A stretch of 29,195 nt of DNA, from NCBI GenBank assembly GCA_964589805.1, contig CAZPUV010000003.1, positions 1-29,195 of the forward strand, given 5' to 3'. The notes under the pieces were generated by a model that had not been told where the DNA came from, did no database searches, and saw only the letters and a list, made by a program, of their open reading frames with translations. The position numbers were made by a program, and so were the translations under genes. Positions 1 to 29,195 of the stretch are shown here, piece by piece (positions within the stretch are counted from its first letter, which is position 1; the number at the start of each line of letters is the position of its first letter). This DNA comes from an uncultured bacterium (GTDB lineage: Bacteria > Krumholzibacteriota > Krumholzibacteriia > WVZY01 > JAKEHA01).

Positions 1-282
1 GCCCATGATCGACGCCGCGAGCGCCAGGCCCAGGCCGGTGTTGCCCGACGTGCACTCGACGATCGTCCCGCCCGGCTTCAGGTTCCCCTTGCGCATCTCC
101 TCGCGGATCATGTGGATGCCGATCCTGTCCTTGACGCTGCCACCGGGGTTGAAGAACTCGAGCTTCGCCAGCACGGTGCACTCGACACCCGCCGTGACGC
201 GGTTCAACTTGATCAACGGGGTGTTGCCGATCGTCCCGAGGACGTCGTCGGCGTACTTGACGCGGCGGAGTCGTTCGCTCAT
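1..282 (-). CDS. PLP-dependent cysteine synthase / cystathionine beta-synthase family protein (N-terminal 94 aa, runs off the window)
   Basis: Not in the ORF track; translated by hand from ATG at 282: MSERLRRVKYADDVLGTIGNTPLIKLNRVTAGVECTVLAKLEFFNPGGSVKDRIGIHMIREEMRKGNLKPGGTIVECTSGNTGLGLALAASIMG. It contains GNTPL, NPGGSVKDR (PLP lysine) and TSGNTG. GGAG Shine-Dalgarno lies just upstream. Confidence 0.93.
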   Translation of the reverse strand, partial: MSERLRRVKYADDVLGTIGNTPLIKLNRVTAGVECTVLAKLEFFNPGGSVKDRIGIHMIREEMRKGNLKPGGTIVECTSGNTGLGLALAASIMG

Positions 283-332
283 GAGTCTCCCCGGGCGCAA
301 CCGTGTCGCACCCGCTTCCTACGGTTCGCCAC

Positions 333-2723
333 CTAGCGCACGACCACGACCTTGCGCACCGCCTTGGCACCGCCCGCGGCGATGCGCACGAAGTACACCC
401 CGGCGGGGACCGGCGCGTCGTTTGTGCCCGTGCCGTCCCAGCGCAGGGTCAGCACGTCGTCCAGGATGGCCCGGTCCTCGAGCAGCCGGATGCGGCGCCC
501 GCGGACGTCGTAGACGGCCACCGTGACCGGGGTCGCCAGCCGCTGCGGCGCCTGAGGATTCCCGCCGTAGGAGCGCGGCACCTGGATCGAGAGCAGCACG
601 GCACCGCGGGTCGGGTTCGGGGAAACGCCGGACACCAGTTCGCCGGCCGGAACCGGGATGGCCGCGGTCTGGGTGACGACTTCCGACATCGAACTGTACT
701 CTCTGGGCTGGCCACCGATGTCCAGCGAGAAGACGCCCTCCACGTAGTAGCGATAGTCCCGCCCCGGTTCGACGTTGCGGTCGATGAAGCGGTACGGCAC
801 GAAGCCGTTTCCTCCGGGACTTTCGGGGGCCACGTAGGCCCGGTTGATCTTCGTTCCGGGGAGAGCCTCGCCGGGATCCAGCCGGTAGACGTTGAACTGC
901 GCGCCGAACACCTCGCCGGCCGTCTCCCACGTGACGTCGATCCGGTCGAATCCCACCGACGCGCCCACCCGGCTGTAATTGACACCGATGAAGTATATCC
1001 GCTTCACGAAGTCGGCCGGAGCCGCCGGATACCCGAACGCATTTCGGGCGCGGACGATGATGACGCTCTGCCCCCCCTGGGCGAGGGCAATGCGGGACTC
1101 GAATTCCTCCTCGATCCCATCCATCTTGCCGTCCACGGGTTTCAGGTCGACGCCGGCGCTCTGCCCCAGCGACAGCCTGACCGATCCCAGCCGGGCGGCG
1201 TAATCGACGCGCGTCCCCGGCTCCTGGCGCGAATTCTGGTTGGGAACGGCGCGCGACACGGCGCGGAAACGAAGCGTGAAGTCTCTGGTCGTGACCGTCT
1301 CGGGACCCTCGGGCTCGAACACGATCTCCGGTGCGGCCTCGAAGACATCCGCGAACCCGTTCGCGTTGGCGTCGATCACGCCCAGGTGCCCGAGGCTGTA
1401 ATTGCACCAGGGGCGATCCTGACCCAGACGGGCCGCGCTGTGCATGATGCAGGCCTTGAGTTCCTCGCAGCGCAACTGCTGTCCGTCCGGGAGGGTCACC
1501 GTGATGTTCCCGTTGTCGTAGTTGAGGTATCCGGACCGCCCCGAACACGTGCCCGGCGCACCCGGGTACTCGTCCAGGGTCCAGAAGAGATGACCCACCT
1601 CGTGCTGCACGATCTTGGAGTAAACCAGTGTTTCGCCGATGTTGTTCGGGTCGAGGCCGGCCGGGAACGGTTCCAGCATGTAGGGGCCGCCCAGGAACGC
1701 ATAGGCCGTGTAGAAGGCGTTGCCGTTGCCGAACCGGTGGTTGGGGACATTGCGCGCGCAGGCGATGAACGACGTCACCACCCACTGCGTCCGGTAGAGC
1801 GCGCGCATCGCCTCGTTGAACTCGTGGACGGCCACGTGGCTGTCGTTCGTGCGCAGGCCCCATCCCATGCCCCGCATGACGTCGACGATCCAGCGCTCGT
1901 CGGTGTTCATGTCGTGCTTGATGGGCTCGTAGCCGGTGGGTATCCGCTTATTCATGTTGAAGGTGGCGTTGATATCCATCTGTGTCCACGCCTGCCACGC
2001 CAGGAACGCACCCGCACTCCCCTTCTCCGCCTCGCGCATGTCATTGGCGGACCAGTCCTCGGTGCTCGGGTCAATCTGCCCGTTGCTCTCCGGGAAGATG
2101 AAGTTGGCGAGGATCGTCCCGGTCAGTATCTCGGAATTCTGCTGGATGGGGCGGACTGCCTGGACACCCGGCGCATCGGATCGCAGCGACAGGGCCCGCT
2201 CCACGTTGCGCTGGATTTCGAGCGCGCGCTCCGGCGGGATGTGCAGCACCACGTCGTCCAGAGGTTCGCCCGCCGCCGTGCCCGGCGACGCGGGTTCGGC
2301 CGGCGCGCGGTCCACCCAATCGTAGGCTTCCACGATCCACCCCCACGGTTCCGACCCGAGTGTTGCGTGCGCGCGCGGCGCCAGCGCCCTCGCCGACTCG
2401 TCGCGGAAACCCGCGGGCACCGGGACCGAAACCGCGGTCTCGGGCGTCATCCTGCATACGATCATTCGTTCTTCGAGGAAGAGATTCACGTGCCAGGCAC
2501 CGGCTTCGATGAGGCGGTCGCGGAACTCCAGCGTCTCCTCGAGGGTCGCGCCGCTGGCGAGGAAGAAGGCCCGCTCGCCCGCGTCGGCCGGCCGGGGACG
2601 GGCATCGAGCAGCCGGGTTTCACCGGCCACGGCGATGCGCGCCGGGACGACGGCTGCGAGCGCTCCTGCGACGATCACGGCGGCTGCGAGCGCTCGTTTC
2701 TTGAAAGCGGATGAGTCCAGCAT
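333..2723 (-). CDS. Secreted zinc metallopeptidase (HExxH...DEY) with FN3/Ig-like domain and C-terminal FlgD-Ig / T9SS type-A-like sorting domain, 796 aa
   Basis: N-terminal signal peptide (KKRALAAAVIVAGALAAVVPARIAVA). Zincin motif HEVGHLFWTLDEY, with CIMH downstream as a possible Met-turn. C-terminus PNPT...VYDVRGRRIRLL...WDG...AGVYFVRI...RKVVVVR. GGGAG RBS upstream. Confidence 0.8.
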   Translation of the reverse strand: MLDSSAFKKRALAAAVIVAGALAAVVPARIAVAGETRLLDARPRPADAGERAFFLASGATLEETLEFRDRLIEAGAWHVNLFLEERMIVCRMTPETAVSVPVPAGFRDESARALAPRAHATLGSEPWGWIVEAYDWVDRAPAEPASPGTAAGEPLDDVVLHIPPERALEIQRNVERALSLRSDAPGVQAVRPIQQNSEILTGTILANFIFPESNGQIDPSTEDWSANDMREAEKGSAGAFLAWQAWTQMDINATFNMNKRIPTGYEPIKHDMNTDERWIVDVMRGMGWGLRTNDSHVAVHEFNEAMRALYRTQWVVTSFIACARNVPNHRFGNGNAFYTAYAFLGGPYMLEPFPAGLDPNNIGETLVYSKIVQHEVGHLFWTLDEYPGAPGTCSGRSGYLNYDNGNITVTLPDGQQLRCEELKACIMHSAARLGQDRPWCNYSLGHLGVIDANANGFADVFEAAPEIVFEPEGPETVTTRDFTLRFRAVSRAVPNQNSRQEPGTRVDYAARLGSVRLSLGQSAGVDLKPVDGKMDGIEEEFESRIALAQGGQSVIIVRARNAFGYPAAPADFVKRIYFIGVNYSRVGASVGFDRIDVTWETAGEVFGAQFNVYRLDPGEALPGTKINRAYVAPESPGGNGFVPYRFIDRNVEPGRDYRYYVEGVFSLDIGGQPREYSSMSEVVTQTAAIPVPAGELVSGVSPNPTRGAVLLSIQVPRSYGGNPQAPQRLATPVTVAVYDVRGRRIRLLEDRAILDDVLTLRWDGTGTNDAPVPAGVYFVRIAAGGAKAVRKVVVVR

Positions 2724-2750
2724 GGGACGCTCCCCGGGTCAATGGTTCGA

Positions 2751-3569
2751 TCAGGGCGACGGGATGAGTGGCTTCGCGCGGTCGCCGAACGCGACAAGGA
2801 CGCTCGTCGTCCGGGAATGCCGCGGACCCGCTTCGGGAATGCCCTTGATCGAGGGCACCGTCCGGGTCTCGCGAACGCGCTCGATCTCGCATCGCGCCAG
2901 GCGGAAGACGGGCACGTCGGGCGAACGCCACACCTTTACTCTATCGACATTCCGCTGCAACAGTTTCACGCGGCCGGCCGGAATCTCGCGCGAGACGACG
3001 TTCTCGAACTGGCGCATCTCGCCGGTGATCCTGCCCGCCGGTGTCGACACGGTGGCGCCGGGCGTGACCTTCCAGTCGCTTTCGGAGGCGGGGTGGACGA
3101 TCGTCAGCCGTGTCAGGTCCCGCGGGTCACCCTTCTCGACCGGGCCACGGCCTCTTCTAATATAGAGCCGGCTCACGTACCGGTAAAGGGAGTCTCCGGC
3201 CGCCATGGCGCGGACGGCGCCATCGACCAGGAAGCGCGCCGCATCGCGCTCACCCGCTCCGGCCCCGACCGGACCATTCTCGATCTCGAGCCAGTAGGCG
3301 TCGCGCGATTGCTCACGGCCGACCACGGCGATGTACACCTCGCTGGAATCCACCTCCCCCATCGCTTCGTCGATCACAATGTAGCGGCACCATTTCCCCA
3401 CCGCGAAATCCACGTCGCGGATGTCGATCCCGGGGAGCAGGAGCGTGCCCGTTTCGTCCGCGTACGACGCGGGCGCCAGGAGCAGCAGCGCCAGGACACC
3501 GGCCGCGCCGAGGCCGCGGCTAATGCGCGATCTGCTGCCAGTCGGCATCGTAATCGAAACCCGGGTCAT
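2751..3569 (-). CDS. Hypothetical exported protein, DUF3108-like beta-rich fold (start at 3569 or 3548)
   Basis: Hydrophobic signal (GVLALLLLAPASYA). GKWCRY, TVSTPAGR and VWRSPDVP segments resemble DUF3108-like proteins from memory. Either start overlaps the 3' end of the upstream cytochrome gene. Confidence 0.65.
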   Translation of the reverse strand: MTRVSITMPTGSRSRISRGLGAAGVLALLLLAPASYADETGTLLLPGIDIRDVDFAVGKWCRYIVIDEAMGEVDSSEVYIAVVGREQSRDAYWLEIENGPVGAGAGERDAARFLVDGAVRAMAAGDSLYRYVSRLYIRRGRGPVEKGDPRDLTRLTIVHPASESDWKVTPGATVSTPAGRITGEMRQFENVVSREIPAGRVKLLQRNVDRVKVWRSPDVPVFRLARCEIERVRETRTVPSIKGIPEAGPRHSRTTSVLVAFGDRAKPLIPSP

Positions 3570-4956
3570 CGCTCTCCGTGTGGCATTTTACACAGCTCTC
3601 GGCCGCGCGCTTCCGGTACGAGCCATCCCTGGCGTGCTCGCTCCCGGGACCGTGGCACGCCTCGCACTGCACGTCGACCAGGTCCACGAGCGCGCCGCGG
3701 GCTCGGAATCCGCGGAAACCACCCGGCTCGCCGAACCCGGTGACGTGGCACCCGACGCAACTGGTGTCGCGGTGCACGAACTGGGACGTGAGCGTGGCAT
3801 ACGCCCGCGCGTGCGCGGTCCCCATGTACACCTCGAACGCGTCCGCGTGGCACGACTGGCAGGCTCCCACGCCCAGGTAGCGGTGGCTGCCGGGACCACC
3901 GTCGGCGGACTGGAGCTGCTGGCGCGCGTAGAGCTCCTTCTGCACCTTGCGATTCTCCTCGTCGAACTCGTCGAGCCGGCGCGTCATCTCGGGGTCGTCC
4001 GGGACCGACGCGATCAGCGGATGAATACGGTTGCGACTGCCGGCCACCCGTTTCTTCGCTCCGAGCGTGATGCCGAGTTCGCCGATGAACTGGCCCTGCG
4101 ACGTCGCGCGAAGCAGCGTCGTGTTCCGGACCACGGGCGGTTCGCCGAGAGGTCCGCCCTGCGGGTCGTGCCCGAGCACGATGAAGTCGATTCCGTCGAC
4201 GGTCTCCGCGATGCGCGTCGCCTCCTCCTGGCTCATGTGCGCGAGCAGCACCATCACGTCGCAGGCGGCCCGCAGTTCGGGGGCCACCGCGCGCACCGCT
4301 TCGAGAGGATCGCCGATCGTGTACGTGAGACTCTCCACCGTGGCCGGCGTCTCCCCGCCGACCGCGCGCGCGGCCTTGGTGGCGGGCGAAATGACCCCGA
4401 GGAACCCGAATCGCGCTCCGGCCCGCCGGACGATCACGTAGGGCGGGAACGCCGTCCCGAGCCGGTCCGCCACCCGGTCCGCCGGTCCACCCGTGCGGAC
4501 CCGGAGCGAGTCCCCCCGGGCCACCAGGTTGGCACACACGATCGGAAGCCGGTACTCCCGGGCATCCCGGGCCAGGGCCGCCAGGCCGAAATTGAGGTCC
4601 ATTTCGCCCACGCCCACGGCGTCGTAGCCCAGCACCCCCATCATGCGCGCCACGAAGTGCGACTTGGCCTCGTTGAACACGTCCGCCGTGCCGAAGAAGT
4701 CTCCCGCCGTGCACAGGATCACCGGCGCCGGCCGCGACCTCAGGTCGTTGAGCAAACTCGCCCGCCGGGCGAGACCGCCAGAGGCGTTGGCGTGTCACCC
4801 GCAGGGTCGATAATAGGCGCGCGTGTCGCTCTCGTAGACCAGGCGGACGTCGGGCTCGGGCGGCGCCTCGCCGGCTGTTTCCGGCGGCGACTGCGCGAAG
4901 CCATAGGCCGCCGCGAGGACGGCGAGGAAAGGCGCGATACGAAGGAATCGAGTCAT
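3520..4956 (-). CDS. Exported UshA/5'-nucleotidase-like (seleno)protein fused to a tetraheme cytochrome c domain; in-frame TGA at 4795-4797 predicted as selenocysteine (U54); 478 aa
   Basis: ORFs 4795..5037 and 3520..4755 are in the same frame, separated only by TGA: ...YYRPCG*HANASGGLARRASLLNDL.... ATG at 4956 gives a signal peptide. Metallophosphoesterase-like segments GGLARRA, TAGDFF, LGYDAVGVGEMD and LGHD are present. Four CxxCH motifs lie at 3847-3861, 3745-3759, 3652-3666 and 3580-3594. Confidence 0.88.
4757..4773 (-). promoter_or_regulatory. Candidate bacterial SECIS hairpin
   Basis: mRNA CUCGCCC-GGC-GGGCGAG forms a perfect 7-bp stem. The loop begins with G, 29 nt 3' of the UGA. Confidence 0.6.
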
Positions 4957-4962
4957 GCCCGG

Positions 4963-4992
4963 AATATACCACGCGGGCGCGTGACGCCGCAA
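4963..4992 (-). promoter_or_regulatory. Sigma70-type promoter with extended -10, probably leaderless
   Basis: TTGCGG-N18-TATATT with TG at the extended position. The -10 box ends 6 nt before ATG 4956, and there is no Shine-Dalgarno. Confidence 0.65.
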
Positions 4993-5035
4993 CTGCTTGG
5001 GGGAGATTAAGTTGGGCGTTCGTCCCGGAGGAGCC

Positions 5036-5072
5036 AAAAAGAAGCAGGCGGGGCGCCCGGCGCTCCGCCTGC
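5036..5072 (-). terminator. Intrinsic terminator downstream of HU
   Basis: GCAGGCGGAGCGC-CGG-GCGCCCCGCCTGC stem (one mismatch) followed by TTCTTTTT on the minus strand. Confidence 0.85.
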
Positions 5073-5096
5073 CCGGAAAACCGTGAACGGTTTCCC

Positions 5097-5390
5097 TTAC
5101 ACCTTTACGCGGTCCTTCAGTGCACGGCCCGCGGAGAATGCCGGGAACTTCGTTGCCGGGATCTCGATGGTCGCACCCGTCTGCGGATTGCGTCCCTCCC
5201 GCTTCTTCCGCTTGCGGATCTGGAACGTTCCGAAGCCGGTTATCTGGACCTTGCGTCCTGACTTGAGCTCGTTGGCGATGATGCCGTTCTTCGGGGTGGT
5301 GCTGAAAATCGCATCGACGACGTTCTTGGCGTCCTTCATCGTGAGCCCTGTCTTCTGTGCTACGCGTTCGACGAGTTCGGTCTTGTTCAT
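5097..5390 (-). CDS. hup: HU family DNA-binding protein, 97 aa
   Basis: MNKTELVERVA...KVQITGFGTF...GRNPQTGATIEIPATKFPAFSAGRALKD. GGAGGTG RBS precedes ATG 5390; the ORF-track extension to 5498 covers the promoter. Confidence 0.97.
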   Translation of the reverse strand: MNKTELVERVAQKTGLTMKDAKNVVDAIFSTTPKNGIIANELKSGRKVQITGFGTFQIRKRKKREGRNPQTGATIEIPATKFPAFSAGRALKDRVKV

Positions 5391-5419
5391 GAAGTCACCT
5401 CCTTCCCGTTCTGACGCGA

Positions 5420-5449
5420 ACTCTATCGACCCTTCAAAAAACGTGTCAA
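5420..5449 (-). promoter_or_regulatory. Sigma70-type promoter of hup
   Basis: TTGACA-N18-TAGAGT, 29 nt upstream of the start codon. Confidence 0.75.
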
Positions 5450-5522
5450 CACTTATTCGGCGGTTCTTGGCTTGGCGACGGCTAATTCCGGGGGACAACC
5501 CCGGACGGCGTTTCCGGCGGGG

Positions 5523-8500
5523 TCAGAATCGTCCGATGAGGCCGCCCCCGACACCCCTGTCCCCCGATTCTGCGAACAGGTCGGGGTGCGCCTTGAGCGC
5601 GATGCGGAAGTAGTACTGCCACTCGTCGCCGAGCTGCTGGCGCGAGAAGCTCATCTCCCAGCAATGCAAGTCGCGTGTGACGCTGAAGTTCTGGCCGGAC
5701 AGCCGCTGCTGCTCGACGTCGTAGATCGTCGAGTAGTCCACGCGCCACCGGTCGGTGAGCTTGACGTCCCAGCCGACACGCAGCGTCGAATTCACGGCAC
5801 CCGTGGCACCCTTGCTGTAGCTCAGACCGAGCGACAGATTCCAGGGGAGCCTGCCCTCCTGGACGTCCAGTTCCCCGCTCTCGGACGCGGATCGCTCGCC
5901 CACGAAATCGCCGGTCTGGACGAACTCCACGCCCCCGGCGGCGAAGTCGCGACCCTTCGCGCGCGTCGCGGCGGCGGTGTCGGCCGCGGCGACCACGTTC
6001 AACTCCCTCACTTCCACCGAGGACGAACGGCCGAACGGGTGCGTCCCGCTGATACGGAATGAGGTCGTGGCGTTCGTGTTGAGAACGTCGAAGGTGTACG
6101 GATCGACGGAGTTGTTTATGGAGAGATTCGCCCCCGCGATCACGGTGTTGAAGCTGCTCCCGATCGTGCCCCACGCCTTCGACAGCGGCACATCGGGCCG
6201 ATAGCTCGTGGTCAGGTTCCAGATGACGACGCCGGAGAGCTTCTGGACGTCCTCCTCGCCGGTGGACGTCGTGTCGTCGCGGGCCACCTTGACGTCGATG
6301 GAGTTGCGCAGGCCGAGCGACACGGACTGCTGTCGCGGGCGTTCGTTGCGGGGCGGCGTGTAGCTGTACGACGCAGACGGAGATACGGCGTGACGGATTC
6401 CGCGGATCCTCCCGATGTGCGGGTAGAATGTCCCGTAGAAGTTCGTGTTCGCGCTTCCTCCCAGGCTCCATGTGAAGTCGTTCTTCGTCTCCACGGAATC
6501 GATGGCCGAGACGAAGGTGGTGTCGATGGCGTTCCCGACCCTCCGGTACTCCTCGTGCGCATCGCGCCGGAAGTCCGTCCGCGTGCTGGTGAGGCTCGTG
6601 TTGATTCCGGGCGACAGCGTCACGAAGCCCAGCTTCTGCGGGCTCGAGAAGCTCAGACCCGCGCGGCCGCTGACGACCTCGTTCCGCTCGAACAGCTTCT
6701 CGTTGACGCGGCGGCTCCCCCCCAGGGACGGCGAGTAGCGCGTGCTCCTGAGCAATCCCGACCAGAATCCATCCGCCGCGCCCGCGTCGGGCCCGAAGTA
6801 GAGGCTCCGCGATGGAATCGAGAGCGTGACGTCGGGCATGGTCATGTCCACCCGGGTGGCGTTCGGATCGACGATGTTGAGATTCTGCGTGCGGCTCGCG
6901 GATGCGCTGAACCCCACGGTGTCCCAGCTCTTGCGGACACTGGCCGTGGACCGGATCGACCGGTCGATGTAGCGATTCACGTCGTCGATGGTGTTGACAC
7001 TCTGCGGCGCGTCGTCGCTCGAGACGAACCTCAGCTGGGCATTCAGCGTGAATTTCTCGCCCAGGGTCTGACCGTGTGATCCGTCGATGGTCCACTGGGT
7101 GGACTGGTCGTTCAGATCGCGGAAATACGAGAAGTTCGCCCCCCCGTCGAACTTGTAGCGCAGGCGGTAGCGATTCTGGACGTGCGCTCGCCACGACCGG
7201 TCCTCGTTGAAATCCGTGACGAGCGTGAAGTCCGTGTAGTCGTTCGTGGCCCAGTAGTAGCCGACGTTGCGGATGAACCGCCCCGATTCTCCGGTGATGC
7301 CGAATTCGATGTCCGGCCTCAGGAACCCCGACTGCCGTCCCCGGCGTATGCTGTTGGCCATGAACGGAAGCGCGATGATGGGGGTCTTTCCGACGTGCAG
7401 CCAGATGGGCCCCGTGAAGACCTTGTCCTCCGGGTAGACCTTCATGGTCCGGGCGGCGAAGTGGTAGTGGGGTTCCGCGAGATCGCAAGTGGTGTACCAC
7501 GAGTTCCACACCTTCATCTCGTTCTCACCCACCTTGGCCATGTTCTCGCCGCTGTAGAAACCCTCCTCGTAGCGGGTGGAGCCGGAGAGCACGAGCCCCG
7601 TCTCCGTGTCCATGTCGTACTCCATGCGTTTCCCGAGCAGTTTCTGACCGCCCTCGGTGAGCACGGGTGCGCCGGCCGCGTCGAGGATCTGCAGATCGAA
7701 GTAGTACGTGATCATGTCGCCGGCCAGTTCGCTGTTGCGGTAGCGCACGCGCGCCGACTCGCGCAACACGAGCTGTTTGCGGTCGGCGAAGTACTGGACG
7801 TGCTCCGCGGCATAGGCAACCCGATCCGCGCGCGCGGCGAATGGAACGTACTGGAGGGTCGTGTCCGCGACGGCGCGAAGGCTGTCCGCGGTCTGCCCGG
7901 TGGAGAGGTCGACGTAGCGGTACACGCCATCGGACTTCCCCGATACGTCGACGTACTCGATGGCCTGGTCGCCGAAGCGGAAGAACATCTCGTCGCCGCG
8001 CACGGAGTTCCCTTCCACCTTCTTCGGGTTCGACGGGAAGTACTCGCTGGATGCGTTGCCGGTGACGCGCAGCGAGTCGAGGCCGTTGCCGTGCAGGTAG
8101 AGCGTCATGGAGTCGCCGCGGATGCGGCTGTCGCGGCCGGTCACCAGGGAGTCGCGCACCGCTTCCGTGATCTCCGCCCTGCCCTCGACATCGACGCGGT
8201 GGATCTCGCTCTCGTTGTAGAAGGCGACCATGCGTTCGCCCTTCATGGTCACGTTGTTCTGCTTCGCGATCGGATTCCCGAACAGCTCCACGCGCTTGAG
8301 ATCGTCGTAGACCATGGCGGAATCGCACTGGGTCACGGTGTTTCCCTTGAGGATCCGCACCGCGTAGTAGGCGGAGGCCCGCGAGCTGTCGGGGTAGACA
8401 CGCATGGTGTCGGCCAGGACTCGCACCGGCTCCGGATCGCCCGGGCCGGAGATCAGCTCCGGGTCCTGGTCCACGACACCCTCGCCGCGATTGCGGTAGA

Positions 8501-9101
8501 ACACGCCGTGACGGCCCCGGACGACGATGCCCTCGGTCTGGTTGGTGATCTCCACGCTCCCGAACGCCTCCGCACGCCCGGAGAGGCGCTCGTAGAGCAG
8601 CCGGTCCGTTCGGATCACCGACGTCGAGTCCACGCCCACCACGCGGCCGATGAGCCACGCCTGCCCGGTCGTGCGCGAGTAGCGCGCCTCGTCGCAGGTG
8701 ATCTCCCAGCCCTGGTCGACGATGCGGACGTTGCGGCGCAGGATCGCGAGGTCCTCGTACTGGCGGTACTCGCCCTCGTCGCCGGTCATGACGACATTCT
8801 GCTGCTCGACCCGGACGTTTCCGTCCAGGATCGTGACCCGGCGCACCGAGTAGGACAGACCATGGTTGGCGGTGAGCGTGACGTCGCCGTGCACGATGCG
8901 GACGTTGTCGACGAGTTCGAGGACGGTCTCGCCGCCGATGTTCCGGAGCGAACTCCGGTCGGCGTCGATATCGAAGTGGTCCGCGGCCGGCGGCTGTTGC
9001 GTGGAGGCGATGTTCGCGACGAACACCGTCGCGAGGATGAGCCCCGCGCAGAGTGCGGCGGGCGCGCGGCGCGGTCGATGATCGTCGCGGAAGAACGGCA
9101 T
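5523..9101 (-). CDS. lptD: LPS assembly protein LptD with extended N-terminal OstA/LptA-like beta-jellyroll repeats, about 1192 aa
   Basis: Signal peptide from ATG 9101. Repeated OstA-like segments (VRIVHGDVTLTAN, VEQQNVVMTGD, ITCDEARY, TQCDSAMVY). LptD motifs YTTCDLAEPHYHF, GRQSGFLRP and RDLHCWEM, followed by an aromatic-rich beta-barrel region. Confidence 0.85.
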   Translation of the reverse strand: MPFFRDDHRPRRAPAALCAGLILATVFVANIASTQQPPAADHFDIDADRSSLRNIGGETVLELVDNVRIVHGDVTLTANHGLSYSVRRVTILDGNVRVEQQNVVMTGDEGEYRQYEDLAILRRNVRIVDQGWEITCDEARYSRTTGQAWLIGRVVGVDSTSVIRTDRLLYERLSGRAEAFGSVEITNQTEGIVVRGRHGVFYRNRGEGVVDQDPELISGPGDPEPVRVLADTMRVYPDSSRASAYYAVRILKGNTVTQCDSAMVYDDLKRVELFGNPIAKQNNVTMKGERMVAFYNESEIHRVDVEGRAEITEAVRDSLVTGRDSRIRGDSMTLYLHGNGLDSLRVTGNASSEYFPSNPKKVEGNSVRGDEMFFRFGDQAIEYVDVSGKSDGVYRYVDLSTGQTADSLRAVADTTLQYVPFAARADRVAYAAEHVQYFADRKQLVLRESARVRYRNSELAGDMITYYFDLQILDAAGAPVLTEGGQKLLGKRMEYDMDTETGLVLSGSTRYEEGFYSGENMAKVGENEMKVWNSWYTTCDLAEPHYHFAARTMKVYPEDKVFTGPIWLHVGKTPIIALPFMANSIRRGRQSGFLRPDIEFGITGESGRFIRNVGYYWATNDYTDFTLVTDFNEDRSWRAHVQNRYRLRYKFDGGANFSYFRDLNDQSTQWTIDGSHGQTLGEKFTLNAQLRFVSSDDAPQSVNTIDDVNRYIDRSIRSTASVRKSWDTVGFSASASRTQNLNIVDPNATRVDMTMPDVTLSIPSRSLYFGPDAGAADGFWSGLLRSTRYSPSLGGSRRVNEKLFERNEVVSGRAGLSFSSPQKLGFVTLSPGINTSLTSTRTDFRRDAHEEYRRVGNAIDTTFVSAIDSVETKNDFTWSLGGSANTNFYGTFYPHIGRIRGIRHAVSPSASYSYTPPRNERPRQQSVSLGLRNSIDVKVARDDTTSTGEEDVQKLSGVVIWNLTTSYRPDVPLSKAWGTIGSSFNTVIAGANLSINNSVDPYTFDVLNTNATTSFRISGTHPFGRSSSVEVRELNVVAAADTAAATRAKGRDFAAGGVEFVQTGDFVGERSASESGELDVQEGRLPWNLSLGLSYSKGATGAVNSTLRVGWDVKLTDRWRVDYSTIYDVEQQRLSGQNFSVTRDLHCWEMSFSRQQLGDEWQYYFRIALKAHPDLFAESGDRGVGGGLIGRF

Positions 9102-9112
9102 CGGACGTCGTC

Positions 9113-10069
9113 TCACACGGGGCGTCGGCGTTTCTTCGTCTTCCTGGCGGCCGGGCCGGCGCACAGCATCGCCGCTCCCACGACCGCGGCGTCGTTTCCC
9201 AGTCGCGAGGGTTCGATGACGGCCGCGGCCACGTTTTCCTTGAACGCGTGGGCGCGCACGGCGCGGCGCACGTGCGGCTCGAACAGGTCGAAGGCGCCCG
9301 CGATTCCGCCGGCCAGCACCACCACCGACGGGTTCAGCACGTCGAGCACCGACGCCACCGCGATGCCCAGGTGTTCACCGGCCTCGCGAACCGCCTCGCG
9401 GCAGGCGGCGTTCCCGCCCCGCGCGGCGTCGAGCACCGCGCGCGCGGTCGCCGGGTAGACGGGCCGCGCGGCACGCGAGCGGCGGCGAATCACCCGCCGG
9501 GCCGCGGCCACGATGCCGTAGGACCCCGCGTATGCCTCGAGACAGCCGCGGGAGCCGCAGCGGCAGCGGGGTCCCCCGGGATTCACCGTCATGTGTCCGA
9601 TCTCCCCGCCGAAACCGGAAACGCCCTGCACCACCCGGCCGCCGGCGACGATCCCGCCGCCGACCCCCGTGCCCATCGTGATGGCGACCAGATCGCGTCC
9701 GCGCGCGCCGCGCACAAACGACTCGCCGAACGCCGCACAGGTGGCGTCGTTGGCGACCATCACCGGGGCGGCGAAATGCCGGCGCGCGAGTCTGGCGAGG
9801 GACGCACCCTTCCACCGCGCCAGGTTCGGCGAGGCGCGCAGCACACCCGTGCGCGCGTCGACGAGACCGGCGCAACCGATCCCGACGCCCTCCACACCCG
9901 TCGCTCCGGCGAGCGTGCGCGCGGCATCGTGGATGCGGCGGAACGCCGCCGCCGGTCCGTCGCCGGCGCGGGTTTCGATCACCCCGCGCGCGAGCACGCG
10001 CCCGCTGGCCGAGACGGCCGCGACCTTGATGTTCGTCCCCCCGATATCGACGCCGAGATATGTTCTCAA
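9113..10069 (-). CDS. ROK family sugar kinase (glucokinase-like), 318 aa
   Basis: GVDIGGT, NDA, GTGVGGG and the zinc motif GHMT...CRCGSRGCLEAY. TTG start at 10069 overlaps the folC stop (TTGA). Confidence 0.92.
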   Translation of the reverse strand: MRTYLGVDIGGTNIKVAAVSASGRVLARGVIETRAGDGPAAAFRRIHDAARTLAGATGVEGVGIGCAGLVDARTGVLRASPNLARWKGASLARLARRHFAAPVMVANDATCAAFGESFVRGARGRDLVAITMGTGVGGGIVAGGRVVQGVSGFGGEIGHMTVNPGGPRCRCGSRGCLEAYAGSYGIVAAARRVIRRRSRAARPVYPATARAVLDAARGGNAACREAVREAGEHLGIAVASVLDVLNPSVVVLAGGIAGAFDLFEPHVRRAVRAHAFKENVAAAVIEPSRLGNDAAVVGAAMLCAGPAARKTKKRRRPV

Positions 10070-11433
10070 GTTACGGTCTCGCCATCCGCGGCGAACATCC
10101 GCCTTCCGAATTCCTCGACCACCCGGTGGGATCCCAGGACCACCACCGTCGTCACCCGCGATCGCTCGTCGTCCAGCCACGCGATCAGCCGCACGAGCGG
10201 ATCGTCGCCCTCATCCACGCGATTCCACAGCATGACGTCGGCGGCCGCATTCGGCAAGTGCGGAGCGAGGTATTTCGCCAGCAATTCGTGGGGTTCGTGC
10301 GCCAGATCGGAACTGCCCGGCTCGAGCCCCGGATCGACGAGACACAGGCACCCGAACGCGCGCACCAGATGCTGCGGCGCGTGGAACAGCTCCTTGCGGC
10401 GCAGGAGTCCGAAGACGACCGCGCACTCCTCACGGCGCCGGAATGCGGCCACGTGGTCGGCGGTGGCCGCGATGGCGGCCTCGTTGTGCGCGACGTCGAT
10501 CACGAACGTGCGTCCGCGCCGCTCGACGCACTGGAAACGGCCCGGAATGCGGGCGCCGGCGATCGCCGCCGGAACGCCCGCGAGTTCCCCCGCGACCCGC
10601 TCCGCCGCGCCGACGGCGAGGAGCGCGTTCTCCGCCTGGTGCGGCCCACCGAACGGAAGCCGCAGACGCCCGTAGTCGGCACGCGGTGTGCGCAGCTCCG
10701 CCCAGGCGCCGTCGAACATCGGCTCGACCACCGCAGCCGTCCCCAGATCGGCCGGACCGGCGACCGGGAACCCCTCCCGCGCGGCGCGCTCGTCCACGAT
10801 GGCCCGGAGCCCCGGCGCGAGCGATCCCACGAGCAACGGCTTCCCCGGGCGCGACACGCCCAGCTTCTCGCGGAGTATCTCCTCCACGGTGTCGCCGAGG
10901 ATGCGCCGGTGATCCAGCGAGATGCTGGTGATGATCGAGACCTCGGGTTCGACCACGTTGGTCGCGTCGAAGCGACCTCCGAGTCCCACTTCCAGCACGG
11001 CGGCTTCCACCGCTCGCTCCGCGAACACGAGGAACGCGATGGCGGTGAGTGCTTCGAAGTAGCTGTACGGGATTTCCTCCCGGAGCGGAACCACGCGCCG
11101 GGCAGCCGCCTCCATTTCGTCGATGGAAACGAAGGCGCCGTCGACCGAGATCCGCTCGGCCACGCTGAAGACGTGCGGAGATGTGTAGCGGCCGGTCGTG
11201 ATCCCCTGCGCCGAGAGAATCGCCGCGAGCAGCGTGGTGACCGATCCCTTCCCGTTCGTGCCGGCCACCAGGACGGAGCGGAACGAACGCTCGGGGTGAC
11301 CCAGACGCTCCATGAGCGCCCGGATGTTCCCGAGACCCAGCGTCATCGCCGAGGGTGAAAGGCCGAGAACGAACTGGAGATCGGGCGGCAGGGGGTCGCG
11401 CAGGTCAGGAAACGGCCGGCGACTGCGAGTCAT
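10066..11433 (-). CDS. folC: Bifunctional folylpolyglutamate synthase/dihydrofolate synthase
   Basis: GTNGKGS P-loop, YTSPH, EVGLGGRFDATN and DVAHN. Classic accD-folC synteny. Confidence 0.95.
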   Translation of the reverse strand: MTRSRRPFPDLRDPLPPDLQFVLGLSPSAMTLGLGNIRALMERLGHPERSFRSVLVAGTNGKGSVTTLLAAILSAQGITTGRYTSPHVFSVAERISVDGAFVSIDEMEAAARRVVPLREEIPYSYFEALTAIAFLVFAERAVEAAVLEVGLGGRFDATNVVEPEVSIITSISLDHRRILGDTVEEILREKLGVSRPGKPLLVGSLAPGLRAIVDERAAREGFPVAGPADLGTAAVVEPMFDGAWAELRTPRADYGRLRLPFGGPHQAENALLAVGAAERVAGELAGVPAAIAGARIPGRFQCVERRGRTFVIDVAHNEAAIAATADHVAAFRRREECAVVFGLLRRKELFHAPQHLVRAFGCLCLVDPGLEPGSSDLAHEPHELLAKYLAPHLPNAAADVMLWNRVDEGDDPLVRLIAWLDDERSRVTTVVVLGSHRVVEEFGRRMFAADGETVT

Positions 11434-12304
11434 CCTTTACGTCCTGTTCCGAGACGGAGACCGCGCCGGCGCACAGGAAATCGATTACGCCCTCGAGAAC
11501 GCCGCGCAACTCATCGCGGGGGACGATCATGTCGATCATGCCGTGCTCCAGCAGAAACTCGCTCCGCTGGAATCCTTCGGGGAGGTCCTGACGAATCGTC
11601 TGCTGTATGACCCTGGGGCCTGCGAAACCGATGAGCGCCTTGGGCTCCGCGATGATGACGTCACCGAGACTCGCGAAGCTCGCGGTCACACCGCCGGTCG
11701 TGGGATTCGTGAGAATCGATATGAACGGCAGTCCTTCTTCGGACATCTGCGCGAGCATCGCGCTCGTCTTGGCCATCTGCATCAGCGAGAAGATCGACTC
11801 CTGCATGCGCGCCCCACCCGAACGGGACACGACCGCCAGCGGCCGCCGCCGCAGGATCGCGTCCTGGGCCGCCCGCGCGAACTTCTCCCCCACCACCGAA
11901 CCCATGCTCCCGCCCATGTACGAGAAGTCCATGATGGCGAGGACGATCTCGCGCCCGCCCATCGTCGCGAAGCCGGTGACCAGGGCGTCGTTGACGCCCG
12001 TCTTCTCCGCGTACTCGCGGATGCGGTCCTTGTACTTCTTGAGGTCCTTGAACTGGAGGGGATCGCCGGACACCAGACCCGTGTGGGTCTCACGGAACGA
12101 GCCGGGATCGGTGAGGATCTCGATGTACTGCTGTGTCGAGATCATGAAGTGGTTGCCGCACGCGGAACACGTCCAGAACCGCTTCTCGAGTTCCTTCACG
12201 TAGAGGATTTCGCCGCAGAGATCGCACTTCTTCCAGAGGCCGTCGGGAACCGCCTTCTTGCGAATCGGCTGGACGCCCCTCTTTTCCCTCTTGAACCAGG
12301 ACAA
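11405..12304 (-). CDS. accD: Acetyl-CoA carboxylase carboxyltransferase beta subunit
   Basis: C4 zinc finger (CDLC...CSAC), MGGSMGSVVGEK, SGGARMQE, PTTGGVTASFA and IGFAGPRVI. TTG start with GAGGAG RBS. Confidence 0.97.
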   Translation of the reverse strand: MSWFKREKRGVQPIRKKAVPDGLWKKCDLCGEILYVKELEKRFWTCSACGNHFMISTQQYIEILTDPGSFRETHTGLVSGDPLQFKDLKKYKDRIREYAEKTGVNDALVTGFATMGGREIVLAIMDFSYMGGSMGSVVGEKFARAAQDAILRRRPLAVVSRSGGARMQESIFSLMQMAKTSAMLAQMSEEGLPFISILTNPTTGGVTASFASLGDVIIAEPKALIGFAGPRVIQQTIRQDLPEGFQRSEFLLEHGMIDMIVPRDELRGVLEGVIDFLCAGAVSVSEQDVKDDSQSPAVS

Positions 12305-12336
12305 CGGCGCTCTCCTCCTCGAACGGGTACGGACAC

Positions 12337-12365
12337 ACTATAGTTGCGGCGGGGGGGGCCGACAA
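12337..12365 (-). promoter_or_regulatory. Sigma70-type promoter of accD-folC
   Basis: TTGTCG-N17-TATAGT. The spacer contains a C8 tract. Confidence 0.7.
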
Positions 12366-12401
12366 CTCCAAACGCGGCCGGGACGGACCTCACGACCTAA
12401 T

Positions 12402-13130
12402 TCACATATCTACAACGAGTTGTCTGATCAGGGCGGCCAGTCTTCCGCTCGCTTCGCGCCCCACGCGGACCACGTCGTCGTGATTCGGGACCGCGCAGGC
12501 GATCCCGGTGCACGGGTTGGTGACCAGGGCCACGGCGGCGACGCGGATGCCCGTCGCGCCGGCGGCCGCGATCTCGGGTGCGCCAGACATCGTGGCGACG
12601 TCGCCCCCGGCCCGCTGGAGGGATTCCACTTCCGCGACCGTCTCGTATGCCGGTCCCGGGCAGCAGACCCCGATGCCGCGGTGGACCGCAACCCCGGCCG
12701 AGCGGGCCGCGCGCTCGACGGCCGCCGTGAGTCCGGCGTCCAGCCGGGGCCGGAGCCCGCCGGGCCCGGGGGGGCGGTTCTGACGGTCGAGGAGGTCGCG
12801 GAACACCATCAGGTCGCCGGGCACCAGGCCCGGCCGGAGCGCGCCGGCCGCCGATGCCACGAGCAGATCGGTCGCGCCGCGGCGGGCAAGCCATTCCACC
12901 AGCCGCGTGACCGCCGCCAGTTCGCCCTCGTACCCGTGACGCCGGCCCAGCACGAGCAGGCACGGCCGGCCTTCGACGGCGCCGACGCGCACCTCACCCG
13001 CGTGACCCGGCACCGCGCAGGCTCCCACGCCGTCGATTCGGTCGAACGGCACCACTTCGTGCGCAACGATCGTGGCGGAAAGCGGACCCATGCCGCTGCC
13101 GGCGATGATGGCGAGACGGCGGGCGCTCAC
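12402..13130 (-). CDS. Purine nucleoside phosphorylase (PNP/MTAP family), 242 aa
   Basis: IIAGSG, GHAG, GRRHGYEG, GPAYETVAE, MSGAPE and LVTN. GTG start at 13130 overlaps the rimI stop (GTGA). Confidence 0.88.
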   Translation of the reverse strand: MSARRLAIIAGSGMGPLSATIVAHEVVPFDRIDGVGACAVPGHAGEVRVGAVEGRPCLLVLGRRHGYEGELAAVTRLVEWLARRGATDLLVASAAGALRPGLVPGDLMVFRDLLDRQNRPPGPGGLRPRLDAGLTAAVERAARSAGVAVHRGIGVCCPGPAYETVAEVESLQRAGGDVATMSGAPEIAAAGATGIRVAAVALVTNPCTGIACAVPNHDDVVRVGREASGRLAALIRQLVVDM

Positions 13131-13585
13131 GCCGCCGGCTCCAGCCGGAGGGTCAGCACGAGCGCGTCCTCGTCGTTGTCGTGGTAGTAGCGCCGGCGCA
13201 CACCGACGGGCGAGAAGCCCATGGTCTGGTAGAGCAGCCGGGCCGGCGTGTTGCTCACGCGCACCTCGAGGGTGAGGATCCGGCAATTCCCGGCCCGGGC
13301 AACGTCGATCAGGTGCACGAGCATCCGGCGCGCGTAGCCGCGGCGCTGAAACTCGCGCGCGATGGCCAGGTTGAGGACGTGCACCTCACCGCGCAACATC
13401 CACGATACAAGGTACCCGATCACCGTGCCGCCGACCGACCCCACGAACGATCGCGACAGCCACTTCTCCTCGACTTCCTGTACGAACATCCCCTCCGACC
13501 ACGGCGCAGGAAACAGGTCGCGCTCGATTTCGAGCACGCGCGGGATGTGCGCGGCCTCCATCGCTTCGATGACGAGGTCACTCAT
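13127..13585 (-). CDS. rimI: Ribosomal protein S18-alanine N-acetyltransferase, 152 aa
   Basis: HVLNLAI...FQRRGYA, TLEVRVSN, GFSPVGVRRRYY...EDAL. Follows tsaB. Confidence 0.92.
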   Translation of the reverse strand: MSDLVIEAMEAAHIPRVLEIERDLFPAPWSEGMFVQEVEEKWLSRSFVGSVGGTVIGYLVSWMLRGEVHVLNLAIAREFQRRGYARRMLVHLIDVARAGNCRILTLEVRVSNTPARLLYQTMGFSPVGVRRRYYHDNDEDALVLTLRLEPAA

Positions 13586-14342
13586 CGCCCGGCCCCTTCC
13601 CGGGGTCACCGGGCCGGCGGGCATGAGAGCGCAGCCGTACGCGTTCAGCGCCGCTGGGCCGGACGTAGAGCGGTTCGAGCCCGCGCACCGCGGCTTCGTC
13701 GAGCGCGCGCATCCCCGCCGCGATGCGAGCCAGGAACTCCGTGGACGGGAGACACGCGGGCGGGTCCGCGAAACGCGCTCCGGGGAAGGCGGCGAGAATC
13801 GCGTCCCGCGAGGCGAGTGCGCCGGTTCCCACGAAGATCGCCGGCGCTTCCTCCCGCCCGCGCGGGAGTGCTTCGATGAGTGTCCCCGGCGTTTGCGCGC
13901 ACGGCGCGATCATTTCGTGCGCCGCGGCGGTGTCGGAGCCGGTCGCCGCACCCGACGCGCGCGCGTACAGCGCCGCGTACACCTCGCCCCGCCGCGCGTC
14001 CACCATCGCGCACGCACGCTCGTGGCGCGCGAGCAACGGGAGCGCGAGCAGGCGGAGAGAGTCGATGGGCACGATGGCGGCGCCGCTCGCCGCGTGCAGG
14101 CCCTTGGCGAACGCCAACCCGATGCGGAGTCCGGTGAAGCTCCCCGGTCCCACGACGATCGCCACGCGTTCGACCGCGCTGGCCTGGAGCGACGCCCCGG
14201 CGAGGAGGCGCTCCACCGCGTGCGACAGCGCCACCAGGTGCGAAGCGGGATGCTCGAAGCGCTCCGTGCCGAGCACCGCGTCGTCGCGCGCGAGCGTCAC
14301 CGCGCCCGTCGCGTGCGACGTATCGACGGCGAGCGTCACCAC
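13578..14342 (-). CDS. tsaB: tRNA threonylcarbamoyladenosine biosynthesis protein TsaB
   Basis: LAVDTS, GPGSFTGLRIG and DARRGEVY. Located between tsaE and rimI. Confidence 0.93.
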   Translation of the reverse strand: MVTLAVDTSHATGAVTLARDDAVLGTERFEHPASHLVALSHAVERLLAGASLQASAVERVAIVVGPGSFTGLRIGLAFAKGLHAASGAAIVPIDSLRLLALPLLARHERACAMVDARRGEVYAALYARASGAATGSDTAAAHEMIAPCAQTPGTLIEALPRGREEAPAIFVGTGALASRDAILAAFPGARFADPPACLPSTEFLARIAAGMRALDEAAVRGLEPLYVRPSGAERVRLRSHARRPGDPGKGPGDE

Positions 14343-14806
14343 GCGATGCCTCCGATCTGGGCCGCCGCGTCCGGCACGGCGAACACGGTGATCGTCCGTA
14401 CATCCTCGCCGCCGGTGGCAATGCGGATCTCGACGTCCGCGGCCGCGAGGAGCGAGGGCGAGCGCTCACCCCATTCGGCGAGAACGACCGTGTCTTCTCC
14501 CTGCATGTCGAAGACGCCGATTTCCTCGAGATCGCGTTCGTGCTCCAGGCGGTAGAGATCGATGTGCGCGATCTCGAGTCGCCCGGAGAGCATCTCGACG
14601 AGGATGAACGTGGGGCTCACGATCGTGCCCGTCACCCCGAGACCGCGGCAGATCCCGCGCACGAGCACCGTCTTGCCCGCGCCGAGGGGTCCCGAGAGGC
14701 ACACCGAGAGGCCGCGTCGGATCCGTTCCCCGAGGGCGGCTCCGAAGCGTTCGGTCTCGACGTCCGATTCGGTGCGCAGCGCGTATACCTGGCTCCGCTG
14801 CATCAT
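14336..14806 (-). CDS. tsaE: tRNA threonylcarbamoyladenosine biosynthesis ATPase TsaE, 156 aa
   Basis: GPLGAGKT Walker A, SPTF, HIDLYRL and EWGE. ATG at 14806 (or 14803). Confidence 0.93.
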   Translation of the reverse strand: MMQRSQVYALRTESDVETERFGAALGERIRRGLSVCLSGPLGAGKTVLVRGICRGLGVTGTIVSPTFILVEMLSGRLEIAHIDLYRLEHERDLEEIGVFDMQGEDTVVLAEWGERSPSLLAAADVEIRIATGGEDVRTITVFAVPDAAAQIGGIAW

Positions 14807-14819
14807 GGGGGGCGCCCCG

Positions 14820-16364
14820 CTACCGGGGCGTGAGGGTGAGACAGGGGAGAACCATCTCCTCGAGGGAGACCCCGCCGTGCTGAAAACTCCCCTCGTACGC
14901 CTTCTCGTAGTCGCGGAAGTTGGTCGGATAGACGAAGTAGAAGTACTCCTTGGCGAAGAGGTACGACTTCGTGCGCGACTCGGCGGGCAGTCTGAACTCG
15001 CCCGGCGTCCGCGTGATGATGGCCTGGCGCTCGTCGCACTTGAGGTTGTCACCGAACTTGTAACGCAGGTTGGTGGATGTGTCCCTGCGCCCGTGCACGA
15101 GACTCGCCTTGCGGCCGAGAATCGAGCCGTGGTCGGTGGTCAGGACCACCTTGATTCCGGCCCGGGCCAGATCGGCGAGGATTTCGCGCAGCACCGAGTG
15201 CGAGAACCATGAATGCATGAGCGAACGAAACGACGACTCGTCCGGCAGGAGCTGCTGGAGGATCTCGGACTGGTTCCGGCCGTGGGTGAGGATGTCGACG
15301 AAGTTGAACACCATGGCCACGAAGGAGGAATTCATCAGGCTCGCCACGCGCTTGCGTGTATCCGCCGCCTCGGCCGCGTTGAAGATCTTGACGTACCGGA
15401 GCTTGCTCTCGTCCAGCCGCATCCCGCGCATCTGTTCGCCGAGGAAGAAGGACTCGTACTTGTTCTTGCTCGTCTCTTCGTTGCTGCGTTCGAGCCACTT
15501 TTCGGGATGGCGCCGCGCGATCTCGTCCGGGAACAGGCCGCTGAAGATCGCGTTGCGCGAATAGGGCGTGGCCGTGGGCAGGATGGAGCAGTAGAAGTCC
15601 CAGCGCACGTCGAATGACTCCGTCAGGAACTCCTCGATCACCATCCACTGATCCAGGCGCACGCAGTCGACCAGTATGAAGAACAGCTTCTCGCCGGCCA
15701 GGAGGTGTGGCGCGATGAACTTCGGAAACAGGTCCACGCTCATGGGCGGGCGCTTGTCCGACGCCACCCAGTCGCGGTAGTTGTTCTCGACGAACCGTCC
15801 GAACTGCTGCGCGTGGTTGAGCCGCTGGTCCTCGTGCGTCGACTCGAGACCGCTGCGGCGGTACTGGTCGAACTCCCGGTCCCAGGCGCACATGCGCCGG
15901 TGGATGCGGAGCCAGGCGTCCCACGTGTCTTCCCGGGCCAGAGCGCTGATCTCGTTGAACTCGCGGATGTAGTCCGGCGGGAAGCGCGCTTCCTGGATGC
16001 GGGGCGCGTCGAGGATGCGTTTGCACGCGGAGTAGATCTGGAGCGGGCTGACGGGCTTGAGGAGGTAGTCGTCGATCTTCATGCCGAACGCGTTGTCCAT
16101 CAGGCGTTCTTCTTCGTTCTTGGTGATCATGACCACCGGGAGGGCCGGGTCGGTCTCCTTGATCTCCACGAGCGTATCGAGCCCGCCCCGGCCGGGCATG
16201 GACTCGTCCAGGAGCATGATGTCGAACTTGCCCTGCCGGACCAGCGTCAGCGCGTCGGCGCCGTTGGTGGCCGTCTGGACCTGGTAGCCCTTGTCGCGGA
16301 GGAAGAGGACGTGCGACTTGAGGAGTTCGATCTCGTCATCGACCCATAGAATTCGTTTGCTCAC
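14820..16364 (-). CDS. porX: PorX-like bifunctional response regulator: receiver domain plus PglZ/alkaline-phosphatase-superfamily domain, 514 aa
   Basis: ILWVDDEIELLK, LLDESMPG, VMITKNEEE, LVDCVRLDQW, LPTATPYSRNAIFSG, TTDHG, TNLRYK and FQHGGVSLEEM. GTG start at 16364. Confidence 0.85.
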   Translation of the reverse strand: MSKRILWVDDEIELLKSHVLFLRDKGYQVQTATNGADALTLVRQGKFDIMLLDESMPGRGGLDTLVEIKETDPALPVVMITKNEEERLMDNAFGMKIDDYLLKPVSPLQIYSACKRILDAPRIQEARFPPDYIREFNEISALAREDTWDAWLRIHRRMCAWDREFDQYRRSGLESTHEDQRLNHAQQFGRFVENNYRDWVASDKRPPMSVDLFPKFIAPHLLAGEKLFFILVDCVRLDQWMVIEEFLTESFDVRWDFYCSILPTATPYSRNAIFSGLFPDEIARRHPEKWLERSNEETSKNKYESFFLGEQMRGMRLDESKLRYVKIFNAAEAADTRKRVASLMNSSFVAMVFNFVDILTHGRNQSEILQQLLPDESSFRSLMHSWFSHSVLREILADLARAGIKVVLTTDHGSILGRKASLVHGRRDTSTNLRYKFGDNLKCDERQAIITRTPGEFRLPAESRTKSYLFAKEYFYFVYPTNFRDYEKAYEGSFQHGGVSLEEMVLPCLTLTPR

Positions 16365-16370
16365 GCTGGA

Positions 16371-16400
16371 AGTATACGCACCGGCCCGAGGGACTAGCAA
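16371..16400 (-). promoter_or_regulatory. Sigma70-type promoter of porX-like gene, probably leaderless
   Basis: TTGCTA-N18-TATACT, ending 6 nt before GTG 16364, with no Shine-Dalgarno. Confidence 0.7.
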
Positions 16401-16409
16401 GGGCGCCGA

Positions 16410-17654
16410 TCAGCCCGCGGGAAACCGCACCACGAACGTCGTCCCCCTGCCGGGACGCGAGTCCGAGAGCCGGATCGTGCCGCCGTGGTACTCGTGCACG
16501 ATACGGCGCGCGAGCGCGAGGCCGATTCCCCAGCCCCGCCGCTTGGTACTGAAGCCGGGCCGGAAGACCTGGTCCCGCAGCGCCCCCGGAATGCCGCGGC
16601 CGGTGTCGTGCACCGACACCTCGACGTGGTTTCCGTCACGGCGGGCGCGGATGTCGATGCTCCCTCCTCCCTCGCCGAGCGCGTCGACCGCGTTCTTGAT
16701 GAGATTCTCGAACACCCACTCCAGGAGTTCCTCGTTGCCGCGTACGCGCAGTTGCGGTTCGCACGAGAGCGAGATCGTGGAGTCCGCCTTGAGGCTCGGG
16801 AGACGCTTCTCGAAGTAGGCGACGGTGCGCGCGAGCACCGCTTCGAGCGCCACGTCGGCGCGCTCCGGGGTCGCGCCGATCTTGCTGAAACGCTCCGTGA
16901 CCTTGTTGAGGCGCGCGAGATCCACCTCCATCTCGTCCACCTGGGCGCGGATGTCGTCATAACCGCGTTCCATGGCGCGATCCCGGATCACCTGCACCCA
17001 GCCCAGCATGGCGGACAGCGGTGTGCCGAGCTGGTGGGCGGTCTCCTTGGCGAGCCCCACCCAGATCGATCGCTGTTCGCTCAACTTGAGATAGCGCAGC
17101 CCCTGGATCGCCACCGCCATGAACACGAGGAAGATGCCGAGCAGCACGAACGGCATGTAGCGTAGCTCGCGCTGCAGCGGCGACGGCCCGTAGTGGACCC
17201 AGCCGGATGGTTCGTTGGTGCCCACCACGCGGATCGGAATGGGCGCGTTCTCCCGGTCGAACTCGCGGTAGAGCTCCACGAGCCGGCGCAGCTTCTCGGT
17301 CGGGGGATCGTTGAGGTCCATGTTCATCAGCATCTCCCAGTCCTCTTCCGTGCGCTCGCCAACCGGAACGCGGTTCCACAGGACCGGACGCCCGTCGAAG
17401 ACGGTGATGATGATCGGAAGGTCGGTCTCGTTCACGATCGTGCGCAGGTCCGCGAGGCTCCCGTCGTCGGCAACCTCGAAGAGGACGTTGGCTATGTAGC
17501 GGGAGAAGAGCCGGCTGGTGGTTTCGGAATTCTCGCGCATGCGCGCGATCAGATGGTTCGAGTAGATCAGCATGGCCAGGAAAAGCCCGGCGACGCCGAG
17601 GAACAGGTACCCCTTCAGCCAGAATCGAATGTTGCCGCCGGGTGCCAGGGCCAT
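16410..17654 (-). CDS. Membrane sensor histidine kinase (two TM helices), possibly PorY-like, 414 aa
   Basis: TM segments YLFLGVAGLFLAMLIY and FVLLGIFLVFMAVAI. H-box AKETAHQLGTPLS, N-box ENLIKNAVDA, G1 DTGRGI, F/G2 GFSTKRRGWGIGL. ATG at 17654. Confidence 0.9.
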   Translation of the reverse strand: MALAPGGNIRFWLKGYLFLGVAGLFLAMLIYSNHLIARMRENSETTSRLFSRYIANVLFEVADDGSLADLRTIVNETDLPIIITVFDGRPVLWNRVPVGERTEEDWEMLMNMDLNDPPTEKLRRLVELYREFDRENAPIPIRVVGTNEPSGWVHYGPSPLQRELRYMPFVLLGIFLVFMAVAIQGLRYLKLSEQRSIWVGLAKETAHQLGTPLSAMLGWVQVIRDRAMERGYDDIRAQVDEMEVDLARLNKVTERFSKIGATPERADVALEAVLARTVAYFEKRLPSLKADSTISLSCEPQLRVRGNEELLEWVFENLIKNAVDALGEGGGSIDIRARRDGNHVEVSVHDTGRGIPGALRDQVFRPGFSTKRRGWGIGLALARRIVHEYHGGTIRLSDSRPGRGTTFVVRFPAG

Positions 17655-17659
17655 GCCCG

Positions 17660-18925
17660 TCAGCCGAGGTACTCCCTGCCTCGCATGTAGGGCCGGAGCC
17701 GCGCGGGGATGCGCACCCGGCCGGTGGGTGTCTGGTGGATCTCGAGCAGTGACGCCACCACGCGCGGGAGCGCCAGACCGGAGCCATTGAGGGTGTGCAC
17801 GAACTTGTGCTTGTCGTCGCCCTTCTTGAGACGGATTCCCGCCCGCCGCGCCTGGAAATCCTCGAAGTTGCTGCACGACGAGACCTCGAGCCACTTGTCG
17901 ACGCCCGGAGCGAACGTCTCGAGGTCATAGCACTTCGCAGCGGCGAAGCCGAGGTCACCGGCGCACAACGCCACCACTCGATAGGGCAGTTCGAGGGCGT
18001 CGAGCACCGCGGTCGCGTCGGCGACGAGCGATTCGAGTTCGTCGTACGACGTGTCCGGGTGGACGAACTTCACCATTTCGACCTTGTCGAACTGGTGCAC
18101 GCGCAGGAGTCCGCGCGTGTCCGCCCCGTGGCTTCCGGCCTCGCGGCGAAAACAGGGGCTGTAGGCGGTGTACCGGATCGGCAGCCGTTCGCGCTCCACC
18201 ACCGACTCGCGATGCAGATTCGTGACCGGCACCTCGGCGGTCGGGACGAGGAAGAGGTCGTCGACGCCGCAGTGATACATGTCCTCCTCGTACTTGGGAA
18301 GCTGGCCGGTGCCCGTCATCGAATCGCGGTGAACCAGGTAGGGGACGAGCACCTCTTCATAGCCCTGTTCGGCGTGGAGGTCGAGCATCAGGTTGACGAG
18401 CGCGCGGCACAGGAGTGCCCCATCGCCGCGAAACACGACGAAGCCCCGTCCCGAAACGGTGCGGCCGCCCTCGAGATCGAGTACACCCAGCTTCTCGCCG
18501 ATCTCCCAGTGGGCGAGCACGTCTTCGAACGGCTTCTCCGCCTTTCCCACGGTCTTCACGACCACGTTCGCGGTGGCGTCCGCGCCGTCGGGCGTCGACT
18601 CGTGGGGCAGGTTGGGGACGGTGAGCAGGAGCCCGTCGAGCGTTTCTTCGATCTCCTTGTTGCACGCCTCGAGTTCCTTGATGCGCGCGGACGTCTCCTT
18701 CATGGCGGCGTGCAGGGACGCGATGTCCTCGCCCGCCTGCTTGCGGCGTCCGATCTCCTCGGACGCGACATTGCGCTGGTGCTTGAGTTCCTCGGCGCGC
18801 TGGAGGTTGGAGACATGCTCGGCGTCCAGCGCGATCAGGCGCTCCACGTCGAAGGCGGCATTCCGGCGGCGAAGGCCGCGGCGGAGCCGTTCGGGATTCT
18901 CGCGGATGAGACGACGGTCGATCAC
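17660..18925 (-). CDS. serS: Serine--tRNA ligase
   Basis: N-terminal coiled coil, LVPTAEVP, CFRREAGS, RVHQFDKVE, EVSSCSN and HTLNGSGLA. Confidence 0.98.
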   Translation of the reverse strand: MIDRRLIRENPERLRRGLRRRNAAFDVERLIALDAEHVSNLQRAEELKHQRNVASEEIGRRKQAGEDIASLHAAMKETSARIKELEACNKEIEETLDGLLLTVPNLPHESTPDGADATANVVVKTVGKAEKPFEDVLAHWEIGEKLGVLDLEGGRTVSGRGFVVFRGDGALLCRALVNLMLDLHAEQGYEEVLVPYLVHRDSMTGTGQLPKYEEDMYHCGVDDLFLVPTAEVPVTNLHRESVVERERLPIRYTAYSPCFRREAGSHGADTRGLLRVHQFDKVEMVKFVHPDTSYDELESLVADATAVLDALELPYRVVALCAGDLGFAAAKCYDLETFAPGVDKWLEVSSCSNFEDFQARRAGIRLKKGDDKHKFVHTLNGSGLALPRVVASLLEIHQTPTGRVRIPARLRPYMRGREYLG

Positions 18926-18929
18926 GGAA

Positions 18930-19853
18930 TCACGAGAGACGGAACTCCTCGATCACCTCGCGTCCGCCGGCTTCGAGGATTTCGCTGGCGAGCGTCCGGC
19001 CCAGATCCTCCTCGTTGCCGAGGGAACCCTTGACCATGCACTGGATCTTTTCGCTGCCGTCCGGATACGCCACCATGCCCTCCAGCTCGAGGGCCTTGCC
19101 CTCGATGCTCCCGAGCACCGCGACGGGAGCGGCCTGCTCGACATTCAGATGTTCGAGGAAGGCCCATTCGGCCCGGAGCATGCTGTGCGTGGCGGGATCG
19201 TTGATTGCCTGGACGGCGTCGCGGAACTGCGAGTCGCTCGAACGGATCAGGACGGCCAGTGCTCCCTGTCCCGCGGGCGGGATGCACACCTGGTTCGTGA
19301 GCAGTTCGGCCACGAATTCCTGCTTGTTCATGCGCTCCACGTCGGCCGCGGCCACGACCGCGCAATCGACCTTCGACGCGCGCACCTTCTGCAGGATCGA
19401 GTCCACGCTGCCCTGTGCGCGTACGATCCGGAGGTCCGGGCGGTAGTAGCGCAGCTGCGCCTCCCGGCTCGAGGAGCACGTGGCCAGGGCCGCGTTGTCG
19501 TGCAGTTCGTCGAGGATGCACCCGTCGGTGGAAATGAGCGCATCGCAGGGCGTGATGCGCGACGTGAGCGCGCCGATGGTGAGTCCGGATGGCATCCGCG
19601 TGGGAAGCGCGGAGGCTTCGAGGACGAGCACGTCACACTCGCCGCTCAACAGCTGACTCATCAACAGCGCGTTGCGTTCAGGTGTGGAGGGGAGGGTTCT
19701 GGACTGCCTGAGGTCTTCCGACTCGAGCGACGGGACGAACTCCACCGGAAGCTTGCCACCGTGCACGGCGAGCAGTCGGACTACTTCGTCGAGCTGTACT
19801 CGCGACAGTAGATCGACGTCGCTTGCTATCCGACACGTCGTTTTGGTCGTCAC
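18930..19853 (-). CDS. HemC (porphobilinogen deaminase)-fold protein lacking catalytic and cofactor-binding residues, about 307 aa
   Basis: Colinear with HemC along its whole length (RIA, PCDALIS, QL...RPDL, PPAGQGAL, LRAE, PDGS, LASEILEAGGREVI). HSMKD is replaced by LEASA and GGCQVP by VEQAAP. GTG 19853 is preferred because GTG 19922 falls inside the promoter. Confidence 0.85.
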   Translation of the reverse strand: MTTKTTCRIASDVDLLSRVQLDEVVRLLAVHGGKLPVEFVPSLESEDLRQSRTLPSTPERNALLMSQLLSGECDVLVLEASALPTRMPSGLTIGALTSRITPCDALISTDGCILDELHDNAALATCSSSREAQLRYYRPDLRIVRAQGSVDSILQKVRASKVDCAVVAAADVERMNKQEFVAELLTNQVCIPPAGQGALAVLIRSSDSQFRDAVQAINDPATHSMLRAEWAFLEHLNVEQAAPVAVLGSIEGKALELEGMVAYPDGSEKIQCMVKGSLGNEEDLGRTLASEILEAGGREVIEEFRLS

Positions 19854-19912
19854 TCCAGGGCCCGTCCGTCCGGATGAGTGTGCCGTCGCGTATTCCGCAA
19901 ATCGTGGGCGAA

Positions 19913-19941
19913 ACGATAGCACAGCCCCCGGGGAGCGTCAA
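19913..19941 (-). promoter_or_regulatory. Sigma70-type promoter (extended -10) for hemC-like, serS and the histidine kinase
   Basis: TTGACG-N17-TATCGT with TG at the extended position. Confidence 0.7.
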
Positions 19942-19946
19942 CGGAG

Positions 19947-21086
19947 TTACCGGCCGACGGACGTGCGGCGTTCGGTGAGATTGTTGGCGAAGGTGGACTG
20001 GAACGGAATGGCGGTCGGCATCGCGTGATGCGAGGTTCCGGCCGATGCCTCGTGTCCCTCCACCATCATGCGCAGGAAGGAAACGAACGCGACCGTTACG
20101 AAGCCAAGGCCCACGATGACGGGCAGCATCCAGTCCATCGCAGCCCCGATACCGAGCAGCGAGAAGAACGCCTGCATACCGTAGAGGACGACGAGCGTCT
20201 GCCTGGGCGACAGACCCGCGTCGCGCAGCACGTGGTGCATGTGCAGATTGTCCGCCCCGAACAGGGGCGAACGCAGAACGACCCGGCGGGCGATGGCGAG
20301 CCCGGTATCGAGCAGCGGGACACCCAGCACGAAGCACACCGCGGCGAACATGTTCACCGTGGAAACGCGCATGGTGACGAGACACGCCGTCACCGCCAGC
20401 ACGAGGCCGAGGAACATGCTTCCGGTGTCGCCCATGTAGATGCGGCCCGGTGGGAAGTTGAACACCAGGAATCCAAGGCACGCGCCGCCCAGCGCGAGAG
20501 AGAGCACGACCACTTCGGGCTGGCCGGTCATGGAGCCGATCACCGCGAACGCCCCGGCCGAGAGAAGCGCCACGCCGGCCGCGAGTCCGTCGTGACCATC
20601 GACCAGATTCACTGAGCTCAGCATCCCCACCACGAAGACCAGCGATACCAGCGCGAGCATCACGAACGACGTGTCGAACACCCACATGCCGGTGAAGAGG
20701 CGGAATCCGATCGCCACGATCGATGCGGCTGCGAGCACCTGGAACGCGAGTTTGCTGCGGACGGCCAGGTTGCGCATGTCGTCGACGAGTCCGAGCACCA
20801 CGATGAGCATGGCGGCGGGAATCGCCCGCGCAACGAGCGCCGCGCCCGTACTCACTCCGGGCCTTCCCAGCCAGATCGCCACGGCGGCGAAGACGCCCAG
20901 GAACAGGGCGATTCCGCCGAGGTGCGGAATAGAATCTGAACGCGGCCGGGAGCCCCGCCCGTTGGGCTTGTCGCCGAGCCGCCAGCGGATGGCGAAGGAG
21001 CGGACGACCGGCGTCACAATGACGCTCACTGCAAACGCCGTTGCAAACACCACGCTGTTACCAAGCCACGTCGAGATGCCGGTCAA
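19947..21086 (-). CDS. wecA: Undecaprenyl-phosphate alpha-N-acetylglucosaminyl 1-phosphate transferase (WecA/TagO, glycosyltransferase family 4)
   Basis: IPHLGG, GLVDD, NLVDGHDGLA, FNFPP, YMGDTGS and HMHH; multi-TM. TTG start with GGAGG RBS. Confidence 0.88.
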   Translation of the reverse strand: MTGISTWLGNSVVFATAFAVSVIVTPVVRSFAIRWRLGDKPNGRGSRPRSDSIPHLGGIALFLGVFAAVAIWLGRPGVSTGAALVARAIPAAMLIVVLGLVDDMRNLAVRSKLAFQVLAAASIVAIGFRLFTGMWVFDTSFVMLALVSLVFVVGMLSSVNLVDGHDGLAAGVALLSAGAFAVIGSMTGQPEVVVLSLALGGACLGFLVFNFPPGRIYMGDTGSMFLGLVLAVTACLVTMRVSTVNMFAAVCFVLGVPLLDTGLAIARRVVLRSPLFGADNLHMHHVLRDAGLSPRQTLVVLYGMQAFFSLLGIGAAMDWMLPVIVGLGFVTVAFVSFLRMMVEGHEASAGTSHHAMPTAIPFQSTFANNLTERRTSVGR

Positions 21087-21154
21087 CGGAGAGCCTCCTG
21101 GTGCAAAACACGCCGGTGGGTCTTCCCCGCCCCCGGCGCCGCGGCGCGCCGATC

Positions 21155-21184
21155 AGGGTAGTCTCGAGCCGGACGGAGTGTCAA
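21155..21184 (-). promoter_or_regulatory. Sigma70-type promoter of wecA
   Basis: TTGACA-N18-TACCCT. Confidence 0.65.
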
Positions 21185-21200
21185 GGCGATTGGTCCCATC

Positions 21201-22715
21201 TTAGTTCTTCATTCTCAACAAGTTGCCGACCAGGGGCCGGACTTCGCCGGGCCGGATCACCCGGAACGCCAGCACGAGCAGCCCGTAGAGGATCACGTGG
21301 ACCGCCGCCAGAACCACCGTCCAGAGGCTGGAATCCAACCCGGCCCGGCCGATAACCGTCCAGAGGATGAGGGCCACCAGCGTGCCAGCAAGAAGCGTGC
21401 GAATCCCGGTGCCGATCGCCCGGGCGCTGACCCGCACCCCGAATACGCCGAACACCTCGCGCATCCCGAACACGAGCAGGAGGCCGTACGAAATGATGGT
21501 CGAGAGAATGGCCCCGCGCGAGTGCATGCTGGGGATGAGGATCACGTTCAGCGCGAAGTTCATCACCGCCGCTCCCGCCGTGAGCCAGGCGTAGGTCCGG
21601 ATCCGCTCCGCCGCGAGCAGCGCCGGCAACACGAGCGCCCCCAGGCTCCGGATCACGACCACCCACGCGAACATCGCCATCAACTCCCCCGCGTAGACGT
21701 ACTGGTCGGAGTAGACCAGCGAGAGCAGCGGCACCGCCATCGCGACGAACACGGAACCGAAGAGCACCCCGGCCACCAGCGACAGCTTCAGAGAGCGCCG
21801 GATCAGGCTCGCACACTCGGCGATGTCGCCGCGCGAGAATCGCGACGCCAGCGCGGGTCGCAGGGTCGTGACGAGCGCGAAGGCGGGGAAGAGCGACACC
21901 TCCATCACCGCGCGCGCGATGGAGTACTGCCCCACTTCCTCGAGCGGGTCGAAGTAGCCCAGCACGAGCTTGTCCATCTGCGAATATACCGCCACCGACG
22001 CGCTGCTCACCGCGAGCGGAATGCTCATCGCGAGCAGCCGGCGACGGATCGACGCACGCTCGCCCTCGTCGGGCTCGGCCGCGGGGAGGTAGCGCCGCAG
22101 GAGCAGCCAGAAGGCCGCCATGCCCACCAGCCACGCGGCGATGTAGCCGAGCAGTATGGCGACGACCCCCATCCCCATCGCCACGACCCCGGCGGTTGCG
22201 ACGACGCGCGCCGAGAGCATGGCGGCGCGCACGCGCGAAACCGTGGCGTGCCGGTTGAGGCCGATCAGAAACTGCTCCTGGAACTCGTAGACGCTCGCAC
22301 AGAAGATGATGCCCGCGGATATCCGAACCGGCCACAGCAGCGTGTCGTTGTTGAACCAGCCCGCGATGGAGGGCGCCAGAAACCAGGTGAGCAGCGACGT
22401 CGGGAGCGCGAGCGCCAGTCGCAGATTGGAGCCGGTGCGAAACAGCGTGCGCAGCACACCCGGCCTTGCCACGCCGTACTCGCTCGCCAGACGCGACGCG
22501 CCCAGGTCGAGGCCGAGTTTGGCGATGATCAGCACCTGGGTGGCGAAGGCCATGGCCCACGAAACGGAGCCCCAGACGGTGGGACCGGAGAAACGCGCGA
22601 TGACCCAGGAAACGGCGAACGCCGCGACGACGGGAAGGAGCGAGAGGGCCAGGCTCCACTTGAAGCTCTGCCCCACCGCGGACTGCTGAAACGACCAGTT
22701 GTTACGGCTGCTCAT
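21201..22715 (-). CDS. wzx: Wzx-type polysaccharide flippase (MOP superfamily)
   Basis: 504 aa with many TM helices. SQMDKLVLGYF...VGQYSIA and ALNVILIP motifs. Sits in the sugar cluster. Confidence 0.85.
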   Translation of the reverse strand: MSSRNNWSFQQSAVGQSFKWSLALSLLPVVAAFAVSWVIARFSGPTVWGSVSWAMAFATQVLIIAKLGLDLGASRLASEYGVARPGVLRTLFRTGSNLRLALALPTSLLTWFLAPSIAGWFNNDTLLWPVRISAGIIFCASVYEFQEQFLIGLNRHATVSRVRAAMLSARVVATAGVVAMGMGVVAILLGYIAAWLVGMAAFWLLLRRYLPAAEPDEGERASIRRRLLAMSIPLAVSSASVAVYSQMDKLVLGYFDPLEEVGQYSIARAVMEVSLFPAFALVTTLRPALASRFSRGDIAECASLIRRSLKLSLVAGVLFGSVFVAMAVPLLSLVYSDQYVYAGELMAMFAWVVVIRSLGALVLPALLAAERIRTYAWLTAGAAVMNFALNVILIPSMHSRGAILSTIISYGLLLVFGMREVFGVFGVRVSARAIGTGIRTLLAGTLVALILWTVIGRAGLDSSLWTVVLAAVHVILYGLLVLAFRVIRPGEVRPLVGNLLRMKN

Positions 22716-23808
22716 CGAAAAAACGGACGATCACCTGCGCGATTCGCGGGGCCGCTTTTCCGTCCCAGAGGTCCGGAATCCGAGCGTCCTTGACGCCTTC
22801 GCGAAGCACGCCCTGTGCCTCGGCGACAATACGCGCGGTGTCGGTCCCGACCAGACGATTCGTCCCGACCGTCAGGGTCACGGGGCGTTCCGTGTTGTCA
22901 CGGATCGTCAGGCAGGGGATTCCGAGAGCAGTCGTTTCTTCCTGGATACCTCCCGAATCGGTGAGAACAATGGAACTATACTTCATGAGTTTGAGGAAGT
23001 CCAGATATCCGACCGGGTCGATCAGCCGCATACCGGCGCCCCGGACCTCGTACCGGGCCTTCGCGATTCCCTGCCGCGTGCGGGGATGCACCGGGAAGAC
23101 CAGGGGACACTCACGGGCGATCTCGGAAAGCCCGTCGAGAAGGCGCGTTAGCTGCACGATGTCGTCCACGTTGGACGGACGGTGCAGGGTCACCAGCCCG
23201 TAGCGGTGCGGGGTGAGCCCGAGGGCACGCAGGATGGCGGATCTTTCGGCCGCATTCTCGAAGGCGCGGAGTGTGTCGATCATGACGTTGCCCACGAAGT
23301 GGATCCTCCCGTCGTCGATCCCCTCGCGGACCAGGTTGTCCCGGGCTTCCGGTGACGTCGTGAAGAGGAGGACGCTCACCGCGTCGGTGAGCGACCGGTT
23401 GACTTCCTCCGGCATCGTGCGGTCGAAACTGCGCAACCCCGCCTCGACGTGCGCCACGGGGACGTCGCGTTTCGACGCCACCAGCGCGCAGGCGAGCGTG
23501 GAGTTGACGTCTCCAACCACGATGACGAGGTCCGGGTCCGCGGCCACGAGCACGGGTTCGAACGCGAGCATCACCCGCGCGGTCTGCTCTGTGTGCGAAC
23601 CGGAGCCGACGCCGAGGTGCGAGTCGGGCCGCGGGAGATTCAGATCGTCGAAGAATATCTTCGACATGTTCTCGTCGTAGTGCTGCCCGGTGTGAACGAG
23701 TGTGAGGTTGAAGCGCCCGGTGGCTTCGAGCGCGCGCCACACCGGTGCCACTTTCATGAAGTTCGGCCGCGCCGCGGCCACGAGGAGAATGCGGGGCTTT
23801 CGCGCCAT
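22702..23808 (-). CDS. wecB: UDP-N-acetylglucosamine 2-epimerase (non-hydrolysing)
   Basis: ARPNFMK, HTGQHY, VVGDVNS, HVEAGLRS, TLHRPSN and TDSGGIQEE. Confidence 0.95.
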   Translation of the reverse strand: MARKPRILLVAAARPNFMKVAPVWRALEATGRFNLTLVHTGQHYDENMSKIFFDDLNLPRPDSHLGVGSGSHTEQTARVMLAFEPVLVAADPDLVIVVGDVNSTLACALVASKRDVPVAHVEAGLRSFDRTMPEEVNRSLTDAVSVLLFTTSPEARDNLVREGIDDGRIHFVGNVMIDTLRAFENAAERSAILRALGLTPHRYGLVTLHRPSNVDDIVQLTRLLDGLSEIARECPLVFPVHPRTRQGIAKARYEVRGAGMRLIDPVGYLDFLKLMKYSSIVLTDSGGIQEETTALGIPCLTIRDNTERPVTLTVGTNRLVGTDTARIVAEAQGVLREGVKDARIPDLWDGKAAPRIAQVIVRFFDEQP

Positions 23809-23811
23809 CGC

Positions 23812-24843
23812 CTATGACCGCGTCTTCCCTTTCGCCAGACGCGCGCCGTAGTGTTTCTCGTAGTACTCGCGGAAGGCGCCGCTCTTCACGCGTTCCCACC
23901 AACCGCGGTTCTCGACGTACCAGCGCACCGTCTGCTCCATCGCGTCCGCGAACCCGGTGCGCGGCGCCCATCCCAGCGCGCGCAACTTGTCCGCCGCGAG
24001 CTTGTACATCCGGTCGTGTCCCTTGCGGTCCTCGATGAAGACGATCTTCGACTTCGTGGAACCCACGTGCTTCAGGATCAACTCCGCGATGCGGAGGTTC
24101 GGCTGCGAGTTGCCCACCGCGATGTTGTAGATCTCCCCCTCGTTGCCCTTCTCGGCGACGAGCGCGATGGCGCGGCAGTTGTCGTCGACGTAGAGCCAGT
24201 CCCGCATGTGCATGCCGTCGCCATAGAGCGGGAGATCCTTCCCCTCCATGGCGTTGGTGATGAACAGGGGGATGAACTTCTCCACGTGCTGCCGGGGCCC
24301 GAAGTTGTTGGAGCTGCGCGTGATCACGAGCGGGACCCCGTAGGTGTTCGCGAACGCGAGACACATGAGGTCGCCGCCGCACTTGCTGGCGCTGTACGGA
24401 TTCCCCGGCCGCAACGGCGATTCCTCGGTGAATCCCTCGCCCCCGCTGGAGCCGTAGACCTCGTCCGTCGAAATCTGGACGTAGCGCTTCACCTTCAACT
24501 CGCGCGCGAAATTGAGCAGATTGTAGGTTCCCTGGATGTCGGTCTCGATGAAACCCGCGGCTTCGTCGATGGACCGGTCCACGTGCGTTTCCGCGGCGAA
24601 GTTGAACACCACCTCGGCGCCGTCCATGGTTTCGCGCACGACCTTCGGGTCGCAGATGTTCCCCTTCACGAAGCGAACGCGTCCGCTGTCGACGAGATCG
24701 CCGATGTTCTCCATGTTGCCGGCGTAGGTGAGCGCGTCGAGAACGGTGATGGCGCACGCCGGTTGCTCGCGCGCGATCATCCGGACGAAATTCGATCCAA
24801 TGAACCCGGCGCCGCCGGTGACGAGGATGGAAGCAAACGCCAC
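23812..24843 (-). CDS. rmlB: dTDP-glucose 4,6-dehydratase, 343 aa
   Basis: VTGGAGFIGSN, AAETHVDRSI, ISTDEVYG, YSASK and RDWLYV. GTG start at 24843. Confidence 0.93.
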   Translation of the reverse strand: MAFASILVTGGAGFIGSNFVRMIAREQPACAITVLDALTYAGNMENIGDLVDSGRVRFVKGNICDPKVVRETMDGAEVVFNFAAETHVDRSIDEAAGFIETDIQGTYNLLNFARELKVKRYVQISTDEVYGSSGGEGFTEESPLRPGNPYSASKCGGDLMCLAFANTYGVPLVITRSSNNFGPRQHVEKFIPLFITNAMEGKDLPLYGDGMHMRDWLYVDDNCRAIALVAEKGNEGEIYNIAVGNSQPNLRIAELILKHVGSTKSKIVFIEDRKGHDRMYKLAADKLRALGWAPRTGFADAMEQTVRWYVENRGWWERVKSGAFREYYEKHYGARLAKGKTRS

Positions 24844-24844
24844 G

Positions 24845-25291
24845 TCAGGCCTCTCCCAGGGCTTCGAGGTCCGCCAGATCACGAGCGCGCCCCGTGGTGC
24901 GCTTGTTCACGACGAGATCGCTCCGGCCGATGAACGCGACGGGTACCCCGTCGTAGTCCCCCTCGACGCGTCCCGCGAACGCCTGCTCCCACGACACACC
25001 GGTCAGGGCGGTCAGAAAATCCACGCGAACCGGCGGCACGCCCAGTTGGACCACGCGGTCCGGACTTGTGAAATCATCCGACGACAGGCCGAGCGCTCCA
25101 AACCCGAACGCCTCGAGCGCCGTCAGAATACGCGTCGCGTTGGCGGGCGTCGGACGAACGAGGATGTCGAGGTCTCCCGTGTTGCGAGGCACGCCGTGGA
25201 ATGCGAGTGCGTAGGCACCCACGACGATGAACTCAACGCCGTTCTCGTTCAACGACGCGAGCAACTCTTTGAAGTCTTGCTGCATTTCCAT
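24845..25291 (-). CDS. Minimal nucleotidyltransferase (DUF6036-like), 148 aa
   Basis: MEMQQDFKELL...VVGAYALAFHGVPRNTGDLDILV...RVDF...K...GRARDLADLEAL, with a G[GA]-x9-T-x-DxD Pol-beta-type signature. Confidence 0.85.
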   Translation of the reverse strand: MEMQQDFKELLASLNENGVEFIVVGAYALAFHGVPRNTGDLDILVRPTPANATRILTALEAFGFGALGLSSDDFTSPDRVVQLGVPPVRVDFLTALTGVSWEQAFAGRVEGDYDGVPVAFIGRSDLVVNKRTTGRARDLADLEALGEA

Positions 25292-25421
25292 AGTGCTGCC
25301 GCCGGTAGGTTTCCACGGCTTCGATACGCTCGCGCGGTGTGCGCGACATCCAGTACGCGAGGTCCTCGGCATCCCCGGATCTGTCCGTCAGGCTTCGTTT
25401 CTTGACTACTCGTTGAATCAA
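25233..25421 (-). CDS. Small 62-aa protein, putative partner (antitoxin- or toxin-like) of the nucleotidyltransferase
   Basis: DLAYWMSRTPRERIEAVETYRRQHYG...RLQRVARVV resembles small proteins I recall upstream of DUF6036 genes. It exactly fills the gap after the rmlC stop. TTG start. Confidence 0.7.
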   Translation of the reverse strand: MIQRVVKKRSLTDRSGDAEDLAYWMSRTPRERIEAVETYRRQHYGNAARLQRVARVVERERR

Positions 25422-25424
25422 GCC

Positions 25425-25886
25425 TCAGCCGTCCTTGCGGTTCCAGTCGTAGGGGATGTCGTTGTCGTGCGGATCGACGCGGAACTCGTCGGGCTCCTTG
25501 TAGTTGTAGGGCTCGGTCGGGATGTTGACGAGGTAGCCCGGGGTGGTGCCGATTCCCTTCATCCCGTGGAGCACGAAGGGCGGGATCACGACCAGGATCG
25601 GGTTCTTCTCGCCCATGAAGAACTCGTTCACCAGGCCCTTCGTGGTCGACTTCTCGCGGCCATCATACAGCACCACCTTGAGCATGCCGTGCACGCACAC
25701 GAAGTGGTCGGTCTGCTTCTTGTGGTAGTGCCACCCCTTGACGACCCCGGGGTAGGCGACGGTGAGGTAGGCCTGCCCGAACTTCTGATAGAACTCGTCG
25801 TCGGCGCGGAGCATCTCCATGAGAAACCCGCGCTCGTCGGGAATGACCTTGAGCTGCTTGACCCGAACGCCGTCGATGAGTTTCAC
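25425..25886 (-). CDS. rmlC: dTDP-4-dehydrorhamnose 3,5-epimerase family cupin (RmlC-like), 153 aa
   Basis: IPDERGFLMEM, VKGWHYH and VLHG. GTG 25886 has a GGGAGG RBS and overlaps the ugd stop (GTGA). Confidence 0.85.
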   Translation of the reverse strand: MKLIDGVRVKQLKVIPDERGFLMEMLRADDEFYQKFGQAYLTVAYPGVVKGWHYHKKQTDHFVCVHGMLKVVLYDGREKSTTKGLVNEFFMGEKNPILVVIPPFVLHGMKGIGTTPGYLVNIPTEPYNYKEPDEFRVDPHDNDIPYDWNRKDG

Positions 25887-27196
25887 TTTCGACCCCTCCC
25901 GAACGACTCGTACACGAATCCATAGCCTTCTACCCGATCCCGGACATAGACGTTCCGGCAATCCACGAAGACGTTGCCGCGCATGAGTTCCTTGAGCCGC
26001 GGAAAATCGAGTTCCCGGAATTCGTTCCACTCCGTCACCAGCATCAGCGCATCGCACCCCTCGGCGGTCTGGTAGGCGCTCTTGCAGTACTCGACCGGTG
26101 CCTTCACGGTTCGCCGGAAACCGTCCATCGCCACCGGGTCGAACACGCGCACGCGAGCGCCCTTCGCGAGGAGGTCGTGAACCAGACGATTGGCCGGCGC
26201 CTCGCGCAGGTCGTCCGTGTTGGGCTTGAAGGCGAGCCCCAGCACCCCGACCGTCTTCCCGCGCAGATCCCCCACCGCGCCCGCGAGTTTGTCCATGGCG
26301 CGTCCGGTGAGGCCCTGGTTGGTCGCGTGGGCGGCGGTGATCAGGGGTGCCGCGAAACCGTTCTCGTTGGCCACGTGGATCAGCGACGATACGTCCTTGG
26401 GCAGGCACGATCCGCCGTATCCGATTCCTGCGTGCAGGAATTTCTTCCCGATGCGGCCGTCGAGGCCCATGCCCCTCGCCACCTCGTCCACGTTGGCACC
26501 AACCAGTTCGCAGATCCGCGCCATCTCGTTGATGAAGGAGATTTTCGTGGCGAGAAATGCATTCGACGCGTACTTGATCATCTCGGCGCTCTCCAGCGAC
26601 GTGGAGACGATCGGCGTCTCCAGCAGATAGAGCGGCCGGTACACCCGCTTCATCATCTCGCGCGCCCGGTCCGATTCGGCGCCGACGACGACTCGGTCGG
26701 GACGCATGAAGTCCCCCACCGCGGATCCCTCGCGCAGGAACTCCGGGTTGGAGACGATGTCGAACTCAGCGTTCTTCGGCTTGTGCTCGGCGATCACGGC
26801 CGCCATCCTGCGCGCGGTGCCGGCGGGCGCGGTGCTCTTCTGGACCACCACGGTGTAGCCGGAGAGGTGCTTCGCGACGTCCCTCGCCGCGTCGAAGACG
26901 GACCCGAGGTCGGTGCCGCCGTCCCCGCGGGAGGGCGTGCCGACGGCGATGAAGACGACCTCCGCTTCGTGCACCGCGACCGCGAGGTCGGTGGTGAAGA
27001 ACAGCCGTTCGTCCGCCACGTTCTTGGCGACGACTTCCTTGAGTCCCGGTTCGTAGATGGGGATCTCGCCTCGACCCAGTGCCTCGATCCGCGAGGCGTC
27101 GATGTCCACGCACGTCACCGTGTGCCCGAAGTCGGCAAAGCATGCGCCGCTCACCAGCCCCACGTAACCGGTTCCGATCATGCAGATTCTCGTCAT
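25883..27196 (-). CDS. ugd: UDP-glucose/GDP-mannose 6-dehydrogenase family protein
   Basis: IGTGYVGL, AVGTP, KSTAP, SNPEFLREG, KYASNAFLATKISF, GYGGSCLPKD and GLAFKPNTDDLRE. Confidence 0.93.
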   Translation of the reverse strand: MTRICMIGTGYVGLVSGACFADFGHTVTCVDIDASRIEALGRGEIPIYEPGLKEVVAKNVADERLFFTTDLAVAVHEAEVVFIAVGTPSRGDGGTDLGSVFDAARDVAKHLSGYTVVVQKSTAPAGTARRMAAVIAEHKPKNAEFDIVSNPEFLREGSAVGDFMRPDRVVVGAESDRAREMMKRVYRPLYLLETPIVSTSLESAEMIKYASNAFLATKISFINEMARICELVGANVDEVARGMGLDGRIGKKFLHAGIGYGGSCLPKDVSSLIHVANENGFAAPLITAAHATNQGLTGRAMDKLAGAVGDLRGKTVGVLGLAFKPNTDDLREAPANRLVHDLLAKGARVRVFDPVAMDGFRRTVKAPVEYCKSAYQTAEGCDALMLVTEWNEFRELDFPRLKELMRGNVFVDCRNVYVRDRVEGYGFVYESFGRGRK

Positions 27197-28134
27197 GCGT
27201 CTTCCTTGTCCCAGTACGCGAGCAATGATTCGAGCATCTCCCGGACCGAGTGCCGGGCTCTCCAGCCGGTGTGCGCCGTTATCTTGGCGGGATCACCGCG
27301 AAGTTCCGGCATATCCACCGGGCGCATCCGTTCCGCGTCGACGCGGATCGTGAGATTCACACCGGCGATTTCACACAGATCTCGAAGCATATCACCAATA
27401 CGATACGAATTCCCCGTGCATACGTTGTAGGTCTCCCCGGTGCGACCCTTCTTGATGAGCACCACGTATGCGTCGCACACGTCGCGGATGTCGAGGAAAT
27501 CGCGCCGGACCTCCAGATTGCCCACCTCGATGACGTCGCTGCGCTCGCCGCGGCGAATCGCCGCCACCTGCCGGGCGAAACTGGGCAGCACATACGTGTC
27601 CGTCTGGCCGGGTCCCGTATGGTTGAAACTCCGCGTCATCACCGCGTCGACTTCGTAGAGCCTCGCGAACATGCGCCCGTAGTGGTTCTGGATCGCCTTG
27701 GCGAGCGCGTAGGGACTCTCCGGATTCGCCGGCGCCGATTCCGCGAGCGGCAGCTGTGATGCGTCCACGGTGCCGTACTCCTCCGCGGACCCCACCAGCA
27801 GGACCCGCGCGCGCGAGCCGGTCTTGCGCAGGTGATTCAGGATGTTCAGCGCGGGCCGCGTGTTGTCGGTCAGGGTCCGCGCCGGGTCGTCGAACGACTT
27901 GCGCACGCTGGCCTGCGCGGCCAGGTGCACGATGCATGCCGGAGAGACCTCGGCAATCATGTTCTCGACGAAGCCCTCGTCGGCGAGGTCCCCGGTAAGG
28001 CACTTCCTGCCGGGAAACGGGCCGTCGCCTTCGATCCGATCGGCGCCCCAGACCTCGTGGCCGGCCGCGACCAGCCTTTCCACGAGCGAGCGCCCGACGA
28101 ATCCGTTACACCCTGTGACGAGGGCCTTTTCCAT
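27193..28134 (-). CDS. NAD-dependent SDR, GDP-mannose 4,6-dehydratase / GDP-4-keto-6-deoxy-mannose reductase (Rmd)-like
   Basis: VTGCNGFVG, HLAAQASV, GSAEEYG, PYALAK, FNHTGPGQ, GNLEVRRDF and RMRPVD. Confidence 0.85.
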   Translation of the reverse strand: MEKALVTGCNGFVGRSLVERLVAAGHEVWGADRIEGDGPFPGRKCLTGDLADEGFVENMIAEVSPACIVHLAAQASVRKSFDDPARTLTDNTRPALNILNHLRKTGSRARVLLVGSAEEYGTVDASQLPLAESAPANPESPYALAKAIQNHYGRMFARLYEVDAVMTRSFNHTGPGQTDTYVLPSFARQVAAIRRGERSDVIEVGNLEVRRDFLDIRDVCDAYVVLIKKGRTGETYNVCTGNSYRIGDMLRDLCEIAGVNLTIRVDAERMRPVDMPELRGDPAKITAHTGWRARHSVREMLESLLAYWDKEDA

Positions 28135-28156
28135 GTTCGGCCGTGCCCGGGACTGA

Positions 28157-29107
28157 CTACCGGCTGCGCCAGTACTCCAGCGTGTCGCGCAGCGTCTTCT
28201 CGAACGGGATCTCCGGTTTCCAACCCGTGTCCGCGCGGAACTTCGAACAATCGCCCAGGAGCAGCATCACGTCCGACGGCCGAAGCCGGCTCTTGTCCGT
28301 CCTGACCTCGATCTTCTCGTCGGTCAGCGCGAGCAGCTGGTCCAGCATCTCGCGGATCGACCAGCATTTCTCCTGGCAGATGTTGTACACCTCTCCCGCC
28401 TTGCCCTTCTCGAGCGACAGCCAGTAGGCCTTCACCATGTCGCGGACATCGGTGAAGTCGCGTTTGGCGTCCAGGTTGCCGACGTGCAACACGGGTTTGC
28501 GAACGCCGCGCTCGATATCGACGATCTGCCTGGCGAAATCGCTCATCACGAATACCGGCGCGCGGCGCGGGCCCTCGTGGTTGAAGCCGCGCGTGCGCAC
28601 GATGTGCATGCCGTAGCTCATGAAGTACTGGTAGCCCAGCAGATCCTGTCCCACCTTGCTCACCCCGTACGGCGAGAGCGGCCGCAGCGGGTTGGTCTCC
28701 TTGATGGGCACCTCGTTCTCGTGGACCATGCCGTATTCCTCGCTCGAACACGCGAGCTGGATCCGGCACTTGAGGCCGATCTTGCGGACCGCCTCGAAGA
28801 TGTTGAGCTGGCCGATGACATTGGTGGTGAGGCTCTCGGCGGGCGCGTGCCACGACGTGGGCACGAAGCTCTGCGCGGCCAGGTGGAAGATGTAGTCGGG
28901 CTTGACCGTCTCGATCACGTCACGCGTCGAGGAGGCGTCGCGCAGGTCGCACTCGTGGAGCGCGATCTTGCCGTCCAGGTGTTCGATGTTCTCGGTGCGG
29001 CTCCGCCAGCGGATGATCCCGTGGACCTCCAGGTCGCTGCGGGTGAGACAGTAGTCGGCGAGGTGGCTGCCGGTGAAGCCGGTGACTCCGGTGATGAGAA
29101 CGCGCAA
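28157..29107 (-). CDS. NAD-dependent SDR, GDP-mannose 4,6-dehydratase / Rmd-like
   Basis: ITGVTGFTG, FHLAAQSFV, CSSEEYG, PYGVSK, FNHEGPRR, GNLDAKRDF and RLRPSDV. TTG start with AAGGA RBS. Confidence 0.88.
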   Translation of the reverse strand: MRVLITGVTGFTGSHLADYCLTRSDLEVHGIIRWRSRTENIEHLDGKIALHECDLRDASSTRDVIETVKPDYIFHLAAQSFVPTSWHAPAESLTTNVIGQLNIFEAVRKIGLKCRIQLACSSEEYGMVHENEVPIKETNPLRPLSPYGVSKVGQDLLGYQYFMSYGMHIVRTRGFNHEGPRRAPVFVMSDFARQIVDIERGVRKPVLHVGNLDAKRDFTDVRDMVKAYWLSLEKGKAGEVYNICQEKCWSIREMLDQLLALTDEKIEVRTDKSRLRPSDVMLLLGDCSKFRADTGWKPEIPFEKTLRDTLEYWRSR

Positions 29108-29150
29108 CTTGTTTTCCTTTCAAGAGATCGGATGTTGGCCGCGATCGTCG

Positions 29151-29179
29151 AGGGTAAGGCAAAACCTGATTCGGGTCAA
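29151..29179 (-). promoter_or_regulatory. Sigma70-type promoter of the nucleotide-sugar operon
   Basis: TTGACC-N17-TACCCT. Confidence 0.65.
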
Positions 29180-29195
29180 AGGATTTGCGCGGCCG

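Follow-up and report, generated by a model that had tools for sequence, protein, structure and literature searches.

An in-frame UGA probably decoded as selenocysteine in a Krumholzibacteriota gene of the UshA-like, tetraheme PCGU family

A selenoprotein family described as "COG0737, UshA-like, CxU" was catalogued by Zhang & Gladyshev 2008 (PMC2398784), and is listed again in PMC9312934 and PMC13188914. The curated NCBIfam model NF041198 (UshA_like_PCGU) describes a family of proteins that combine an UshA-like N-terminal domain with a C-terminal domain carrying four CxxCH motifs, and that possess a P-C-G-U motif, from which the model takes its name, right after metallophosphoesterase motif I, with Sec and Cys alternating in it; the genes of members from the Krumholzibacteriota that pass its cut-off are found in an lptD-hup context. 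In the literature searched, I found no experimental evidence for selenium, haem, activity or function in any NF041198 member. The family is uncharacterised, and membership therefore implies nothing on activity.

For the N-terminal domain, the closest described systems are the periplasmic or extracellular 5'-nucleotidases, namely E. coli UshA, CD73 and the Thermus enzyme, which share with the present protein a long linker helix, the motifs GGxARR and GD, and a pair of His ligands. For the C-terminal domain, it is the tetraheme c-type cytochrome c554 of Nitrosomonas (PDB 1bvb/1ft5; PF13435), a free electron carrier. A second curated family, NF049981 (UshA-like (seleno)protein family 2), also places Sec on an UshA-like scaffold, with a CxxU motif, 262 positions and no cytochrome part. 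Finally, MccSep (GSU2937/2936) of Geobacter sulfurreducens belongs to the periplasmic multihaem c-type cytochromes and contains a single Sec, whose UGA splits the annotated gene in two. It is a polysulfide reductase in which the Sec and a Cys are essential for catalysis, and it demonstrates that polysulfide and selenite can be reduced at Sec centres wired to haems (PMC13510729).

The window analysed here, a stretch of 29,195 nucleotides from an uncultured bacterium of the Krumholzibacteriota, contains a gene that compares closely with NF041198. On the minus strand, a single frame of 478 codons runs from an ATG at 4956 to a TAG stop at 3520, and the only in-frame stop between these is a TGA at codon 54, in the context P-C-G-TGA-H (RPCG-TGA at codons 50–54; TGC GGG TGA CAC, for C52-G53-*54-H55). 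With translation table 11 it appears as two ORFs, of 80 amino acids (4795..5037) and 411 amino acids (3520..4755), which the first-pass annotation had placed in one frame with one TGA, and this was verified. Several other points made there hold as well. The codons directly 3' of the TGA encode HANASGGLARRASL, a segment that had been likened to the conserved GGxAR of 5'-nucleotidases and that phmmer aligns to the GGVARRA of solved structures; the N-terminal piece begins with what resembles a signal peptide (MTRFLRIAPFLAVLAAAYGFAQS), and the 411-residue piece indeed lacks one; and TGA is an ordinary stop here, both for the neighbouring LptD gene and for the 272-residue gene downstream. The full-length Cys homologues are 476–488 amino acids long, and start at the same point as the 4956 ORF. 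The predicted signal peptide consists of a basic n-region and, after it, a hydrophobic helix spanning residues 4–21 in an AlphaFold2 model, and the leader MR...LGAAQA is common to the homologues.

Table 1. Features of the predicted selenoprotein locus, in window coordinates.
Feature	Coordinates	Strand	Basis or remark
UshA-like/tetraheme selenoprotein CDS (predicted), complete	3520..4956	minus	One frame, single TGA; starts of Cys homologues agree
Predicted signal peptide, ~residues 1–23, for Sec-pathway export to the periplasm	4888..4956	minus	Cleavage site inferred
TGC codon of Cys52, which pairs with Sec54 in C-G-U	4801..4803	minus	Cys in 55/57 diverse full-length members
UGA codon 54, predicted to be read as selenocysteine	4795..4797	minus	Cys-column alignment; TGA recurrence in relatives
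Small first hairpin after UGA, CGCC-UCU-GGCG, alignment columns 12–22	4776..4786	minus	RNAalifold consensus
SECIS-like hairpin, 7-bp stem CUCGCCC/GGGCGAG, apical loop GGC	4757..4773	minus	Conservation in Sec forms
UshA/5'-nucleotidase-fold (metallophosphoesterase-like) N-domain, ~residues 37–320	3997..4848	minus	NF041198 positions 19–274; Foldseek
Long linker helix between the domains, residues 322–349	3910..3993	minus	AlphaFold2 model, pLDDT mostly >90
Cytochrome c554-like tetraheme domain, ~residues 360–478	3523..3879	minus	PF13435; NF041198 positions 350–518
CxxCH motifs, residues 366–370, 400–404, 431–435, 455–459	3847–3861, 3745–3759, 3652–3666, 3580–3594	minus	
272-aa secreted protein, likely co-translated partner	2751..3569	minus	Conserved position and overlap

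The whole protein matches NF041198 with 239 bits (E 8.8e-71), below the curated cut-off of 275; in a six-frame search, profile positions 19–274 fall at 4042–4863 and positions 350–518 at 3550–4038, with positions 275–349 unmatched. A Cys paralogue on C239 is also just under the cut-off (146 + 127 bits). Phosphoesterase motif I is followed by P-C-G-U/C with its Sec/Cys alternation, and the architecture is that of an UshA-like N-domain and a C-terminal four-CxxCH region, both within the profile. Members from six further genomes of the phylum do pass the cut-off; all carry TGA at the same motif and adjoin lptD, and five also adjoin hup (not detected in the sixth), as is the case here, so that on positional evidence alone they are orthologues. 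The protein has only ∼31% identity to these, and it belongs to a distinct subfamily, in which the motif-I His is lost and the motif region reads YESDTRAYYRPCGU-HANAS, as opposed to GAVHGEIAPCGU-KxKPL. The UshA-like assignment of the first-pass annotation is therefore borne out, whereas its billing of the selenoprotein as "hidden" needs correction, given that a curated model and a literature going back to 2008 cover the PCGU/tetraheme family; since that family has been catalogued for so long, the gene represents an annotation error rather than a novel protein type.

The other families fit less closely. NF049981 gives a weak match over the N-terminal 80 residues (E 2.6e-11, 43.5 bits against a cut-off of 140), and its motif is CxxU where the present one is CxU. 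MccSep belongs to an unrelated five-haem family (described in a 2026 paper), with an MCC/NrfA-type fold, a Sec in ...DGUP... near the C-terminus and a Cys haem ligand (PMC13510729), and without the 5'-nucleotidase domain, whereas the protein described here has four haem motifs and its predicted Sec at residue 54, in PCGU. I therefore retained MccSep as a functional analogy only.

The C-terminal region matches Pfam PF13435 (Cytochrome_C554) with E 3e-15 and 57.4 bits, against a gathering cut-off of 20.8, and phmmer relates it to the cytochrome c554 structure 1bvb with E 3e-8. In contrast to the free carrier, it here forms the C-terminal part of a protein with two domains, and its four CxxCH motifs are invariant across 57 family members. 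The AlphaFold2 model (pLDDT 87, pTM 0.86) has its lowest N-domain confidence in the block containing the CxU loop (residues 51–60, pLDDT 74). Foldseek aligns it to the N-domains of CD73, UshA and 2z1a with E-values of 1e-19 to 1e-21, over ∼325–355 columns, at a TM score of ∼0.5 over the N-domain. Pfam detects no 5'-nucleotidase C-terminal substrate-binding domain; the tetraheme cytochrome is found in its place.

Alignment to 2z1a was used to examine the metal site. D44, D86, H240 and H263 are retained, but the complete dimetal and catalytic set (DxH, GD, GNHE, H, GHxH) is not, as substitutions affect four catalytic or metal positions: Arg46 takes the place of the motif-I His (D44-x-R46), GNHE has become GEMD (G-E118-M119-D), and GHxH has become GHDP (G-H263-D-P). 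The Cys52-Gly-Sec54 loop, which the nucleotidases lack, is by comparison the best-conserved feature of the N-domain, with C52 and C54 conserved at 96–98% across the 57 members and the classical ligands at 58–70%. These observations bear on whether the protein might be a working phosphoesterase, either a 5'-nucleotidase or a SoxB-like thiosulfohydrolase, with the Cys/Sec pair in a regulatory or structural role and the haems serving another purpose. The fold and five possible remaining ligands (D44, D86, E118, H240, H263) are in keeping with this, as is a weak match to the SoxB model with E 2e-18. However, that match reaches 66 bits where the cut-off is 550, so the protein was not assigned to that family, and the loss of the motif-I His, of two GNHE residues (the Asn and the catalytic His) and of the second His in GHxH, the conservation pattern, and the haems found in place of a nucleotide-binding domain all argue against a phosphoesterase, which I regard as unlikely.

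It is also conceivable that UGA54 is a true stop, giving a secreted peptide of 53 residues, with either a restart at TTG 4755 producing the 411-residue protein or nothing further. This is what gene callers report, and TGA does terminate other genes in the window. The attachment of c-type haem requires export and periplasmic maturation, yet the 411-residue product would carry four CxxCH motifs and no signal peptide. In addition, the stretch that separates UGA from TTG (HANASGGLARRAS) is conserved and contributes to the 5'-nucleotidase fold, and in the full-length Cys forms both parts are a single polypeptide. Termination at codon 54 is accordingly very improbable.

The first-pass annotation had suggested looking for homologues with Cys or TGA at this position, and both were found. 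In an alignment of full-length homologues the TGA column is an invariant Cys (22/22), and it is Cys in 56 of 57 diverse family members of 24–33% identity. Among 17 genomes of related species, codon 54 is TGA in 12 and TGC or TGT in five, and the Cys forms make up one clade (support 97/99). Upstream of the TGA, the 16 residues that the called ORF leaves out show almost no variation at the protein level. The codon was also checked against independently assembled contigs from three other metagenomes, of estuary, bioreactor and groundwater origin, and the TGA is unchanged in all of them. Because the same codon recurs in 12 other species and in independent contigs, it is not attributable to chance or error.

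I then considered the RNA downstream of the UGA. The bSECISearch procedure of Zhang and Gladyshev reportedly expects an apical loop that carries a G among its first positions and follows the UGA by ∼16–37 nt; the SECIS-like hairpin listed in Table 1 agrees with this, having a GGC loop that begins 28 nt 3' of the UGA. Of 19 Sec forms, 18 keep this GGN-loop hairpin in register, at −11 to −18 kcal/mol, among them the positional orthologues whose proteins are only 31% identical. Across the 19 sequences, 91% of stem cells are paired, against 32–54% when the partner strand is slid, and one pair (27–39) shows compensatory change, C-G being replaced by G-C or G-U in seven sequences. No consistent hairpin was found in the six Cys forms. 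Codon usage follows the same division: in columns where the residue is the same, codon identity over codons +1 to +13 is 0.725 in the Sec forms, for a gene mean of 0.55 (sd 0.077), and 0.41 against 0.64 in the Cys forms, pointing to a synonymous-site constraint after codon 54 that is limited to the Sec forms.

The 19 Sec forms consist of 13 close sequences and six distant ones, the latter added after the close set had given no signal: covariation in the 13 alone is not above that of shuffles, while the score of the full set is reached by 0 of 500 shuffles. The covariation support for the hairpin thus comes from adding distant Sec forms, themselves related sequences. When the 71 nt 3' of the UGA are folded as a single sequence, their stability does not exceed that of shuffles (z −0.52), and a SECIS can therefore not be argued from energy alone; Rfam contains no family matching the hairpin region. 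The smaller hairpin that precedes it (Table 1) is 98% paired in the RNAalifold consensus, with no compensatory change, and its conservation is confined to the close subfamily and not kept in the distant Sec forms. Its role is uncertain.

A search for the selenocysteine machinery identified selA (392 bits), selB (373 bits) and selD (231 + 142 bits) in this genome, all above cut-offs, and selD itself contains an in-frame TGA, with the predicted Sec in CAGUASK. Of the sel genes for which a check had been proposed, these three are present, and selC was not found in this assembly by ARAGORN, nor by BLAST with the selC of the same genus. The assembly is fragmented and 89% complete, with 336 contigs and only 24 tRNAs in all, and the missing selC is for this reason weak negative evidence. 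An RF01852 match on another contig (C301), at 53.5 bits and above the gathering score, was rejected, as ARAGORN and clan competition identify it as tRNA-Leu(UAA). In four related genomes, two of them of the same genus, a tRNA-SeC(UCA) is found at 68–73 bits, and the case for selC here rests on the same-genus genomes.

These data also address the possibility that UGA54 is read through by near-cognate or suppressor decoding, which would insert one of the standard amino acids Trp, Cys or Arg. The selC result in this assembly leaves some room for it. Nevertheless, selA, selB and selD are present, the last requiring Sec for its own synthesis, and tRNA-SeC is found in the genus; a suitably spaced SelB-type hairpin is conserved in the Sec forms and in them alone, and the strict U/C alternation at a Cys-Gly-Cys site is a classic signature of Sec, all of which makes such decoding hardly credible. 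Least probable of all is a pseudogene or an assembly or sequencing error, with a Cys codon mutated or misread to TGA, for although Cys homologues with TGC or TGT exist and the genome is a fragmented MAG, the TGA recurs in 12 other species and six distant positional orthologues and is identical in contigs of three other studies, the upstream residues are almost invariant, and the hairpin is common to the Sec forms and missing from the Cys forms.

I therefore conclude, with high confidence, that this is one gene, encoding a genuine selenoprotein of the UshA-like PCGU family. The earlier proposal of a 478-residue periplasmic selenoprotein with U54 is supported by the Cys/TGA column, the hairpin and selA, selB and selD. 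In this model, SelB with Sec-tRNA(Sec) would read UGA54 as selenocysteine, directed by the G+C-rich, GGC-loop hairpin, which lies within the GGLARRA codons. The mature protein would comprise the 5'-nucleotidase-fold N-domain with a remodelled dimetal site, the linker helix and four c-type haems, the c554-like domain occupying the position that UshA gives to its nucleotide-binding C-domain. Electrons may move between the haems and the Cys/Sec centre, in either direction; this centre might form a selenenyl-sulfide couple, or else supply a selenolate/thiolate ligand to a residual metal. Such a redox mechanism appears reasonably likely, and the protein is probably a periplasmic redox enzyme, for which a small chalcogen or oxyanion substrate would be the most plausible.

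A more ambitious proposal, which I put forward tentatively and consider possible but short of even odds, is that of a new selenoenzyme type: a decayed 5'-nucleotidase scaffold whose metal site has been rebuilt around Cys52-Gly-Sec54, with four haems feeding it from the place of the swinging substrate-binding domain, and reducing or oxidising a periplasmic chalcogen or oxyanion substrate such as polysulfide, thiosulfate or selenite. If true, its chemistry would be convergent with that of MccSep.

The start of the gene for the 272-residue protein overlaps the 3' end of the selenoprotein gene by 50 nt, and in 14 of 17 related loci it follows immediately, with the same overlap; of the other three, two end before it could appear and one (L030) has none detected. 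The protein has no Pfam or NCBIfam match, and the Atlas yields only "hypothetical" or DUF3108-like leads. The Krumholzibacteria subfamily, with its lost motif-I His and this overlapping partner, could have its own substrate.

The mis-split gene adds no new kind of system. The family is found in all 121 sampled genomes of the phylum, and a representative library contains 551 family clusters at E<=1e-30. Most database homologues are calls of 396–414 amino acids, named "multiheme c-type cytochrome" or "hypothetical", in agreement with the expectation that standard annotation truncates the gene. As gene callers split or truncate it in most MAGs, the selenoproteome and cytochrome inventories of Krumholzibacteriota and Latescibacterota are incomplete. 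A protein that is widespread, strongly conserved, often carries costly selenocysteine and has no known function is therefore a reasonable target for biochemistry, and interest in it is raised by the demonstration that another haem-wired selenoenzyme is a polysulfide reductase.

The gene on the minus strand of the window very probably encodes a genuine selenoprotein. The two pieces in the ORF list share a frame and form one 478-codon gene interrupted by a single internal stop, as the first-pass annotation had described in every detail. The N-terminus of the product resembles a signal peptide, and its C-terminal part carries four CxxCH motifs. TGA also terminates the adjacent LptD gene and the gene for a 272-aa protein, so the genetic code is not reassigned. 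The gene is wrongly split by gene callers, and the predicted truncation is indeed found in databases, where most entries are 396–414 aa long. The selenoprotein interpretation is supported by the pairing of Sec and Cys at one column, by a conserved hairpin and by the presence of selA, selB and selD.

Coordinates in the window and in its own genome assembly (G000; C, contigs; L, extracted loci)
Feature	Position	Strand	Remarks
ORF piece, 80 aa	5037..4795	-	ORF list
ORF piece, 411 aa	4755..3520	-	ORF list
Full coding frame	4956 (ATG) to 3520 (TAG)	-	478 codons
In-frame TGA	4795-4797	-	codon 54; R-P-C-G-TGA-H-A-N-A-S-G-G-L-A-R-R
NF041198 positions 19-274	4042-4863		TGA included; six-frame search
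NF041198 positions 350-518	3550-4038		cytochrome part; six-frame search
Second hairpin stem	4773-4757	-	columns 25-31 and 35-41, combined Sec-form alignment
lptD	5097-9164	-	directly upstream of selenoprotein gene, hup intervening
272-aa secreted protein	2751-3569	-	start overlaps end of selenoprotein gene by ~50 nt
796-aa protein	333-2723	-	downstream of 272-aa gene; position conserved in related loci
selD halves (L012, L013)	G000 C162:5835-6347 and C223:3-428		two contig ends
Cys-form paralogue	G000 C239:2762-4213 (L032 1387-2838)		483 aa, SNDLHGEIRSCGC, four CxxCH
tRNA-Leu(UAA)	G000 C301:2756-2842 (L001 1501-1591)		rejected as selC

Sequencing error at the TGA was checked against independently assembled Logan contigs from three metagenomes (estuary, bioreactor and groundwater), one of which may be the source sample; contigs from all three span 4795-4797 without a difference. 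Inspection of this column in homologues, also proposed initially, showed Cys in all 22 full-length sequences (476–488 aa, 61–67% identical), inside an invariant YESDTRAYYRPCGC block. Species-representative genomes with the label Krumholzibacteriia or Latescibacterota supplied 17 related loci, in which codon 54 is TGA 12 times and TGC or TGT five times. The conservation extends to 57 diverse full-length members (24–33% identity), where no N-domain residue is better conserved than C52 (55/57) and C54 (56/57). The four full-length Cys forms (L015, L019, L024 and L026; the partial L020 was excluded) group in one clade with 97/99 support, in a tree that leaves the direction of the switch unrooted. 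The residues past the Cys read C-N/S-x-N-S-A in Cys forms and U-H-A-N-A-S in Sec forms, a difference that fits a SECIS constraint lifted after a single Sec-to-Cys switch.

A SelB-type hairpin is conserved near the UGA. RNAalifold predicted two hairpins 3′ of it in 13 Sec forms, with covariation not above shuffles within this close set. I then added six distant Sec forms from the same phylum (∼31% protein identity, NF041198 members over the cut-off, same gene context), in which only the second hairpin is retained. Its apical GGN loop starts 28 nt downstream of the UGA. Pairing holds in 91% of cells vs 32–54% with the partner slid, and in seven sequences pair 27–39 is G-C or G-U in place of C-G; the covariation score was reached by none of 500 shuffles, subject to the caveat that the sequences are related. 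It is the local minimum-energy fold, in register, in 18 of 19 Sec forms (−11 to −18 kcal/mol), whereas six Cys forms show no consistent hairpin at that site. Synonymous sites are in line with the hairpin: in codon identity over same-residue columns, codons +1 to +13 of the Sec forms reach 0.725 where the gene averages 0.55 (sd 0.077), ranking 6th of 447 sliding windows, while in Cys forms the value is 0.41 against 0.64. The position and G-rich loop presumably match the bacterial SECIS model of Zhang and Gladyshev's bSECISearch.

The search for the sel genes bore out three of four: selA (392 bits), selB (373 bits) and selD are present in the genome, and the SelD active-site motif CAGUASK contains an in-frame TGA, so SelD is itself a selenoprotein. 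selC was not found in the assembly, which holds only 24 tRNAs, but tRNA-SeC(UCA) is present in four related genomes (68–73 bits), two of the same genus. The sole tRNA-Sec match in the assembly is a tRNA-Leu(UAA), scoring 53.5 bits against a gathering score of 47, and comparable Leu cross-matches (51–56 bits) occur in related genomes. Used without clan competition or an anticodon check, the Rfam tRNA-Sec model thus yields a false selC call.

The UshA-like assignment was confirmed, the best NCBIfam match being NF041198 (UshA_like_PCGU, UshA-like (seleno)protein; E 8.8e-71). The score of 239 bits, below the cut-off of 275, marks the gene as divergent within a known family. Since both halves of NF041198 match, the tetraheme fusion belongs to the architecture of the family and is not peculiar to this gene; the cytochrome part also matches Cytochrome_C554 (Pfam, E 3e-15). 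A phylum scan found the family in 121 of 121 genomes, 23 over the cut-off and the majority of matches with one TGA, and at E≤1e-30 a representative library yields 551 clusters. As the first-pass annotation had stated, such selenoproteins were reported before: 'COG0737, UshA-like, CxU' was named as a selenoprotein family in 2008, GOS contributing 76 Sec sequences (Zhang & Gladyshev, 2008; PMC2398784), and the family recurs in reviews of 2022 and 2026, the latter citing NF041198 (PMC9312934, PMC13188914). Family and motif are already catalogued, hence not new, and the high interest first assigned is unwarranted.

The order lptD, hup, selenoprotein gene, 272-aa gene, 796-aa gene is conserved in related loci. 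lptD adjoins all six distant over-cut-off PCGU genes and hup five of them (undetected in one), a linkage spanning close relatives and members of other families of the phylum that share only 31% identity (L039–L048). The 272-aa gene occurs in 14 of 17 related loci, two others being cut short, and was not detected in L030; its product has no Pfam or NCBIfam match, and the conserved arrangement suggests a possible partner subunit. The 796-aa protein ends in a T9SS type A sorting domain (TIGR04183, 26 bits, cut-off 23). The genome's Cys-form paralogue is 33% identical and retains the motif-I His missing here. Shorter, lipoprotein-looking UshA-like proteins with SSDLLGKIRSCGCT were seen in other genomes of the phylum (L041, L043, L045, L047, L049, L050), with a Cys-Gly-Cys scaffold but neither CxxCH motifs nor a cytochrome domain.

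An AlphaFold2 model (57-sequence alignment; pLDDT 87, pTM 0.86) places a long helix, residues 322–349, between the two domains, and Foldseek matched the N-domain and linker to CD73, UshA and the Thermus 5′-nucleotidase (E 1e-19 to 1e-21). Aligned to the latter (2z1a), the protein keeps the GD motif (D86) and the lone His ligand (SHLG in 2z1a; H240). In contrast, motif I changes from NDTHAH to SDTRAY, keeping D44 with R46 and Y48 in place of His, GNHE becomes GEMD (E118, M119), and GHxH becomes GHDP, leaving H263 only. In nucleotidases motif I lies at the dimetal active site, and the C-G-U/C loop sits immediately past it. Because the Cys pair is 96–98% conserved family-wide and the ligand positions 58–70%, the N-domain is a remodelled phosphoesterase scaffold in which the C-G-U/C loop is the selected feature.

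The protein would be exported by the Sec pathway and its haems attached in the periplasm, with the four haems exchanging electrons with the Cys52/Sec54 centre. This centre may form a selenenyl-sulfide couple or act as ligand to a residual metal, which would be held by D44, D86, E118, H240 and H263. The haem domain may also swing on the linker helix, much as the C-domain of UshA moves onto its active site. MccSep, a selenoprotein of an unrelated family with five haems to the four here, reduces polysulfide and selenite in the periplasm (PMC13510729). For this reason a chalcogen substrate is a reasonable guess, and only a guess, for the window's protein.

Follow-up and report, generated by a model that had tools for sequence, protein, structure and literature searches.

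The analysed window, a stretch of 29,195 nucleotides of DNA from an uncultured bacterium of the Krumholzibacteriia, carries a gene for an UshA-like tetraheme (seleno)protein on its reverse strand at positions 3520 to 4956. Translated with TGA as selenocysteine (U), the gene is complete: it encodes 478 amino acids, only one of which (residue 54) is U, ends with a TAG stop at 3520–3522, and its product aligns end to end with full-length Cys orthologues. The preliminary description had recognised this gene but ended it at 4850, leaving the signal peptide out. The signal peptide region (4879–4956, reverse strand, residues 1 to approximately 22 or 26), as read from the sequence, comprises a basic n-region, a hydrophobic core and AYGFAQ; in the AF2 model residues 2–22 form a lone N-terminal helix of low pLDDT. 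The remainder of the protein, encoded on the same strand, consists of a 5'-nucleotidase-type metallophosphatase N-domain with degenerate catalytic motifs (3991–4848, approximately residues 37–322), delimited by PDB profile search, Foldseek and residue mapping; a long linker helix seen in the AF2 secondary structure (3901–3993, residues 322–352); and a cytochrome c554-like tetraheme domain (3523–3879, residues 360–478), assigned using Pfam PF13435, alignment with PDB 1bvb and a table of conservation among relatives. From the known architecture of UshA, the linker helix appears to be the counterpart of the inter-domain helix of 5'-nucleotidases. Attachment of c-type hemes requires export to the periplasm, and cytochrome c assembly genes were found in the genome. 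The product, a secreted or periplasmic protein, combines in one chain a nucleotidase-like domain that bears a Cys-Gly-selenocysteine motif and a four-heme cytochrome.

The in-frame TGA lies at positions 4795–4797 (reverse strand) within the motif P-C-G-U, and is replaced by TGC or TGT in orthologues with identical flanks. Of the 28 close orthologues from related genomes, 24 likewise contain one TGA only, at this codon. Past the TGA, a putative SECIS-like hairpin overlaps the codons of GGLARRA (4757–4773, reverse strand). It has a 7-bp stem, CUCGCCC/GGGCGAG, and a GGC triloop positioned ∼28 nt past the UGA. Of 21 TGA forms, 20 have a hairpin in the same register, whereas all nine Cys forms lack it; across the TGA forms the stem is 7–10 bp long with a G-containing triloop, and compensatory changes preserve some of the pairs. 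The folding energy of the 76 nt 3' of the UGA, taken alone, is no better than that of shuffled sequences (z = −0.03), and an Rfam scan of the window returned no family. We base the SECIS argument on the comparison of TGA and Cys forms; it is this comparison, and not the downstream folding energy, that reveals the hairpin. Of the selenocysteine machinery, the genome has matches to selB (373 bits), selA (392 bits) and selD (231 and 142 bits, on two contigs). A match to the RF01852 tRNA-Sec model above its gathering score was rejected: ARAGORN and the sequence itself identify it as tRNA-Leu(UAA). ARAGORN detected no tRNA-Sec in the whole genome, an 89% complete metagenome-assembled genome from which only 24 tRNAs were recovered. 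The Cys orthologues with identical flanks, the hairpin restricted to TGA forms, the presence of selA, selB and selD, and the recurrence of the single TGA lead us to conclude that selenocysteine is very probably inserted at UGA-54. That the TGA is instead a true stop, separating an 80-aa secreted peptide from a 411-aa cytochrome with a TTG start at 4755, or marking a pseudogene, is scarcely credible: gene callers make exactly this split, many database homologues are 396–414 aa long and tRNA-Sec is missing from the assembly, but Cys forms conserve the 53 residues preceding the TGA and run on from them without a break, the 411-aa piece lacks the signal peptide that heme attachment requires, and both the TGA and the hairpin recur among orthologues.

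The best profile match of the protein, by a wide margin, is the NCBIfam model NF041198, "UshA_like_PCGU" (239 bits and E 8.8e-71 when U is scored as C). The match extends over the N-domain (profile positions 19–274) and the heme part (positions 350–518), and R-P-C52-G-U54 sits just after the first metallophosphatase motif, as is typical of the family. The whole-protein score does not reach the model's cut-off of 275 bits. Its Krumholzibacteriia orthologues score the same (241 bits, for orthologue P0006), a paralogue within the genome scores 274 and other relatives range over 213–297; we therefore place the protein in a sister clade rather than in the trusted equivalog. Memberships of the SoxB, UshA and NF049981 "family 2" groups were rejected on profile score. 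The NF041198 family corresponds to the "COG0737, UshA-like, CxU" selenoproteins of Zhang and Gladyshev (2008), and shares with our protein the 5'-nucleotidase-like N-domain, the PCGU or PCGC motif, the interchange of Sec and Cys, and the C-terminal tetraheme region. The protein had been proposed as novel, but UshA-like selenoproteins with a CxU motif have been catalogued since 2008 (PMC2398784, PMC9312934, PMC13188914) and the NF041198 profile already spans the heme part. On sequence grounds, the protein is a further member of this family. The family is broad, comprising 551 clusters at 50% identity (E < 1e-30), and in some relatives of ∼1200 aa the same chain contains a DsbA-like thioredoxin domain. 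A literature search combining selenocysteine, multiheme and nucleotidase found no report.

The N-domain matches 5'-nucleotidases in a PDB profile search (E 1e-43) and CD73 in Foldseek (E 1e-20), with UshA matched as well; a Foldseek search with the whole model recovered only 5'-nucleotidases and unnamed proteins of the same architecture. All the altered motifs reported previously are present, namely Y-E-S-D44-T-R46, C-T83-A-G-D86, G117-E-M-D120 and G262-H-D264, as is the P-C52-G-U54 motif shortly after the first of them. However, reading the change of DAGD to TAGD as the loss of a metal ligand does not hold: pairwise alignment to a 5'-nucleotidase shows that the metal-bridging Asp is the last residue of this motif, retained as D86, and that H240 and H263 are retained too. 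The counterpart of G-N-H-E-F-D in a solved 5'-nucleotidase is the stretch G-E118-M119-D120-L-N122, and thus the catalytic His is replaced by M119 and its partner Asp by N122. Further losses affect the His of motif I (R46), an Asn (E118) and the last Asn/Gln, in the fifth motif (P265). The dimetal ligand set is therefore incomplete, with D44, D86, H240 and H263 kept and R46, E118 and P265 substituted. Judged from the residue mapping, two ligands of metal site 1 are missing from the N-domain, along with the catalytic His-Asp dyad. The 5_nucleotid_C domain has no Pfam match, residues 360–478 being occupied by the heme domain instead. The protein thus shares with the 5'-nucleotidases UshA and CD73 the fold of the N-domain, the GGxARRA helix, the bridging Asp, two His ligands and the long inter-domain helix, and differs from them in M119/N122, R46, the inserted CxU motif and the heme domain that replaces the nucleotide-binding C-domain. 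The substitution of the dyad, together with the exchange of the C-domain for the linker helix and a c554-like domain, bears out the earlier suggestion that the protein is probably not a nucleotidase; we consider 5'-nucleotidase activity very unlikely.

The pattern of conservation separates the CxU motif from the metal site. In nearly all relatives the motif I His is lost and GNHE is changed to GExD or GExE. Positions C52 and C54 are 98–99% conserved among relatives having the N-terminus, while D86, H240 and H263 are often replaced in the wider family (∼67% conserved). Hundreds of relatives share an invariant CxC/U motif and four invariant hemes, but differ in their metal ligands. In the orthologue group of our protein, D44, D86, E118, H240 and H263 are all kept, so a bound metal might still play a part.

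The C-terminal domain carries the four CxxCH motifs noted previously: CQSCH (366–370), CVGCH (400–404), CEACH (431–435) and CVKCH (455–459). Its described likeness to cytochrome c554 is confirmed by the Pfam Cytochrome_C554 family (PF13435; 57.4 bits, cut-off 20.8, E 3e-15) and by the match of the family profile to cytochrome c554 in the PDB (E 1e-23); with the NF043010 model the protein reaches 38 bits, short of the cut-off of 400. With the cytochrome c554 of Nitrosomonas europaea (PDB 1bvb/1ft5) the domain shares four hemes, the order of motifs, CVGCH and CExCHGPG. Cytochrome c554 carries electrons in ammonia oxidation as a protein of its own, whereas our domain shares its chain with an enzyme-like scaffold. 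All four CxxCH motifs are invariant among relatives, but only three further His residues (382, 441 and 478) are conserved family-wide as distal ligands for the four hemes. Beyond these, the family has no invariant His, Met or Lys, and C52 and C54 are the only remaining invariant potential ligands. H395 is conserved in close orthologues and, going by this conservation, could be the fourth distal His there. The second motif, CVGCH, aligns with the CVGCH of cytochrome c554 that presumably binds its five-coordinate heme II; heme II of c554 and one heme of our protein are alike in having no distal His, in our case none conserved family-wide.

Directly downstream lies a gene for a secreted protein of ∼245–272 aa (2751–3569, reverse strand), whose open reading frame overlaps the 3' end of the cytochrome gene. 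Every orthologous locus has this partner gene in the same position, as do three distant relatives. Its product has no Pfam match; the AF2 model (pLDDT 81) shows a half-barrel resembling LolA, LprG and DUF4412 proteins, with weak fold matches. The partner is co-conserved with the UshA-like gene, and its product might bring in a substrate, either hydrophobic or sulfur-containing. The flanking genes are housekeeping (HU, LptD, ROK, FolC), with a PALP gene downstream, while the neighbours of the paralogue type are an alanine racemase and a PBP. Apart from the partner gene, the gene context offers no functional clue.

The preliminary description had proposed that the protein acts in redox chemistry and not as a nucleotidase. 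The loss of the nucleotidase site stands, and a redox role is reasonable, as it fits a Sec/Cys pair beside an electron wire. We can only infer this role from sequence, because we found no experiment on any member of the UshA-like PCGU family in the literature. The reading that we favour, with moderate confidence, is that of a catalogued UshA-like selenoprotein in which the old phosphoesterase fold would serve as a scaffold. Cys52-Gly-Sec54 would be the reactive centre, cycling between the selenol/thiol and selenenylsulfide states or holding a bound sulfur or selenium species. The four hemes would link this centre to the periplasmic electron-transfer network for the exchange of electrons, and the LolA-like partner would probably work together with the UshA-like protein.

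Among the alternatives, the one that survives best, though we think it rather improbable, is a re-purposed metal centre. Here D44, D86, E118, H240 and H263 would hold one metal, Cys52 and/or Sec54 would complete its coordination, the metal-selenolate site so formed would be the seat of catalysis, and the hemes would carry the electrons. Selenocysteine coordinates the metal in [NiFeSe] hydrogenase and formate dehydrogenase, and exchange of Sec and Cys is also typical of metal-ligating Sec. The equivalents of all four ligands of metal site 2 are kept in this orthologue group, and metallophosphatase topology would put the CxU loop, lying directly after motif I, on the active-site face. However, the frequent replacement of D86, H240 and H263 in a family that preserves CxC indicates that the metal site is not a family-wide requirement.

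Less probable still, and in our view a long shot, is that the Cys-Gly-Sec loop reaches the counterpart of c554 heme II, with Cys52 or Sec54 as the sixth ligand of this heme or as a pocket residue directly above it. Together with the LolA-like partner, such a protein would act on a sulfur or selenium substrate, for instance thiosulfate, tetrathionate or polysulfide. The shortfall of one invariant His, which leaves C52 and C54 as the sole other candidates, and the alignment of CVGCH with the motif of heme II argue for this possibility; H395 could, however, supply the fourth distal His, and a plain five-coordinate heme in the manner of c554 fits the count of ligands equally well. In the periplasmic c-type cytochromes TsdA, SoxAX and DsrJ, a heme-adjacent Cys performs sulfur redox chemistry. 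The likeness lies in the possible mode of working only, as these proteins have no sequence relationship to ours and a Cys- or Sec-ligated heme is here purely hypothetical. If true, it would provide a natural His/selenocysteine (or His/Cys) catalytic heme; to our knowledge, no enzyme type with a His/selenocysteine catalytic heme has been described.

It is highly improbable that the protein is still a hydrolase, either a phosphoesterase or a SoxB-like thiosulfohydrolase with the heme domain as a mere anchor or sensor: the fold and several ligands are kept, and the family profile matches SoxB in the PDB (2wdc, E 3e-29), but the catalytic His and Asp, the site 1 ligands and the substrate-binding C-domain are all gone. 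SoxB had been invoked previously as a precedent, and it does belong to the same fold superfamily and exemplifies its use in sulfur chemistry. A SoxB-like role nevertheless finds no support in the distant match to TIGR04486 (65.9 bits against a cut-off of 550), and SoxB differs from our protein in keeping the dimanganese site and the C-domain and in having neither hemes nor a CxU motif.

The gene bears on both the annotation and the biology of the family. Gene callers mis-split the gene at the UGA, yielding a 411-aa product that has lost its signal peptide, and most database homologues are likewise cut. The contrast of a phosphoesterase site degenerate throughout the family with an invariant CxC/U motif and invariant hemes, the three distal His residues and the co-conserved partner narrow the hypotheses about the function of the family and sharpen its biochemical study. 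All 41 related genomes that we searched contain the gene, which makes it probable that this family member belongs to the core periplasmic redox components of the Krumholzibacteriia lineage.

The reverse strand of the window carries a single 478-codon frame (3520-4956) for a UshA-like tetraheme protein; a TGA at 4795-4797 is the frame's only interruption. Under translation table 11, an open reading frame listing returns two fragments instead, one of 80 aa and one of 411 aa with a TTG start. The translated protein starts with a signal peptide, followed in order by the motifs Y-E-S-D44-T-R46, R-P-C52-G-U54 (U54 being the TGA-encoded residue), G-G-L-A-R-R-A, C-T-A-G-D86, G-E118-M119-D120-L-N122, L-A-H240 and G-H263-D-P. 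A long linker helix (residues 322-352) leads to the C-terminus with four CxxCH motifs at residues 366, 400, 431 and 455. All motifs listed in a preliminary description are real and present in the 478-codon translation; the range assigned to the gene there, which stopped at 4850, left out the signal peptide.

The in-frame TGA very probably encodes selenocysteine (Sec). Position 54 is a cysteine with identical flanks (YESDTRAYYRPCG-C) in 20 full-length orthologues of 59-66% identity, which can be aligned with the protein from the signal peptide through the final residue. Among loci taken from genome assemblies, 21 distinct ones have TGA at codon 54 and nine have a Cys codon (TGC or TGT); exactly one TGA is found in 24 of 28 close orthologues from related genomes. 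All but one of the 21 TGA forms have fixed codons for the GGLARRA motif, which produce a 7-10 bp hairpin with a GGC or GGA triloop ∼28 nt after the UGA; among these forms, some of its base pairs are altered on both sides. The hairpin occurs in none of the nine Cys forms. Folded alone, the 76 nt 3' of the UGA are no more stable than shuffled sequences; the evidence for a SECIS element comes from the comparison of TGA and Cys forms and not from single-sequence folding.

The codon after U54 (4792-4794, reverse strand) was also surveyed. It encodes His in 16 of the 21 TGA loci (CAC, giving UGA-C), and Asn in two close orthologues; the more distant loci have Leu, Ala or Asn. Among Cys forms, orthologues have Asn or Ser at this position and the paralogue type has Ala. 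A Candidatus Eisenbacteria MAG carries the UshA-like gene as two tandem copies (locus L052, from 4148 and 5570), and both copies have a TGA in the CGU motif followed by a hairpin of their own.

The source genome encodes SelB (373 bits) and SelA (392 bits). Its selD gene is split between contigs C162 and C223, and the part on C162 (5835-6347, forward strand; locus L011) has an in-frame TGA, which suggests that SelD is itself a selenoprotein. The weak point of the selenocysteine case is tRNA-Sec. ARAGORN found none in the genome, which says little because only 24 tRNAs were recovered from the 89%-complete assembly of 336 contigs. A match to the Rfam tRNA-Sec model RF01852 on contig C301 (2756-2842; locus L014:1501-1591) scored 53.5 bits, above the gathering score, and proved to be a false positive that marks a tRNA-Leu(UAA) gene.

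We mapped the phosphoesterase site by pairwise alignment to a solved 5'-nucleotidase and by profile alignment, with residue roles following the established CD73/UshA literature. The motif-I Asp (D44), the metal-bridging Asp (D86) and the two site-2 His (H240, H263) are retained. The motif-I His (R46), the catalytic His of GNHE (M119), the Asp partner of the dyad (N122) and the last site-1 ligand (P265) are lost, and the Asn of GNHE is changed to E118. The shift from DAGD to TAGD, previously counted among the site changes, costs no ligand, since the bridging Asp is kept as D86. More weighty than the residue losses is the complete absence of the nucleotide-binding C-domain of 5'-nucleotidases; a domain resembling cytochrome c554 (Pfam E 3e-15; alignment to PDB 1bvb) follows the linker helix instead. 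With the SoxB model the score is 66 bits, where the cut-off is 550. Thus, the protein is very probably neither a nucleotidase nor a SoxB.

By far the best model for the protein is NCBIfam NF041198, 'UshA_like_PCGU, UshA-like (seleno)protein' (239 bits, E 9e-71). A search of the genome with this model gave matches to the N-domain (profile positions 19-274) and to the heme part (350-518) alike, so the whole fusion is already covered by a curated model. At 239 bits the protein falls short of the 275 needed for an equivalog; Krumholzibacteriia orthologues score 241 and other relatives 213-297, and a Cys-form paralogue in the same genome scores 274, so the clade lies on the margin of the curated family. 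This paralogue (483 aa, about 36% identity; contig C239, L001:1387-2838, forward strand) has the sequence SCGC at the PCGU site, and its motifs are better preserved (NDLH, DAGD, GENE). The family, as 'COG0737, UshA-like' with motif CxU, is one of the major marine selenoprotein families in the 2008 GOS analysis, which counted 76 sequences with Sec and 92 with Cys (PMC2398784). It reappears in reviews of 2022 and 2026 (PMC9312934, PMC13188914), the latter citing NF041198, and none of the three papers gives a function; our literature search found no experimental work on the family. The protein is a slightly sub-threshold new member of a known, uncharacterised selenoprotein family. The earlier interpretation is supported in part: the reading as a probable redox protein rather than a nucleotidase is reasonable given the dead site and the hemes; the claim of novelty does not hold for a family catalogued in NF041198 and in the selenoprotein literature since 2008.

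The UshA-like gene was found in all 41 related genomes searched, most of which also carry the Cys-form paralogue (∼35% identity). Its conserved neighbourhood comprises FolC, ROK, LptD, HU, the UshA-like gene, an unknown protein of 245-272 aa, a secretion-tail protein, PALP and Cys/Met PLP enzymes. Beyond the lineage, the downstream 245-272-aa gene is the only neighbour travelling with it. This partner (2751-3569, reverse strand) is secreted, has about 272 aa and lacks a Pfam match. Up to 50 nt of its frame overlap with the 3' end of the cytochrome gene, and it lies directly downstream in all orthologous loci as well as in three relatives at ∼31-33% identity. Its predicted structure (pLDDT 81) is a half-open beta-barrel with weak likeness to LolA, LprG, DUF4412 and DUF3108 proteins. 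Near residue 183 of the partner alignment (A4), a Cys nearly invariant in orthologues is another residue in this copy. The secreted 796-aa protein at 333-2723 (reverse strand) has a weak FlgD_ig-like C-terminal domain; because the syntenic homologue also matches Por_Secre_tail, the protein is a probable type IX secretion substrate.

An exhaustive search below E 1e-30 yielded 551 cluster representatives (50% identity), and the two-part architecture is shared by most of them. An alignment of 141 of them shows no variation in the four CxxCH motifs, H382 or H441, and 95% conservation of H478. C52 and C54 are conserved at 98-99% among the 89 sequences with an N-terminus; the remaining 52 start just after CxC/U, as expected if gene callers had truncated Sec forms. 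Conservation is only 67% at H240 and H263, D86 is often replaced by N or G, the motif-I His is missing in almost all sequences, and GNHE is GExD/E nearly everywhere. This pattern suggests that the old chemistry of the scaffold is gone family-wide and that selection keeps CxC/U and the hemes. Some relatives carry N-terminal DUF1573 Ig-like domains. Some long relatives of ∼1200 aa (P0134, P0146, P0172; L093:215-3838) have two additions before the UshA-like/tetraheme module, a DsbA-like thioredoxin domain and a second CxC-bearing unit at the N-terminus.

The analysis establishes that the protein is secreted, that its hydrolase site is dead, and that it combines a Sec/Cys pair with a c554-like tetraheme domain; the genome has cytochrome c assembly genes. 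Cys or Sec may act at a heme without a conserved distal His: the 141-sequence alignment has only three conserved distal His for four hemes, and the second motif, CVGCH, aligns with the CVGCH of cytochrome c554, which in the c554 structures binds the five-coordinate heme II. Against this, H395 is also conserved in close orthologues. A metal-selenolate centre may also be built on the surviving ligands. We favour thiol/selenol chemistry because of the DsbA-like fusions and the interchange of Sec and Cys. The Cys-Gly-Sec pair would be the reactive centre, linked by the hemes to the periplasmic electron-transfer chain; in our preferred version it would work as a selenenylsulfide couple.

Follow-up and report, generated by a model that had tools for sequence, protein, structure and literature searches.

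Why does a lineage of bacteria keep, under selection, a gene for a porphobilinogen deaminase (HemC) that lacks the residues on which the chemistry of that enzyme depends? The question is raised by a HemC-like coding sequence with neither Cys242 nor Asp84 that lies at 18930..19853 on the reverse strand of the window, the whole 29,195-nucleotide stretch of DNA analysed here. It encodes 307 amino acids, with a GTG start at 19853 and a TGA stop at 18932-18930. We use H for the HemC-like paralogue lineage to which this window gene belongs. An initial annotation had read the gene as an intact, fold-retaining but catalytically dead HemC held for another function, and this reading is supported by a fold model, by 101 orthologues, by dN/dS values and by a canonical copy elsewhere in the genome. 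It is very probable that H is not a hydroxymethylbilane synthase (HMBS) and has been selected for another role.

The gene product, its fold and its active site

The open reading frame that contains H is intact from 18930 to 19922 on the reverse strand, with no stops or frameshifts. The GTG at 19853 is the true start, set by an N-terminus, (M/V)TTKTTCRI, that is conserved across 39 orthologues; the 23 codons upstream of it have no conservation at the protein level. The protein matches PF01379 (2e-33, 116 bits with a cut-off of 22) and PF03900 (1.7e-9, 38 bits with a cut-off of 26), and is 27-29% identical to bacterial and human HemC enzymes. With TIGR00212 it reaches 165.7 bits, barely more than the required 164, compared with 332 bits for the canonical HemC encoded in this genome. 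Many H orthologues are labelled hydroxymethylbilane synthase in their source annotations. Searches of Pfam, NCBIfam, the PDB, AFDB and the Atlas gave no similarity to other enzyme families, returning HemC or nothing useful. Look-alikes outside the HemC families that came from a language model (0.87 to archaeal clusters) were below the useful range and were rejected.

As the initial annotation had proposed, the HemC fold is predicted to be retained. The AlphaFold2 model of H has a pLDDT of 91.1 and a pTM of 0.89, and its top 32 Foldseek matches in the PDB are all HemC, with TM-scores of 0.84-0.90; the AFDB clusters agree. Among the structural motifs that are kept are GQG (197-199), R101, D106, Q135, RPDL, AE (230-231), R132 and R176. 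The protein is acidic, with a pI of 4.6-5.3 and a net charge of about -16. Neither a signal peptide nor a membrane segment was found in H (maximum 19-residue hydropathy 1.2), nor a lipobox, and no domain fusion with a sensor, transporter or DNA-binding partner was seen. H is predicted to be soluble and cytoplasmic, to be strongly acidic and to fold into the three domains of HemC. An invariant Tyr-Tyr pair (136-137) was considered as a transferrin/FbpA-like iron site and set aside, the two residues being placed away from the cleft, presumably, by homology to 1pda, at the distal end of the helix beginning with R131/R132.

The substrate site of HemC is formed by Arg11, Ser13, Gln19, Ser81, Asp84, Arg149, Asn151 and Arg155 (residues 26, 28, 34, 96, 99, 167, 169 and 173 of the human enzyme) (PMC7959689), and the dipyrromethane cofactor is covalently carried by Cys242 of E. 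coli HemC (PMC8561815). H was aligned with Vibrio HemC (5h6o) using HMMER and with E. coli HemC (NC_000913.3) using MAFFT. The alignments reproduced every substitution listed in the initial annotation, and neither restored an equivalent of Asp84 or Cys242. Arg11, Ser13, Lys83, Asp84, Arg131, Arg149, Arg155 and Cys242 are all absent from the H protein of the window, and only Gln19 of the eight-residue substrate site is retained, the other seven positions being occupied by Asp, Asp, Glu, Ala, Gln, Ser and Ile.

At the acetate-binding pair, RIATRQS becomes RIASDVD (R11D, S13D), with two invariant Asp residues in the segment D12-V13-D14 (codons at 19812..19820, reverse strand), where E. coli has R11 and S13; position 11 is Asp in all 101 orthologues, and position 13, Ser in canonical HemC (1.00), is an invariant Asp in those of H. 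VLEASALP stands in place of VHSMKDVP at 19602..19625 (reverse strand), and the change from HSMKDVP to LEASALP removes Ser81, Lys83 and the catalytic Asp84 (S81E, K83S, D84A). Position 84, which is Ala in the window protein, is the most variable of 21 contact positions within the clade, at 3.2 bits. GTSSLRR becomes ATCSSSR (R131S, with R132 retained), and LRGNVGTRL becomes AQGSVDSIL (R149Q, N151S, R155I). At 19125..19172 (reverse strand) AEWAFLEHLNVEQAAP is found in place of AERAMNTRLEGGCQVP, with AERAM..EGGCQVP changed to AEWAF..NVEQAAP. This includes R232W, Trp being present at position 232 in 98 of the 101 orthologues, and the replacement of Cys242 by Gln, which leaves no thiol to carry the dipyrromethane cofactor. 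Gln is the residue of the window protein; elsewhere position 242 is Gly, Pro, Ser, Ala, Glu or others, and never Cys among the 101 orthologues, to which the losses are common. In the lid loop, position 62 is Arg in H but Phe in canonical HemC. E. coli enzymes with Asp84Ala or Asp84Asn make no HMB, and Arg11His or Arg11Leu leave less than 4% of the activity (PMC7959689). Judged from its sequence, H is predicted to lack HMBS activity and would no longer make hydroxymethylbilane.

Genomic context, lineage and the haem pathway

The gene downstream of H is serS, for seryl-tRNA synthetase (17660..18925, reverse strand; identified from the ORF and its sequence). It starts 4 nt past the H stop codon, no terminator-like site lies between the two, and they are probably co-transcribed. 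The upstream neighbour encodes a GT4 (WecA/MraY-type) polyprenyl-phosphate sugar-phosphate transferase (19947..21086, reverse strand; PF00953, 7e-34), and is the last gene of a UDP-sugar/flippase cluster (about 19947-29107), read here as a cluster for an envelope glycan, that comprises UDP-sugar epimerases and a dehydrogenase, WecB, a flippase and the WecA-like GT4 itself. Between the GT4 stop and the H start, a consensus scan located a promoter-like element at 19913..19941 (reverse strand), in which TTGACG is followed by 17 nt and an extended -10 (TGTGCTATCGT). The element is kept in 20 of 20 loci of family f1, though the spacer around it differs in length and sequence; the strict pattern is present in 6 of 14 f2 loci. 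A Shine-Dalgarno-like sequence, GGACGGACGGG, at 19861..19871 (reverse strand), 8-18 nt before the GTG start, is conserved as GGACGGA or GGGGGA in an alignment of 19-20 loci. A regulatory RNA in the H leader was considered and rejected, there being no Rfam match in the window and no conserved fold in the leader. The second gene downstream of H encodes a histidine kinase and is missing from the loci of f3 and f7; neither a transporter nor a DNA-binding domain was found near H. The public runs that bear the locus are low-depth metagenomes.

The order GT4-H-serS is found in all 34 f1/f2 loci and also in f5, f8 and further MAGs, and H adjoins serS in f1, f2, f5, f6 and f8. The order is UGDH-H-serS in f6, flippase-GT4-H in f7, where H overlaps the GT4 stop codon, and UGDH-DegT-H in f3, where H directly follows the DegT aminotransferase; in both f3 and f7 serS is on another contig. 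In each family read (f1, f2, f3, f5, f6 and f7) a Cys-less HemC-like gene occupies the same place, at the end of the UDP-sugar/flippase/WecA-like cluster. What stays constant beside H is the sugar cluster rather than serS. Synteny extends over the entire 25-kb region throughout the order, and the H clade of the window is present in all 34 f1/f2 genomes except one that is 68% complete. In genus g31, H is cleanly deleted from all five genomes while GT4 and serS are kept about 230 bp apart, so neither neighbour absolutely needs H; the g31 SerRS is ordinary, at 59% identity. Family f4 has a canonical HemC match only, and its SerRS, in a different context, is just 39% identical. An open frame of 761 amino acids in one genome (G030) was considered as a fusion of H with its neighbours; tblastn puts H, serS and GT4 in different frames, and we read it as a GC-rich artefact.

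In a phylogenetic tree that is unrooted, made by a quick method and with long branches, a branch with an SH-aLRT of 99 separates the 20 positional H orthologues from 47 canonical HemCs, all Krumholzibacteriota canonical copies included. We read H as an old paralogue lineage confined to Krumholzibacteriota. A recent duplication of the phylum's canonical hemC was rejected as its source, because the canonical Krumholzibacteriota copies fall inside the canonical clade, apart from H.

The initial annotation had noted that no other hem genes were nearby and had called for a search for a canonical hemC elsewhere. The 29-kb window indeed has none, and a canonical hemC, fused to hemD, lies between hemA and hemB on another contig (C34) of the same genome. 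No hemA, hemB or hemD was found in 47 H loci from seven families (422 kb); these loci give no support to the idea that H is what remains of a hem operon here, although an ancient deletion is possible. Among 41 relatives hemB was found in 24 only, and its presence tracks a second, canonical HemC match. H is retained in five genomes (G001, G002, G013, G020 and G030, 92-97% complete, of which G001 is a single 3.2-Mb contig) that have no match to hemA, hemB or canonical hemC. Each of the five encodes 3-4 multihaem cytochrome domains and, with no match to the pathway, would therefore need haem from outside. H is equally frequent in genomes with and without the haem pathway, and was shown to be independent of haem synthesis.

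Selection, constraint and candidate functions

The initial annotation had also asked whether orthologues carry the same substitutions or show dN/dS near 1, as expected of simple decay. The 101 orthologues carry them, and dN/dS is far below 1: the NG86 values for H are 0.06-0.2 in the closest pairs, compared with 0.08-0.2 for the adjoining serS. All 34 f1/f2 loci that entered this analysis have an uninterrupted H frame. Decay into a pseudogene was rejected on the strength of these values together with the intact frame in orthologous loci. Among 39 diverse H orthologues the mean column identity is 74%.

Constraint in H is distributed differently from that in the enzyme. In 89 canonical HemC representatives, which were chosen for carrying 12 key catalytic residues, the 21 pyrrole-contact positions have a mean entropy of 0.15 bits versus 2.11 bits elsewhere; in the H clade the corresponding values are 1.02 and 1.00 bits, variability being among the highest at positions 84 and 242. 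In the order to which the window belongs, new residues have become fixed at nine positions that canonical HemC keeps invariant (R11D, S13D, F62R, S81D, N151S, R232W and others), and the majority of these positions border the former substrate site. Within this order (f1 and f2) some of the cleft residues are fixed (D12, D14, Q20, R60, D/E79, S149, D151, R130 and R174); Q19, R132 and R176 persist, and most sequences have R131. New invariant residues in H orthologues are W230, C7 and C190, and clade entropy, taken as a ratio to that of canonical HemC, reaches its minimum in domain 3. Across the phylum, in orthologues from f3, f5, f6 and f7, no cleft side chain is conserved, W230 and both Cys residues included. 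The H-specific residues that are conserved phylum-wide (D115, E116, E173, Q178 and E183, in 10 divergent sequences) appear to form an acidic patch on domain 2. The comparisons indicate that the pattern of loss in H is not chance. With purifying selection, a retained fold and a lost catalytic apparatus, H is, on sequence-based grounds of homology and selection, a probable pseudoenzyme.

We propose that H acts by binding and not by catalysis; the chance that it is a non-catalytic binder or adaptor appears to us about even. Constraint would have shifted, phylum-wide, from the cleft to the acidic patch of domain 2, and in the window's order to domain 3 as well, with the patch serving as an interface for a basic partner. 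Candidate partners by position would be the cytoplasmic face of the WecA-like transferase, another protein of the glycan cluster, or SerRS. An unconserved cleft combined with a conserved domain-2 surface patch across the phylum fits a scaffold or adaptor, and the rebuilt, fixed former substrate site within the window's order fits a ligand site; the rebuilt pocket (R11D, S13D, S81D/E, N151S, F62R) could there hold a small cationic or zwitterionic ligand, or a metal. A fixed, rebuilt pocket would also be expected of a new enzyme activity. In the window's family, H appears to be the first gene of a unit that includes serS and is read from a conserved promoter of its own. In f1 this promoter divides H from GT4 and places it with serS, which points away from the glycan genes. 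A tie between H and the glycan cluster in particular is doubtful; the association may be inherited gene order alone, given the 25-kb synteny. As a tentative overall proposal, Krumholzibacteriota may have turned the HemC fold into a non-catalytic adaptor or sensor, with a new acidic surface on domains 2 and 3 for a partner and, in the window's order, a charge-reversed pocket for a cationic or zwitterionic ligand, coupling the initiation of envelope glycan synthesis to a cytoplasmic signal or to SerRS.

Other functions can be drawn from the same observations. H might be a regulator, chaperone or channelling partner of SerRS, or its translation might be needed for serS expression, as would suit the 4-nt spacing with no terminator-like site, the promoter conserved upstream of H in 20 of 20 f1 loci, the adjacency of H and serS in f1, f2, f5, f6 and f8, and the divergent SerRS (39% identical, in another context) of f4, which has only a canonical HemC match. 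We nevertheless think this unlikely: in f3 and f7 the sugar cluster retains H although serS is found on a different contig, the SerRS of g31, which lacks H, is of the ordinary kind (59% identical), and constraint over all 307 residues exceeds the need of translational coupling. Turning to the sugar cluster, which H always ends (after DegT in f3, overlapping the GT4 stop in f7), one could imagine a new enzyme on the old fold, its rebuilt pocket catalysing another reaction, whose substrate might be a nucleotide-sugar or amino-sugar intermediate of that cluster. Other periplasmic-binding-protein-like folds have turned into enzymes, and the nine canonical-invariant positions fixed to new residues, most of them at the old substrate site, speak for such a change. 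It is made improbable by pocket residues that differ between the families of the phylum though the position of the gene is held, by the presence of the cluster without H in g31, and by the lack of similarity to other enzyme families in the databases searched (Pfam, NCBIfam, PDB, AFDB and Atlas).

The fold was ancestrally a polypyrrole cleft, and H could bind haem or a precursor non-covalently as a cytoplasmic carrier, buffer or sensor, which would be most useful where synthesis has been lost and haem is salvaged for cytochromes. The five genomes with no pathway match and 3-4 multihaem cytochrome domains would be such a setting; R132 and R176, which are fixed, and R131, present in most, could hold two propionates, and W230, C7 and C190 are newly invariant. 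However, the cleft has gained four to five fixed Asp residues (D12, D14, D/E79, D151 and D171) and lost K83, R149 and R155, and would therefore be hostile to a polyanionic pyrrole. Its residues, W230 and both Cys included, are unconserved in f3, f5, f6 and f7, and H is as frequent with the haem pathway as without it; a tetrapyrrole binder is quite improbable on this evidence. Least credible, and in our judgement highly improbable, is a decaying relic or a working hydroxymethylbilane synthase with an unusual active site. The TIGR00212 score (165.7 bits, just above 164) and the hydroxymethylbilane synthase labels of the orthologues would accord with it, as would the loss of the gene in one genus (g31). 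Against it are the dN/dS of 0.06-0.2, the intact frame in 34 f1/f2 loci, and the conservation of N-terminus, promoter and Shine-Dalgarno site; H also occurs in genomes with no hemB match to supply porphobilinogen. Cys242, Asp84, Arg11, Arg149 and Arg155 are all missing, where single changes of Asp84 or Arg11 abolish or nearly abolish activity (PMC7959689).

Comparison with HemC and with periplasmic binding proteins

HemC (EC 2.5.1.61; PF01379 and PF03900; TIGR00212; PDB 1pda, 1ah5, 5h6o, 4mlv and 3ecr) has the same three-domain architecture and length as H, and is among the most uniform enzymes known. H differs in having neither Cys242 nor Asp84, in the replacement of R11, S13, S81, K83, R149, N151 and R155, and in being acidic, and constraint on the pyrrole site as a whole has gone. 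It also lies outside hem clusters and branches apart from all canonical HemCs. In searchable papers we found no account of a non-catalytic HemC, nor of any tetrapyrrole-pathway pseudoenzyme. If the adaptor or sensor proposed here is correct, H would be the first tetrapyrrole-pathway pseudoenzyme to be described, with a function unrelated to haem. A phylum-wide lineage with the fold retained and the chemistry lost, which survives even where the pathway is missing, would represent a second use of the HemC fold. H genes pass TIGR00212 by less than 2 bits and are widely labelled hydroxymethylbilane synthase, so that haem-auxotrophic lineages will be wrongly credited with a HemC step when metabolism is reconstructed from Krumholzibacteriota MAGs.

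Domains 1 and 2 of H share their two-lobed, hinged fold, with a cleft between the lobes, with the type II periplasmic binding proteins and their cytoplasmic descendants (LAO/HisJ, MetQ, TRAP SBPs and YhfZ; LysR effector domains). Foldseek matches of ranks 33-50 in the PDB, which follow those to HemC, are periplasmic-binding-protein-like, with TM-scores of 0.36-0.44. In the LAO/HisJ family a pocket with paired Asp and Arg residues holds zwitterions. Unlike these proteins, H has no signal peptide or lipobox, carries an additional domain 3 and has sequence similarity to HemC only, and the likeness is one of fold class and not of family. On the reading preferred here, H would be a clean natural case of an enzyme turned into a binding protein.

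Fold and active-site residues

The HemC-like gene of the window, H (18930-19853, reverse strand), lies within an intact open reading frame (19922-18930, reverse strand). Alignment with 39 diverse orthologues places its start at the GTG codon at 19853, giving a product of 307 residues with the conserved N-terminus (M/V)TTKTTCRI(A/G)SDxD; nearly all orthologues are 305-308 residues long. The window protein is acidic and soluble (pI 4.8, net charge -15) and has neither a signal peptide nor a membrane segment. It matches both HemC Pfam domains (PF01379, 2e-33; PF03900, 1.7e-9) and barely passes the TIGR00212 cut-off, scoring 165.7 bits against 164. An AlphaFold2 model computed from the orthologue alignment reached a pLDDT of 91.1 and a pTM of 0.89. 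Its best 32 PDB matches are all HemC structures (TM 0.84-0.90), and the AFDB clusters agree with a HemC fold. The initial annotation had described an intact protein of HemC fold; the Pfam matches, the model and its exclusively HemC best PDB matches bear this out, and the model shows what is predicted to be a folded protein.

Alignments with HMMER to Vibrio HemC and with MAFFT to E. coli HemC (from NC_000913.3, whose numbering is used here) reproduced the substitutions that the initial annotation had listed. Arg11 and Ser13 are replaced by Asp, Ser81 by Glu, Lys83 by Ser and Asp84 by Ala; further changes are Arg131 to Ser, Arg149 to Gln, Asn151 to Ser, Arg155 to Ile, Arg232 to Trp and Cys242 to Gln. 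Gln19, Arg132, Arg176 and the GQG motif are kept. In the enzyme the dipyrromethane cofactor is attached to Cys242, catalysis depends on Asp84, and chain elongation involves Arg149 and Arg155 (PMC8561815). The porphobilinogen site comprises Arg11, Ser13, Gln19, Ser81, Asp84, Arg149, Asn151 and Arg155; D84A and D84N enzymes give no product, and R11H and R11L enzymes have less than 4% of their activity left (PMC7959689). H has thus lost the cofactor thiol and all but one of the eight residues of the substrate site, and the alignments restored no equivalent of Asp84 or Cys242. Judged by these residues, H is shown to be a protein that would not act as a hydroxymethylbilane synthase (HMBS).

Conservation, selection and ancestry

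A word-indexed search recovered 260 relatives, the best 120 of which share 55-87% identity, are often labelled hydroxymethylbilane synthase by their sources, and come from MAGs called Candidatus Krumholzibacteria or Latescibacteria. The same losses are carried by 101 full-length orthologues. Position 11 is Asp in all 101; position 83 is Ala, Ser, Val or Thr; position 84 is never Asp; position 155 is Leu, Ile, Val or Met; position 232 is Trp in 98; and Cys242 occurs in none. Arg132 is invariant and Arg131 is retained in 86. Compared with 89 canonical representatives, selected for carrying 12 key residues, the H clade has nine canonical-invariant positions fixed otherwise (R11D, S13D, A16S, F62R, A78L, S81D, N151S, G173D and R232W). 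Mean entropy at 21 pyrrole-contact positions is 0.15 bits in the canonical set, against 2.11 elsewhere in the protein, whereas in the H clade the values are 1.02 and 1.00 bits, and among these 21 positions 84 (3.2 bits) and 242 (2.7 bits) vary most. In relative terms, constraint in the H clade has shifted towards the N-terminal strand, residues 186-200 and domain 3. Pairwise dN/dS for the closest pairs is 0.06-0.2 (Nei-Gojobori), not near 1, a range equal to that of the adjacent serS and below that of the adjacent GT4 gene. Purifying selection acts on H as a protein.

In a quick, unrooted IQ-TREE analysis of 81-83 sequences, with long branches, a second clade of dead copies (SH-aLRT 100) is the sister of the window's own (99), and together with the profile-search match P0134 these form a group of 22 rows (95). 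A branch with SH-aLRT 99 splits all 20 genes known from the H position from 47 canonical HemCs, and every canonical Krumholzibacteriota copy falls on the canonical side, consistent with one old origin of H. These copies are scattered over at least four separate places in the canonical part of the tree, a pattern that may reflect more than one acquisition or limited resolution. Across the phylum, 189 of 201 genomes have a HemC-like match. Clade members of at least 46% identity (one genome per species) come almost only from MAGs that are unclassified or bear the name Krumholzibacteriia or Latescibacteria/-ota; one carries the name Chitinivibrionia. Full-length matches of 30-32% identity in Chthonomonadaceae (Armatimonadota) MAGs (L113, L114, L122, L128 and others) rank among the nearest to the H profile from outside Krumholzibacteriota.

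Genomic setting and the haem pathway

At all 34 loci of families f1 and f2, the window's order, genes run NAD-epimerase/dehydratase, UDP-GlcNAc 2-epimerase, Wzx-type flippase, GT4 (WecA/MraY-type), H, serS, histidine kinase and PglZ response regulator; further upstream, the window also encodes two additional epimerases and a UDP-glucose/ManNAc dehydrogenase. The context is shared by a 302-residue version in G038 (f5) and by the distant Cys-less profile-search matches P0133 (on the 4.1-Mb record CP070727.1), P0129 and P0134, and the order in G039 (f6) is UGDH, H, serS. In f7 (G040, G051) and f3 (G036, G048) serS is on a separate contig and a Cys-less H still ends the sugar cluster, in the order flippase-GT4-H in f7, where H overlaps the GT4 stop codon, and epimerase-UGDH-DegT aminotransferase-H in f3. 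What stays beside H in all six families is thus the sugar-nucleotide/glycan-initiation cluster, and H is shown to be tied to this locus; serS commonly follows it, though not in every family. In genus g31 none of five genomes, including one of two contigs at 97% completeness, has a HemC-like match, and the GT4-serS gap of about 230 bp there is a clean deletion of H.

The stretch from the GT4 stop codon (19947) to the GTG start (19853) contains a promoter-like element, TTGACG and, after 17 nt, TGTGCTATCGT (19941-19913, reverse strand), followed downstream by a Shine-Dalgarno-like GGACGGA. The element is kept in 20 of 20 f1 loci, within a spacer differing in length and sequence, and a strict pattern recovers it in 6 of 14 f2 loci. 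The H stop codon is 4 nt from the serS start, with no terminator-like site in the junction. The leader of H has no conserved structure, Rfam gave no match anywhere in the window, and public runs yielded no usable RNA signal.

Several neighbouring features were also recorded. The membrane histidine kinase (16410-17657, reverse strand) and the response regulator with a PglZ (alkaline-phosphatase-like) output domain (14820-16400, reverse strand) directly follow serS, a pair kept across f1, f2 and f5. Family f4 (G037) showed only a HemC match of canonical type; its SerRS (L042, 7614-8885, forward strand) shares only 39% identity with that of the window, where other families reach 52-59%, and its serS stands alone among opposite-strand genes, so that the native serS region may have been replaced. 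The window's lineage has an outer membrane and LPS transport, as indicated by an LptD homologue of unusual length (1213 residues; OstA, LptD_N and LptD_2 domains; 5523-9164, reverse strand). A 411-residue multihaem c-type cytochrome (3520-4755, reverse strand; PF13435 Cytochrome_C554, with c7 and MtrC-like matches) is flanked by two large proteins without a Pfam match (333-2723 and 2751-3569).

The initial annotation had reported no other hem genes nearby, which holds for the window and 47 H loci, 422 kb in total, where hemA, hemB and hemD were not found; a reading of H as the remnant of a hem operon once at this site gained no support from these loci or from the pathway genes kept elsewhere in the genome. 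A canonical hemC, sought elsewhere in the genome, is present on contig C34 of the same assembly as a 578-residue hemC-hemD fusion with every catalytic residue (L001, 1471-3207, forward strand), between hemA and hemB. Of 41 relatives, 24 gave a hemB (PF00490) match, the same genomes that show a second, canonical HemC match. Five high-quality Krumholzibacteriia genomes, 92-97% complete (G001, a single 3.2-Mb contig, G002, G013, G020 and G030), gave no match to hemA, hemB or canonical hemC; all retain the dead copy and 3-4 multihaem cytochromes (PF13435) each, and appear to be haem auxotrophs dependent on imported haem. Even inside one genus some species have the pathway while others gave no match to it. 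Since H is kept in genomes without these matches, its function is shown to be independent of endogenous tetrapyrrole synthesis.

Possible roles of H

Among ten orthologues that represent six families, at about 30% identity, no cleft side chain is conserved outside the structural GQG region. Residues conserved in H and not in canonical HemC (D115, E116, E173, Q178, E183, L64 and L247) would, by homology, map to domain 2 away from the cleft. Acidity is uniform throughout the f1/f2 clade (median net charge -16 versus +1 for canonical representatives), with many invariant Glu residues in domain 3. Together these features suggest a surface that binds a basic partner, and H may therefore be an adaptor or regulatory subunit. 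In f1 and f2 the former substrate pocket has also been rebuilt and frozen, with three to five Asp, one new lid-loop Arg, and Gln19, Arg132, Arg176 and, in most, Arg131 retained; a cation, a metal or a zwitterion could bind there. H of f7 (L063, 6808-7932, reverse strand) and f3 (L062, 7574-8635, forward strand) carries a very acidic C-terminal tail of 50-70 residues, the last of them aromatic (...EEEDEESW and ...PPREDY), and this tail could bind a partner.

Four rival readings were considered. H as a decaying gene, or one with residual HMBS activity, would fit the TIGR00212 score just above the cut-off, the labels given by the sources and the loss of H in g31; the selection on the protein, its retained fold, the lost catalytic residues and the canonical copy elsewhere instead support the initial annotation's proposal of a dead HemC with another role. 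H as a non-covalent tetrapyrrole binder would draw on the HemC fold, on the retained Arg132, Arg176 and, in most, Arg131, and on the multihaem cytochromes of the five genomes without pathway matches; against it, the cleft has gained fixed Asp residues, and H occurs equally in genomes with and without the pathway. H as a new enzyme would look to the rebuilt f1 and f2 pocket; against it, the cleft is not conserved across six families. Among candidate partners, the sugar cluster is the most constant neighbour of H, and the promoter and 4-nt junction tie H to serS in f1, which would suit a SerRS-linked factor. The g31 deletion means that neither neighbour strictly needs H.

Full-text searches found no published description of a HemC pseudoenzyme or HemC-like paralogue, and nothing relevant in papers mentioning Krumholzibacteria. 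The finding is of value to annotation because H genes are routinely called hydroxymethylbilane synthase, and is relevant to specialists in enzyme evolution and tetrapyrroles. From its sequence, H appears to be a new, non-catalytic version within a very well-known enzyme family, with a distribution limited to a single uncultured phylum.
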